Positions 1-64,000 of a stretch of DNA of 64,000 nt are shown here, piece by piece. Made by a program: the position numbers and the translations under genes. This DNA comes from Candidatus Kapaibacterium sp. Its GTDB lineage: Bacteria > Bacteroidota > Ignavibacteria > Kapaibacteriales > UBA2268. The DNA lies in the NCBI GenBank assembly GCA_963664875.1, contig OY761611.1, forward strand, positions 1,408,001-1,472,000. The letters are read 5' to 3'. The notes beneath the pieces are model-generated. The model had not been told where the DNA came from. It made no database searches and worked only from the letters and a program-made list of their open reading frames with translations. The stretch's first letter is position 1. Each line of letters starts with the position of its first letter.

Positions 1-44
1 ATTAAGGGGTTGTTTGTTAATTAAGGGTGAGATGATCTCAACCT

Positions 45-1499
45 ATGGAACTTTACGTATTAATAACCTACTTTTTGGCTTTGACTGTTCTTTTCACTTT
101 CGGTATTCATGGACTGATACTATTGTATTATTACAGAAAAACCGGTGGAAATGCAATTCAAGACTTAAAGTTAGACGAGGGTAACGCACCTAATGTTACC
201 ATACAGTTGCCTCTCTTCAATGAGATGTATGTGGCTGAAAGACTTATTCGTTCAGTTTGTGCCATCAATTATCCTAAGGATAAACTCGAGGTGCAGGTTT
301 TAGATGACTCAACGGACGAAACTCAGGAACTTTGTAAGACATTGGTAAAAGAATATCAAGACAGAGGTTTTGATATTAAGTATTTACACAGAACAGACAG
401 AAGCGGCTACAAAGCAGGTGCTTTGAAAGAAGGTTTGGCTGTCGCCAAAGGTGATTTTGTAGCTATTTTTGATGCTGACTTTGTACCTAAACCTGAGTTT
501 TTAGAAAAAACTATCCCACAGTTTAATGCTGATAATATCGGTATGGTTCAAACTCGTTGGGAGCATCTTAACGAAGATTACTCCTATCTGACAAGAGCTC
601 AGGCACTTGCTTTAGACGGACACTTTGTTATCGAGCAGCAGGTCAGAAACAAGGCAGGATTCTTTATCAATTTTAACGGTACTGCCGGAATCTGGAGAAA
701 AGAGTGTATCATTGATGCGGGTAACTGGCAACCGGATACACTTACTGAAGATTTGGATTTGAGCTACAGAGCACAACTCAAAGGCTGGAAGTTTGTTTTC
801 CTAAATGATGTTACTTCTCCGGCTGAGTTGCCGGCAGACATCAACGCACTGAAAACTCAGCAATTCCGCTGGACTAAAGGTGCAGTGGAAACAGCTATTA
901 AAACACTGCCTTCGGTATTCAAATCCTCGCTTTCCTGGAAAATGAAGTTTGAGTGCTTCGTACATTTGACAAGCAACATAGTGTTTCCTTTTATTATATT
1001 GGTAGCACTGCTTAATGTACCTATAGTGGTTATCAAAAATCACATCGGTGGTTTTGACGAGTTTTACTCGTTGATGTCTATCTTTGTGCTTGCTTCTATC
1101 TCTACTTTCCTTTTCTATTCGTTTGCACAAAAAGCAATACATTTAGATTGGCAAAGGAGATTGCTGCTCTTCCCTGTTTTCTTAGCAGGAAGTATGGGGC
1201 TGGCAGTAAACAACACAAAAGCCGTATTAGAGGCTATAATTGGTAAAAAAACAGGTTTTGCCCGTACTCCTAAAGGCGGTATCATCAAAAAATCCGATAA
1301 ATGGAACAAAAAGAAATACGGCGAAAACCGAATTAGTGCTATAGTTGTTATCGAGTTGCTCCTTGCGGCATATTTTGTAATTGGGATAGGCATTTCTGCT
1401 TATTATTTGGAAATAGCTGCTATTCCATTCCAATTTATGTTTCTAATGGGCTTCGGTACTGTTGGTTATCTTTCTTTGAAGCATGCTTTAGGAAAATAA
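45..1499 (+). CDS. Glycosyltransferase family 2, cellulose-synthase-like, membrane-bound
   Basis: VLDDSTD, YKAGAL, FDADF, LTEDLD and QQFRW (D,D,D,QxxRW) motifs; N- and C-terminal hydrophobic helices. Confidence 0.92.
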   Translation: MELYVLITYFLALTVLFTFGIHGLILLYYYRKTGGNAIQDLKLDEGNAPNVTIQLPLFNEMYVAERLIRSVCAINYPKDKLEVQVLDDSTDETQELCKTLVKEYQDRGFDIKYLHRTDRSGYKAGALKEGLAVAKGDFVAIFDADFVPKPEFLEKTIPQFNADNIGMVQTRWEHLNEDYSYLTRAQALALDGHFVIEQQVRNKAGFFINFNGTAGIWRKECIIDAGNWQPDTLTEDLDLSYRAQLKGWKFVFLNDVTSPAELPADINALKTQQFRWTKGAVETAIKTLPSVFKSSLSWKMKFECFVHLTSNIVFPFIILVALLNVPIVVIKNHIGGFDEFYSLMSIFVLASISTFLFYSFAQKAIHLDWQRRLLLFPVFLAGSMGLAVNNTKAVLEAIIGKKTGFARTPKGGIIKKSDKWNKKKYGENRISAIVVIELLLAAYFVIGIGISAYYLEIAAIPFQFMFLMGFGTVGYLSLKHALGK

Positions 1500-1532
1500 G
1501 CCAAATAGAACTATGTAGAATATATTTGAATT

Positions 1533-1574
1533 AAAAAGGAAGTAGAATCAATATGTTTGGTTCTACTTTTTTTT
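1533..1574 (+). terminator. Intrinsic terminator after GT2 gene
   Basis: AAGTAGAATCAA...TTGGTTCTACTT stem followed by T-run. Confidence 0.7.
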
Positions 1575-1741
1575 GTGTATATGGTGATATGACATATCTA
1601 TTCCACCCTAGTAAGAAATAGACATATCATGTAGTTCGTCAGCATTTATAACGTAGCAGTTTATTTTAGCATAAGGCTATTGGAATAGTCTTTAGATGCG
1701 TTTTAAACTACACTAATTTTTTAACACAATATTATAGTCCT

Positions 1742-2002
1742 ATGGCAAAAAAACAGTGTCAGAGTTGCGGGATGCCCCTAAAATTAGATTCTACCGGTTG
1801 GGGTACTAACGCTGATGGTTCGAAAAGTAGCACTTTCTGTATTATGTGCTATGAGCATGGCAATTTTACTAAGCCGGAGATCAATAGCGGTGAAAAAATG
1901 CAGCAATTTGTCTTCGAACTTCTTAGAGCTAAGCATATTCCTAAATTTCTGGTAAAGCTTATGATTAGAGATATACCCAAATTAGAGAGATGGAGTAAGT
2001 AA
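1742..2002 (+). CDS. Zinc ribbon domain protein (Zn_ribbon_2-like)
   Basis: CQSCGMP...GTNADGSKS..FCIMCY..G.F and C-terminal IPKLERW. Confidence 0.85.
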   Translation: MAKKQCQSCGMPLKLDSTGWGTNADGSKSSTFCIMCYEHGNFTKPEINSGEKMQQFVFELLRAKHIPKFLVKLMIRDIPKLERWSK

Positions 2003-2104
2003 ACCACTAAGTTTTTGCAAATATGACAAACAAAAAATTCCATAAGAAGGAATTTTATGATAATTTTGAAGAATATGATTAACTAAATTTTTAAAGAGGA
2101 TATT

Positions 2105-3190
2105 ATGCAAATAGGTATCGTTGGTTTGCCTTTTTCCGGTAAGACTACACTTTTCCAAACTCTTGCACAAATTCATTTAGATCAGTCTGCACTACAAAAA
2201 AGAGATACTAATCAGGCAATTGTAAAAGTTCCTGACAGCCGATTGGATAAACTAAATGCTATATTTAACCCAAAAAAATCAGTAAATGCTACGATTGAAA
2301 TGGTTGATCTTGTCAGCGTTTCTAAAGGTGACAGAAATTCTAATCAGTTCGCAGGACAGTTCCTCGGAAAGGTGAAAACTAACGACGCATTATTGCATGT
2401 TGTTCGTGGTTTCGAAGACGACTCTGTGCCACATTCGGAAGGCTCTATTGACATTTGGAGAGATATTGAGACTTTAGAAGAAGAATTTATGTTTATAGAT
2501 TTGGAATGGTTAGAAAACAGATTCGACAAACTTGACAAAGATTTAAAAAAACCTAAGACCAAAGAGTCTGCGGCTAAAGAAATTGAAGCAATGAAAAGAT
2601 GGAAAGATGCTTTAGAAAACGGCACACCGCTAAGAGAACTCGAAATGTCTGCTGACGAAATCGGCTACATTAAAAATTATGCTCCTCTTACTGCAAAACC
2701 ATTGTTGATTGCAATTAACCTTTCTGAAGAAAATGTAGCTAATGCTGCCAAAATTGTAGAAGAAGTTAAATCCAAAATCAAAGGTGAACATGTCAGAGTA
2801 GAGCCTTTCTTCGCTAAAATCGAATTAGAGCTTTCTCAGTTAGATGATGAAGAAAAACAGATTTTTATGGATGAATACGGTTTGACGGACTCTCCTTTGG
2901 ACAGGATGATTCGTGGCGCATACGAGCTTTTGGGCTTGCAATCTTTCTTTACTGTTGGCGAAGATGAAAACAGAGCTTGGACAATTAAAAAAGGTTCTAC
3001 AGCTCAGGAGGCTGCAGGAACTATTCATACGGATTTCTACAACAAGTTTATTCGCGCTGAAGTTACTGCTTATGCAGACTTTATGGAATTTGGCTCGTTT
3101 GTAAAATGTAAGGAAAACGGCAAATTCCGATTGGAAGGCAAAGAGTACATCGTTCACGATGGCGACATTATGAATATCAGACATGGTTAA
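2105..3190 (+). CDS. ychF: Ribosome-binding ATPase YchF
   Basis: IGIVGLPFSGKTT P-loop, VPDSRL, FFTVGEDENRAW, EGKEYIVHDGD; GAGG SD upstream. Confidence 0.93.
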   Translation: MQIGIVGLPFSGKTTLFQTLAQIHLDQSALQKRDTNQAIVKVPDSRLDKLNAIFNPKKSVNATIEMVDLVSVSKGDRNSNQFAGQFLGKVKTNDALLHVVRGFEDDSVPHSEGSIDIWRDIETLEEEFMFIDLEWLENRFDKLDKDLKKPKTKESAAKEIEAMKRWKDALENGTPLRELEMSADEIGYIKNYAPLTAKPLLIAINLSEENVANAAKIVEEVKSKIKGEHVRVEPFFAKIELELSQLDDEEKQIFMDEYGLTDSPLDRMIRGAYELLGLQSFFTVGEDENRAWTIKKGSTAQEAAGTIHTDFYNKFIRAEVTAYADFMEFGSFVKCKENGKFRLEGKEYIVHDGDIMNIRHG

Positions 3191-3326
3191 GTCATCAATG
3201 ATATAGAGGCTTAGGATTTTATATTCTAAAAATATATTAGTGTGATTCAGGCAATTAGCATTTGAAGGAATCACATTTTTATTATATCTCTTCAATTAGC
3301 GTTAGGATGTCCGATATATTATGGTC

Positions 3327-3368
3327 AAAAAAAAATCAAGCGATAAAACTAAATTGTCTTATCGCTTG
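3327..3368. terminator. Terminator between convergent ychF and response regulator
   Basis: A-run + CAAGCGATAA...TTATCGCTTG inverted repeat. Confidence 0.65.
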
Positions 3369-3415
3369 TAAAATTTTTGCTATTTAGGAGTCCTTGCCTC
3401 CACCCAAATACAGAA

Positions 3416-4081
3416 CTATTCGAAATCTTCGTGCATACCTGATTTATATATCATACGAATGATACCTACGGTACTTTTTACTTCAAGTTTTTTCAAAATG
3501 TTCTTTCTGTGTGTTTCTACTGTTCGAGGGCTAATTTCAAGTAATTTAGCAACTTCAGAAGAAGTGTATTCCTGATTGAGGTATTTGATTATTCCTTTCT
3601 CTCTGTCAGTCAGAGTGTCAAGCTTTTCTCTGGCTTCTATCATTTCATCATTTTCATGATTGCCAAAATCATTAAGAATTATGTCTATAGTGCTGACGCT
3701 GCAATAGTTTTTGGCTACAAGCACCTGCCTGATAGAATTCAGTATTTCTTCTTTAGAATCTGATTTTAGGAGAAAACCATTTACTCCAAGTTTAAGAATA
3801 GATTGGATAAACTTAGGATTGTTTTCGCCGGTAAGGATAACAATTTTCAAATCTTGAGATTTCTTTTTTAGCTTTCTGATGAGCTCTCTAATATCAGTGC
3901 CCGGCATTATAGCATCGAGAAGCAAAACATCCGGGTATTTACTTTCGATATTGTCTAATACTTCAGCGCCATCACGGGAAATACTTACTACTTCGTAATT
4001 ATCTACACTACTGATATACTCGGAGAGTAATTTTGCTACTAATTCATGATCATCAGCTATTGCTACTTTGATTTTTTCCAT
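3416..4081 (-). CDS. NarL/FixJ-family response regulator (REC + LuxR HTH)
   Basis: ADDH, LLDAIMP, GFLLK receiver motifs; LTDRE...ISPRTVETHRKNILKKL HTH. Confidence 0.92.
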   Translation of the reverse strand: MEKIKVAIADDHELVAKLLSEYISSVDNYEVVSISRDGAEVLDNIESKYPDVLLLDAIMPGTDIRELIRKLKKKSQDLKIVILTGENNPKFIQSILKLGVNGFLLKSDSKEEILNSIRQVLVAKNYCSVSTIDIILNDFGNHENDEMIEAREKLDTLTDREKGIIKYLNQEYTSSEVAKLLEISPRTVETHRKNILKKLEVKSTVGIIRMIYKSGMHEDFE

Positions 4082-4223
4082 AGTAAAGCTCGGTGCTTAT
4101 CTAAATAATAAAGTTCAATAACTACAAAATACGTTAGTTGAACAAAATATCCAAAAAAATAATGATAAATAGGTAATACTACTTAGAAAAATACCAAATA
4201 AACCTATTTTTTTTAAAAAATAT

Positions 4224-4913
4224 TTATAAATCGCCTATTTTTTTTAGTGTTCTGTCCATCATAAGATGCTTCTCTGCATTCAAAGCTTCGCAAGAATTAT
4301 CTCCATAATCTACATGAACTTTGCCAATATTACGAGCAACACTAAGCGCTATAGTGTGTAGATACTTACTTCTACCACCAATCATAAAAATACAATTATT
4401 CATAGCATCTTTTACAAAGTTTTCCTGAGATTGGAGCTGAGACTCGATACTGTATAGATAGGGTTCAAAATATTCATCATTTAACTTTTTGTTATTTTTA
4501 GCAATCTCATAAAGCATCAGGTAGCCGCATCTCTTTTCTGTGTCGTCGTTGCTTTGTGTCCATTTTTCTGCCAAATTTTGCAAAAAAGTAACTTTCGGCA
4601 TCAATACACTACAATAGGTATGGGCAAGCATCCAATAGTTCAAATCATTTTTTTGTTGATTTACCTGCTCCTCGCTTACCTTTTTTGGATCCTCGAGCAT
4701 AATTGAAAGTAATTTGCAATCTAAATAATCCTCATTCCACAATTCGAGTGCAAGTTCGTGATTTTTGCCAAGGTCTTTAGCTATTTTTTTCAGTTGAGTC
4801 AGTCCAATTCCGAAGGATTTGATGTTCTTTGCAGGAGAAGTCCTTTCCCAAATTGCAATGCCTCTTTCGTTTTTATTTTCTTCTAAAATCTTATAAATAT
4901 CCTGAACATTCAT
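4224..4913 (-). CDS. DNA alkylation repair protein (AlkD-like family)
   Basis: FGIGLTQLKKIAK..GKNHELALELW, VKDAMN, IGKVHVDYGDNSC motifs. Confidence 0.8.
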   Translation of the reverse strand: MNVQDIYKILEENKNERGIAIWERTSPAKNIKSFGIGLTQLKKIAKDLGKNHELALELWNEDYLDCKLLSIMLEDPKKVSEEQVNQQKNDLNYWMLAHTYCSVLMPKVTFLQNLAEKWTQSNDDTEKRCGYLMLYEIAKNNKKLNDEYFEPYLYSIESQLQSQENFVKDAMNNCIFMIGGRSKYLHTIALSVARNIGKVHVDYGDNSCEALNAEKHLMMDRTLKKIGDL

Positions 4914-4973
4914 ATTGTTGCCGTCAATAATACTTAATCTGATAAGGAATATTACGTATGAGTAAGTCTCATA

Positions 4974-7082
4974 TTATCTACACATTTTAGTAACTCGAAT
5001 ACTTATCCTTCTGTTTTGCTTTCTGATATTTTCAATCTCATCTCTACTGAGTTTTACTGATTCTTCATAGCTTGGTTCTTTTACTTTAGGCATGGTCGCT
5101 CCCAAGCCTACTGCACCTATTATTCGTTCTTGGCTAACCCCTTGCTCCACTAACCATTCCCGAACTCTTCGTGCTCTTTGCTCCGATAGCCTTTGGTTTG
5201 TAAACGTATCGCCTTCGCTCGAAGCATGGCCTTCTATAATTATTTCCATATTGTCGCATTGATTGATATACTCAAGCATTTTAGCTAAGCTTTTAGCTGT
5301 CTTTTCGTTACTAAAATCAAATCTGCTCGAATTCACCAAAAAATGCACATCAGGAAAATCAGTACGAATTGTTTTCAGAGGTTCTGCAGGGCATCCGTTT
5401 TTTCCTCTTTGCAAAGAGTGAATTCCTGCTAAAAGCGGGCAGTCATCAACTCCGTCTATAATATCATCGAAATCAGTATCGGCATTTAGAGGGTCAGTTT
5501 TTGTTACATTAATTTCTTCAAAATCAGTCAGCATATCTGAATCTGTATCTATAAGTTTCGGGTTGGTTTTATGCAACTCTACCTCAAGACCGTCCGATAT
5601 GCCATCATCATCAGTGTCAAGGCTAAGCGGATTTGTTTTGTGAATTAGTATTTCGTCGTAGTCGCTTAACCTATCCTCATCAGTATCTTTCTCTAAAGGA
5701 TTGGTCATATATTTCAAAACCTCATCACCGTCGGAAAGCCCGTCTGAGTCAGTATCAGCTAGCAAAGGATTAGTCATATATTCGAACACTTCCTGTCCGT
5801 CTTTCAGAAAATCATCGTCAGTATCAGCAATATTCGGATCAGTTTTATATACAAAAAATTCCTGATAATCATCTAATCCGTCTCTATCTGTATCGATTAG
5901 AAGGGGATTTGTAAAAGATTTATTTATTTCATCACCGTCAGAAATTCCATCATTATCAGTATCTGTAAGGTTAGGATTGGTTTTTTTATGATAAATTTCA
6001 TCCCCATCACTTAAGCCATCGCTGTCGGTATCTGAAAGCAAAGGATTTGTATGGTGAAGTGTGATTTCGTCACCGTCAATAATTCCGTCTTCGTCTGTAT
6101 CTGCTCTTGCCGGATTGGTTGTTCTGGTAACCTCCTCTCCGTCATTCAATCCATCGCTGTCGGTGTCTGCCATAAGAGGATTCGATTTGAAAATATTTAC
6201 CTCTTCATAATCAGATAGATTATCTTTGTCAGTGTCAATATCCATAGGATTAGTTCTATATTTTCTGACCTCTTCGCCGTCGTCTAATCCATCGCTGTCG
6301 GTATCCTCTTCATAGGGATTAGTTCCAAGTTTTTCTTCTTCAGAATTGGTAAGACCATCCGAATCAAAATCATCATTAGTGAAGAAATAATAGCTAAGCC
6401 CAAGTCCAAAAGTCATATACTTATCGTCAGAAGGACTATCCTCATGGGATAAGTCATCCAAATAGTCAGTCCCCGTAATTCTATATAAGGCTTTACCCGA
6501 AATAACAATATCCGGAGTAATATTAATTTCAAAACCAAAGCCTATAGGAAAAACTACTTTAGATTTATCGTATTTGCCTAAATAATTATTTGGGAGAGTG
6601 CCACCGTTACCGGAAGCTCCGGAGCGAGGTTCCCAATCTAAGTAAGAAATCCCTGCAATCAGTGAGGGCACTATATCTTCTTTAGTAAAAAAGTTATATG
6701 CAAAAAGCAAATCGAAGGAAGTGAGCCTTACATTGTTTTTAGGCTGTATTACTGACAAAAGAGTATTCCCGTTTCCATCAGTAAAGAAATCCCCGTATTG
6801 AGCTCCTTTACCGTAATAATCGTCATATCGATTGAGATAAACCAAATCAGTTTTGAATATCATTGTTCCTAAGCTAAAAGAGCCAATTACAGAAAATTCG
6901 TTGTAGATATTATATTTGATATAAATATCACCATTCAAGCCAAATTGATTATCTGTAAACTCTCCCCAATATTTTACAAAACCGGCATTGATACCTGCAG
7001 AAAGACGCTGTGCCTCACTTTTTGCAAAAACAGAAACAGGAAGTAAAATCAATATTAAAAGTAAAAGAGTGTATTTTTTCAT
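4974..7082 (-). CDS. OmpA-family outer membrane protein: N-terminal beta-barrel, about 14 bacterial TSP3-like Ca-binding repeats, C-terminal OmpA domain
   Basis: Signal peptide; TDYLDD barrel motif; repeated DTDxDGLxDGxE...TNP; IEGHASSEG..NQRLSEQRA...NRRI. Confidence 0.88.
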   Translation of the reverse strand: MKKYTLLLLILILLPVSVFAKSEAQRLSAGINAGFVKYWGEFTDNQFGLNGDIYIKYNIYNEFSVIGSFSLGTMIFKTDLVYLNRYDDYYGKGAQYGDFFTDGNGNTLLSVIQPKNNVRLTSFDLLFAYNFFTKEDIVPSLIAGISYLDWEPRSGASGNGGTLPNNYLGKYDKSKVVFPIGFGFEINITPDIVISGKALYRITGTDYLDDLSHEDSPSDDKYMTFGLGLSYYFFTNDDFDSDGLTNSEEEKLGTNPYEEDTDSDGLDDGEEVRKYRTNPMDIDTDKDNLSDYEEVNIFKSNPLMADTDSDGLNDGEEVTRTTNPARADTDEDGIIDGDEITLHHTNPLLSDTDSDGLSDGDEIYHKKTNPNLTDTDNDGISDGDEINKSFTNPLLIDTDRDGLDDYQEFFVYKTDPNIADTDDDFLKDGQEVFEYMTNPLLADTDSDGLSDGDEVLKYMTNPLEKDTDEDRLSDYDEILIHKTNPLSLDTDDDGISDGLEVELHKTNPKLIDTDSDMLTDFEEINVTKTDPLNADTDFDDIIDGVDDCPLLAGIHSLQRGKNGCPAEPLKTIRTDFPDVHFLVNSSRFDFSNEKTAKSLAKMLEYINQCDNMEIIIEGHASSEGDTFTNQRLSEQRARRVREWLVEQGVSQERIIGAVGLGATMPKVKEPSYEESVKLSRDEIENIRKQNRRISIRVTKMCR
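5436..6371 (-). repeat. Coding tandem repeat, about 14 x 22-23 aa DxDxDGLxDxxE-x-TNP
   Basis: Counted directly in the translation. Confidence 0.85.
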
Positions 7083-7236
7083 TCGCTTATCTTTTCAGTT
7101 TCCAATTGGTATAATAAACTCCAAACAGCTTAAAGTTTCAAAATTTAGCAAATTTTAACACTTTATCCAAATAGAGTTATTAGACTTTGAAGCTATGTAT
7201 ATGTTGCATCTATAAAATAGTAAATAATTGCATAAG

Positions 7237-7911
7237 ATGACTGGACAATGCTTGTATTATTCTTTTTAAAAAGAATTTGTGTTTCAATCAAGTACTTTTG
7301 CAAAAGATGCACGCATTCTTGATAGTCTCTCTAATTTACAGATAGATTATGAAGAATATGCCGTTAGCGACATATATCTTTCAATGTCAAAAACAGAATT
7401 ATTAAATTTAGCTTTTGAAGATGGTTTTTATTTAGTCGATTCCTCAGAAAACAATCTTACTGTTTCTTAATATGACCTTTTACGAGAGTTGTCTATTACA
7501 GAAAATCGGATTTTTACTTTCCTGAATAACAGATTAGTTAGATTCGACATTCACATTATATGCAGATACAATGTATATTTTTCAGATATGATAAGAGAAG
7601 CAGAAGTTAGGCAGGTCATCTTTTATTTAGTTCTAGATTATTCACACTACGACCTTGAGTTACAAAAAGATCTTTATACAAATTCTGGAGTCATAAAAAT
7701 TAAAGACAGGATATTCACTTTTGAAGAATTTAGAAAAAACAATATAGATGTAGATTTCTACAATGGTATTTTGGATGGAAGCATCTCTATTCAAAGTAAT
7801 AATAAAAAAAATCATAAGTATTATGACATAGGAGTAGCAAATTATACCTCGGATGATTCAATTAGTGGAGTTGCGGAGCTCCATATTACCCATGGATTTA
7901 TTGACCAATAA
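7237..7911 (+). pseudogene. Probable decayed gene for a hypothetical protein
   Basis: ATG 7237, ORF 7279-7470 and ORF 7489-7911 share one frame, broken only by TAA at 7267 and 7468. Confidence 0.45.
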
Positions 7912-7988
7912 TATCTCAAAAAAATCCCCACTCAGAAAAATATCCAAGCAGGGATTCAATTTATGTTTTAGTGCGTGGGGTTAATGTA

Positions 7989-9650
<1,662 letters not shown>

Positions 9651-9674
9651 TTAATCAAATTGTACAAAACAAAA

Positions 9675-9962
9675 TTAGTCATTGATAATAGCGAAAACGT
9701 CACTTTCACGCATCATCAAAAGCTCTTCTCCGTCCACATTGACTTCAGTACCGGAGTATTTTCCATAAAGCACTTTATCGCCTACCTTAACTTGCATTTC
9801 AATCAAATTGCCATTCTCAACTTTTCCTTTACCGGTAGCGATAATTTCACCTTGCATAGGTTTTTCTTTTGCAGTATCCGGCAAAATAATACCACCTTTA
9901 GTAGTTTCCTCTGCCTTTGCAGGTCTCACGATAATGCGATCATGCAATGGTTGTAGCGTCAT
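9675..9962 (-). CDS. groS: Co-chaperonin GroES
   Basis: [30 protein letters not shown]. Confidence 0.99.
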
Positions 9963-10018
9963 CTTTTTTCTCCCAAAAATTTGTGCTTACAAGTGAAAAA
10001 TATTATTTAGTAAAACTA

Positions 10019-10045
10019 TTAGCACTCTGTTTTATCGAGTGCTAA
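10019..10045. promoter_or_regulatory. CIRCE element (HrcA operator)
   Basis: Exact TTAGCACTC-N9-GAGTGCTAA, 56 bp upstream of groES. Confidence 0.95.
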
Positions 10046-10055
10046 CAATACAACG

Positions 10056-10088
10056 CAAATATAAAATATTTATTGCTATCGTACCAAA
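10056..10088 (-). promoter_or_regulatory. Bacteroidota-type housekeeping promoter of groESL
   Basis: Minus strand TTTG-N21-TATATTTG, just upstream of CIRCE. Confidence 0.7.
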
Positions 10089-10157
10089 TATTTTTTTATA
10101 TCCTCCAAAGATAATTTGAAGGCAATTTCCACATATTCTCTGGACTCCCATAAACGC

Positions 10158-10193
10158 AAAAAAGTCTGCATAAACTAATATACAGACTTTTTT
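10158..10193 (-). terminator. Terminator of rRNA operon 1
   Basis: AAAAAAGTCTG...CAGACTTTTTT inverted repeat just after 5S. Confidence 0.75.
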
Positions 10194-10202
10194 AAAAAAA
10201 GA

Positions 10203-10319
10203 ATCCGGCAGCGACCTACTCTTCCACGCAGTCACCCACGCAGTACCATCGGCGCAACAGGTCTTAACTACTCTGTTCGGAAAGGGAAGAGGTGTAGCCC
10301 CTGTGCCATAGCCACCGGA
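10203..10319 (-). rRNA. rrf: 5S rRNA (operon 1)
   Basis: CCGAAC and GATGGTACTG motifs; complementary termini TCCGGTGG/CTGCCGGA. Confidence 0.95.
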
Positions 10320-10438
10320 AAAAAAGATTTATATAAGGAAGTAAAATACGTTTATATAGAGCAAAAGGAATAAAGATGAAACAATATAATAATTTGTAAG
10401 TCTAAAGAGATTGGTATAACAACTCAAAACTATTATTA

Positions 10439-13253
<2,815 letters not shown>

Positions 13254-13453
13254 GAATTAGTTTTGAGTTGTTATACTAATCTCTTCGACGCAAATTATTA
13301 AGTTTCATACTTACATTTATATCTTTGCAGATACTTTTGGCTCTATTGTATTTTACTTTACTGCCTTTGTATGGGCAGTAACACCTTAATTGTCAAATAA
13401 CTTTTCAATTTTGTAAATTTTCTTACAGGAATGCGCTTAGCATCCATTGTTTG

Positions 13454-13526
13454 TGGATCTAAGCGGGATCGAACCGCTAACCTCCGGCTTGCAAAGCCGG
13501 CGCTCTCCCAGTTGAGCTATAGACCC
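13454..13526 (-). tRNA. tRNA-Ala(TGC)
   Basis: Cloverleaf, TGC anticodon, G3.U70 pair; CCA not encoded. Confidence 0.97.
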
Positions 13527-13540
13527 TGATTTCGCATATG

Positions 13541-13614
<74 letters not shown>

Positions 13615-13671
13615 ATAGTCTCTCATGCATTCTCAAAAAATAGGAAGCACGTCAATTATAAAGTACTCTTG

Positions 13672-15167
<1,496 letters not shown>

Positions 15168-15255
15168 TTATATAAAGAATTGTTATTCTCTGTTTATTTG
15201 CTTGTGAGTTTGATCACAAAAATTGTTTTACTCTTTTTAATTGACTGTGCTTCCT

Positions 15256-15268
15256 GTTTTCAAAGAAC
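15256..15268 (-). promoter_or_regulatory. boxA-like antitermination site in rrn leader (second copy at 20642-20654)
   Basis: Minus strand GTTCTTTGAAAAC upstream of the 16S processing stem. Confidence 0.6.
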
Positions 15269-15293
15269 GCCGATTCGCATTCAATTGCAAGTT

Positions 15294-15457
15294 CAAAATT
15301 AAGAACTTTTTCTGTTCTTCACAAATTAATATTTAAAAACTTAATCAGCCTCTTCAATATTAACTCGCCTTCATTACCTGCTTTCTTAGAACGTCTTTTC
15401 TTTCCCTTCATCGCGGGACAGAATTCAAAACTACGGACTTTTTTTTAAATCTCCAAA
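15294..15457 (-). promoter_or_regulatory. Two tandem Bacteroidota-type promoters of rRNA operon 1
   Basis: TTTG-N20-TAATTTTG (15294-15325) and TTTG-N20-TAGTTTTG (15426-15457). Confidence 0.8.
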
Positions 15458-15528
15458 TTTTATTTTTAGATTTTTTTCCGCCTCATAGTGCTGAAGTTTG
15501 ATCTCGCGTGAGATGCTTGCTTTAGAGT

Positions 15529-15563
15529 AAAAAACCCTTATCACTTTTGAAGTGAGAAGGGTT
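15529..15563 (-). terminator. Terminator of rRNA operon 2
   Basis: Minus strand AACCCTTCTCACTT-CAA-AAGTGATAAGGGTT-TTTT. Confidence 0.75.
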
Positions 15564-15579
15564 AATTCTCAATATTAGA

Positions 15580-15696
15580 ATCCGGCAGCGACCTACTCTT
15601 CCACGCAGTCACCCACGCAGTACCATCGGCGCAACAGGTCTTAACTACTCTGTTCGGAAAGGGAAGAGGTGTAGCCCCTGTGCCATAGCCACCGGA
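15580..15696 (-). rRNA. rrf: 5S rRNA (operon 2)
   Basis: Same sequence as operon 1 copy. Confidence 0.95.
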
Positions 15697-15825
15697 AAAA
15701 AAGATTTATATAAGGAAGTAAAATACGTAATATATAGAGCAAAAGTATAATAGAAGTAAGAGATGAAACAATATAATAATTTGTAAGTCTAAAGAGATTG
15801 GTATAACAACTCAAAACTATTATTA

Positions 15826-18639
<2,814 letters not shown>

Positions 18640-18839
18640 GAATTAGTTTTGAGTTGTTATACTAATCTCTTCGACGCAAATTATTAAGTTTCATACTTAC
18701 ATTTATATCTTTGCAGATACTTTTGGCTCTATTGTATTTTACTTTACTGCCTTTGTATGGGCAGTAACACCTTAATTGTCAAATAACTTTTCAATTTTGT
18801 AAATTTTCTTACAGGAATGCGCTTAGCATCCATTGTTTG

Positions 18840-18912
18840 TGGATCTAAGCGGGATCGAACCGCTAACCTCCGGCTTGCAAAGCCGGCGCTCTCCCAGTTG
18901 AGCTATAGACCC
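18840..18912 (-). tRNA. tRNA-Ala(TGC)
   Basis: Identical to 13454-13526. Confidence 0.97.
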
Positions 18913-18926
18913 TGATTTCGCATATG

Positions 18927-19000
<74 letters not shown>

Positions 19001-19057
19001 ATAGTCTCTCATGCATTCTCAAAAAATAGGAAGCACGTCAATTATAAAGTACTCTTG

Positions 19058-20553
<1,496 letters not shown>

Positions 20554-20679
20554 TTATATAAAGAATTGTTATTCTCTGTTTATTTGCTTGTGAGTTTGAT
20601 CACAAAAATTGTTTTACTCTTTTTAATTGACTGTGCTTCCTGTTTTCAAAGAACGCCGATTCGCATTCAATTGCAAGTT

Positions 20680-21085
20680 CAAAATTAAGAACTTTTTCTG
20701 TTCTTCACAAATTAATATTTAAAAACTTAATCAGCCTCTTCAATATTAACTCGCCTTCATTACCTGCTTTCTTAGAACGTCTTTTCTTTCCCTTCATCGC
20801 GGGACAGAATTCAAAACTACGGACTTTTTTTTAAATCTCCAAATTTTATTTTTCGATTTTTTTCCGCCTCATAGTGCTGAAGTTTGATCTCGCGCATCAC
20901 CGAAAAGAACTCTTAACATCACCCCGTTTTCAAGGGGACACAAAATTACGAAATCTCTCAACAAACACCAAATGTTTTTTTCAACTTTTTTTCGCCTGCT
21001 CTAAGAGATTTGTAAAAGAACTGTTAACTTCTGCCCTCATTTCTTAAGGGATACAAATATATCCTTTTTCCCTTTTCTGTGCAAG
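20680..21085 (-). promoter_or_regulatory. Four tandem Bacteroidota-type promoters of rRNA operon 2
   Basis: (T/C)TTG-N20-TAnnTTTG at 20680-20711, 20812-20843, 20941-20972, 21054-21085. Confidence 0.8.
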
Positions 21086-21236
21086 CTTTTTTTTGACTTT
21101 TTCTGCGTTTTTGTCCAAAGAATTGAACAAATTTTTCCGTATATTTATAATATAGGACAAGTGCAATTTTGATTTAGATATTCCTACAAAATTCATAAGC
21201 CTTACTAATTTGACGAACTCATACTCAGAGGTTGAA

Positions 21237-22094
21237 ATGATCAAAAGGATTTTAGTACCATTAGATGCCTCGCTTTATTGCGAAAAGTCAATCGAACAAG
21301 CCATTACAGTTGCAAAAATTCACGACGCTGAAATCACAGGGCTGGTAATTCTTGATATTAAAGGTATAAACAAATCTGTTGGTCCGGTACCTGCAGGAGC
21401 TGCTTACTACGCAAAAAAATTAGAAAAGAACAAAGTCAAAGTTGCAGATAATCTAATCAAAAGTCTGCTCAATAAGTTTGAAGAAAAATGTAAAGATGCA
21501 AAAGCCAAATATCTCATCCATGAGAGACAAGGTCTTCCCAGCAAAAAGATATTGGAAGAATCTATGTTCTACGACTTACTTGTGATTGGTAAAAAGACTT
21601 ATTACGAGTTTGATGCAGACAAAGATAAAGGCGGAGCTTCTTTCGAAGAAATTTTGGATCATAGTATCACTCCAATACTGACTGTTCCGGCTAACTTTCA
21701 TGCCCCAAATCTTGAAAAATCTAATGTAAAAGTACTGATTTCTTATGATGGCAGCCTTCCTTGTAGCAGGAGTGTCCAAAGGTTTGCTCAGCTTGCCGGG
21801 CTTGTTGGTAAAAATATCGAAATTCATGTAGTAATGTCGCATGACAATGAGAAACTTGCCGGTCACTATCTGATGGATATAAAGAAATACCTAAAGGCAC
21901 ATAATTTCAATAATGTGCACACAGTATATACTCCTGAGAACGTAAAGAAATTTATTGGAAACAATTATTTAGATTGGGCAGATATGTATGTTTTGGGAGC
22001 TCACTCTCAAAAAGGTCTTACAGAATATCTGACCGGTTCATATACAAAATATCTGATAAACAATACAAACGCACCAATTTTTATTGGGCAATAA
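21237..22094 (+). CDS. Universal stress protein (tandem UspA domains)
   Basis: KRILVPLDAS, DLLVIG, second domain SYDGS...VLGAHS...GS; ATG 21237 with GAGG SD preferred over TTG 21210. Confidence 0.88.
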   Translation: MIKRILVPLDASLYCEKSIEQAITVAKIHDAEITGLVILDIKGINKSVGPVPAGAAYYAKKLEKNKVKVADNLIKSLLNKFEEKCKDAKAKYLIHERQGLPSKKILEESMFYDLLVIGKKTYYEFDADKDKGGASFEEILDHSITPILTVPANFHAPNLEKSNVKVLISYDGSLPCSRSVQRFAQLAGLVGKNIEIHVVMSHDNEKLAGHYLMDIKKYLKAHNFNNVHTVYTPENVKKFIGNNYLDWADMYVLGAHSQKGLTEYLTGSYTKYLINNTNAPIFIGQ

Positions 22095-22113
22095 ATTTTA
22101 GAAAGGGTGGCAA

Positions 22114-23034
22114 TTAGTCGCCCTTTATTATTTCTCTTAACGCTTCTACTAACGCTTCGAATCTAAATTCATACCCTGCCTTGATTAAATTGTCAGGATA
22201 TACTTTTTGCCCCTCTAATACCATAGATGCCATCTCACCCATTATAATCTTTAATATAAATGATGGAACAGGTAATAGATTAGGTCTTCTCATAATTTTT
22301 GCTAAAGCTTTAGAAAACTTTGCCATATATACTGCATCAGGAGCTACCAAATTAAATACGTCTTCTTTAGGTGTGGTTTCTATAATGTAAATTATCGCCT
22401 TTACTATATCTTCTATATGAATCCATGGAACGTACTGTTTGCCTGAGCCAATTTGACCTCCTACGAAAAATTTATAAGGTAGCATCATTTTTTCAAGTGC
22501 GCCTCCATTTTCGCTAAGAACTACTCCAATTCTTATGATTTTTGTATCAACTTTAGAGCTTTTAGTTGCATTTTCCCACATTTCACATACATCACTCAAA
22601 AAACTTACGCCTTTAGAGGCGTTCTCAGGCACTTTTTCCGATACATTACCATAATACCCTACTGCAGAGGCTGAAATAAAGAGACTCACTTTCGAATTAT
22701 CTCCACATAAATCATTGGCAAGATATTCTGTCCCATTTACTCTTGAGTTTATAATTTTTGTTTTGATATCCTCGCTCCAGCGGCTCTGGGCAATTGGATA
22801 ACCTGCGAGATTTATTATAGAATAAGACTCGCCTTTAAACACACGCTCTACATCATCGCGAATATCATGAGGATACTCAGAATCCCAAATGATACATTCG
22901 GTTTTAACATCGTCAATTTTATTTACTTTTTTTCTACTAAGGAGGACTATATTATATCCTAAATGATTTAATTGTCGAACGAGTGCTTTTCCTATCAAAC
23001 CGGTGCCGCCGGTAATTAGAATATTCTTTGTCAT
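22114..23034 (-). CDS. TIGR01777-family NAD-dependent epimerase/oxidoreductase (YfcH-like)
   Basis: ITGGTGLIG, INLAG, SASAVGYYG, GSGKQYVPWIHIED. Confidence 0.9.
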   Translation of the reverse strand: MTKNILITGGTGLIGKALVRQLNHLGYNIVLLSRKKVNKIDDVKTECIIWDSEYPHDIRDDVERVFKGESYSIINLAGYPIAQSRWSEDIKTKIINSRVNGTEYLANDLCGDNSKVSLFISASAVGYYGNVSEKVPENASKGVSFLSDVCEMWENATKSSKVDTKIIRIGVVLSENGGALEKMMLPYKFFVGGQIGSGKQYVPWIHIEDIVKAIIYIIETTPKEDVFNLVAPDAVYMAKFSKALAKIMRRPNLLPVPSFILKIIMGEMASMVLEGQKVYPDNLIKAGYEFRFEALVEALREIIKGD

Positions 23035-23096
23035 GACACAGCCTAATATTTGTTACCATTATAAACCGACGAAGCAATTTCCATAAAATTAGGCAC

Positions 23097-23129
23097 AAAA
23101 AAAGCGTAGTCAGAATAAACTACGCTTTT
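23097..23129 (-). terminator. Terminator of rpsF-rplI
   Basis: AAAAAAAGCGTAGT...ACTACGCTTTT. Confidence 0.75.
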
Positions 23130-23162
23130 ATCAAAAATTTTGCTTATGATTCTAAGTGATGA

Positions 23163-23612
23163 CTACTCGTCTTCGTTTATAACCCAAACTTTTAGAGTAG
23201 CGATAACTTCAGGGTGAAGTTTAACTTTAACATCAAATACACCCAATGATTTGATAGCATCTTCGATAACGATATTTCTTTTATCGATATCATAGCCTTT
23301 AAGAGCAAGCTCTTGACCAATCATTTGTGGAGTAACAGAACCATAGAGACGACCTTCTTCGCCGACTTTCATAGCGATACTGATCTGAACATCAACGATT
23401 TTCTCAGCCAATGCTTCGGCTTTACCTTTTTCCTCTTCCATACGTTTGAGGTATTGTCTTTTCTCAGCTTCAAGGCGTTTCATAGCACCATCAGTAGCAA
23501 GATAAGCGTATCCTCTAGGGATAAGGTAGTTTCTGGCATAGCCGTCTTTTACGTTAAGGATGTCACCCATAACACCGAGTTTATCAACATCTTGGCGCAA
23601 AATGACTTTCAT
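23163..23612 (-). CDS. rplI: 50S ribosomal protein L9
   Basis: MKVIL..DV.KLG..GD...VKDGYARNYLIP; LYGSVT. Confidence 0.98.
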   Translation of the reverse strand: MKVILRQDVDKLGVMGDILNVKDGYARNYLIPRGYAYLATDGAMKRLEAEKRQYLKRMEEEKGKAEALAEKIVDVQISIAMKVGEEGRLYGSVTPQMIGQELALKGYDIDKRNIVIEDAIKSLGVFDVKVKLHPEVIATLKVWVINEDE

Positions 23613-23665
23613 TATTTCTATCCCTCAGTTAAATTTTTATCAAATTATACTTGTGATGCTCATGC

Positions 23666-24085
23666 TTACGCATCAACTTCATTTTTATCGGCTGCTTTTT
23701 TTTCTTCTGCTTTTGCATTTTCTTCAGCAGCAGCTGCAGCTTCTTCTCTACCGGCAGAAAGCTCTCTTTCTTTTCTGAATTCTTTGAGTTTATCAGGCAA
23801 TACAAGAGTCAAATGACGTAACACTGTATCTTCAAGATCTAAGAATCTTTCCAATACAGGTACAGAGCTTGGCATTGTTTCAAAAGATACATAGATATAA
23901 AAACCATTGTATTTTTTGTTGATTGGATAAGCCAAACGTCTGCGACCCCATTTGTTGATCTCCAATACTTCACCGCCATGATTTTCGATATAGCCTTTAA
24001 CTTTAGTCAAGACTGTTTCGATATCCGCATCTTCGAGAGCAGCATTTACTATAAATGTAGTCTCATATACACGGCGTATGCTCAT
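23666..24085 (-). CDS. rpsF: 30S ribosomal protein S6
   Basis: YETTFIV, WGRRRLAYPINK...G.Y, VLRHL. Confidence 0.98.
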   Translation of the reverse strand: MSIRRVYETTFIVNAALEDADIETVLTKVKGYIENHGGEVLEINKWGRRRLAYPINKKYNGFYIYVSFETMPSSVPVLERFLDLEDTVLRHLTLVLPDKLKEFRKERELSAGREEAAAAAEENAKAEEKKAADKNEVDA

Positions 24086-24551
24086 TGTTTACTCCTAAAA
24101 ATATTAAATTGATTTCGTCCCGCCTGCGCTTTTTGCAAGGGGGTTCAGATACAAAGCGACAAATATACCACATATTTGTCAAATTTGCAACTCTTTTTGA
24201 CAATGTGCAGATTATTTGGAGGAATGTTACCGATAGCAACTACAAATATAATAATAATTGAGAACTTCTCAAATTATTTTAGAGTTTTTTATGCTATCCA
24301 TTACTTTCTTCCCAGCGTTCCGACTTGTATTGCAATTTCATATAATTAAAGAACTTAGCTATTTGCTTTATTCTTAGTGCTGTATTTATTTTTTATGAAA
24401 TTTAGTGGTAAGTTTACTTTTTTCATCACTTGTTTTGAATATTTGACTATATTTGTTCTCTATAATAATAGCATATCCCGTTTAGCAATATTAACTTAGC
24501 TTTCGGGAGCAAGTAAAACTCCAGCATTATCAATTATCTCAGGTGCGTATC

Positions 24552-25931
24552 ATGGTAGAAGGTACTCTTAACACGAATGAAAATGTACAACAAAATGTTG
24601 ACAACCAAGAAAATATGAATGTTGAACCTAAAACTGAAGAAGTACAGCAAGAAGCTGCTCAGGAAATGACTGCTTCCACACCTGAGGTAAACTCCGAATC
24701 TCCGGCTGAAGCTAAGCAAAAACACTACGAAGAACTCTTCGAAAAACTCAAAGATTGCAGCGTTAACGGAAAATCTTTTGATGTTAAAGTTTCTGCTCGC
24801 ATTCGTGGTGGTCTTCGCGTTATGTTCGAAGATATGCCTCTTTTCCTTCCTGCTTCTCATTTCTGTTTGAAAAAGAATCCGACAGAAGACGAACTTGCTG
24901 CTTACATCGGCAAAGATGTTACAGTTATGATTCACGAGCTTCAAGAAGAAGAAAACAGAAAAACTGTTATCGTTAGCAGAAAAAAACTTTTAGAAGAAGA
25001 TTTCTGGAGCAATATCAAAGTTGGCGATAAAGTAAAAGGTAGTGTGTCTTCTATAGCTAAATTCGGTATTTTTATCGATCTTGGTGGCATCGAAGGTCTA
25101 ATCCATATTTCAAGACTTTCTCAAATGCACATTGGCGACCCTAAAGATGTAGCTAAAAAAGGCGATGAATTGGAAGCTGTAGTTGTTGAAATCGATCGAG
25201 AAAACAGCAGAATCGCTCTCAGCAGAAAAGAATTAGAACCATCTCCTTGGTCAGGCATCACTCAAGAATTCGAAATCGGCTCTGTTCATAAAGGTATCGT
25301 TCGCAGATTTACTGACTTCGGTGCTTATATTGAATTAAGAAAAGGCATTGACGGTCTTTTGAGAAACAGCGAGCTTTCTTGGACTAAACGCATCCAAAAA
25401 CCTGCTGCTATTCTCGAAAAAAATCAGGAAATCGAAGTTAAAGTTGTTGCTATTTCAGAAGAAAAGCAAACTATGGCTCTTAGCGTCAAACAGCTTAGCG
25501 ACAATCCTTGGCCGGCGATGAAAGAAAAATTTGAAGTAGGCTCAGAACTTAATGGTACTATTTCTCAGGTAGTTCAGCAAGGTATCGTTGTTACTGTAGA
25601 TGGAGATATCGATGGTTTTATGCCTCGCAGCAAAATGACTCATATCCCTCGCGGTGCTAAGTTGCCTTATAACGTAGGCGATGCTATCGAAGTGTTGGTT
25701 GCTGATTTAGTGATTGACGAAGAGTCTCTCATTTTACAACCAAAATTGAGCGAAGAACAAATCGCTTCTGCTTCTAACGACTCAGAACAACGCGATAGAA
25801 GACCTCGTGCTCCTAAAAAATCTGTTACTCCTGAATCTGCTAAAGCAAGTGCTGCCGGCAGTTCTTTCTCAATCGGTGATTTGCTCTCTGAAGCATCTAA
25901 AACTGATTTAATGAAAAAAGTTAACAACTAA
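24552..25931 (+). CDS. S1 RNA-binding domain protein (ribosomal protein S1-like, 4 domains)
   Basis: FLPASH, FGIFIDLGGIEGLIHIS, FGAYIEL..GIDGL...ELSW, IDGFMP repeats; C-terminal FSIGDLL. Confidence 0.85.
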   Translation: MVEGTLNTNENVQQNVDNQENMNVEPKTEEVQQEAAQEMTASTPEVNSESPAEAKQKHYEELFEKLKDCSVNGKSFDVKVSARIRGGLRVMFEDMPLFLPASHFCLKKNPTEDELAAYIGKDVTVMIHELQEEENRKTVIVSRKKLLEEDFWSNIKVGDKVKGSVSSIAKFGIFIDLGGIEGLIHISRLSQMHIGDPKDVAKKGDELEAVVVEIDRENSRIALSRKELEPSPWSGITQEFEIGSVHKGIVRRFTDFGAYIELRKGIDGLLRNSELSWTKRIQKPAAILEKNQEIEVKVVAISEEKQTMALSVKQLSDNPWPAMKEKFEVGSELNGTISQVVQQGIVVTVDGDIDGFMPRSKMTHIPRGAKLPYNVGDAIEVLVADLVIDEESLILQPKLSEEQIASASNDSEQRDRRPRAPKKSVTPESAKASAAGSSFSIGDLLSEASKTDLMKKVNN

Positions 25932-25950
25932 TATAAAAATATCCCGTATT

Positions 25951-25985
25951 AAACCGATACATAATATTTGTATCGGTTTTTTTTT
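25951..25985 (+). terminator. Terminator after S1-like gene
   Basis: AAACCGATACA...TGTATCGGTTT + T-run. Confidence 0.8.
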
Positions 25986-26200
25986 GTCCGACAGAGAATT
26001 ACGAAAAACATCTTTACTTATTGAAGTACTTGTTTTTTTTTGCAAATTAGGATATTCTTTACATTTTCTGTTGAACTTAAAACATTCCTGTCAGTACATA
26101 CATAGATACAATTATTCCCTTTCAATTTGGGATATTGGTTTATTTTCTTTGAAAAAATACGTATATTATTCTTTTATAAATTTTGCGATTTATACCTTTT

Positions 26201-26935
26201 ATGGGCAAATATTTATCTCATATTTTTTGTTTTGCTTTAGCTGTTGCTTATTTTTCTTTGAATGCGACTGCTCAGCAGCAAGATTTCAGACCTCTGAAAA
26301 AGCCAAATACAGACTCTTTAAATACCGGGAGGGACAGTTCCGGGGTTACCTCCCCTTCTGCCTCTGATAATGATTTCACATCGCAGCAGGATAGTGCTTT
26401 TTTTACTGCTATGAATCTTAGAATTCCTACCGGTTCACGTCTGCAATACGATTTGGCTCTATCGGAAAGTGCCTGGAGATTGCAAAAAGATATTGAAAAC
26501 GGTTCGCCTTGGCAAATTGCTATCAATAATATCAGGGCTATCCCTCGTGAGTATTTCGCTCCCGATCCGGCTGATGTTTATAATCACGAATATAACATAA
26601 AACAGGCTCTTAGCGTTCCTTATATGAATACATATAACCCGTATGGATTGAAAATTCCTTTGGGTGCTATTGGCAAACTTTTGGGCTTAGTGCAGGATGT
26701 TTCTCCAAAGATGGCTTTCGAATTAGACTATAATGCTGAGGTAGAAATCGTAATTTATTCTGTGCAGGCATCTGTAGTCGCTACCATCTTTAAGGGCTCC
26801 AAAAAACCCGGGTATCACACATATACATGGAACGGCAGAAATGATCAAGGCAAGAAAATGCCTCCGGGCGACTATATTGGCGAAATTCGAATCGGTAACA
26901 GAAAATACATCAGAAAACGAATTGTAATATACTAA
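26201..26935 (+). CDS. Secreted protein with C-terminal FlgD Ig-like domain
   Basis: Signal peptide (ATA-QQ); IVIYS..G.H.YTWNGRNDQGKKMPPGDY. Confidence 0.7.
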   Translation: MGKYLSHIFCFALAVAYFSLNATAQQQDFRPLKKPNTDSLNTGRDSSGVTSPSASDNDFTSQQDSAFFTAMNLRIPTGSRLQYDLALSESAWRLQKDIENGSPWQIAINNIRAIPREYFAPDPADVYNHEYNIKQALSVPYMNTYNPYGLKIPLGAIGKLLGLVQDVSPKMAFELDYNAEVEIVIYSVQASVVATIFKGSKKPGYHTYTWNGRNDQGKKMPPGDYIGEIRIGNRKYIRKRIVIY

Positions 26936-26982
26936 TAGCTGAATAAAATGGGGTATAATCATGATATTGTACCTCATTTTTT

Positions 26983-28413
26983 TTACTTTGCGATGTTGCT
27001 CGCCATACCGTCAAATACAAAATGATGAAATGGCAACACTGCATACCAGTATAGTCTTCCCAATAATCCATTCGGTCTAAAAGTCGCTGTTTGCTGCAGA
27101 TAAGTCTTATCGTCTTTTTTGATTAGTTCGAACTCAAGCCATGCTTCGCCGGGTAGCTTCATCTCTGCATATAAAAGAAGACGCTTTCTCTCTTTGTTAG
27201 CAACTATAACTCTCCAAAAATCGAGAGCATCGCCTGCATTTATTTCATGGCGGTTTGTTCTGCCTCGTCGAAGTCCGACTCCTCCCCATACTTTGTCTAA
27301 AAAGCCTCTGACAGACCAAAGCCAATCCGCATAATACCAGCCGGTATCACCTCCTATGCTCCAGAGTTTATTCATAGTTTGCGTAATATCTTTCACTTCC
27401 TTTCTGCGAAAATCCTTGAATGTGCCAAACTCAGGAACCTTGAGTACTTTGTCAATATGCGAGTATTTTGTGTCACTATTTATAGAGTCTTTCCATGATG
27501 AAAGCACATTGTCCTGCTCAATTTTTTTGAAAGCAAGAGCGACTGCATCTTTGTAACTGATAAGCTCCAAGTCAATCAAATCTTTTATCTTTCGCTCTCC
27601 GCAGACAACATCTATCTTCATAGAATTAACTAAATTGACTGCTAATGGGTAAGACGTTGATGTAATGAAATATAGCCAATAAGAAGAAAGTCGAGGTGTC
27701 ATAATCGGTAGAGCAAGTATCTTGCGACGCAAACCTCTGACATCTGCATATTGTAGCAACATTTCTTTGTATGTTAGCACATCATCGCTCCCTATGTCAA
27801 AGCTTTTGCCGTAAAACCTTTCGTCCAATGGAATTTTTGTAAGATATTCGATTACATTCCTAACAGCTATCGGCTGGCACCTGCTTTTTAGCCAACGGGG
27901 AGTAATCATCAAAGGTAGCTTTTCGGTAATATCTCTTATAATTTCAAATGAGGCAGAACCGGAGCCAATTATTATACCAGCCCGCAAAGTAGTAAGAGCA
28001 GAGGTAGCACTACTCAAAACGTTTTCTACATTACGGCGCGAGCGTAGATGCTCTGAAAGCTCCTCCGAATTGCTGATGCCACTCAAATATATCGTATGCT
28101 TACAATGAGTCATATTCAACAAAGAAACAAAATTTTCTGCTGCAACCGTCTCTTTTGATTCAAAATTGCTGACAGAGCTACTCATAGCATGGATAAGGAA
28201 GTAAGCGACGTCTATTTCCTTTGGCAATATATCAGGAGGATTATTCTCTAAAAAGTCAATTTCTACAAGTTTGATCCGGTTTTCAGGATAAATAGATTTG
28301 TCGAAGCGTGAAATGTCTCGCAGACAGCAATAGACTGTGTGCCCTTGTTCGATTAGTACAGGGATCAGGCGTTTACCTATATAGCCATTGGCACCGGTTA
28401 GTAGTATATTCAT
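26983..28413 (-). CDS. SDR-family oxidoreductase with DUF2867 domain (YbjT-like)
   Basis: LTGANGYIG, HLRSR, GSGSASFE, GDALDFWRV, AEMKLPGEAWLEF, GRLYWY. Confidence 0.9.
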   Translation of the reverse strand: MNILLTGANGYIGKRLIPVLIEQGHTVYCCLRDISRFDKSIYPENRIKLVEIDFLENNPPDILPKEIDVAYFLIHAMSSSVSNFESKETVAAENFVSLLNMTHCKHTIYLSGISNSEELSEHLRSRRNVENVLSSATSALTTLRAGIIIGSGSASFEIIRDITEKLPLMITPRWLKSRCQPIAVRNVIEYLTKIPLDERFYGKSFDIGSDDVLTYKEMLLQYADVRGLRRKILALPIMTPRLSSYWLYFITSTSYPLAVNLVNSMKIDVVCGERKIKDLIDLELISYKDAVALAFKKIEQDNVLSSWKDSINSDTKYSHIDKVLKVPEFGTFKDFRRKEVKDITQTMNKLWSIGGDTGWYYADWLWSVRGFLDKVWGGVGLRRGRTNRHEINAGDALDFWRVIVANKERKRLLLYAEMKLPGEAWLEFELIKKDDKTYLQQTATFRPNGLLGRLYWYAVLPFHHFVFDGMASNIAK

Positions 28414-28506
28414 ACATTAGGAGACGCATGATTAGCATATTATTGAAAAAGCGACTTACCTCTTTCAAAGTAAGCCGCAAAAATACATTTCAAATCGTCA
28501 CACTAT

Positions 28507-30723
28507 TTACTTTACTACAAACTTATGGCTATAAAGCGAGCCGTTTGCAGCGTAACTGATAAAATATACTCCCTTTGGTATTTCGCCAAGATATATTTCA
28601 GTTTCGCTACCCGTGTGATTAAAAGTAAAGTTAGTTACACCTTTTCCCGAAACATCACAGATTGAAATCAAATCCAATTCAGGAATTTCAGTGTCATGTT
28701 CTATTGTAATTGTATTGTTGCTTACAGGATTGGGATAAAGTTTATCCGAAGAGTTAAATACTATAGGCTCTTTTGTAGAAGTTTGGATAAGATCAAACAC
28801 ATAAAGACAACCGTTTTTATCTGTGTGTACAAACATGCCATTAGCTTGTTTTTTTAGATAAACACTATAAGTACGATAGGTTATATCTTTCGTATGAAAA
28901 TATAAAGTTGAAAAATCTATAAGCCCGATAGTTTCATTATCATAAAAATCATAGATTTCCATACCTTCACTAGTTGATATAAGAGCTGTAGTATCTGATA
29001 AGAAGTCATAATTGGTATCTACATACCTTTTTCCAAAGTTATAAACACTATCTTGGTCGAAATTTTTAATTAGAACTTCGGTTCCGCTTGCCCCCCAAGT
29101 AGAGTATATAATAATTTCTTTATCATACATATACCTGAATTTTTGATAATAACTAGATTTTATATCCTCTAACATTCCTATTTCTTGCAATTCTTCAGTT
29201 TGCATATCTAATTTGTATATCTTCTCAACATAATTAGTATCAGCAAGCATTACTCTTAAGCCATCTTTATGCTTAAAAATTCGAAAAGCAATTGTAGATG
29301 GTGTTGGTAATTTTATGTATGATATATCTTGTTCTCCTGTTTCAATATTATATTTTGTAATAAAACCTTTTTTACCGGCTATTAGAAACTCAGTATTAGA
29401 AATAAATTGTATATCTTCAAACATATAGCCTTCAGTTGACATATCCAATTTCTTAATCAAATTCCCATTTGTATTATCAAACACAAAAAGTGGACTTGGG
29501 ATTGATAAGTATATCAAATATTTCTCATCATCAGAAATCTCTATTGGATCTCCATCAATATTATACCCAATATCTCCATCAAAATATTGCCAATTTGTTT
29601 TACCGGTAACTAAATCTTTAGATACAATAGATCCCATTTTGTCATTATTAACTGTGATCAATGCAGAACTACTATATATTCCTAAATTATACGGAGCAGT
29701 GCTAGGACATATAAATAATGTTTCTAAACTTTCTACATCTAAAATATTAGTTTGCCCTTTAAAACTACTTTCTTCGATCAATAATCGAGTACTATCAATA
29801 AAGGATAGTTGTTCCGCACTAAAATGCAAATCGATTTCTTTCTTAGTATTCGTTTTTAGATTATATAAAGTAATTCCATTAGAACTATTTGCAGCCAGAT
29901 ATTTATTGCCGATTGACATGGAAATCTTATCCGTATCTATATATGTATCTATTGGAAGTTTATTAACTACTTGTTTTTGTACTACATCATAGATAAAAAT
30001 ATATTCTAAAGTTCTACTTCTACCATATAAATATTTACCATCTGCACTTACTTCAATATCTAATGTCCACTCTTGAATATATTGATGTAGTGGTGTAACA
30101 GCATTTGTCAATAAATTATATGAAAATACTCGACCATATATACTAGTGAAATAGACATTTTCTGAAGTATTATCACAAGCAAAAGACGATATTTCATCTT
30201 CAAATGCAAGCGAATCTGCAGTATTGGTATTAAAATCGTAAAGATATACTGTATTCATCATTTTAGCATCTGAAGGCAACCCATATGTAATATATGGTGA
30301 ATAACATAACTTATTCGCTTTCTTGTTAAATCCAAACTCAAACGTTAATCCCCCTGGATACCCTCGTAAATAAGGGATTTCTTGTATTACTTCATAGTTT
30401 TCAAGCTTGCAAACATGAAGATCGTTGTCTACAAACAAACCACTATCACCCAGTAAACAAATATTAGACAATGCTCTGTAAGGGGCTTCATATGTCGTAT
30501 CCTTGAGAAGAAATTTCTTCATATATCCAGTTTCAAGATCAACCACCATCATATATCTATGATCGCTGGTTACGTACAATTCATTTTTTATATTTGAAAA
30601 TTCTGATTGACACTTTGCTATCTCGTTACGCTTATAGATGCCTGGTAATTGCACTTTTACCTGACCGTAAGCAGTTAAAACAAAACATAAACCGAATAAT
30701 AAAACAGAGACAATTTTAATCAT
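28507..30723 (-). CDS. T9SS-sorted beta-propeller (WD40/PQQ-like) protein
   Basis: Signal peptide; propeller-like repeats; LYPNP...GVYFI...KFVVK CTD. Confidence 0.75.
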   Translation of the reverse strand: MIKIVSVLLFGLCFVLTAYGQVKVQLPGIYKRNEIAKCQSEFSNIKNELYVTSDHRYMMVVDLETGYMKKFLLKDTTYEAPYRALSNICLLGDSGLFVDNDLHVCKLENYEVIQEIPYLRGYPGGLTFEFGFNKKANKLCYSPYITYGLPSDAKMMNTVYLYDFNTNTADSLAFEDEISSFACDNTSENVYFTSIYGRVFSYNLLTNAVTPLHQYIQEWTLDIEVSADGKYLYGRSRTLEYIFIYDVVQKQVVNKLPIDTYIDTDKISMSIGNKYLAANSSNGITLYNLKTNTKKEIDLHFSAEQLSFIDSTRLLIEESSFKGQTNILDVESLETLFICPSTAPYNLGIYSSSALITVNNDKMGSIVSKDLVTGKTNWQYFDGDIGYNIDGDPIEISDDEKYLIYLSIPSPLFVFDNTNGNLIKKLDMSTEGYMFEDIQFISNTEFLIAGKKGFITKYNIETGEQDISYIKLPTPSTIAFRIFKHKDGLRVMLADTNYVEKIYKLDMQTEELQEIGMLEDIKSSYYQKFRYMYDKEIIIYSTWGASGTEVLIKNFDQDSVYNFGKRYVDTNYDFLSDTTALISTSEGMEIYDFYDNETIGLIDFSTLYFHTKDITYRTYSVYLKKQANGMFVHTDKNGCLYVFDLIQTSTKEPIVFNSSDKLYPNPVSNNTITIEHDTEIPELDLISICDVSGKGVTNFTFNHTGSETEIYLGEIPKGVYFISYAANGSLYSHKFVVK

Positions 30724-30783
30724 GATTTTGCTAAATAATAACACACTAATATTGTTTAATTCAATATAATAAATAATCCCACA

Positions 30784-30830
30784 AATAACAAACGGCTTAT
30801 TTCAAATTCTGAAATAAGCCGTTTGTTATT
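30784..30830 (-). terminator. Terminator after pepP (21-bp perfect stem)
   Basis: AATAACAAACGGCTTATTTCA-N5-TGAAATAAGCCGTTTGTTATT. Confidence 0.75.
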
Positions 30831-30856
30831 GTATTCTTAAAGATTAATAGATATCT

Positions 30857-32152
30857 CTATCTGCCTTCGTTCATCAATTCTTCGATTTCATCAGAGTCAG
30901 CCGGAATTGTTTCCATCAAGTCAACAGGGCCGTTTTCTGTTACTAAGATGTCGTTTTCGATACGAATACCGATGCCTTCTTCAGGGATATAAATACCCGG
31001 TTCGCAGGAGAATACCATGCCCGGTACCAATTTTTCCTGTTTGAAGCCAAGATCATGCACGTCTAAGCCCATGAAGTGAGAGGTGCCATGCATGTAATAT
31101 TTAAAGAATAACGGACTATTAGGGTCTTGGTTTTTCACTTCTTCCGCAGTGAAAAGCCCCAACTTAATCATCTCCTCTTCCATAAGTCCGCAAACTTCCT
31201 TATGGTACTCGTCGATAGTAGCCCCAACAACTAATTTAGAAATAGCTTGTTTCATTACACCTCTTACCGAATCATAGCAAGCTTTTTGTCTTTCTGTAAA
31301 TTTACCATTTACAGGTATAGTACGGCTCAAATCTCCGGCATAGTTAGCATACTCAGCACCAAAGTCAAGCAAAAGAAGATCTCCGTCTTTACATTCTTTG
31401 TCGTTTTCTACGTAGTGAAGCACGCAAGCTGATTCGCCGGAAGCAACAATCGGATTATAAGAGTGACCTGTTGCTCTGTTACTTAAAAACTCATGTATAA
31501 TTTCAGCTTCAACTTCGTACTCCATAACTCCCGGTTTCACGAATTTAAGCAATCTGCGGAACGCTTTTTCTGTGATGTCGCAAGCTTCTCTCATCAAACC
31601 AACTTCGATAGGAGATTTGGAAACTCGGATTTTGTGCATGATTTTCGCAGCACGGTAGTACTCATGCAAAGGCCATTTAGATTTGATTTCATTGATAAAT
31701 CTTATATCGCCATACTGCACATTTGTAGCAAAGCGGATATTCTCGTTAGTGTTCATATAAACACCGTCGCAATTTGCCATTAAGTCAGCCATTACGCTAT
31801 CAAACTGCTCCAACCAGTAAACAGTTTTAATACCCGATACCTGAGTAGCTTCAGGCTTAGAATATTTTTTGCCATACCAGCGAGCCATATAGTCGTTAGT
31901 TTCCTCTACGAAGAGCACTTCGCGTAGATTTTCCCTTGTGCAGTCAGGGAAGATAACAAGAATGGATTTAGACTGATCAATACCGCTAAGGTAGAACATA
32001 TCAGAATTTTGGCGGAAAGTAAAAAACTGATCGCCATTTCTTGGATATTCGTCATTTGAATTTATAATCGCCAAAGTATTTGGCTTCATTTCTTTAGCAA
32101 ATTTAGCTCTGTTTTCGATAAAGAGCCTGTTATCAATAGGTAAGTATTTCAT
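30857..32152 (-). CDS. pepP: Xaa-Pro aminopeptidase (M24B)
   Basis: FRQNSD.FYLSG, LHY, DFG..Y..D.SRT, HGTSHFMGLDVHD, EPGIY, GIRIEND. Confidence 0.93.
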   Translation of the reverse strand: MKYLPIDNRLFIENRAKFAKEMKPNTLAIINSNDEYPRNGDQFFTFRQNSDMFYLSGIDQSKSILVIFPDCTRENLREVLFVEETNDYMARWYGKKYSKPEATQVSGIKTVYWLEQFDSVMADLMANCDGVYMNTNENIRFATNVQYGDIRFINEIKSKWPLHEYYRAAKIMHKIRVSKSPIEVGLMREACDITEKAFRRLLKFVKPGVMEYEVEAEIIHEFLSNRATGHSYNPIVASGESACVLHYVENDKECKDGDLLLLDFGAEYANYAGDLSRTIPVNGKFTERQKACYDSVRGVMKQAISKLVVGATIDEYHKEVCGLMEEEMIKLGLFTAEEVKNQDPNSPLFFKYYMHGTSHFMGLDVHDLGFKQEKLVPGMVFSCEPGIYIPEEGIGIRIENDILVTENGPVDLMETIPADSDEIEELMNEGR

Positions 32153-32405
32153 TTTACACCCGTTTGAATTCGAAAATGATGTTATTTAATTAGATAATCC
32201 AAAATATCAAAAATGTATGGCATAGGCAAGACTAAACGGTAAATTCGTAAGAAATATTTTTAGCTGACATAAGAAAACCAAAAATAGCAATATACAATTT
32301 ATAAGCACGTCAATATTGCTCGTTGGCAATATTCTTGCTTTTATTCTTTATTTATTCTAATTTGACGAAAAAGATTTATTGATTTTATAATAAGGGAATG
32401 CTATA

Positions 32406-33350
32406 ATGGCTGAACATCATGACTTGATAATAATCGGCTCAGGACCTGCCGGTCTGACTGCAGCAATTTACGGAAGCAGAGCCAATCTTGATACTGTAAT
32501 TTTCGAAGGTCAGCAACCCGGTGGGCAGCTGATGATTACTACAGAAGTAGAAAACTATCCGGGATTTGAAAATGGCATTCAAGGTCCTGAAATGATGGAC
32601 ATATTCAGAAAACAGGCACAAAGATTTGGTGCCAAATCTCTTTACAAAACAATCACAAAAGTTGATTTTTCCAAAAGACCTTTTACTGTATGGGACGAAA
32701 ACGACACTGAATATACCGCTGATGCTGTTATTATATCTACAGGAGCTACTGCCCGTACTTTAAAAATTCCTTCAGAGCAGACTTATTGGGGGCACGGCAT
32801 CTCTGCTTGTGCTACTTGCGACGGCTTTTTCTACAGAGGCTTGAAAGTGTTTGTAGTTGGCGGTGGAGACACAGCTATGGAAGAAGCTACTTACCTTACA
32901 AATTTTGCAACTTCTGTTACTTTGTTGCACAGAAGAGAAGAATTTAGAGCATCGCAAGTGATGATAGACAGAGCAAAAGCAAATCCGAAAATCAATTTTA
33001 TGCTTAATTCTACTATAGATGAGTTCACCGGAAAAGAAGAAAACGGCATCAAAATGTTAACAGGAATCAGAGTAAAGAACACTCAGACAGGCGAAATAAC
33101 TGAACATGATGCAGACGGTGTATTTATAGCTATTGGGCACGAACCAAATACTAAGTTGTTTGAAGGCATTTTAGACATGGACGACAACAAATATCTTGTA
33201 ACAAAACCTGATTGCACTTATACTAATATCGAAGGTGTATTTGCGTGCGGCGACGTACAGGATCACGTTTACCGTCAGGCAATTACTGCTGCCGGAAGCG
33301 GATGTGCTGCTGCTATTGATGCAGAAAGATGGTTGCAGGCAAACAGATAA
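32406..33350 (+). CDS. trxB: Thioredoxin reductase
   Basis: GSGPAG, CATCDG, GGGDTAMEEA, YRQAITAAGSG. Confidence 0.98.
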   Translation: MAEHHDLIIIGSGPAGLTAAIYGSRANLDTVIFEGQQPGGQLMITTEVENYPGFENGIQGPEMMDIFRKQAQRFGAKSLYKTITKVDFSKRPFTVWDENDTEYTADAVIISTGATARTLKIPSEQTYWGHGISACATCDGFFYRGLKVFVVGGGDTAMEEATYLTNFATSVTLLHRREEFRASQVMIDRAKANPKINFMLNSTIDEFTGKEENGIKMLTGIRVKNTQTGEITEHDADGVFIAIGHEPNTKLFEGILDMDDNKYLVTKPDCTYTNIEGVFACGDVQDHVYRQAITAAGSGCAAAIDAERWLQANR

Positions 33351-33363
33351 ATAATCTAATCTT

Positions 33364-33412
33364 AAAAAAACAGTCTCTATTTCATTTCGGTTGAATAGAG
33401 ACTGTTTTTTTT
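33364..33412. terminator. Bidirectional terminator between trxB and TBDR gene
   Basis: AAAAAAACAGTCTCTATT...AATAGAGACTGTTTTTTT. Confidence 0.85.
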
Positions 33413-33443
33413 AAAATATTACGAAAGAAGTTTTACGAAATAT

Positions 33444-35420
33444 CTATTTTCCGAAATGATACTGCACTTTGAACAGCATTTCCAATCCACCGCTTGGCAT
33501 AGGTGCGTGACCACCTTTATAAGGCTGGTAGAAGCTAAATCCGGAATCAGTAATATCATAAGCCGCAAGACTTACATTCAGACCACTGATAAGTAAATCT
33601 TTGTATAAAAGATTCGCATTTAGTAATAGCTTGCCATCATCTGCTGTTATAATAACATCGTCTGCTTCGAGGTCATAAGCTGTATTTGAATATCTTTTTG
33701 TAATATACATCAAAGAAGGGTTCAAACTTAGCTTGTCTGTCAAATTCAGACTACCGCTAAAAGCAATCTTATTACCCGGCAATCCTAAAAGTAAACCATC
33801 TTCATCGGGTATAGTGTAGTAATCAACTTCGACATCGTTAGCTTTGTAATAAGAATAAGACAAATTAGCATATCCCCAATCGTCTCTGTATCTATATTCG
33901 AATTCAAAGCCCATTGTCCCGGTTTTTCCTTCATTTTTATAAATCTCTTCTTCAGTCTCACTGTCATAGAAATATACAATAGTTTTATCTATGGTAATGT
34001 GATAAACATTAGCTGTGAGTTGCATTTTAGGATTGAGTTGGTATCCGACTTCTAATTCGATTACAGAAGTTTGTTCAGGATCGATTTCGTTATTTGGAGC
34101 CAAATCAATGTTGAAGATTGACGGAGATCTAAAAGCCTGAGAGTAGAGAGCTTTAAGATGAAGGTCGTCTATTTTTTTTGTGATACCTATTCTCGGAGCG
34201 AAAGCAGAACCTGTTTTAGAATGGTTGTCCATTCTCGCACCAACAGTAAGATTCGCAATTTTGTGTTTAAGCAACGCTTGAGCAAAAACAGCAATATTGT
34301 TGTAATCTACCTTACTTTCAGTACCGTCAGCAAATCCACCGGAATTTTCAATATCTTTCGTTTCCGAAGATAATGTATAATATTCCATGCCACCTGTAAG
34401 ATTAAACATCTCGTCAATATCCCACGATGCAAGTAAATTTGCTTTGATTTTATTTAGGTTAAAATCAAAGAAATATTGTTCTTTATCATCAGCATACCAC
34501 GGCTTTTGATTTTTGTACGTAACCGTTGGGGTTAGACTAAAATTATCCCCAATATTATATTCATAGCTTGCTCTGATTGCCATAGTTTTAAAATCTATTG
34601 CTACAGGTTTAGCAAGAATATTATCAAAAAGATCAATTGAAGTGTTATTGTATCCATCGTAGAGGAAAGTCAAAGAAAAATCTTTATATTTAGCATCGAA
34701 ATTGACAAACATATTGTTCAACTCTAAAATGCCTTCATTGGTTTCTGATGTTGCACCGAAAATATCACTGTATTTGTCATTGTTCCTATTTGCAGCACCA
34801 TAGAAAGTAAGCAAAGAAAGACTCAAATCACCAAACTTTTTTCCTGCCATTAGGTTTACATTTGTTCTTCCCATCTGGTCAGCATACATTCCGTATTTTG
34901 CATTAGCAGTTACGCCATCTAAAGTTTCAGCATCCTTAGTTACAATATTTATAACCCCTAACTCAGCATAACCTCCATAAAGAGCACTCCCCGGTCCTCT
35001 TATTATTTCGATTCTTTTGATATGATCCGGAGAAATATGATTACCAAATTGAGTTGTGGTATAAAGATCTTCGTTCAATTCGACTCCGTTAAACAGCAAA
35101 AGTACTTTGCCTTCTGTGCCTGTATTGCCTCTCATACCTATACTTACAACATTTTGAACATCGCTGACAAAATTGATACCGGGCACTAATCTCAACACAT
35201 CGATTAAATCACGAGCACCTGACTTTTGTATTTCTTCGGAAGTAACCACAGTAACTATACCCGGAGACTCTTTCTGAGTCAGAGCTTTTTTCCCGGAAGC
35301 CACTGTGATTTCCATATTCATAAGCTCATCTAATGACAAATCAAGAAGATCATCAGTCTCTTGTGCAAAAGTTTGGCTAACTAAAGCAAAACATAACAAA
35401 AATAGTAATAATTGACGCAT
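33444..35420 (-). CDS. TonB-dependent receptor
   Basis: LSLDELMN, plug motif IKRIEIIRGPGSALYG..GVINIVT, AFRSP, terminal aromatic strand. Confidence 0.92.
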   Translation of the reverse strand: MRQLLLFLLCFALVSQTFAQETDDLLDLSLDELMNMEITVASGKKALTQKESPGIVTVVTSEEIQKSGARDLIDVLRLVPGINFVSDVQNVVSIGMRGNTGTEGKVLLLFNGVELNEDLYTTTQFGNHISPDHIKRIEIIRGPGSALYGGYAELGVINIVTKDAETLDGVTANAKYGMYADQMGRTNVNLMAGKKFGDLSLSLLTFYGAANRNNDKYSDIFGATSETNEGILELNNMFVNFDAKYKDFSLTFLYDGYNNTSIDLFDNILAKPVAIDFKTMAIRASYEYNIGDNFSLTPTVTYKNQKPWYADDKEQYFFDFNLNKIKANLLASWDIDEMFNLTGGMEYYTLSSETKDIENSGGFADGTESKVDYNNIAVFAQALLKHKIANLTVGARMDNHSKTGSAFAPRIGITKKIDDLHLKALYSQAFRSPSIFNIDLAPNNEIDPEQTSVIELEVGYQLNPKMQLTANVYHITIDKTIVYFYDSETEEEIYKNEGKTGTMGFEFEYRYRDDWGYANLSYSYYKANDVEVDYYTIPDEDGLLLGLPGNKIAFSGSLNLTDKLSLNPSLMYITKRYSNTAYDLEADDVIITADDGKLLLNANLLYKDLLISGLNVSLAAYDITDSGFSFYQPYKGGHAPMPSGGLEMLFKVQYHFGK

Positions 35421-35578
35421 ACGAACCCCACAAAAATATTATATATTGATATTGATTAGAAGAATTATCTACAATAATGATACCATATTTTAATGAACGC
35501 CTGCCAACTCTGTATATTTTAATCTATTACAATTTTCGCAGTACTTTAACTATATTTTACTGTTTAAAAGCATTCGTC

Positions 35579-36799
35579 TTAATACAATCTCAACATATCC
35601 TCAAAAGTTTCTCTTCTTCTGATAAGTAAAGGATTACCGTCTTTTATTATTACCTCTGCAGGTCGTGGTCTATTGTTGTAATTAGATGACATTACATAAC
35701 CGTATGCCCCTGCATCTCTAAAAACTAAAAGATCACCTTCTTCTGCTACGGGCAGATATACATGTTTATCAAAAATATCAGAATTTTCGCAAATCTGTCC
35801 ACAGATATTATAAAATTGTTCCGCTTTGCCTTTACCGTAGATAGATGAACGGTGTTTTGCACCATAAAGAGCCGGTCTGATTAGAGTATTAATTCCCGCG
35901 TCAACACCCACAAATGTCTTATAGCTTTTTTTGATACCTGTTACCTTGGCTATCAAGTATCCTGCATTCGCTACTAAATACCTGCCCGGCTCTAACTTCA
36001 ATTCCGGCAAGCCGAGATTGTATTTATCCGATTTTTCATGTATTACTTCAGATATAAGCTTAGCTGTAAAATCAATATTCAAATCTTCTTCATCATCTGC
36101 ATAAGGCACACCAAAACCGCCACCAATATCAATAAACTCCGGCTTTGCTCCAATCTGAGTAAAAAGATTCCCGGTAATTTTCATGAGCTTATCTACAACC
36201 TCATAAAAATAATACGGTTCCAAATTATTTGACCCTGCCATCATGTGAATTCCAAATCTATCTATACCGGCATCAATAGCTTTCCTGTATGCTTCCAAAG
36301 CTTTTTCGTAAGGTACTCCAAATTTCGCATCTGCCCCACCTGTGGTTATACCTTCGAACCCCCCTCTACCAATACCGGGATTGATTCTAAACGATATTCT
36401 TTTAGGTTTGAATACTTGAAGCATTCTGTCTAAAGATGAAATGTCATCTAAATTGATTGTGATATCTTCATATTTAGCTATCTCACACCAATCACTATGG
36501 CTTTCATAATTCCCTGTATATAATATTTTGGAGTTTTCTATACCGGCCCTATCTGCCAGCATTAACTCAATCGGCGAGGCTGTATCAGCACCACAACCAA
36601 GTGAATTAAATACTTTGAGAATATTTAGATTTGAATTAGCTTTGACAGAAAAATGTACTGTATTATTTGGATAGTACTTATCGAATGAACTCTTCAAATT
36701 GAAGTAGTTTTGTTCAATTTGATTCTGATCATAGACATAAAGAGGAGTTCCAAATTCCTCGGCAAGCTGTTTTATATCATAGTTGTTGATTTGATTCAC
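35579..36799 (-). CDS. lysA: Diaminopimelate decarboxylase
   Basis: GTPLYVYD, FSVKANSN (PLP Lys), DIGGG, EPGRY, CENSD, GAYG..MSSNYN. Confidence 0.96.
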   Translation of the reverse strand: MNQINNYDIKQLAEEFGTPLYVYDQNQIEQNYFNLKSSFDKYYPNNTVHFSVKANSNLNILKVFNSLGCGADTASPIELMLADRAGIENSKILYTGNYESHSDWCEIAKYEDITINLDDISSLDRMLQVFKPKRISFRINPGIGRGGFEGITTGGADAKFGVPYEKALEAYRKAIDAGIDRFGIHMMAGSNNLEPYYFYEVVDKLMKITGNLFTQIGAKPEFIDIGGGFGVPYADDEEDLNIDFTAKLISEVIHEKSDKYNLGLPELKLEPGRYLVANAGYLIAKVTGIKKSYKTFVGVDAGINTLIRPALYGAKHRSSIYGKGKAEQFYNICGQICENSDIFDKHVYLPVAEEGDLLVFRDAGAYGYVMSSNYNNRPRPAEVIIKDGNPLLIRRRETFEDMLRLY

Positions 36800-36803
36800 T
36801 GAG

Positions 36804-38189
36804 CTAATTCCTCCTTTTCTCGAATATTTCAGGATGCCTAATTTCAGAGAAGAATCGGTTATGAAGTTTTTTTACAGCTTCTATCAGATGCTCTTCGCTG
36901 ACTACTATACTCAGATTGACCTCAGACGCACCCAGACTAATCATTTGCACATTTATATCTTCGAGCGATCCGAAAAATTTTGCAGCAATGCCGGCAGTTC
37001 TTCTTAGTCCTTCCCCAACTACCGAAATTATTGCTTTGTTTTCGGCAACATCAACATCGGCAAAACCTGATAAATCGTGTATGATTCCTTCTAATTTTGT
37101 TTTATCATCAATGGTAAGTGAAATGCTAACCTCTGATGTGGTAATTAAATCAACACTTGTGCTGTGTTGCCTGAATATATCAAAGACTTTACTCAAAAAG
37201 CCTACAGCACCTAACATTCTTTTAGAATCTATATTTATTATTGTTATTCCTTTCCGAAAAGCTATGGCTTTGATAAAGTCAGAGCCAGAACCTTTTGATA
37301 ATATTAACGTGCCACCGCTTTCAGGGAAAAACGTATTTTTAACATAAACCGGAATATTTTTCTTCACAGCAGGAGCAATAGTTTTAGGATGAAGAACTTT
37401 AGCACCAAAGTATGCAAGCTCGGCAGCTTCCCTGTAAGTCAACCTTTTGACTAAGCAGGCATTTTCTACAATTCTTGGGTCAGAAGTCATTATGCCATCT
37501 ACATCAGTCCATATTTCGAGACTATCAGCATTGATACTTGAAGCGATAATTGCAGCTGAGTAATCAGATCCACCTCTTCCAAGCGTTGTTACTATACCTT
37601 TCAAATCCGAACCAACAAATCCACCTGTAATAATCAAATCTGTCTCATCGAGCAAAGGTAAGAGAATGGTCTCACATTCCGTTTCAGTATGTCTAAAATC
37701 AACTTCAGCTTCTGTAAAATTGCTGTTTGTCTTTATCAGCAGATTTGGTTCAATTCGCTTAGAGTATAAGTCTATAGAATTAAAATACTCATTTACTAAG
37801 TACGAGGAGAGTAGTTCGCCAATGGACAAGATGGCATCTTTAGTTTTCGGGCTAATATCTCCGAGTATTTCAGTAGCTTCTATATATTTTTTCAAATTTC
37901 CACAAACTTCATCTATATATTTAGAGGATTGTATTTCGATATCCAAATCCTCAGCTACACTTTTGTGTTTATTACTAATATATGCGATATTTTCATAGGC
38001 ATTTACGTATTGCTTGGTTTCCAATGCATCAATAATTGCAACCAAAGTATTTGTAATAGTAGCCATGGCGGACACAACCACTATCTTTTTCCCGGATTTC
38101 CCCATAATGATAGATAATAGCTTTCTAAAAGCAATTGCATCTTTTACGGAGGTGCCTCCAAATTTCAAAACATTAAGACTAAGATTCAT
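36804..38189 (-). CDS. lysC: Aspartate kinase (monofunctional, two ACT domains)
   Basis: KFGGTSV, VVVSAM, TTLGRGGSDYSA, WTDVDG, GAKVLHP. Confidence 0.96.
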   Translation of the reverse strand: MNLSLNVLKFGGTSVKDAIAFRKLLSIIMGKSGKKIVVVSAMATITNTLVAIIDALETKQYVNAYENIAYISNKHKSVAEDLDIEIQSSKYIDEVCGNLKKYIEATEILGDISPKTKDAILSIGELLSSYLVNEYFNSIDLYSKRIEPNLLIKTNSNFTEAEVDFRHTETECETILLPLLDETDLIITGGFVGSDLKGIVTTLGRGGSDYSAAIIASSINADSLEIWTDVDGIMTSDPRIVENACLVKRLTYREAAELAYFGAKVLHPKTIAPAVKKNIPVYVKNTFFPESGGTLILSKGSGSDFIKAIAFRKGITIINIDSKRMLGAVGFLSKVFDIFRQHSTSVDLITTSEVSISLTIDDKTKLEGIIHDLSGFADVDVAENKAIISVVGEGLRRTAGIAAKFFGSLEDINVQMISLGASEVNLSIVVSEEHLIEAVKKLHNRFFSEIRHPEIFEKRRN

Positions 38190-38266
38190 AATCTTTACAA
38201 AATATTATAACAAATACGTTTAAACAAATGTATATCTTAGACTCGACTAATAAAAGAGATATTTTG
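38126..38266. repeat. Direct repeat copy B (lysC upstream region + first 21 codons)
   Basis: 38176-38266 matches 43502-43592 at 90/91 bp; 38126-38175 matches 43452-43501 at 41/50. Confidence 0.95.
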
Positions 38267-38657
38267 ATATTTCGTATTCTTCAATGCCAAAGAAAAAGCG
38301 TCCATTTATTTTAGTTTGTTAAAGCATATTCTATCGTACTGAAGATAGAATAAAATAACACAACTGATTCAAACGTTAATCAAAGTATGTTAAATTGATT
38401 TGACATATTTTGTGTGACTATAAGGAAATAATAGTTTTTACAATTAATAATATATACATTAGGGAATACATAAAGTGTGTCTAACTAATTCTATAATACT
38501 CTAACAATATCTACCTAATAACTCTATACATTAGTATTGAGTTAAATTTCGTGTACAGATTGGGAAATTTTGAATAAACTTTTGGAGTTACAGGTTCTGA
38601 CTGTTCAGAGATATTTATTTGACTTCTCAGAAATCAATCCACATTCAAACTTTATAC

Positions 38658-39221
38658 ATGAAACTTTTTATAAAAAACATGGTCTGCATTCGTTGTAGGA
38701 TGATTGTAAGTTCTGAATTAGAAAAACTTGGAATCAGATACAAAAATTTGATATTAGGTGAACTTGAATTGATAAGTCACATCTCACAGAGTCACTTGGA
38801 TGCTTTTGATATTGGTTTAAGAAAATATGGTCTAGAATTAATAATTGACAAAAGGGCGCAAATAATTGAAAAAATAAAGAATATCATAATTGAGCAAATT
38901 CATTATTCAGAAGAAGACTTAAAAATCCATTTCCCGGAACTTCTTAGTCAGGAACTTAATTATAATTACAATTATCTTTCAAATCTGTTCTCAGAAATGC
39001 ATGGCACGACTATAGAAAATTTTATTATCAAGCAAAAAATAGAAAAAGTGAAAGAATTGCTTGTTTATAATGAAATGACTCTATCAGAAATTGCATGGAA
39101 ATTGAATTACAGCAGTGTACAACATCTATCAAATCAGTTCAAAAAAATAACAGGGCTTACACCTACTTTCTTCAAAAACATGAAAAATAAGAGACGTATA
39201 GATCTGAACAATATACATTGA
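38658..39221 (+). CDS. AraC-family regulator with N-terminal CxxC (HMA-like) segment
   Basis: IKNMVCIRC; YNYLSNLFS...TIE; LSEIAWKLNYSSVQHLSNQFKKITGLTP. Confidence 0.92.
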   Translation: MKLFIKNMVCIRCRMIVSSELEKLGIRYKNLILGELELISHISQSHLDAFDIGLRKYGLELIIDKRAQIIEKIKNIIIEQIHYSEEDLKIHFPELLSQELNYNYNYLSNLFSEMHGTTIENFIIKQKIEKVKELLVYNEMTLSEIAWKLNYSSVQHLSNQFKKITGLTPTFFKNMKNKRRIDLNNIH

Positions 39222-39954
39222 AAACAGTGGTGTATATAATTTTGTTTATCTTCATTCATATTTTTAATAGTTTTTATATTTATTCATTATATTACAAATA
39301 TTTTCTTCCTATCGCCTTTCCAAAGCAAATCAACTAAACAATGAACAATTCCATTTATAGAATAAAATGCATAACTCTTCATATGACCGCCGAAGTAATG
39401 TATCCGCAATCGCTTCATTTGAAAAATAGAGTATAAATATCAAAAACAGAATAGAAATCCTTTAGTCAGTTTAATTTTATAACAAATCACGATCATCTTT
39501 ATTATTCATCTGTTTTACATGGAACATTTGAAGATATTTTATTTTAATGTAGAACATCTGTGAATTGTGTACATAATATAAACAATAGTGTAACACATCA
39601 CATGTTTGATATGATTACATTAACAATACAAGAAAACGATATCCATTTAAAGATTGTATTTTTTAATTTTAAGGAGATTTGCTATGATATTGAAAGAACA
39701 TGCATCAAACAAGGGAAAGTACACTTCTATTGCTTACTTTATTCTGAACAAAGAACACTGCTAAGCAAAATAGCAAAGAAACTGGGAGAAGTTTATAGGA
39801 TTGACTTACGAGGTTCTATCTCCGAACTACGACAATAAGAATGGAGTAATAGAAATAATTCATTACAATATCGTGCATTCCAAGTCAATATAATGGAAGG
39901 ACTTTACAAGTAAATTAAGGAACTGTTGCACATAGTAAAGCTAGGAGATATATC

Positions 39955-40293
39955 ATGAAAGAATCTGAGATTGAAAAATCCAAAGCATTTATTACAGTAG
40001 AAATTATCGAATATGAACCTCATTCGGTAATTAGCAAAACAATAATCAACAAGACAACAGGAAAAGTCAATGTGATGTCATTTGATATTGGAGAAGCATT
40101 AATTGAAAGAATTATTCCCTTTGATGCTTATGCACAAATAATCGACGGGAACGCGGAGATTATAATAGATGGAATATCTATATTGTTAGAAACAGGGCAT
40201 TCCATAGTCATACCTGCACATACGTCAAATATAGTAAAAGCTAATGAAAGATTTAAAATGATTCTTACTATAATTAAAAGTGGATATGTTTAG
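39955..40293 (+). CDS. Cupin-fold protein
   Basis: SVISKTI..KTTG.V..MSFD.GE, QIIDG.AEI, IPAH; metal-binding His apparently reduced. Confidence 0.8.
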   Translation: MKESEIEKSKAFITVEIIEYEPHSVISKTIINKTTGKVNVMSFDIGEALIERIIPFDAYAQIIDGNAEIIIDGISILLETGHSIVIPAHTSNIVKANERFKMILTIIKSGYV

Positions 40294-40421
40294 TACACAA
40301 ATACCTTAAATCCTGATTTATTTAACACCCCATGAAAGATGGTGCAATACTATTTACTGCAATATGAACATATGAATATAAACTTTTCGCGAAAATCAAA
40401 TCAATAGCTAAAGGAATTACG

Positions 40422-41312
40422 ATGGAAAACATAATTTATATTATTCCGGTTTTAGCAATTATCATCATACTTTTATCCGGAATTAGAATTGTCAGACCTA
40501 CAGAAAGAGGACTGACAGAAAGGCTTGGTAAATATATCAAGTTTGCAAACCCTGGTTTCCACTGGATTATGCCTGGTATAGAAAAACTATACCGAGTGAA
40601 CATTACCGAATCAATGATTGATGCCGAACCACAGGAAATAATAACAAATGATAACCTCAATGCAAGAGTAGATGCACAAGTTTATTTCAGAGTTAAGAGT
40701 GACGAAGAAAGTGTCAAAAACTCAATTTATAATGTTAACAACTACGTTTATCAGATAGTGAACCTTGCAAGAACTACATTAAGAAATATAATTGGCACGA
40801 TGACCTTGAAATCAGCTAATAGTGAGCGAGGTAAGATAAATGCAGGTCTTCATAAAACTCTTTTAGAAGAAACCATCACTTGGGGTATAGAAATTGTCCG
40901 TACCGAATTAAAAGAAATTGACCCACCGTCAGATGTACAAGAAACGATGAATAAAGTAGTGAAAGCTGAGAATGAAAAAGTAGCTGCTGTAGATTTCGCT
41001 TCTGCAAGAGAAACAGTTGCAGACGGTGAAAAAAGAGCCAAGATAAAAGAAGCAGAAGGTTATCGTCAGTCAAAAATTCTTCATGCAGAGGGTGACGCTG
41101 CATCAATTAAACTTGTAAATGAAGCGGCTGACAAATACTTTACTGGTAACGCTCAGCTACTTAGAAAACTTGAAGCACTAGAAAATTCTTTGCAAAACAA
41201 TGCAACGATAATTGTACCTCAAGGATCAGAACTTGTAAATGTTATTGGTGAAATGGCTGGAGTTGTACCGATAAGAGTTAACAAATCACCTATATTTGGC
41301 AAGATAGATTAG
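40422..41312 (+). CDS. SPFH/band 7 (stomatin-like) membrane protein
   Basis: N-terminal TM, ERLGKY, QEIIT.DN..VDA, TTLRNIIG, WGI...ELKEIDPP. Confidence 0.92.
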   Translation: MENIIYIIPVLAIIIILLSGIRIVRPTERGLTERLGKYIKFANPGFHWIMPGIEKLYRVNITESMIDAEPQEIITNDNLNARVDAQVYFRVKSDEESVKNSIYNVNNYVYQIVNLARTTLRNIIGTMTLKSANSERGKINAGLHKTLLEETITWGIEIVRTELKEIDPPSDVQETMNKVVKAENEKVAAVDFASARETVADGEKRAKIKEAEGYRQSKILHAEGDAASIKLVNEAADKYFTGNAQLLRKLEALENSLQNNATIIVPQGSELVNVIGEMAGVVPIRVNKSPIFGKID

Positions 41313-41357
41313 ATTGAAAAACCATATAGAAACTAACTCTCATGATCAGGAACTTTT

Positions 41358-42434
41358 ATGAAATATGAAAAGTTAAAAAGACTCGCTACTGAGCGAAGCT
41401 ATCCATGTGTTACTATTTCAATGAATACACATAGAACACATCCCGATAATTCTAAAGATATTGTCGGGCTAAAAAACCATTTGTCAGAAGCAAAAAACCG
41501 AGTTATTCAAGAATTTGGAAAGCGGAATGTGATTGATTTACTTGAGAAAATAGAAAGCATAAGCAGTGAAATAGACCATAACTATAACCTAAATAGTTTG
41601 CATATATTTCTTTCGAAAAAAAGCAAAGAAATTGTCAGGTCACCTTTGAATATTCAGAATCATTCAGTCCATATATCGAATAGCTTTGCAATCAAACCAT
41701 TGATAAAAGCAATCAATCAAACTCAAGAATACTATATTCTTTTATTATCTCAATCAAGGGTTAAATTGCTTTACGCTATCAACGATGCTGCTTTGCTAGA
41801 AATATCAGATGATGATTTTCCACTTTCAGAAAACCTTCATTATATTTCAGATAAAAATAAATTAAGTGACGGGAAGCAAGTTGATAATATGGTACGTGAG
41901 TTTTTCAATAAGGTTGACAAAGCTATGGTGAAAATAACTAATAGGACAGGATGTATTTGTATTGTGATTGGCACCGAAGACAATTGCAGCCGGCTCTTGC
42001 AGGTTGCAGACAAACCATCGATATACTCCGGCTTTTCAGATATAAATTATAATGACTCTAGCGACCAGAGTTTAGCAGCACAAGCATGGCTTCTTGTAAA
42101 GGAATTGCACCATCAGTCAATTTGTAAGGCAGTCATTGAAATGAAGGATGCAATAGGCAAAGGAATCGCTATCACAAATTTATCTAATATATACAAGGCT
42201 GTAAAAGAAGGTAGAGGAGACCTGTTAATTACTCATAATAACTACTCTCAGGCTGTAAAAATGACAAACGGATTTTCATTTGAACCAACAAAGGACAATA
42301 CACAACCAGGAGTAATAGATGATATTATAAGTGAAATTGCCTGGGAAGTAATAGCTAGAGATGGGCGTGCCATATTTGTAGATCAAGATGATATTCTGAC
42401 ATTGAGTAATATATCATTGAAATTGCGATACTAA
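41358..42434 (+). CDS. baeRF3-family (bacterial archaeo-eukaryotic release factor-like) protein
   Basis: PCVTISMNTHRTHPDN..D, FAIKPL, REFFNKVDKA, A.KEGRGDLL, IDDI..IAWEVI..G, terminal LRY. Confidence 0.75.
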   Translation: MKYEKLKRLATERSYPCVTISMNTHRTHPDNSKDIVGLKNHLSEAKNRVIQEFGKRNVIDLLEKIESISSEIDHNYNLNSLHIFLSKKSKEIVRSPLNIQNHSVHISNSFAIKPLIKAINQTQEYYILLLSQSRVKLLYAINDAALLEISDDDFPLSENLHYISDKNKLSDGKQVDNMVREFFNKVDKAMVKITNRTGCICIVIGTEDNCSRLLQVADKPSIYSGFSDINYNDSSDQSLAAQAWLLVKELHHQSICKAVIEMKDAIGKGIAITNLSNIYKAVKEGRGDLLITHNNYSQAVKMTNGFSFEPTKDNTQPGVIDDIISEIAWEVIARDGRAIFVDQDDILTLSNISLKLRY

Positions 42435-42681
42435 TCCTTTTAGTTAAGAACTTGTATAGCAAATCTTCGTCGTATCTGAATTCATAAAGAATATCTATAA
42501 AACCTATCTCTGTAAAACTTGACATACAGGCAATATTACATTGAAAATATTATACTCTCTAAATTACAAGTAATAAATGCAACTTTGAGGTAAGACGTTA
42601 TCAAGGAAAAGCATATATTTTGTCAAAACAAGAGGGTTGCAATCGCACATAATCAAATAAAAGTTTAATTCTATAAACAAG

Positions 42682-43338
42682 GTGAAAATCGTGAAATATT
42701 CAAAACAATCACTTATGATTCTCTGTATGGGCTTTATAATTGCGACCATATTAACTGTAGGTTGCTCATCTACCGGGATGGAAAGATCTGAAAAGACATC
42801 TACAACTATGGAAGATATGGATAACGATCTAAAAATTGTTATCGCACAATTAAACATTACAGGCTCTTCCCTCGGAGCTCTAATGAGACCAAATCAACAA
42901 GAGATAAAAAAAACATTTGTTGCATTCTCAGAGAATGTTTCACAAATGGAAAATAAAGAAAAAGACTTCATTAAGCATGCTGAAGCAATGAAAAACCGAG
43001 GAAAAGAATACTTTACTGAATGGGAAAAAGAAGGTAATGAATATAAAAATCCGCAAATACAAGCGCTCAGCGAACAGAGGCGAGACGAACTAGGGACAAT
43101 TTATAATGAAATCGCTGCGAGTAGTATAGGAGTAAAAGAAGCATATAGAATTTACTTATCAGATATAAAAGAATTGCAAATTTATCTTTCAAATGACCTT
43201 ACCTCAAAAGGAATAGAAATGATTGTACCTGTTTCAAAAAAAGTAGTCAGCGATGGGGAGAATCTAAAATATTCCTTGATAGTACTTCAAAGAGCAATTG
43301 ACAAAGCCAGAGAAGAAATGTCTCAAAGTGGCAGATAA
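42682..43338 (+). CDS. Coiled-coil lipoprotein (DUF2959-like)
   Basis: Lipobox TVGC; YFTEWEKE, SEQRR, YLSNDLT..GI. Confidence 0.7.
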   Translation: MKIVKYSKQSLMILCMGFIIATILTVGCSSTGMERSEKTSTTMEDMDNDLKIVIAQLNITGSSLGALMRPNQQEIKKTFVAFSENVSQMENKEKDFIKHAEAMKNRGKEYFTEWEKEGNEYKNPQIQALSEQRRDELGTIYNEIAASSIGVKEAYRIYLSDIKELQIYLSNDLTSKGIEMIVPVSKKVVSDGENLKYSLIVLQRAIDKAREEMSQSGR

Positions 43339-43451
43339 TATGTAGTGTACAATAACCTCTTTCTCTAATATTGGTAGTGTAAATTAAACTCTGTCTGTTT
43401 TATTTCTATAGAAGAAAACTCTGGGATGTGATTGTTAGAGATTCAACTTAT

Positions 43452-43592
43452 TAAAAGCATCTGCATCTTTTACTGAAGCATCTCCAAATTTCAAAACTTT
43501 TAGACTAAGATTCATAATCTTTACAAAATATTATAACAAATACGTTTAAACAAATGTATATCTTAGACTTGACTAATAAAAGAGATATTTTG
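43452..43592. repeat. Direct repeat copy A with truncated lysC 5' remnant
   Basis: Minus strand from ATG 43515 reads MNLSLKVLKFGDASVKDADAFNKLNL*, versus LysC MNLSLNVLKFGGTSVKDAIAFRKL. Confidence 0.92.
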
Positions 43593-43698
43593 TAATTTTG
43601 TGAATGATTATAGACACGATCTTTGCTATTTCCCAAAAAAAAGCTGCCAAGCATAAAGCCCGGCAGCCTTTTTATAATGCAATTATTTATAAAAGCTA

Positions 43699-44820
43699 TC
43701 AAGCTTTTGCAAGTTTATTGACTAATGAAAATTTTGCAGCTAATTCAGCAAGATTATATTCTTCAATCAGTTCGTCGAATATCTCTTTCACTGATTGCAA
43801 TTTTGTGGCTTTGTAGGCATTCGCTCCTGCAAAAGCAAACCCGTCGTTCATAATGCCTTTAGCTGATTTAAATAAAGTTTCAGCGATGCAATACTGAATA
43901 TTCCTAAAATCACAATTTTTGAGACATTGCCAGGAACATTTGAAAGGTTTTATTTCTCCGTCTAATAGGCGAGCAACATATTCATTTTTAATTACTCTCC
44001 CCGGCAAACCAACCGGGCTATTAATTATCATAATATCTTCTTTTTTACAGTTGATGTATGCCTCTTTGAAGCCCAATGCAGCGTCACACTCGTGACTTGT
44101 GACAAACTTTGTGCCCATCTTAACTGCACTTGCTCCGTGCTGAATGATTTCGTAAATATCGCTTCCTGAATAAATCCCACCTGCTGCTATCACAGGAATA
44201 TCTCTACCGAATCGTTCGATATAAGGTTGCACCTCTTTTACACAATCTTCGATGATAGATGACAGTGTAATATCGGGATTATCCAAATCTTTCCTTTTGA
44301 AGCCGAGATGCCCTCCTGCAAGTGGACCTTCGACCACAAATGCGTCCGGAATATAATTATACTTTTCAGACCAATATTTCAGAATAACTCTTATAGCTTT
44401 AGCAGAAGATACTTTCGGAACAAACTTCGTCTTTATATTTTGAAAACCCTTAGATAGGATTTTCTCTGACATATTCAATGGTAGCCCGGCACCCATAAAT
44501 ATTACATCTATACCTTCGGCTATTGCCGTATTAATCAATTCTTCAGAATCGTTTGCAGCCAACATTATATTCACACCAAGCACGCCATCAGTCATTTTTC
44601 TAGCATTTCTGATTTCACGTTTTAGGGCAATTTGATTGGACTCTTTTATATTTTTAGCATAATTCGGTTCGGTCATCCCTATACTTACTGCTGATATTAC
44701 TCCAATCCCCCCTTGATTGGCGACAGCAGAAGCAAGACGAGAAAGGGAAATAGCAACACCCATTCCGCCTTGAATTATAGGTAATTTGATACGCAAATCG
44801 CCAATTTTAAACTCTTTCAT
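43699..44820 (-). CDS. Nitronate monooxygenase-family flavoprotein, FabX-like (Cys cluster)
   Basis: PIIQGGMG, GAGLP, EGPLAGGHLG, SPVGLPGR, C-x3-C-x3-C-x7-C, FAGAN. Confidence 0.85.
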   Translation of the reverse strand: MKEFKIGDLRIKLPIIQGGMGVAISLSRLASAVANQGGIGVISAVSIGMTEPNYAKNIKESNQIALKREIRNARKMTDGVLGVNIMLAANDSEELINTAIAEGIDVIFMGAGLPLNMSEKILSKGFQNIKTKFVPKVSSAKAIRVILKYWSEKYNYIPDAFVVEGPLAGGHLGFKRKDLDNPDITLSSIIEDCVKEVQPYIERFGRDIPVIAAGGIYSGSDIYEIIQHGASAVKMGTKFVTSHECDAALGFKEAYINCKKEDIMIINSPVGLPGRVIKNEYVARLLDGEIKPFKCSWQCLKNCDFRNIQYCIAETLFKSAKGIMNDGFAFAGANAYKATKLQSVKEIFDELIEEYNLAELAAKFSLVNKLAKA

Positions 44821-45074
44821 ATCTTCTTTCCACTTAAACAATAGATTAGCAAACTTAACCAATTATTTCTACGTAACGGCAATCAATTTCGAATAAAAAT
44901 TTACTTTTTGAGAATTGAACGCCTTTTCGATGATTATTAGGCATTATTCCACACTATTGAACTAATATTTGCACTAACGACGAAGCCACTTTTTTCTTTG
45001 TTCAAATAAATTATTGCTATGGACTTTTCTATGCTTATATTAGATATGTAAATTAAAATAATCAGGCGGTATAT

Positions 45075-48000
45075 ATGAAATCTTTCTATACATCTTTAAT
45101 TGCACTTTTCTTATTCCTTAGCAGCAATGCTATTTTTGCTCAGAACAGTCCTGACTTTTTCAAAACTATACCGGTCATTGATGAAAATACTCCGGAATGG
45201 GCAAAGCTAATGTATTCTGATAATCCTAATGTACCAAAAGTTGAGAATTTGTATAAAGAATACTACAAAACGCATAAGTTTGTAAAAAATGTGCATACTC
45301 AAAATCACAAACATTGGCTCCGCATAGTAGAACCTCTTTTAGATAGTGATGGCTATATAAAACAAAAAAGCAGAAAAGAAGAAAACTTAGACCAGCAGAG
45401 ACTAAAGGACAGATTTCGTGAAAATACATTAAGTAGTGTCGGTAAAGCCTCCGGTTGGAGGGCAATGGGGCCATTTGAAACATTTAAAAAAAATACAACT
45501 TTGCCTATTTCCTGGCATAAAAATATTTATGCTATTGACCAATCCCTGTCTAATCCCAATATTCTTATCTGCGGCACTGAAGCCGGAGGGGTTTACAAAT
45601 CTATAGATAAGGCTGCCAACTGGGTTCTTATTTCAAAAGGCGAAGTATTTGCCGGTGGTAATTCCGCTGTAAAAATTCACCCTACCAATCCTTATAATTT
45701 CCTTGTTGCTTCCAACAGAAGAATATACCAATCCTTAGATGGTGGAGCAACATGGCAGGAACGTCATTATACCAATGGCGAAGGAAATGAATTCCAATAC
45801 TCCCCTGCTGATTCGAAAACAATCTTCCATACTTCAACTTCGGGTTTATTCAAAACCACAGATGGAGGAGGCACTTGGGAAAAGATTTTTTCAGAAAAGT
45901 GCTGGGATATTGACTTCCACCCTACAAACAACAATACTGCATATCTACTAAAAGCAAACGAACAGGCAAAAAGAAATGAATTTTTCAGAAGTACAGACGG
46001 TGGCAGTACCTGGGCTATACAGGATAATGGATTTTATGAACCTTCAGATTGGAATAATGCATCTAATTCCGGTGGCAAAATCGCTGTAACTCCTGCCTCT
46101 CCGGATCTTGTTTATGTTTGTCTGATAGGTAATTCCAAAGCAGATGACGATGGCTGGATTGGTGTTTACCGTAGCACTGACAAAGGTGAAAATTGGGTAA
46201 ATCCCGCAGGTCAAAACGGTGGCCCGTATGGAGCGATAAACTCACAAACTTCTGTTTGGAATGTCGCTGCTTATGACGGTGGTTATCATCAGGGCTTTTT
46301 CAATTTTGACTTAGAAGCCAGCAGTATAGACCCTAATAAAATATGGGTTGCTACAATTCGCCTTTCCGAATCGACAGACGGAGGGAAAACATTTACTTCT
46401 ATTGGTGCGGCAAACTCACAGCGCCTGTCGGATATTCATGCAGACGTGCAGGATATTGAAGTAAACGGCAATGATATTTGGGTCGCGTCCGATGGTGGTG
46501 TAAATTATTCAAACGATGAACTAAACTCCCACGTAGCTCTCAATAAAGGCATATTAGCCGCAGATTTTTGGGGTTTTAATACAGGTTGGAACGAAGACAC
46601 TTTTACCGGAGGCAAATACCACGACGGCACAAGTGGCTGGTACGAAGGTTACGGAACCGGAAATGCTTATAATATCGGTGGAGTCGAAGAAGCATCAGGC
46701 TATGTACACCCTATAGAAAGTAGAAAAATGCTTTTTAGAACACACTACAATAGTTCGAATACCACTGTGCTCACTATACCCGAAAAATTTGGTGAAACAA
46801 TAAAAAACAATCCTACTTTTCCTATCAGACCAAATGAATCATATAATACTGCTGAACGTAGTGGCGTTTATTTCGATCCGAGATATTCCAATCATATTTA
46901 TGTAGGTCTCGAAAATAAAGTTTATAAATCAACTGACGGCGGTGTCAATTTTGAAATATTATATTCTTTTCCGGGTGATGACGGTTTAGTGTATGAAATG
47001 GAAATCGCACGCAGCAATCCGGATGTAATATATGCTATTTATAATCCTAAAGGTACATATTGGGATCCTTGTGAAGTATGGAAAACTACAGACGCAGGCA
47101 AAAGCTGGAAGAAAACAGAAACAAACCCTGCGGGCAATAACAAACGTCTGCGTATCACTATCAATCCTGAAGATGAAAATGACATCTGGACCTGCACTCC
47201 GAGAGGAGAAGACGACGGCAGAGTAAGCTCTTCAAGTGATGGTGGCAAAACTTGGATTAATAGAACAACAAGCGTTTTGGACAAAGAAAATTTAAGAGAT
47301 ATCCTTTATCAGGGCGGAACTGATGACATAGTTTATTTAGTATCTCTAAATGGCGTTTACTATTGGGATAAAACTTCTGCAAACTGGATAGATTATTCTC
47401 AAGACTTACCTCTGATTGCAAACTCTCTGCAGATAAACCCGTTTTACAGAGATTCAGAATTACGACTTGCTTCAAGCGGCAGAGGCGTATGGGCTAGAAA
47501 AATGGTTGATACATTATTCAATCCGATAGCTCAGCCTATTACATATAATGATCTAATCGACTGTGCAAGAGATACTGTAAAATTTGACTGTTATTCTATA
47601 CTCAATCATGATGGCGCTAAATGGCAGTGGTCATTTTCTCCTGAACCTTTATATGTAAGCTCAAGCTCTGCAAGAAACCCAAAAGTTGTTTTTGGTGCCG
47701 AAGGACCTTATGACGTTAGCCTAACTGTTAAAGACAAACAAGGCAGATCAAGTACAAAAACTATTGAAAACATGATTACTGTTCGCAACCTCTGCGAACC
47801 TGATGATTTGGCAGGAAATGCTCTTAAGCTTTCAAAAGACGGCGATTACTTCGTATCTCCTGAACTAAACTTATCGAATATAACTCATTTCACAGCCACT
47901 GCCTGGATAAAACCAAACGGAGAGCAGGAGGGCTTTGCGGGCATAGTATCTAATGGCGAATGGTGCGCTCATTGCGACACACCAATCGGACTTATATTTG

Positions 48001-49511
48001 ATTATTATGGTGAAAAGCTATATTACAGATGGCCAAACGGTTCAGGTTGGGCAGGTAATAGCGGCATGACAGTCCCTTTAGACAAATGGTCTTTTGTTGC
48101 AATAACTGTTACTCCTGATTCAGTAACTCTATATCTGAATAATCAGCAGTGGGTTTCCAAAGTTTCTCTCAATCCGGTTGATTTGCCTCTTTTATACATT
48201 GGTGCGGGGCATTATTCAAGCTATTTCAAAGGGAACATAGACGAAGTTACAATCTGGAATCGTGCTCTCTCTCAATCTGAAATCAGAAACCTGAAACATC
48301 TTACTAAAAAAGATATAGTTGCAGACGACCCCGGCTTAGTAGCTTATTACCAATTTAATACTTTCTCCGGAGATGCCACTTATGACAATGCTCGCGGCAA
48401 TCATGGCTGGCTTTCAGGTGGTGCATCATTAGAGAATTCGACTGCTCCTGTCGGTCCCGGGACAAGCGAACTAATCACAATAGACAAAGCCGGTACTTTT
48501 ACATCAGAAACAACCGGAGTTGAGATTGAATTTGCTGATTCTAATCCGCAGGGAGATATAGTTATATCAAGATTGAATGTATTGCCGGATAGTCTTCCTA
48601 ACACAAATCCTTCTATCAGAAATTATTGGATAATCAATAACTACGGTAGCGGAGATTTTGATGCTATAAAAAATATCAAATTTGCATCCTCTGCCGGTTA
48701 TCCAATTGGCACACCTGCAGATGCAAAGCTTTTTGTTAGAGACGAATATGAACATTTGAACAGCTGGGATGATTTATGTGGTGCGAGTAACTACGACGAT
48801 AATACTTACCACTATAGAGACTTTTGTGGCTTAACTAATACTCATCAATTCTTTATCCAGTCACGAAATCAGTCGGACATACATAAATGGTTTGCGGTGC
48901 AGAATATTGATACTACAATTTGCTCTTATGAAAGTATTTTTCTTGCCGGCGAGTGGCGAGACACACCGGGAGTCTATATCGACACCGTAAATATTTCTCC
49001 GGCTCTCGATAGCGTATATATTACTTCGCTCACAATCGCCGAGGTGGATACGACTGTAACACTCGAAGAAGCTACATTAACTGCACACGCTACAAAAGCA
49101 GAATACCAATGGATAGACTGCTCAACTATGCAGCCTATTCCGAGCGCAACTGCAAATACTTTCACCGCAGAAGCTGACGGAAACTATGCGGTTGAAGTTA
49201 TTCAATATGGCTGTGCAGATACTTCTTCCTGCTATGCGGTAAACGTATCGGGAGTGTTAGAGAGCAATTTTAATTATAAAATCAGTCTCTTCCCTAATCC
49301 GACTGATGGAAAAATCAGCATTGATTTAAGCATTCCATATCAAAATATCGAATGTAAAATTTACAATGCGACAGGACAACTAATAGACACCGAAGCATTC
49401 AGTAACATAAGCCAAATTAATTACACACTCGAAGGAGCTACGGGCTACTATCTCATAGAAATTAGCAGCTCGGATGGTAAGAAAGCTGTTTTGAAGGTGC
49501 TGAAGAAGTAA
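45075..49511 (+). CDS. Large T9SS-sorted protein: VPS10/BNR (Asp-box) propellers, PKD, LamG, CTD
   Basis: Signal peptide; many S/TxDGGxTW boxes; YDVSLTV PKD; FKGNIDEVTIWNRALS LamG; LFPNPT CTD. Confidence 0.88.
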   Translation: MKSFYTSLIALFLFLSSNAIFAQNSPDFFKTIPVIDENTPEWAKLMYSDNPNVPKVENLYKEYYKTHKFVKNVHTQNHKHWLRIVEPLLDSDGYIKQKSRKEENLDQQRLKDRFRENTLSSVGKASGWRAMGPFETFKKNTTLPISWHKNIYAIDQSLSNPNILICGTEAGGVYKSIDKAANWVLISKGEVFAGGNSAVKIHPTNPYNFLVASNRRIYQSLDGGATWQERHYTNGEGNEFQYSPADSKTIFHTSTSGLFKTTDGGGTWEKIFSEKCWDIDFHPTNNNTAYLLKANEQAKRNEFFRSTDGGSTWAIQDNGFYEPSDWNNASNSGGKIAVTPASPDLVYVCLIGNSKADDDGWIGVYRSTDKGENWVNPAGQNGGPYGAINSQTSVWNVAAYDGGYHQGFFNFDLEASSIDPNKIWVATIRLSESTDGGKTFTSIGAANSQRLSDIHADVQDIEVNGNDIWVASDGGVNYSNDELNSHVALNKGILAADFWGFNTGWNEDTFTGGKYHDGTSGWYEGYGTGNAYNIGGVEEASGYVHPIESRKMLFRTHYNSSNTTVLTIPEKFGETIKNNPTFPIRPNESYNTAERSGVYFDPRYSNHIYVGLENKVYKSTDGGVNFEILYSFPGDDGLVYEMEIARSNPDVIYAIYNPKGTYWDPCEVWKTTDAGKSWKKTETNPAGNNKRLRITINPEDENDIWTCTPRGEDDGRVSSSSDGGKTWINRTTSVLDKENLRDILYQGGTDDIVYLVSLNGVYYWDKTSANWIDYSQDLPLIANSLQINPFYRDSELRLASSGRGVWARKMVDTLFNPIAQPITYNDLIDCARDTVKFDCYSILNHDGAKWQWSFSPEPLYVSSSSARNPKVVFGAEGPYDVSLTVKDKQGRSSTKTIENMITVRNLCEPDDLAGNALKLSKDGDYFVSPELNLSNITHFTATAWIKPNGEQEGFAGIVSNGEWCAHCDTPIGLIFDYYGEKLYYRWPNGSGWAGNSGMTVPLDKWSFVAITVTPDSVTLYLNNQQWVSKVSLNPVDLPLLYIGAGHYSSYFKGNIDEVTIWNRALSQSEIRNLKHLTKKDIVADDPGLVAYYQFNTFSGDATYDNARGNHGWLSGGASLENSTAPVGPGTSELITIDKAGTFTSETTGVEIEFADSNPQGDIVISRLNVLPDSLPNTNPSIRNYWIINNYGSGDFDAIKNIKFASSAGYPIGTPADAKLFVRDEYEHLNSWDDLCGASNYDDNTYHYRDFCGLTNTHQFFIQSRNQSDIHKWFAVQNIDTTICSYESIFLAGEWRDTPGVYIDTVNISPALDSVYITSLTIAEVDTTVTLEEATLTAHATKAEYQWIDCSTMQPIPSATANTFTAEADGNYAVEVIQYGCADTSSCYAVNVSGVLESNFNYKISLFPNPTDGKISIDLSIPYQNIECKIYNATGQLIDTEAFSNISQINYTLEGATGYYLIEISSSDGKKAVLKVLKK

Positions 49512-49568
49512 AAATATATATTTTATAGCAAAGCTGCTTAGGAATTGTTTCCTGAGCAGCTTTGTTTT
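49434..49568 (+). repeat. Direct repeat copy 1 (last 26 codons of T9SS gene + terminator)
   Basis: Matches 51507-51644; coding part 68/78 nt; both carry the CAAAGCTGCTTAG...CTGAG(C/T)AGCTTTG hairpin. Confidence 0.92.
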
Positions 49569-49615
49569 TTAAGAATTTGGTTTCCCACCCATACACCACT
49601 TGCAGAACGTAAACT

Positions 49616-49843
49616 CTATTTTACAACAGAAATTCCGCTTAATGTCGGAATAACAGACAGTATGTGTTTGTCTCCTTTTCTGTCAACTTCAATTTTTATA
49701 ATTGGTGTTTCGCTATCTGAAGTCTCAATAGTTTCGATTTTGGGTTTAAAGCATCTATCTATTTTATATAACTTTTGTTTAGTTGATTCCATATAAAGGT
49801 AATTTAGAAATTCTTGGTGGAAGATCAGTTTAAGAAACTGCAT
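49616..49843 (-). CDS. Small hypothetical ORF or gene remnant
   Basis: 75-aa ORF directly after the 464-aa gene; no recognisable motif. Confidence 0.3.
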   Translation of the reverse strand: MQFLKLIFHQEFLNYLYMESTKQKLYKIDRCFKPKIETIETSDSETPIIKIEVDRKGDKHILSVIPTLSGISVVK

Positions 49844-49871
49844 CTGTTTATAAATGCTGTATCGTTATGCT

Positions 49872-51266
49872 CTACTCAATGCCTATCCCATGTTTCTCTA
49901 ACAGCTCTCGGATACTTTCAGACCAGGTGCCACTATCCCAAATGCTTTTTCTTTGTTGCATTATTTCTTTTAAGCTAATGTTTGTTTCTGAGTATTTAAA
50001 AGACAATAGAGTATTAGCAATATGAAAAATATCATATTTAGTAGTATTTACTCGCAATCTGCTCAGTAAATTATCAGTTGTCTTCGAAAGATGATTCGAC
50101 TCTATGCAGTCAAGAAATGGTTTAAGTTCAAGAAAATCAGCCGATAATACATTTTTATTACAAATTGTAATTAGCTTTTCAGCATCATGAATTGCGATAG
50201 TTTGAAGCATCAAAGGAAGGATTAATTCATCTGTTCCATAATTATAGTCAATTTCAATTAGATTGAATTTATCATCAGAAAGTAGCCCCTTCACAAATGA
50301 CTCAGATGCCTTTTCTGGATTCTGAGCAATAAATTTTTGAGTTATTGTGTAATCAATTGTCTTTTTTTCTTCCCAAATTTTTAAGATCATATCTTTGTAT
50401 AAAGGGCAGTAATTTTTGATTAGAGCTTTGTCTAAGTTTGTTATTTGTTCTAATGTGCAACTATGGTAAATTTCAGATAAGACATTTAAAGCGGCAGTAT
50501 CCTGGAAGCTAGACAGAGCTATAAAATAATCTAGAGATTTTTCTTCTGATTTGAAGCTTAATAAAAAATTCCAAAAACCTTCATCAGGAAAATATGATAT
50601 CGCTTCAAAAGATTCTTTTCCTTGTGATATAAAAAATGGAATATCTTCTTTATTTCTATACTTAGCTAAAGCTATCAGAGGATTAGTATTCCATTCTACT
50701 TCGGCAAGTTTTTTTATTCTGTCATAAGTTTTTGGATTTGCTTTGTTATTCTCCAATGCATATATCATGACAAATACATCTTTATCAGAATAAAGTAAGA
50801 GACTGTCCATTTTAGCAATTTGAGATTGAAAAAATATGCTGTCTTGATCTGTAATTTCAAATAAGTGCCCCTGAGATTGAATTCTAAAGTATAGTGTGCT
50901 TGCAATATGAAAATCACCACCTATACATACCCGTTGGTAATGTACCATCTCATCAGTTGCTAAAAATTCAGCAAAAATATCACTTAAAAATGGATATTTC
51001 CTATCTGCAAGAGCCCAGCCTGCGTATGCTTTAACCACGGAATTTGTATTTTTAAGTAATGTCTTTAGTTCTTCAATAGAAGCAGAATCTCTTAGTTTCT
51101 CATAATGTTTATATTGTTCAGAAGGTGACCCCATGTCTACAGTTTCATATTGCAATTCGTTACATTTTGCAATTGTATCTATTTGGTTTTGTATCTCAGG
51201 TCTAATTCTCTTCGCAAAAGCAGTCGAAGTATAGAGCATCAATAGGATTATCAAAATTGGCTTCAT
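49872..51266 (-). CDS. Secreted alpha-helical (HEAT-like) hypothetical protein, paralog of 55577-56977
   Basis: Signal peptide; shared blocks LRD.ASIEEL, VKAYA.WAL.D, LDKALI.NYC.LY.D.ILKIWEE.KTID. Confidence 0.8.
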   Translation of the reverse strand: MKPILIILLMLYTSTAFAKRIRPEIQNQIDTIAKCNELQYETVDMGSPSEQYKHYEKLRDSASIEELKTLLKNTNSVVKAYAGWALADRKYPFLSDIFAEFLATDEMVHYQRVCIGGDFHIASTLYFRIQSQGHLFEITDQDSIFFQSQIAKMDSLLLYSDKDVFVMIYALENNKANPKTYDRIKKLAEVEWNTNPLIALAKYRNKEDIPFFISQGKESFEAISYFPDEGFWNFLLSFKSEEKSLDYFIALSSFQDTAALNVLSEIYHSCTLEQITNLDKALIKNYCPLYKDMILKIWEEKKTIDYTITQKFIAQNPEKASESFVKGLLSDDKFNLIEIDYNYGTDELILPLMLQTIAIHDAEKLITICNKNVLSADFLELKPFLDCIESNHLSKTTDNLLSRLRVNTTKYDIFHIANTLLSFKYSETNISLKEIMQQRKSIWDSGTWSESIRELLEKHGIGIE

Positions 51267-51404
51267 ATATCAGTTATATATTTTCTAAATCACTTTTAAA
51301 TATAAAACAATATAACAAACTTGTAATAAATATGAAGACAAAATTCTATAAAGTTTGTTCAAATAATCCTATATTCCATAAACACTTTAAAAGAGGACGT
51401 TATC

Positions 51405-51584
51405 ATGGCTATGTATATAGACGGCTTCGCTTTCCCTATTCCTAAAGCTCATTTAGATGAATACAAAGAGGTGGTGGATAAAGTTGCCGAAATCTGGAAA
51501 GAATATGGCGCAACTGGCTACTATCTCATTGAAATTAGCAGTTCAAACGGCAAGAATGCTGTTTTGAAGGTGCTGAAGAAGTAA
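51405..51584 (+). pseudogene. 59-aa chimeric ORF: DUF1428-like N-terminus fused to T9SS CTD tail
   Basis: MAMYIDGFAFPIPKAHLDEYKEVVDKVAEIWKEYGA|TGYYLIEISSSNGKNAVLKVLKK*; AGAGGA SD; just under ORF-track length cutoff. Confidence 0.75.
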
Positions 51585-51659
51585 ATACATATATTTTTAA
51601 TAAGCAAAGCTGCTTAGTAATGGTTTCCTGAGTAGCTTTGTTTTATAAATCCTTAATCA

Positions 51660-52292
51660 TTACACCGCACCTTCACCTTTTATTACAGCAGGTATTGTTT
51701 TTAGTATAATCTCAAAATCAAGCGAAATTGAAAACCTTCGGATATACTCTATATCATATTTCATCATGTATTCTGCTTTTGTATTGTTTTTCCTGTCCTT
51801 GATTTGCCACAGACCTGTCAAACCGGGCTTAACTGATGAACGAATTTTACTAAATTGAGGCAATTTACTCAACATATCTGGAACTAAAGGGCGAGGACCT
51901 ACAAAACTCATGTCTCCTCTTAGAATATTGAAAAGCTGAGGCAACTCATCTAAACTTGATTTCCGTAAAAATGAACCCACTGGAGTAACACGTCTATCTT
52001 TAGAAGATTTATTCAGTTTGCTATCTGAATGATTGTATTCTAAAGTGCATTTGTCTATATACATAGATCTGAATTTATACATATAAAATCGCTTTTCACT
52101 TTTACCAATACGTTCTTGTAAAAACAGAGCAGATCCTTTTGAGGTCAACCTTATTGCAATAATGATTGCAATTATTAATGGTGATAAGATGAGTATCAAG
52201 AAGAGCGAGATGATAAAATCCAACACTCGTTTTAAAACAAATTGGGATTTCTTTGAGGATTGTATGTCTGTATTAATATCCAGTACCAGCAT
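51660..52292 (-). CDS. Bacterial sugar transferase (initiating phosphoglycosyl transferase)
   Basis: KRVLD, FLQERIG, KFRSM, SLDELPQLFNILRGDMSFVGPRP, KPGLTGLWQ. Confidence 0.93.
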   Translation of the reverse strand: MLVLDINTDIQSSKKSQFVLKRVLDFIISLFLILILSPLIIAIIIAIRLTSKGSALFLQERIGKSEKRFYMYKFRSMYIDKCTLEYNHSDSKLNKSSKDRRVTPVGSFLRKSSLDELPQLFNILRGDMSFVGPRPLVPDMLSKLPQFSKIRSSVKPGLTGLWQIKDRKNNTKAEYMMKYDIEYIRRFSISLDFEIILKTIPAVIKGEGAV

Positions 52293-52359
52293 ATACTCTT
52301 TCTCTCAATAATTCTGGATTATTGCTCAAATATATAAACACATCATAATAAAAAACGTC

Positions 52360-53352
52360 TCATATATTTCTAAATAACTTTTTTAATATTTCATTCAACT
52401 CTTCCGCTCGGTTTAAAATCATAAAGTGCCCACCTTTCAGAATTGTCACATTGCATTCTACAAAACACAATGGTAAAATTCTATCACTAGTGCCGTGTAT
52501 TTGAAAGAGATTTTGCGGATGAGTTCTGTTCTTCCACACAACTACTTTATCAATAGCCCATTTTAGAAATATTGGGTCGGTATCAATCAGGATTTGTTTA
52601 AGTAAGTATTTATCAAAGCTTGAACTGACTCCGAAAAACCAATTATTTATATAGTTCGCACTCTTCAAGAAACTTGTTGGTAAAAGTCTGTGAAGCCTCA
52701 AACGCCCAACTATACGGAAATAAAACGGAATTTCTCTTTTTGTCTTAGCGGAAGAAATTAGGATTACTTTTTCAGTTTCAATTTGTTTCGCTACTTCGAC
52801 AGCGACAATCCCACCAAAGGACAAGCCAATTAGTATAGGCTTTGGTGTTTGTATCTGAGCAAGAAGTCTTTGTGCATATTGTTGTAAAGTTTCATTCTTC
52901 AGTGGCTCGATCCATTTCACATGTATAACAGAATAGCCTGATAAATCAAGTTTTTGAAAAACTCTTTCATCAGCCCCAAGCCCACTAAATATATACACTT
53001 GCTTCATTACACACCCATACACCACTTGCAAGACGCCGTTAATCCCCTCAGTCAGCAATTCGATAAGCTCTTCATCCATGTATTCGTAGTCGTCGGGAAT
53101 ATGTAGAATTTCTACTTGTGGTAGCTCCAAGTGCAGGAACTGACTTGATAGTTTGGAGCGCTGATTGGATTCCATAACAAAAATCAGGTCAGCCCAATTT
53201 ACATCTTTCTCGGAAACTTTCCTCTCACTTTGCGGACTAAGCCCGGCAGAACGAATATAAAACCGACTATCATTCCTGAAAATCGATTCGGCAGTTCTGC
53301 TACGCTTTTTGTTGCGTCCGCAGATTACTAATATGTTTGGTTTTTGGTGCAT
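52360..53352 (-). CDS. LMW protein-tyrosine-phosphatase-like domain fused in frame to alpha/beta hydrolase
   Basis: CGRNKKRS (Cx5R), WADLIFVME, IPDDYEYMD; then MKQVYIFSGLGAD, GLSFGG, HGTSD, GGHF. Confidence 0.8.
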   Translation of the reverse strand: MHQKPNILVICGRNKKRSRTAESIFRNDSRFYIRSAGLSPQSERKVSEKDVNWADLIFVMESNQRSKLSSQFLHLELPQVEILHIPDDYEYMDEELIELLTEGINGVLQVVYGCVMKQVYIFSGLGADERVFQKLDLSGYSVIHVKWIEPLKNETLQQYAQRLLAQIQTPKPILIGLSFGGIVAVEVAKQIETEKVILISSAKTKREIPFYFRIVGRLRLHRLLPTSFLKSANYINNWFFGVSSSFDKYLLKQILIDTDPIFLKWAIDKVVVWKNRTHPQNLFQIHGTSDRILPLCFVECNVTILKGGHFMILNRAEELNEILKKLFRNI

Positions 53353-53364
53353 GGTGGCTATATT

Positions 53365-54594
53365 TTATTCCTCAATCCATCCAACAATACTTGAAAGCCA
53401 ATTAATCTCTATCTCAGTCCATTTTTGTGTTATGTTGTTCCACACCAAAACTCCTTTAGGATAGCCAAGATTGGAGCCCACATCACCATAAGCTACACTA
53501 AAGAATCCATCGGTTGTTTTAGAACCATAGTCGCACCAAACTCTTCCAATTTCTTTGTTTTGGTATTTAATAATTCTACCGTATTCGGGATTCATCTCGA
53601 CTTCAATTGAAAAATTAAAGCCGGAATTTTTAAACTTAAAGTACCTATCTTTTTTATCTTCTACTTTAATATCATAAGTTCCTTTGCTACAAACGAAGAT
53701 GATACTTCCATCAGAATCTGAATAAAAATAGGCATTAGAACAAGCTAAAGGAATCGAATCAATTTCCATGATAATTTCAGAGCTTCTTGATTTAATATTG
53801 AATTTGTGAATTATGGCAGTAGCAGTACCTTCATCTTCGAATAGTTCTAATCTATCTACTATTTTTGCTAATACAGTATCTCTACTTTTAGATTCTTTAA
53901 ACATTAAAGCCGGTTCTTCAATATTGGAATCTATAGACTCAAAAGATACATAAAGAAAATTTTCATTATCAAACCAGCAAAGAGGAACCTTCGGGAAAAC
54001 AGAAGAATATATCGACATTGGAGTACCAATTCCACAATCACTAATAATGATTGTATCTTGATTATAAGTCGAATCATAAAGTAGTAGCTCAGATGAAAAA
54101 GGGGTTCGTTCAAATTCCAATCCCCATTTATGATTTGGAGAGAGAATTCCTCTCAATTTTAAGCCCGCATAATCTTTGACTTTTTCATAATATTTCTTAT
54201 TTAGGTCATAAATATAGTATTCTGTATATTCCGGGGAGAAAAATTTATAGAAAATGAGACTATCTCCTCTGGTTTCATACAGACGACTCCGTTCTCTTTT
54301 CAGCATCAACTTGGTTTGAATATCAATAATGTGTCCTACCGGTGTGATAACATATCTATCTTTATAAAGCAAACTATTTTTAAGTTCATAATTAGTGATT
54401 CTGGAAGTTACATCAAGAATGGTATCTTTAGAAGTCAGTCTTCCATCAGCAAAGTGATATAGGACAAGGTTAACGTAATCTCCAGTACCTCTATCCTTTG
54501 TATCATATTCAGCCACAATTAAAGAGTTATGCCTATGCACGCTTGCAAAACACGTGCTAATTAAGACTAATCCTATTATTATGTATTTAAGCAT
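53365..54594 (-). CDS. Secreted hypothetical protein (beta-rich)
   Basis: 409-aa ORF, signal peptide, AGGAG SD. Confidence 0.75.
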   Translation of the reverse strand: MLKYIIIGLVLISTCFASVHRHNSLIVAEYDTKDRGTGDYVNLVLYHFADGRLTSKDTILDVTSRITNYELKNSLLYKDRYVITPVGHIIDIQTKLMLKRERSRLYETRGDSLIFYKFFSPEYTEYYIYDLNKKYYEKVKDYAGLKLRGILSPNHKWGLEFERTPFSSELLLYDSTYNQDTIIISDCGIGTPMSIYSSVFPKVPLCWFDNENFLYVSFESIDSNIEEPALMFKESKSRDTVLAKIVDRLELFEDEGTATAIIHKFNIKSRSSEIIMEIDSIPLACSNAYFYSDSDGSIIFVCSKGTYDIKVEDKKDRYFKFKNSGFNFSIEVEMNPEYGRIIKYQNKEIGRVWCDYGSKTTDGFFSVAYGDVGSNLGYPKGVLVWNNITQKWTEIEINWLSSIVGWIEE

Positions 54595-54625
54595 AGGTAT
54601 TTTGCTCCTAATTCCTATAGATTAA

Positions 54626-54658
54626 GCAGATTACAAGTATGTTTGGTTTTTGGATCAT
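54626..54658 (-). repeat. 11-codon 5' stub of the phosphatase gene
   Basis: MIQKPNILVIC versus MHQKPNILVIC (29/33 nt). Confidence 0.8.
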
Positions 54659-54743
54659 GGTTTTTAAATATTCTACAACACTTATAGCTTGTAGAAATTT
54701 TACACAGGATTTTAAATCAACGAAGGAACTTTGATTAATTTGA

Positions 54744-55355
54744 CTAATTTAGAGAGACAAAGCCAAAACCAAAGTCATCGTCTTTGTTTATCATCTCATT
54801 TTTTACTTTTTCGTACTCTTCTTTTGTGATATATCCTCCTTGGAATAATGCTGACAATCTTTCAAGTCCGTCTAATTTGGACATATTGTATTTCTTGTTA
54901 ATTTCAACACTCTCGAATTCTTCTTTCTTAGTATAAATCAGTTTTATAAAATCATTTACTGCATCTTCAGAAGGAATTTTTTTATAGAAAAAAAGCCAAT
55001 TAGGGTATTTAGCTAGTACATATATATTTTTGATTGAAATATAAAATTTAAAGGCAGTGAAGGACAAAAACGAGAGCACTAAAATAAAATTTCCAAGAAA
55101 TTTCTCGTCTGATGTATTAAAAGCAATCAGCAGAGTCCACAGAAAACACAAAACACACCCGAAAAGCCACCATTTTGAATATGTAATTTCTTTCTCCGGA
55201 TCATTCAAAATGGATTTAAACTGCAAAGCATACTCTTTCTCAGTAAAGAGCGTTTTGTATTCCACATGAACACCTTCGTGGTAGATGGTGCTTGTGATTT
55301 TGTGAAATAACCTCTTTTGCAGTATCTGATAATTTTCTTTCATATATTCTGACAT
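54744..55355 (-). CDS. Membrane protein with C-terminal SHOCT domain
   Basis: Two TM helices; LERLSALFQGGYITKEEYEKVK. Confidence 0.75.
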   Translation of the reverse strand: MSEYMKENYQILQKRLFHKITSTIYHEGVHVEYKTLFTEKEYALQFKSILNDPEKEITYSKWWLFGCVLCFLWTLLIAFNTSDEKFLGNFILVLSFLSFTAFKFYISIKNIYVLAKYPNWLFFYKKIPSEDAVNDFIKLIYTKKEEFESVEINKKYNMSKLDGLERLSALFQGGYITKEEYEKVKNEMINKDDDFGFGFVSLN

Positions 55356-55456
55356 TGTAAACAAAACACACTATAATATAAAAATATATTAGTGATAATT
55401 AAATATTTTTTTGCATCAAACAATAATTCTAAACTACATTTAAGTTCTATATCAAT

Positions 55457-55553
55457 TATAAAACCGACTATCATTCCTGAAAATCGATTCGGCTGTTCTG
55501 CTTCGTTTTTTGTTACGTCCGCAGATTACTAATATGTTTGGTTAGTTGTTCAT
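55457..55553 (-). pseudogene. 32-codon 5' stub of the phosphatase gene
   Basis: MNN*PNILVICGRNKKRSRTAESIFRNDSRFY; codons 5-32 differ from the intact gene at 4 synonymous sites. Confidence 0.9.
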
Positions 55554-55576
55554 AAAGCTAATCGCAGGATTCATCT

Positions 55577-56977
55577 TTATACCCCTTCAATTTCTATAGA
55601 ATATTCTTTGAAAAGATGTCGAAAACTTTCCGACCAATTTCCCCAATCCCAAAACTGTTGATTGTTTTTCAATATTTCTTGTAATTCTAAATTTGTCTCT
55701 TTGTTCTTGAAAGATAATAGAGTTTTAGAAAGATGAAATATTTCAATAGCCTGATTGTCTCCTCTTAATCTATAAAGCATATTTGGTATGCTTTGCGAGA
55801 ATTGTTTAGCGATAATAACTTCAATAAATGGTACTAAATGGACTGACTTTGCAGTTAAAACATTCTTACAGCATATCGAAAGAAGCAAGTCATCATTATG
55901 TTTACTTATTGTCTGAAGCATAAATAAAATCAACTCATCAATTCTATGATATTGATTAAACTGTAGAAGATTAATATCTTTATCTATCAATAGTCCTTTT
56001 GCAAAAGACTTGGAAGCTTTTTCAGGACATTCGACACTTAGTTTATTAGCAACTGAAAAGTCGATTGTTTTATGCTCTTCCCATATCTTTAATATAAGAT
56101 CCTGGTATAAAGAGCAATAATTTTGAATTAGAGCTTTGTCCAAATAGTTTATTTGAAGAGTGTCACATGTCAGATATATTTCAGTCATTACTTCCAAAGC
56201 AGATACATTTTTAAAACTAGAAACTGCTAAGAAATAATCATACGACCTCTCTGTCGATTTATAGCTTAAAATAAAATTCCAAAAAGCACTATCAGGGAAC
56301 ACTGATATAGCTGAAAAAGAATTTGTGCCATGATCCATCAAGAACTGAATATCATCTCTATCTTTATATTCAGCAAGAGCAACAAGTCCAGGAATATTAT
56401 TGGGTTCAGCGGCCAATTCTCTGATTCTATAATATGTTTTAGCATTACCTTTGTTATTTATTAAGGCTTCATATTTAAGACTAGTTTCTATATTAGAATA
56501 CAGAATAACACTATCCATCCTTTCAAGTTGGATTTGAAAATATAAACTGTCATTTTCCGAAGAATTCGAATTTATCTTTTGATTCAAAAGTCTATAATAC
56601 AATCCTGTTGAAATCTCACTTTCTGAAACACGACAACCATACCCAGTTATAACACTATATCTTTGCTTCAAGAAGGTAGAAAAAATATTACTCAAATCAG
56701 GATACCGATTATCCAATAAAGCCCAGCTGGCATAGGCCTTCACTGCAGAATTCTTATATTCTATAAGAGCGAGCAGCTCTTCAATAGATGCTTTATCTCT
56801 TAGTTCTTCAAATAATTTATAAATTTCAGTAGTTCTGCCGCTTGTTCCAACTTGCTGTGAATGCAAGACATTAAACTGTTCCAATTTTTGAACAATCGCT
56901 TTTATTTCAGGTCGGATTTCTTGACCTGATAATGTGTAGCTACAAAACAGCATAATTGTAATCAAAAGATTCTTCAT
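55577..56977 (-). CDS. Secreted alpha-helical (HEAT-like) hypothetical protein, paralog of 49872-51266
   Basis: Signal peptide; colinear similarity over the full length. Confidence 0.8.
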   Translation of the reverse strand: MKNLLITIMLFCSYTLSGQEIRPEIKAIVQKLEQFNVLHSQQVGTSGRTTEIYKLFEELRDKASIEELLALIEYKNSAVKAYASWALLDNRYPDLSNIFSTFLKQRYSVITGYGCRVSESEISTGLYYRLLNQKINSNSSENDSLYFQIQLERMDSVILYSNIETSLKYEALINNKGNAKTYYRIRELAAEPNNIPGLVALAEYKDRDDIQFLMDHGTNSFSAISVFPDSAFWNFILSYKSTERSYDYFLAVSSFKNVSALEVMTEIYLTCDTLQINYLDKALIQNYCSLYQDLILKIWEEHKTIDFSVANKLSVECPEKASKSFAKGLLIDKDINLLQFNQYHRIDELILFMLQTISKHNDDLLLSICCKNVLTAKSVHLVPFIEVIIAKQFSQSIPNMLYRLRGDNQAIEIFHLSKTLLSFKNKETNLELQEILKNNQQFWDWGNWSESFRHLFKEYSIEIEGV

Positions 56978-57244
56978 CTTCTATTCTTATTCTCTAAATA
57001 GCAATCTATCAATATAATAAAATCTCTCATTATTAAACTTATATATTCACTAAGAAACAGGAGCTAATTATCTTCGGTTGGGTGGTCTTCCAATCAGAGG
57101 CAATACGCGATAATGCCAACCCAAAAGTTCCTCCAAACATAAAAATCGCAGAATCAATTGCCCCCCTCTCTAACCAAGCAATTCGCCTAATATTTGATGC
57201 CGGCAGAATGATATACGACGGCTTGAAATCAATAGTGGAGTTGA

Positions 57245-57279
57245 AAAAGACAAGGCAACTTATGACTAAGCTGCCTTGT
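57245..57279 (-). terminator. Terminator after VIT/vWA gene
   Basis: Minus strand ACAAGGCAGCTTA...TAAGTTGCCTTGT then CTTTTT. Confidence 0.7.
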
Positions 57280-57329
57280 AATTGAATACATTGGAGTTGT
57301 ATAATTCAATTATAGATATTCTCTACAGT

Positions 57330-59489
57330 TTATTTTATTACTATAAACTTCTGAACATCAACAATCGAATCTTCTGAGATTAGATAAACAAGATACTCTC
57401 CGCTACTCAACTGCGAAATATTAGTAGAAATATCATTATTTATATCAGACTCGTTCAAATCCATTCTTAGTATTTCTGAACCATCCAAACTAACAATCCT
57501 CAACTGCAATTCTGCGGGATTAATATTTTCAGTAGATAAAATTCGAAGTCTTAAAATACCGCTTGTGACTGGATTTGATCCAACTATACTTATAATTCCG
57601 GCGTCGTTATTATCTGCTTCCATATCATCAAAGTATTCTGTATTATCACCTTTATCACCATTGCCGTTGCTTCCACTATTCATAGCAACTGAAGAGCTGT
57701 CAATAGCAACAAATGAAGTAAATTCAGTTACAAGGCCATATTTCAAACCTAACTCAATAATTTCCTCTTCAATAGATTTTTCATCGTCCTCATTGCTTGC
57801 TAAGCCATAATCAGAAAGTAGTTTAATTCTGGTTCTTGCCCATAAATACTTTATAGCAATGTTTTGATCAGCATTATTGAGGTAATCAGAAAATTTATAA
57901 GTTTCTGATATTTTCTCTTCAGCTAAATCACCACTTAATTCAATCGTGCCATTAGTCGCATCATCATATTTACCGTAAACAATCACAGGTCTGTCAGCGA
58001 ATACATCCGGGATATAAGGTGGCTCTATATCATAAGCATTTATATCTGAAAACATAGCTTTTAAATTAGTCATCGCCGGTCTTTCAATATAAACTTTAAA
58101 ATCATCAGCCATGGTTTGAGCATCAGAAAAATCAGTAGCTACAAATGATTCACCAATTCCGACATAAGCCATGCCATCTATAATTTCTCTATTTACCATT
58201 TCACCTATTCCAAATGCAAAGAAGTTCGCCTCTCCAAGATTGTTTCTTATCAGTTCGTAGGCTTGTTTTTCTACAGTAACATAACCATCTGTCAGAATAA
58301 CAAATATTCTTGAATAATCTTCTTCAATTTCCATAGCCAAAGCTTGTTGCAAAGCAGGTAGCAATTGTGTACCGCCACTTGCTTGTATATTATCAATCAT
58401 TTGTCCCGCCTTATTAATATTATCAGGTGTTACAGGCAGTGATGAAGGAGATAAAAAGCTAGAGCCAGCGGCGAAAAACAGAATATTAAATTTGTCTTTT
58501 GAATTTAAGTCATCTAATAAATTTAGAATAAGGTTTTTTGATATCTCAATAGGCGTACCAGACATAGAGCCAGATACATCCATAATAAAGACATATTCTC
58601 TCTTTGGAGTTTCATAATTAACCTCCGGCCTTGGTGGCTGAACTATAGACAGAAAGAATTTTTCATCATCATTTTCGCTTTCATAAAGCAATAGTCCGGT
58701 TTGAATTGTCGAACCACTTAGCTCGTAATCCACAATAAAATCAGCTCCCGGATGGGTTTGAATATAACCGGTAGCAATATTATCCGTAATATCAAAATTG
58801 ATTTCATGAGATTTGCAGTCAACACTCAGCGGCATACCGGCATATATTCTCATGTCAATATTTAACTCAGTATTTTTGACTGCAAGCGAATCCTCGATAG
58901 ATTGCTGCACCCAACTTTCACCATCTGTAGTGAAACGTGGCCCAACAATATTTGGAAATACAAACTGGTAAATCCCCTTTTCAGGAACAATTAACTCAGT
59001 ATATTTCATAAGTACACGTAATGATTCTCCAGCTCCAATATTTGCTACACTCATCTGAAAAACGTTTGGTCGATGTTGCTCTAATAAAGTTGCTGTATAT
59101 CCTTTGCTATTAGCAGAGTCGTATTCTGCTTGTGCTTCTTTTTTTTCCTTAATTACTGCATCTATCACTCGATCTCCAATAATCATCTGCATACCATAAA
59201 TTGCAGCATTATGTGACATCGGGAATACATAAGTAGCATCAAGTTCATTTTCGCCTGAATTTTCATAAACTTGCTCAATTTCAACATTCGCAATTACGCC
59301 ACTAATTGTTACATATACATTAGTCGAAATTAGAGGGAAAGCAACATCCGTCGAATCATCTGTAAATACGGCAAAGTATGGTGCTTCAGTTTTAGAAGCG
59401 TCTTCCGCAAATACTCCAATCGAAGAGTAAAGCATGATTGTTACAATAACAATCACAACTTTCATTAGAGAGGATTTGTCCAATTCCAT
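57330..59489 (-). CDS. VIT + von Willebrand A domain protein with T9SS-like CTD
   Basis: ATYVFP, A.LLEQ.RPNVF...VANI; MIDAS DVSGSM, GGT, LTDG; LVTEFTSFVAID; G.YLV...KFIV. Confidence 0.88.
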   Translation of the reverse strand: MELDKSSLMKVVIVIVTIMLYSSIGVFAEDASKTEAPYFAVFTDDSTDVAFPLISTNVYVTISGVIANVEIEQVYENSGENELDATYVFPMSHNAAIYGMQMIIGDRVIDAVIKEKKEAQAEYDSANSKGYTATLLEQHRPNVFQMSVANIGAGESLRVLMKYTELIVPEKGIYQFVFPNIVGPRFTTDGESWVQQSIEDSLAVKNTELNIDMRIYAGMPLSVDCKSHEINFDITDNIATGYIQTHPGADFIVDYELSGSTIQTGLLLYESENDDEKFFLSIVQPPRPEVNYETPKREYVFIMDVSGSMSGTPIEISKNLILNLLDDLNSKDKFNILFFAAGSSFLSPSSLPVTPDNINKAGQMIDNIQASGGTQLLPALQQALAMEIEEDYSRIFVILTDGYVTVEKQAYELIRNNLGEANFFAFGIGEMVNREIIDGMAYVGIGESFVATDFSDAQTMADDFKVYIERPAMTNLKAMFSDINAYDIEPPYIPDVFADRPVIVYGKYDDATNGTIELSGDLAEEKISETYKFSDYLNNADQNIAIKYLWARTRIKLLSDYGLASNEDDEKSIEEEIIELGLKYGLVTEFTSFVAIDSSSVAMNSGSNGNGDKGDNTEYFDDMEADNNDAGIISIVGSNPVTSGILRLRILSTENINPAELQLRIVSLDGSEILRMDLNESDINNDISTNISQLSSGEYLVYLISEDSIVDVQKFIVIK

Positions 59490-60044
59490 TTTTCAGTCCT
59501 TATTGTGTAGGAATAACTTTATACAAGAGAATTATTATTGTTCTTAATATAATATATAATTACCAATTATAAAAATTATTAATATGTTTGATAATTTTTA
59601 TTCTACTTTATCAATTATTGTAGAAGATCCAAATGTAATATTATTTCAATAGCTTAGCCGATTTTAAAAAGATATTGTTTTATGAACCTATATATTTACC
59701 AACATTGTTTATCGCCTAAAAGTTGGATGATTCCCTTTGAATTATTACACAATGGAGCAATTTATGTTCAATATTCTTAGAGCCCTTTTTATACTTTCAA
59801 CATTTTAAAATCTTCTTATTTCTTACCTTTGTCAGGATTATCGGATATATTTTATATATCATATTATGTTTGGTATTTCCATTTTTTTGAAGTGTGTTGA
59901 CATTCCCTTTATATTTCTTAAGTGCAGTATTATAATGACTGAGAACTTAAGTTTTGTTCTCCTCTCCAGATTTCCTTGTAACTTTACTTAAAAGGCTACG
60001 TACTCTATCTAAAACATTAACACTGTTAATATAGGTAGTACGGA

Positions 60045-60461
60045 ATGAATAAAGAAACTTTCCTTCGGGAATTTATGGACGAAGTTTGGAATAATAAGAA
60101 CTTCGATAAAATTGCGCAATATGTACATAATGAATATACAATCCATCTCGACTCAGGCGATCCATGGGAAGGAAAAACTCTGTCACATGCTGAATTCAAA
60201 AAGCGTATGGAATTGGCTTCTTTCACGCCTTTTCCTGATATGAATTTTGAAATTACTTCAGCTATTGAGGAAGAAAACCATGTTGCAGTCACCTGGATTC
60301 TAACCGGAACAAACCTTGGTCCACTTGGAGAATTCCCTCCTACAAAGAAATCCATTAATACTAAAGGCATCACCATTTATCATTTTAAAGACAATTTGAT
60401 AAGTGGCCACACTCAGGTATTTGACAGAAGAACAGTTATGCAACAATTAGGATTTTTGTAA
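60045..60461 (+). CDS. SnoaL-like ester cyclase family protein
   Basis: EVWN, FPDMNFEI, GT..G..GEFPPTKK.I, MQQLG. Confidence 0.88.
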   Translation: MNKETFLREFMDEVWNNKNFDKIAQYVHNEYTIHLDSGDPWEGKTLSHAEFKKRMELASFTPFPDMNFEITSAIEEENHVAVTWILTGTNLGPLGEFPPTKKSINTKGITIYHFKDNLISGHTQVFDRRTVMQQLGFL

Positions 60462-60796
60462 TGAAGACTAAAAAAGAACTCAAAGACGAGTACAAAAAGA
60501 AAGAATTCCCAATGGGCGTTTTTCAGATAAAATGCACTGAAAACGGCAAGGCATTTATAGACAACAGCACAGATATGGCTTCGAAATGGAATCGCCACAG
60601 AATGGAACTCAAATTCGGAAGCCACAGGAACAAAGACCTCCAAAAAGACTGGAATCAATATGGCGAAGACAAATTCGAATTTCAAGTGCTGGCTGAGCTA
60701 AAGAAAAGCAAAGACGAATATGTGAATTACAACAAAGAATTGCAGTCACTCCAAGAGATGGTTCTGGAAGAGATGGCGAGTGAGGGGAGGTATTGA
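60461..60796 (+). CDS. GIY-YIG-superfamily small protein
   Basis: MGVFQI...NGK.FI, NRHRMELKFGSH.NK.LQ.DW..YG...F.F.VL; TAATG coupling to upstream gene. Confidence 0.8.
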   Translation: MKTKKELKDEYKKKEFPMGVFQIKCTENGKAFIDNSTDMASKWNRHRMELKFGSHRNKDLQKDWNQYGEDKFEFQVLAELKKSKDEYVNYNKELQSLQEMVLEEMASEGRY

Positions 60797-61010
60797 GGGT
60801 TTATTTTTTTTTTGGGGGGGGTGGGGAAGCTTATTATGCTTTCATTGTAATAAACTAAGTAAATAGAAACAACTTTTATAAATTTATTTTTTATTTGGCT
60901 ATTATATGTAAATTATTTTATCTAAGTTATGTATTTTTATAACTGTTGCATTTATTGATGTAATGTGATAAGAATTTTGCACCAACTGCTTAACTAGTGG
61001 AATTAGTATC

Positions 61011-62084
61011 ATGATAGATAATTTGAGATTTGATAGAACAGAATCCCTCTCTAATCACAATTACAATCAATATCGAGGATTTCAACCGCTAGAAAAGTTT
61101 CATCATGAAGGTTATATTAAGTGCAAACTTGTTCATACTTTGGGAAAATCTATTATTGTACCAGACCTAATTTATTTGATTACAGAAAAGTGTCATTTCG
61201 AATGGATTCAATTTTACTCATTTCTGCCATGTTCTCTATTTAAAATCACGGATGAGGAAATTGTAGGTCATTTATATGTTGATATTTCTTTTGGATATAC
61301 TCTAAAAATTACCATAGGGAACCATGATCACCAACACAACCTAAAAGACAACTCCAATTTATTTAAATGTAGAATAGAAGGTCCTCAGAATATTAAGGAT
61401 TTTACTTCGGGTAGAGGAGAAATAATAGATGGAATTCCGTATATAGAACTGTTTCATCATACTCTACCTAAATACAAACGTCTTATTGAGGACAGCTCAT
61501 TTTTTAAGTGTTCAAAATGGAATTACCAAGGTACTAAAGAACTATCTAAGTTTTCTTATTGCTATTTCACCTCACTTCCAGAAATAAAATATCCTAATGA
61601 TCTAAAAATGATTGCGATGGCGTCAGATGGAAAAATACAGTTAATTGTTGATGGGACAGATGAAATTGTAGAGATCGATGTGTATAGGGAAGACACTACA
61701 AATCGAACTTCAACAATTCAATTATTAATTGATACAACAATTATAGAAAACAATCATATATGGGAACATTTAGATGACAGAGGCATAGTTTATTATGAAA
61801 AAAGTAATGCTTTTATCTATAGAATCGGTTTCGAAGTTGGAAAAAATATCTTATTTTCAAACCAAAGAATAGATTGGCAAAATGGAATAAAATTACTAAA
61901 ATATATTATTATTGGAGATGCCACTAATAAAGATGGAATTACTGCTCCTTTTAATGAAGAGGAAACCGAATATATTTTTAAATTTGAACCATTTAAGAGT
62001 AATAATACTAATATTTTGAAATTTTGGTTCGTACATAGAAACTCAGACCTGTTTAGCAATAAAGAAATTGAAAAATTGGAATAA
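61011..62084 (+). CDS. Hypothetical cytoplasmic protein, possible ADP-ribosyltransferase fold
   Basis: 357-aa AT-rich ORF; LFHHT...I..S...YCYFTS pattern. Confidence 0.7.
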   Translation: MIDNLRFDRTESLSNHNYNQYRGFQPLEKFHHEGYIKCKLVHTLGKSIIVPDLIYLITEKCHFEWIQFYSFLPCSLFKITDEEIVGHLYVDISFGYTLKITIGNHDHQHNLKDNSNLFKCRIEGPQNIKDFTSGRGEIIDGIPYIELFHHTLPKYKRLIEDSSFFKCSKWNYQGTKELSKFSYCYFTSLPEIKYPNDLKMIAMASDGKIQLIVDGTDEIVEIDVYREDTTNRTSTIQLLIDTTIIENNHIWEHLDDRGIVYYEKSNAFIYRIGFEVGKNILFSNQRIDWQNGIKLLKYIIIGDATNKDGITAPFNEEETEYIFKFEPFKSNNTNILKFWFVHRNSDLFSNKEIEKLE

Positions 62085-62112
62085 ATAAAGCTCCAACAAT
62101 CATATGTAATTA

Positions 62113-62472
62113 CTACTCACTCCTACTCTTCATAGTTTTCTGAATACTACCGATTATTTTGAGTATTTCCTCAATATCTGATAAAAGACTTTCACCTTCT
62201 TTGTCAGATAGGTATTCACTGCCACGAAGTAAGCGAATCCAATATTTTGTCTCACGAGCCTCTTTATATGCAATAGAAAGTTTAGAAAGAAAATCAGATT
62301 TTGACTGACCTCCAATAGCCTCTTCCACATTCGCCCCAATCGAAGTAGCAGCCCTCATAAACTGCTTAGAAAGAATATATTCCTTCCTTTCATTAGTCAA
62401 CACCTTATAAACACGAACCGACCTTAAGGCAAAATCAAAGCTCTTAGTCAAAATCAAATTATCTTCTTTCAT
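62113..62472 (-). CDS. Four helix bundle protein (TIGR02436 / 23S-IVP family)
   Basis: KSFDFA, LSKQ..RA.TSIGAN.EEA...QSK.DF..KL.IA.KEA.ET.YW. Confidence 0.92.
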   Translation of the reverse strand: MKEDNLILTKSFDFALRSVRVYKVLTNERKEYILSKQFMRAATSIGANVEEAIGGQSKSDFLSKLSIAYKEARETKYWIRLLRGSEYLSDKEGESLLSDIEEILKIIGSIQKTMKSRSE

Positions 62473-62583
62473 GGCACACCTTTATCAAATCTATAGATCT
62501 ACTATAAAATCAACGACAAAAAGAAAAGTTTATTCTATTTAATAAAAAAAGCTGCAAGATAAACACCTCACAGCTTCAAAAAT

Positions 62584-62634
62584 ATTCGTAATTCCAACCA
62601 TCAATTCGTAATTCCTAATTCGAAATTCGTAATT
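62584..62634. repeat. Degenerate heptamer tandem repeat (TTCGTAA)
   Basis: ttcgtaa ttccaac catcaa ttcgtaa ttcctaa ttcgaaa ttcgtaa, directly after the guaA stop. Confidence 0.8.
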
Positions 62635-62638
62635 GACT

Positions 62639-64000
62639 CTACTCCCACTCAATAGTTCCCGGAGGTTTTGACGTAATGTCATAGGTCAATCTATTGATAC
62701 CGCGTACTTCGTTTATGATGCGGTTCGAGATTTTTTCTAATACGTCATGTGGGAAATGGTAGAATTCTGCTGTCATACCGTCAACGCTGGTTACCGCACG
62801 GATGGCACATGCAAATTCGTATGTTCTTTCGTCGCCCATCACGCCAACGCTCTGAACAGGAAGAAGAACTGCGAATGCCTGCCAGATTTCATCGTATAAG
62901 CCGGCTTTTTCGATTTCGTCTAAGTAGATTTCATCTGCCTTGCGGAGTATGTCGCATTTCTCTTTTGTTACTTCACCCAACACGCGGATACCTAAGCCCG
63001 GCCCCGGGAAAGGATGGCGTTTGATGAACCACTCAGGAATGCCAAGCTCACGGCCAACCGCTCTTACTTCATCTTTGAAGAGTTCGCGGAACGGCTCTAA
63101 AAGCTTAAACTTCATATCTTCTGGCAAGCCGCCAACGTTGTGGTGCGATTTGATAGTAGCAGAAGGGCCTTTCACAGAAACGGATTCGATCACGTCCGGA
63201 TATAAAGTACCTTGTGCCAACCACTTAGCATTCGCTTTTTTCTCAGCAGCTGCATCAAATAAATCTATAAATGCTTTACCAATAATCTTTCTTTTCTTTT
63301 CAGGATCGCTAACGCCTGCAAGTCCGCCTAGGAACTCTTCTTCGCCGTTCACCACTTCAATGCTCATATCAAAGTGTTCGTTGAACATCTTCTCGATATT
63401 TTCACTTTCGTTCATGCGCATCAGACCTGAGTCCACGTGGATGCAATGAAGCTTGTCGCCGATAGCTTGATGAATAAGAACTGCCGTAACAGTTGAATCC
63501 ACACCACCGCTAAGACCGCAGATAACTTCGTCATCGCCCACAGTTTCGCGGATATTTTTGATTGCCTCTTCTACAAAAGACTTAGCAGACCATGTATCTT
63601 TGCAACCGCAGATGTCGCGCACAAAGTTTTTAAGCATGATTTTGCCGTCAAGAGAGTGATGCACTTCCGGGTGGAACTGAATACCCCAGATTTTTCTTTC
63701 CGGATTACGCATAGCGCAGATCGGAGCGTTATGAGTGTGGGCAATCACCTCAAAGCCTTCAGGGGCTTTAGTCAGAGAGTCGCCGTGGCTCATCCAAACC
63801 TGAGAGTCTTTAGAAATACCTTTGAACAGGTCAGAATCATCATCGATTGTAACCATAGCCTTGCCATATTCGCGTTTAGCAGCGGCATCCACTTCACCTT
63901 GGTTTTGATATGCAATAAGCTGCAAACCATAACAAATACCAAGAACGGGCAATCCCAAACTAAACACGTCGAAGCTAGGACGTGGAGCGTCCGCGGCATA
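62639..64000 (-). CDS. guaA: GMP synthase (glutamine-hydrolysing), 5'-truncated by window edge
   Basis: [50 protein letters not shown]; frame open to 64000. Confidence 0.98.

What the first reader, a model, noticed from the sequence alone, without database searches (positions are those of the whole stretch)
49434..57279. Candidate system: cassette-accretion hotspot punctuated by duplicated gene ends, no integrase
Seen (minus strand order): HEAT-like gene, phosphatase 5' stub, SHOCT gene, shorter phosphatase 5' stub, secreted gene, intact phosphatase-hydrolase, sugar transferase, duplicated terminator + T9SS tail, second HEAT-like gene, small ORF, phosphatase 3' stub, terminator, intact T9SS gene. 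Each stub is a terminus of one of two anchor genes and differs from the intact copy mostly at synonymous sites. The same layout recurs at lysC. No integrase, transposase or attC-like array is visible. Inference: the stubs are ends of alleles that diverged under selection in related strains. Repeated imports anchored by homology on one side and joined illegitimately on the other (as in homology-facilitated illegitimate recombination) built an integron-like array of mostly envelope genes. A dedicated trans-acting mechanism cannot be excluded.
Basis: partly seen in the sequence, partly recalled or inferred. Interest (0 to 1): 0.75.

Follow-up and report, generated by a model that had tools for sequence, protein, structure and literature searches.

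The report
Recombination-scarred accessory-gene hotspot, no integrase
A stretch of variable envelope genes in a Kapaibacterium-like genome is littered with leftover copies of neighbouring gene ends, most likely scars of ordinary recombination that joined DNA by homology on one side only, not the product of a dedicated cassette machine.

Summary
The repeats are real: a T9SS tail plus terminator (142 nt, 87%), two phosphatase (PTP) 5' stubs (97 and 47 nt) and a 19-nt PTP 3' stub. No recombinase was found among the 42 window ORFs scanned.

A DUF1428 gene is split by the 5.5-kb block 51507-57045. The "small ORF" is a DUF3781/LprI deletion chimera joined at about 13 nt of microhomology.

All four congeneric genomes carry PTP stubs, cut at other codons (+77, +144, +250). 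The HEAT1 and SHOCT units stand in reverse order in one of them. Two of them have lost PTP altogether.

Genome-wide, 13 of 60 direct repeat pairs but only 1 of 5 inverted pairs are gene-end/intergenic duplicates.

Best reading (about 0.58): an integrase-free hotspot shaped by insertions with one homologous and one illegitimate joint (HFIR or Campbell-type insertion-duplication), plus deletions. This mechanism has been proposed for rhs and T6SS immunity arrays.

The "foreign allele" claim holds for a T9SS tail stub and a hydrolase stub in relatives. It fails for all 3 testable PTP stubs, which match same-genome copies best. "Integron-like" is not supported. Interest is moderate to low.

The parts
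45075..49511 (+). Large T9SS cargo gene (1478 aa; BNR/sortilin, PKD, LamG and Por_Secre_tail domains). It is the conserved left flank and one anchor gene.
   Evidence: Pfam. Orthologues of 72-81% protein identity in 4 of 4 congeners.
49434..49572 (+). Intact copy of the T9SS tail (last 26 codons) plus the terminator hairpin at 49527-49572.
   Evidence: Repeat D2/D5, BLAST, fold of -29.5 kcal/mol.
49586..49604 (-). 19-nt PTP 3' stub. It encodes LQVVYG, the natural end of the stand-alone PTP gene.
   Evidence: Exact match to window PTP nt 323-341. Weak on statistics (E 0.001).
49616..49843 (-). Chimeric 75-aa ORF: the first codons of DUF3781 fused to the last 57 codons of an LprI-like gene. The deletion joint lies at about 13 nt of microhomology.
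   Evidence: tblastn to G002 and G004. Pfam of the parent genes. Junction alignment.
49872..51266 (-). HEAT-like secreted protein 2 (464 aa), a paralogue of HEAT1.
   Evidence: 46% identical to HEAT1. HEAT_2 hit at E 0.027, below threshold. 89% nt identity to a G002 orthologue.
51405..51506 (+). DUF1428 5' fragment (about 34-40 codons), fused in frame to the T9SS tail copy.
   Evidence: PF07237 positions 1-38, E 1e-9.
51507..51648 (+). T9SS tail copy (26 codons) plus terminator copy. It is the left end of block Z.
   Evidence: 86.6% over 142 nt. 7 synonymous and 2 non-synonymous codon changes. Fold of -21.7 kcal/mol.
51660..52292 (-). Small polyprenyl-phosphate sugar transferase (Bac_transf).
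   Evidence: PF02397 at E 1e-64. TIGR03025-like C-terminal part.
52360..53352 (-). Intact PTP-like domain (aa 1-113) fused to an alpha/beta hydrolase. It is the second anchor gene.
   Evidence: LMWPc P-loop and Abhydrolase_6. Two separate ORFs in G004; PTP stands alone in G001.
53365..54594 (-). Secreted 409-aa protein. A PD40/TolB-like beta-propeller is only a lead.
   Evidence: No Pfam hit. Atlas score 0.90 to PD40 clusters. Orthologues in G001, G003 and G004.
54626..54672 (-). PTP 5' stub1 (14 nt upstream plus 11 codons), just downstream of the SHOCT gene.
   Evidence: The same unit in G003 carries a 48-codon stub.
54744..55364 (-). Membrane protein with a weak SHOCT hit (206 aa).
   Evidence: PF09851 at E 0.0022, below the cut-off. 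84% protein identity to G003.
55457..55553 (-). PTP 5' stub2 (32 codons, stop at codon 4), just downstream of HEAT1.
   Evidence: The same unit in G003 carries an 84-codon stub.
55577..56977 (-). HEAT-like secreted protein 1 (466 aa).
   Evidence: 49 homologues, 2 of them with PF13646. Atlas HEAT clusters at 0.80-0.81, a lead only.
57052..57285 (+). DUF1428 3' fragment, convergent with the vWA gene. It marks the right border of block Z (51507 to about 57045).
   Evidence: PF07237 positions 47-91 with one stop. Translation and match to G002.
57250..57279 (-). Terminator-like hairpin between the vWA gene and the DUF1428 3' end.
57330..59489 (-). VIT/vWA T9SS protein, the right-hand neighbour. 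In G002 and G003 it follows a PTP stub directly.
   Evidence: Pfam. tblastn.
38126..38275 (-). Intact lysC 5' end (64 nt) plus 86 nt upstream. It is one copy of the lysC pair.
43373..43601 (-). lysC stub (43452-43601) abutting an 87-nt remnant of an IS256-family end (43373-43459).
   Evidence: No IS256 transposase in this genome.

Best explanation
The interval between the large T9SS gene and the SnoaL gene is an accessory-gene hotspot free of mobile elements. Its content differs in every species of the genus.

The stubs are scars of ordinary recombination. In this reading, a DNA segment from a conspecific or related genome (or a looped-out circle) carried part of an anchor gene plus foreign neighbour genes. 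It was joined by homology inside the anchor (the PTP 5' end or the T9SS gene 3' end). Its other end was joined illegitimately inside the resident anchor copy.

That leaves the pattern: intact anchor, then the new gene(s), then the old anchor terminus. Repetition gives HEAT1-stub-SHOCT-stub-secreted gene-PTP. Microhomology deletions and perhaps one two-ended insertion (block Z in DUF1428) add further scars.

Shown: the anatomy, the variable cut points, the recurrence across the genus, the absence of a recombinase, and one microhomology joint.
Inferred: the one-sided homologous step, the source of the DNA, and the route of uptake. No dedicated machinery is assumed.
For: - Units (gene plus downstream PTP 5' segment) are conserved between species, but the stubs end at +33, +77, +97, +144 and +250 nt.
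- HEAT1 and SHOCT units stand in opposite order in G003.
- PTP stubs or fragments occur in 5 of 5 genomes. G002 and G003 keep only stubs, with in-frame stops.
- There are independent T9SS tail stubs with different inserts in the window and in G001, and independent enolase 3' stubs in G000 and G004.
- The G001 tail stub is nearer the window's allele (83.3%) than its own (77.4%). The two G004 hydrolase copies are 41% identical in protein.
- G002 and G004 share a 222-nt stretch at 97.3% identity beside the locus.
- 13 of 60 direct pairs but 1 of 5 inverted pairs are terminus/intergenic duplicates.
- The DUF3781|LprI joint sits in about 13 nt of microhomology.
- No recombinase in 42 of 42 scanned window ORFs. 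The nearest PF00589 hit is 111 kb away.
- Cassette GC is 29-33% against 36% for the genome.
- The same models are in print for other loci (passages read in PMC5361080, PMC2935791, PMC5635113).
Against: - 3 of 3 testable PTP stubs match a copy in the same genome best: 91.8%, 95.9% and 94.8%, against 83.5% for the same-context copy in the other species. Import from a distinct lineage is therefore not shown for them.
- The synonymous/non-synonymous test does not discriminate (27 vs 21 codons).
- No conspecific strain with a different cassette set was found. Contigs of 4 runs from 2 studies are identical to the window.
- The T9SS tail copy in the window can be read as the end of a block with two illegitimate joints.
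- The enolase 'insert' is the ancestral neighbour in G002.
- ComEC and DprA are present but also occur in non-competent control genomes. Ku is absent.
Confidence: 0.58

Rival explanations
1. Purely intragenomic history. Segmental or tandem duplications with illegitimate end points were followed by deletions. Gene conversion keeps the PTP 5' copies of one genome alike. No import from other strains is needed.
For: - PTP copies cluster by genome, not by context.
- G003's two stubs are 94-96% alike although G003 has no intact PTP.
- Both units diverge from their G003 counterparts (85-87% nt) about as much as flanking core genes do (77-91%). So both were probably in the common ancestor.
- A tandem duplication from the T9SS tail (-78 nt) to DUF1428 codon 40 would create the observed DUF1428|tail joint.
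- Tandem T9SS paralogues share 94-98% identical 3' ends.
Against: - Each unit holds a different gene, so many extra deletions are needed.
- The G001 tail stub and the G004 hydrolase stub are closer to another species' allele than to the local copy.
- 97.3% identity between G002 and G004 beside the locus points to exchange.
Confidence: 0.2
2. A dedicated cassette system. The PTP start region would be a recombination site used by a recombinase encoded elsewhere (integron-like), which inserts and reorders gene cassettes.
For: - Homology to PTP begins within about 8 nt of the ATG next to at least 6 different upstream genes.
- All cassettes are co-oriented with PTP.
- G002 and G003 share the stub-vWA joint but differ upstream, exactly from the PTP start.
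- The genome has 8 tyrosine recombinases.
Against: - The distal ends of the stubs are at five different positions.
- No shared motif or hairpin upstream of the cassettes.
- No recombinase within 111 kb.
- Other loci duplicate their own, unrelated gene ends, so no common site exists.
- Stubs decay, with in-frame stops.
Confidence: 0.07
3. Remains of classical mobile elements: integrative islands that carried a copy of the target gene end, or IS-mediated rearrangements, whose integrase or transposase was later deleted.
For: - The lysC stub abuts an IS256-family end remnant. The same remnant sits 20 nt from the 438-aa gene stub.
- That second locus has an integrase 3 kb away.
- G001 has an IS256-type transposase in the hotspot.
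Against: - The 9-kb main locus gave no multi-copy element match in any of the four congeners.
- Inserts are as small as one gene.
- This genome has no IS256 transposase.
- IS256-type elements, from recall, make 8-9-bp target duplications, not 47-150 nt.
Confidence: 0.08
4. Assembly artefact: a chimera of strains collapsed or expanded at repeats.
For: Short-read contigs break at the shared 37-68-nt words. A graph path that skips 53293-55456 is therefore formally possible.
Against: - Runs from two studies each give a 9746-nt contig across 43540-53285 and a 2224-nt contig across 53263-55486, with 0 differences and similar depth.
- The genome is one 3.83-Mb contig.
- Four other species show the same kind of stubs.
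Confidence: 0.01

Closest known systems
Homology-facilitated illegitimate recombination (Acinetobacter, S. pneumoniae, P. stutzeri). I saw it only as cited and described in PMC5361080 and PMC2884548; the primary papers are not held.
   Same: One homologous anchor plus one illegitimate joint. No recombinase. Foreign genes are added next to a conserved gene.
   Different: Here the illegitimate joint lies inside the anchor itself, so the anchor's end is duplicated. Whether the laboratory events gave such duplications I could not check. Natural competence of this organism is unknown.
Sequential displacement arrays of T6SS effector-immunity modules in Vibrio cholerae (Kirchberger 2017, PMC5361080; passages read).
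   Same: Arrays grow by repeated insertion next to a conserved gene. Old genes and an effector 3' end are pushed along. HFIR is proposed, an integron comparison is made, and no integrase is found.
   Different: No toxin or immunity gene was recognised here. The anchors are a PTP-like gene's 5' end and a T9SS cargo gene's 3' end. The stubs are anchor termini without a variable tip.
rhs C-terminal displacement through a circular intermediate (Jackson 2009, PMC2935791; passages read).
   Same: Strings of anchor fragments of variable length in direct orientation beside the intact gene. A Campbell-type single crossover of a circle explains displacement without deletion.
   Different: In rhs the core fragment precedes a displaced variable tip. 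Here whole unrelated genes are followed by a 5' stub. The copies are not identical within the locus (81-95%).
HGT hotspots free of mobile elements and flanked by recombining core genes (Oliveira 2017, PMC5635113; passages read).
   Same: Variable content between conserved flanks, no integrase or transposase, mostly accessory envelope genes.
   Different: That model uses double homologous crossovers, which leave no stubs. This locus preserves the scars of one-sided events.
Integrons.
   Same: Co-oriented cassettes added next to a fixed point, with older ones displaced.
   Different: No IntI, no attC-like sites, and variable joints. The repeated element is a decaying piece of a neighbouring gene.

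Membership tests
Integron | IntI-type tyrosine recombinase next to the array | tested here: not met
   0 of 42 scanned window ORFs has a recombinase domain. The nearest PF00589 match is 111 kb away.
Integron | attC-type imperfect inverted repeats bounding each cassette | tested here: not met
   The inverted-repeat search found none between cassettes. The boundaries are PTP stubs with five different end points. No dedicated attC model was run.
Integron | Cassettes co-oriented behind a common promoter | tested here: inconclusive
   All cassettes are on the minus strand with PTP. Promoter-like sites are not enriched: 43 found against 42.2 expected.
One-sided homologous insertion (HFIR or Campbell-type insertion-duplication) | One border of the insert lies within homology to the anchor gene | tested here: met
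   Each insert is followed by an intact or longer anchor copy in register with the stub.
One-sided homologous insertion (HFIR or Campbell-type insertion-duplication) | Other border illegitimate: variable position, microhomology or filler | tested here: inconclusive
   Variable positions are shown (+33, +77, +97, +144, +250). Microhomology of about 13 nt is shown only for the DUF3781|LprI deletion joint. The parent sequences of the stub joints are not available.
One-sided homologous insertion (HFIR or Campbell-type insertion-duplication) | Stub and intact copy derive from different alleles | tested here: inconclusive
   Met for the G001 T9SS tail stub and the G004 hydrolase stub. Not met for 3 of 3 PTP stubs.
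One-sided homologous insertion (HFIR or Campbell-type insertion-duplication) | A route for DNA uptake (natural competence) | tested here: inconclusive
   ComEC and DprA are present, but so are they in 10 of 14 control genomes, including non-competent ones.
Polymorphic-toxin displacement arrays (rhs, CDI, T6SS effector-immunity) | Anchor is a toxin gene with a conserved core and a variable tip, followed by immunity genes | tested here: not met
   No toxin or immunity family appears in the locus or in the relatives' loci.
Polymorphic-toxin displacement arrays (rhs, CDI, T6SS effector-immunity) | Direct strings of anchor fragments of variable length beside the intact gene | tested here: met
Integrative island with att duplication of a gene end | Integrase inside the insert; att repeats of fixed extent | tested here: not met
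   No integrase in any insert of the main locus. One other stub locus (1.342 Mb) does lie 3 kb from an integrase.
Diversity-generating retroelement (template/variable repeat pair at a gene's 3' end) | Reverse transcriptase nearby; mismatches confined to adenines of the template | tested here: not met
   No reverse transcriptase among the scanned ORFs. Mismatches in the T9SS tail pair are of all kinds.

The most novel reading that the evidence does not exclude
The PTP 5' segment (about -8 to +100-250 nt) would work as a portable homology linker. Units of the form [gene + linker] would be captured, excised as circles, re-inserted, reordered and homogenised by the cell's own RecA pathway across the genus. 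That would be a recombinase-free functional analogue of an integron. The same logic may operate at T9SS C-terminal-domain coding ends, of which this genome has at least 150.
Probability: 0.15. Interest if true: 0.6.

Novelty: new member of a known kind. Interest (0 to 1): 0.36.

Why it matters
Most hotspots of gene gain in bacteria lack mobile-element genes, and how DNA enters them is mostly inferred from statistics. This locus keeps legible scars: anchor-gene termini cut at different points, in five species. These scars show that insertions with only one homologous border, and not just clean double crossovers, add whole genes next to conserved genes. They also show that such events can turn alternative alleles into tandem paralogues. 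The locus gives a concrete, testable place to measure such events in a little-studied lineage. It does not point to a new molecular machine.

Tried and rejected
- A metagenome scan with a degenerate PTP 5' pattern gave 1 contig from a more distant relative, so no strain panel could be built.
- Laying contigs of 4 runs: no alternative joint at any stub and 0 differences in X1 and X2. Contigs drop rare variants, so this is not evidence of invariance.
- The synonymous/non-synonymous count over 10 stub pairs (239 codons; 27 synonymous, 21 non-synonymous, 5 of the latter behind an indel) cannot separate allele import from duplication plus decay.
- A DGR reading of the T9SS tail pair was rejected: mismatches are not adenine-specific and there is no reverse transcriptase.
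- An apparent stub array at 3.637-3.644 Mb is a repeated intergenic hairpin element in 4 copies, not gene ends.
- Rfam: 0 matches at E up to 0.1 in 36000-64000.
- PADLOC: 0 of 13 cassette proteins. NCBIfam: hits only for the sugar transferase, the hydrolase and a PD40 protein.
- Promoter-like sites are not above shuffles.
- No shared motif was seen by eye upstream of 20 cassette and anchor genes.
- The two primary HFIR papers are not held, so I could not check whether laboratory HFIR yields anchor duplications.
- A search for Kapaibacteria papers listed nothing on genome plasticity in the 12 titles shown of 135.

Full report
WHAT WAS CHECKED

The window is G000:C1:1408001-1472000 of a complete single-contig genome of 3.83 Mb with 36% GC. 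Record titles of its congeners read Candidatus Kapaibacterium or Chlorobiota MAGs.

- The last 26 codons of the 1478-aa T9SS cargo gene, with its terminator, recur 2.07 kb downstream (49434-49572 vs 51507-51648; 86.6% over 142 nt, E 5e-42). Both hairpins fold far better than shuffles.
- The first 97 nt of the phosphatase-hydrolase gene (PTP; 52360-53352, minus strand) recur at 55457-55553 (92-95%).
- Its first 33 nt plus 14 nt upstream recur at 54626-54672 (81-89%).
It encodes LQVVYG, which is exactly where the stand-alone PTP gene of G001 and G004 ends.
- The lysC pair is real (150 nt, 91%).
- None of 42 scanned window ORFs has a recombinase or transposase domain.

- The 59-aa ORF 51405-51584 is the N-terminal 38-40 residues of a DUF1428 protein fused to the T9SS tail copy.
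- The C-terminal part of DUF1428 lies at about 57052-57285, convergent with the vWA gene.
- So the whole block 51507 to about 57045 sits between the two halves of DUF1428. The block holds the tail copy, the terminator copy, the sugar transferase, PTP-hydrolase, the secreted gene, stub1, SHOCT, stub2 and HEAT1.
- In G003 and G004 an internally deleted DUF1428 pseudogene has its 5' and 3' parts side by side next to the vWA or TonB-like gene.
- The 'small ORF' 49616-49843 is a chimera of the first codons of DUF3781 (as in G002) and the last 57 codons of an LprI-like gene (as in G004). The joint lies in about 13 nt shared by both parents.

THE GENUS

A 9-kb query matched 11 of 41 related genomes, including all 4 congeners. 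The interval between the T9SS gene and the SnoaL gene differs in each. It holds, variously, a beta-lactamase-like gene, a TonB-like gene, TetR, DUF3781, MIP, GNAT, a TIR protein, a sigma/anti-sigma pair and an IS256-type transposase.

PTP fragments are in all five genomes:
- G001: intact 114-aa gene after the secreted gene.
- G004: secreted gene, 137-aa gene, SHOCT, PD40 gene, a 26-codon stub, a 294-aa gene, intact PTP, hydrolase. A PTP 3' stub (aa 63-113) follows beyond a 336-aa gene. A hydrolase 3' stub lies upstream of a second sugar transferase.
- G003: secreted gene, 137-aa gene, SHOCT, a 48-codon stub, HEAT1, an 84-codon stub, vWA.
- G002: an oxidoreductase 3' end, an 83-codon stub, vWA.

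G002 and G003 have no intact PTP anywhere, and their stubs carry stops.

The conserved units are [gene + spacer + PTP 5' part]. HEAT1 with its stub is 87% identical between the window and G003, and SHOCT with its stub 85%. The stubs end at +33 and +97 nt in the window, +77 in G004, and +144 and +250 in G003. The order of the two units is reversed in G003.

Homology to PTP always starts within about 8 nt of the ATG, next to at least six different upstream genes.

WHOSE ALLELES ARE THE STUBS?

- Over the first 97 nt, the window's stub2 is 91.8% identical to the window's intact gene and 83.5% to the same-context stub of G003.
- G003's two stubs are 95.9% alike.
- G004's stub is 94.8% identical to G004's intact gene over 77 nt.
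- So 3 of 3 testable PTP stubs are closest to a copy in their own genome. This fits recent events among conspecifics, or gene conversion. It does not fit import from a distinct lineage.
- By contrast, G001's 217-nt T9SS tail stub is 77.4% identical to G001's own tail but 83.3% to the window's.
- G004's hydrolase stub is 41% identical in protein to G004's intact hydrolase against 50% to the window's.
- A 222-nt stretch beside the locus is 97.3% identical between G002 and G004.
- Codon changes over ten stub pairs were 27 synonymous and 21 non-synonymous in 239 codons, with 5 of the latter behind an indel. That is about what duplication plus decay would also give.

THE WHOLE GENOME

A word-11 self-BLAST was run over crude ORF calls of my own. 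I kept low-copy pairs of 30-450 nt, at least 78% identical and 300-15000 nt apart.
- 13 of 60 direct pairs have one copy at a gene terminus and the other intergenic. Only 1 of 5 inverted pairs does.
- All seven pairs read by eye are clean terminus copies. They involve enolase, an ADP-forming acetyl-CoA synthetase-like gene, ribonucleotide reductase, lysC and others.
- The inserts hold small secreted or membrane proteins and no recombinase.
- Stubs mark synteny breaks. lysC, its 'insert' and the neighbouring NMO gene lie apart in all four relatives. asd is not next to enolase in any relative. The enolase 'insert' is the ancestral neighbour in G002. G004 has its own, differently cut enolase stub.
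- Not all cases are alike. The lysC stub and the 438-aa gene stub each abut a remnant of an IS256-family end that is multi-copy in G004. The latter locus has an integrase 3 kb away.

ASSEMBLY

Six runs from two studies hold the locus. In two of the four laid, one from each study, single contigs span 43540-53285 and 53263-55486 without a difference. Contigs break only at the shared repeat words. No alternative joint was seen, but contigs hide rare variants.

MECHANISM

Every stub has the same topology: intact anchor, insert, then the old anchor terminus from the joint to the gene's end, in direct orientation.

This is what a single homologous exchange plus one illegitimate joint inside the resident anchor produces. 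The incoming DNA could be linear (HFIR) or a looped-out circle that integrates Campbell-fashion. The final structure cannot tell the two apart.

Both models are in print:
- for T6SS immunity arrays (PMC5361080, passages read);
- for rhs tips (PMC2935791, passages read);
- integrase-free hotspots are common (PMC5635113, passages read).

The T9SS tail copy in the window has two readings. It may be the end of block Z inserted into DUF1428 with two illegitimate joints. Or it may come from two successive events anchored in the T9SS gene. About 25 DUF1428 codons are missing between the halves, which fits either.

ComEC and DprA are present and Ku is absent. None of this is decisive.

FUNCTION OF THE CASSETTES

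- The HEAT label is weak: E 0.027 in one paralogue, 2 of 49 homologues with PF13646, and atlas scores of 0.80-0.81.
- The 409-aa protein is only a PD40-like lead.
- The SHOCT hit is below threshold.
- All have signal peptides or membrane helices by eye.
- None hit defence or immunity models.
- PTP, hydrolase and the sugar transferase look like the start of an exopolysaccharide module.

VERDICT

The claim of foreign-allele origin is only partly borne out, and the integron analogy is not. It is a new, well-preserved example of a known kind of process.

LIMITS

- Only five species-level genomes were available, and no conspecific strains.
- The gene calls are crude.
- There was no control genome for the census.
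- The primary HFIR papers were not seen.

Noticed in passing
G000 genome-wide, e.g. 2249444-2249754 vs 2251210-2251520; 1655881-1660836; 1823012-1827742; 2439465-2445949: Tandem T9SS cargo paralogues share 94-98% identical 3' ends of about 200-330 nt while their bodies are diverged (one pair is 40% identical in protein overall). 7 of 12 such 3'/3' pairs fall in Por_Secre_tail matches. The genome has at least 150 such domains. This suggests gene conversion, or accretion anchored on the coding end of the C-terminal sorting domain.
   Followed up: partly
window 43373-43459; G000 2466612-2466705, 1343495-1343565, 123688-123718: Solo remnants of the end of an IS256-family element. It is multi-copy, with a 404-aa Mutator-type transposase, in G004, and it sits at contig ends in G002. 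This genome has no such transposase. Two remnants sit right beside gene-end stubs.
   Followed up: partly
window 38619-43338: The 5.2-kb 'insert' at lysC is a conserved cluster: an AraC regulator, small proteins, an SPFH/Band 7 protein, a baeRF_family3 protein and DUF2959. G001 and G004 each hold it in two copies elsewhere. It is a possible conflict or stress module.
   Followed up: no
window 52360-53352 vs L021:7846-8828: PTP and the alpha/beta hydrolase are one fused ORF here. They are two ORFs in different frames in G004, and PTP stands alone in G001. G002 and G003 have lost PTP entirely.
   Followed up: partly
L020:1-222 vs G004:C2 about 206968-207189: The 3' end of an oxidoreductase gene is 97.3% identical between two species that are otherwise about 70-85% alike. 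This looks like recent inter-species exchange next to the hotspot.
   Followed up: no
window 60421-60461 and 60583-60639: More of the same in relatives. G003 has a 1.36-kb insertion between the SnoaL gene and the 111-aa gene, flanked by two copies of the 41 nt at the SnoaL 3' end. G001 has a 57-nt, 96% identical stub of the 111-aa gene about 190 nt upstream of the intact gene.
   Followed up: partly
window 53938-54656 (run X5): One 1809-nt contig of run X5 fits the window only over 53938-54656 and ends inside PTP stub1. It could be an alternative arrangement in that sample. X5 also shows G>A at 57299.
   Followed up: no
window 10200-15508 vs 15577-20894: Two tandem rRNA operon copies (99.7% over 5.3 kb), each with tRNA-Ile and tRNA-Ala.
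   Followed up: no
G000 3637049-3643969: Four copies of an intergenic element about 70-90 nt long. It is a GC-rich hairpin followed by a conserved TTTGTGTATATTTGCGATGACAC-like tail, and it lies between consecutive genes. Its function is unknown.
   Followed up: no
L023:3285-4133: G001's version of the hotspot carries a CAP12/Pycsar-type TIR effector-like gene next to a pentapeptide-repeat protein.
   Followed up: no
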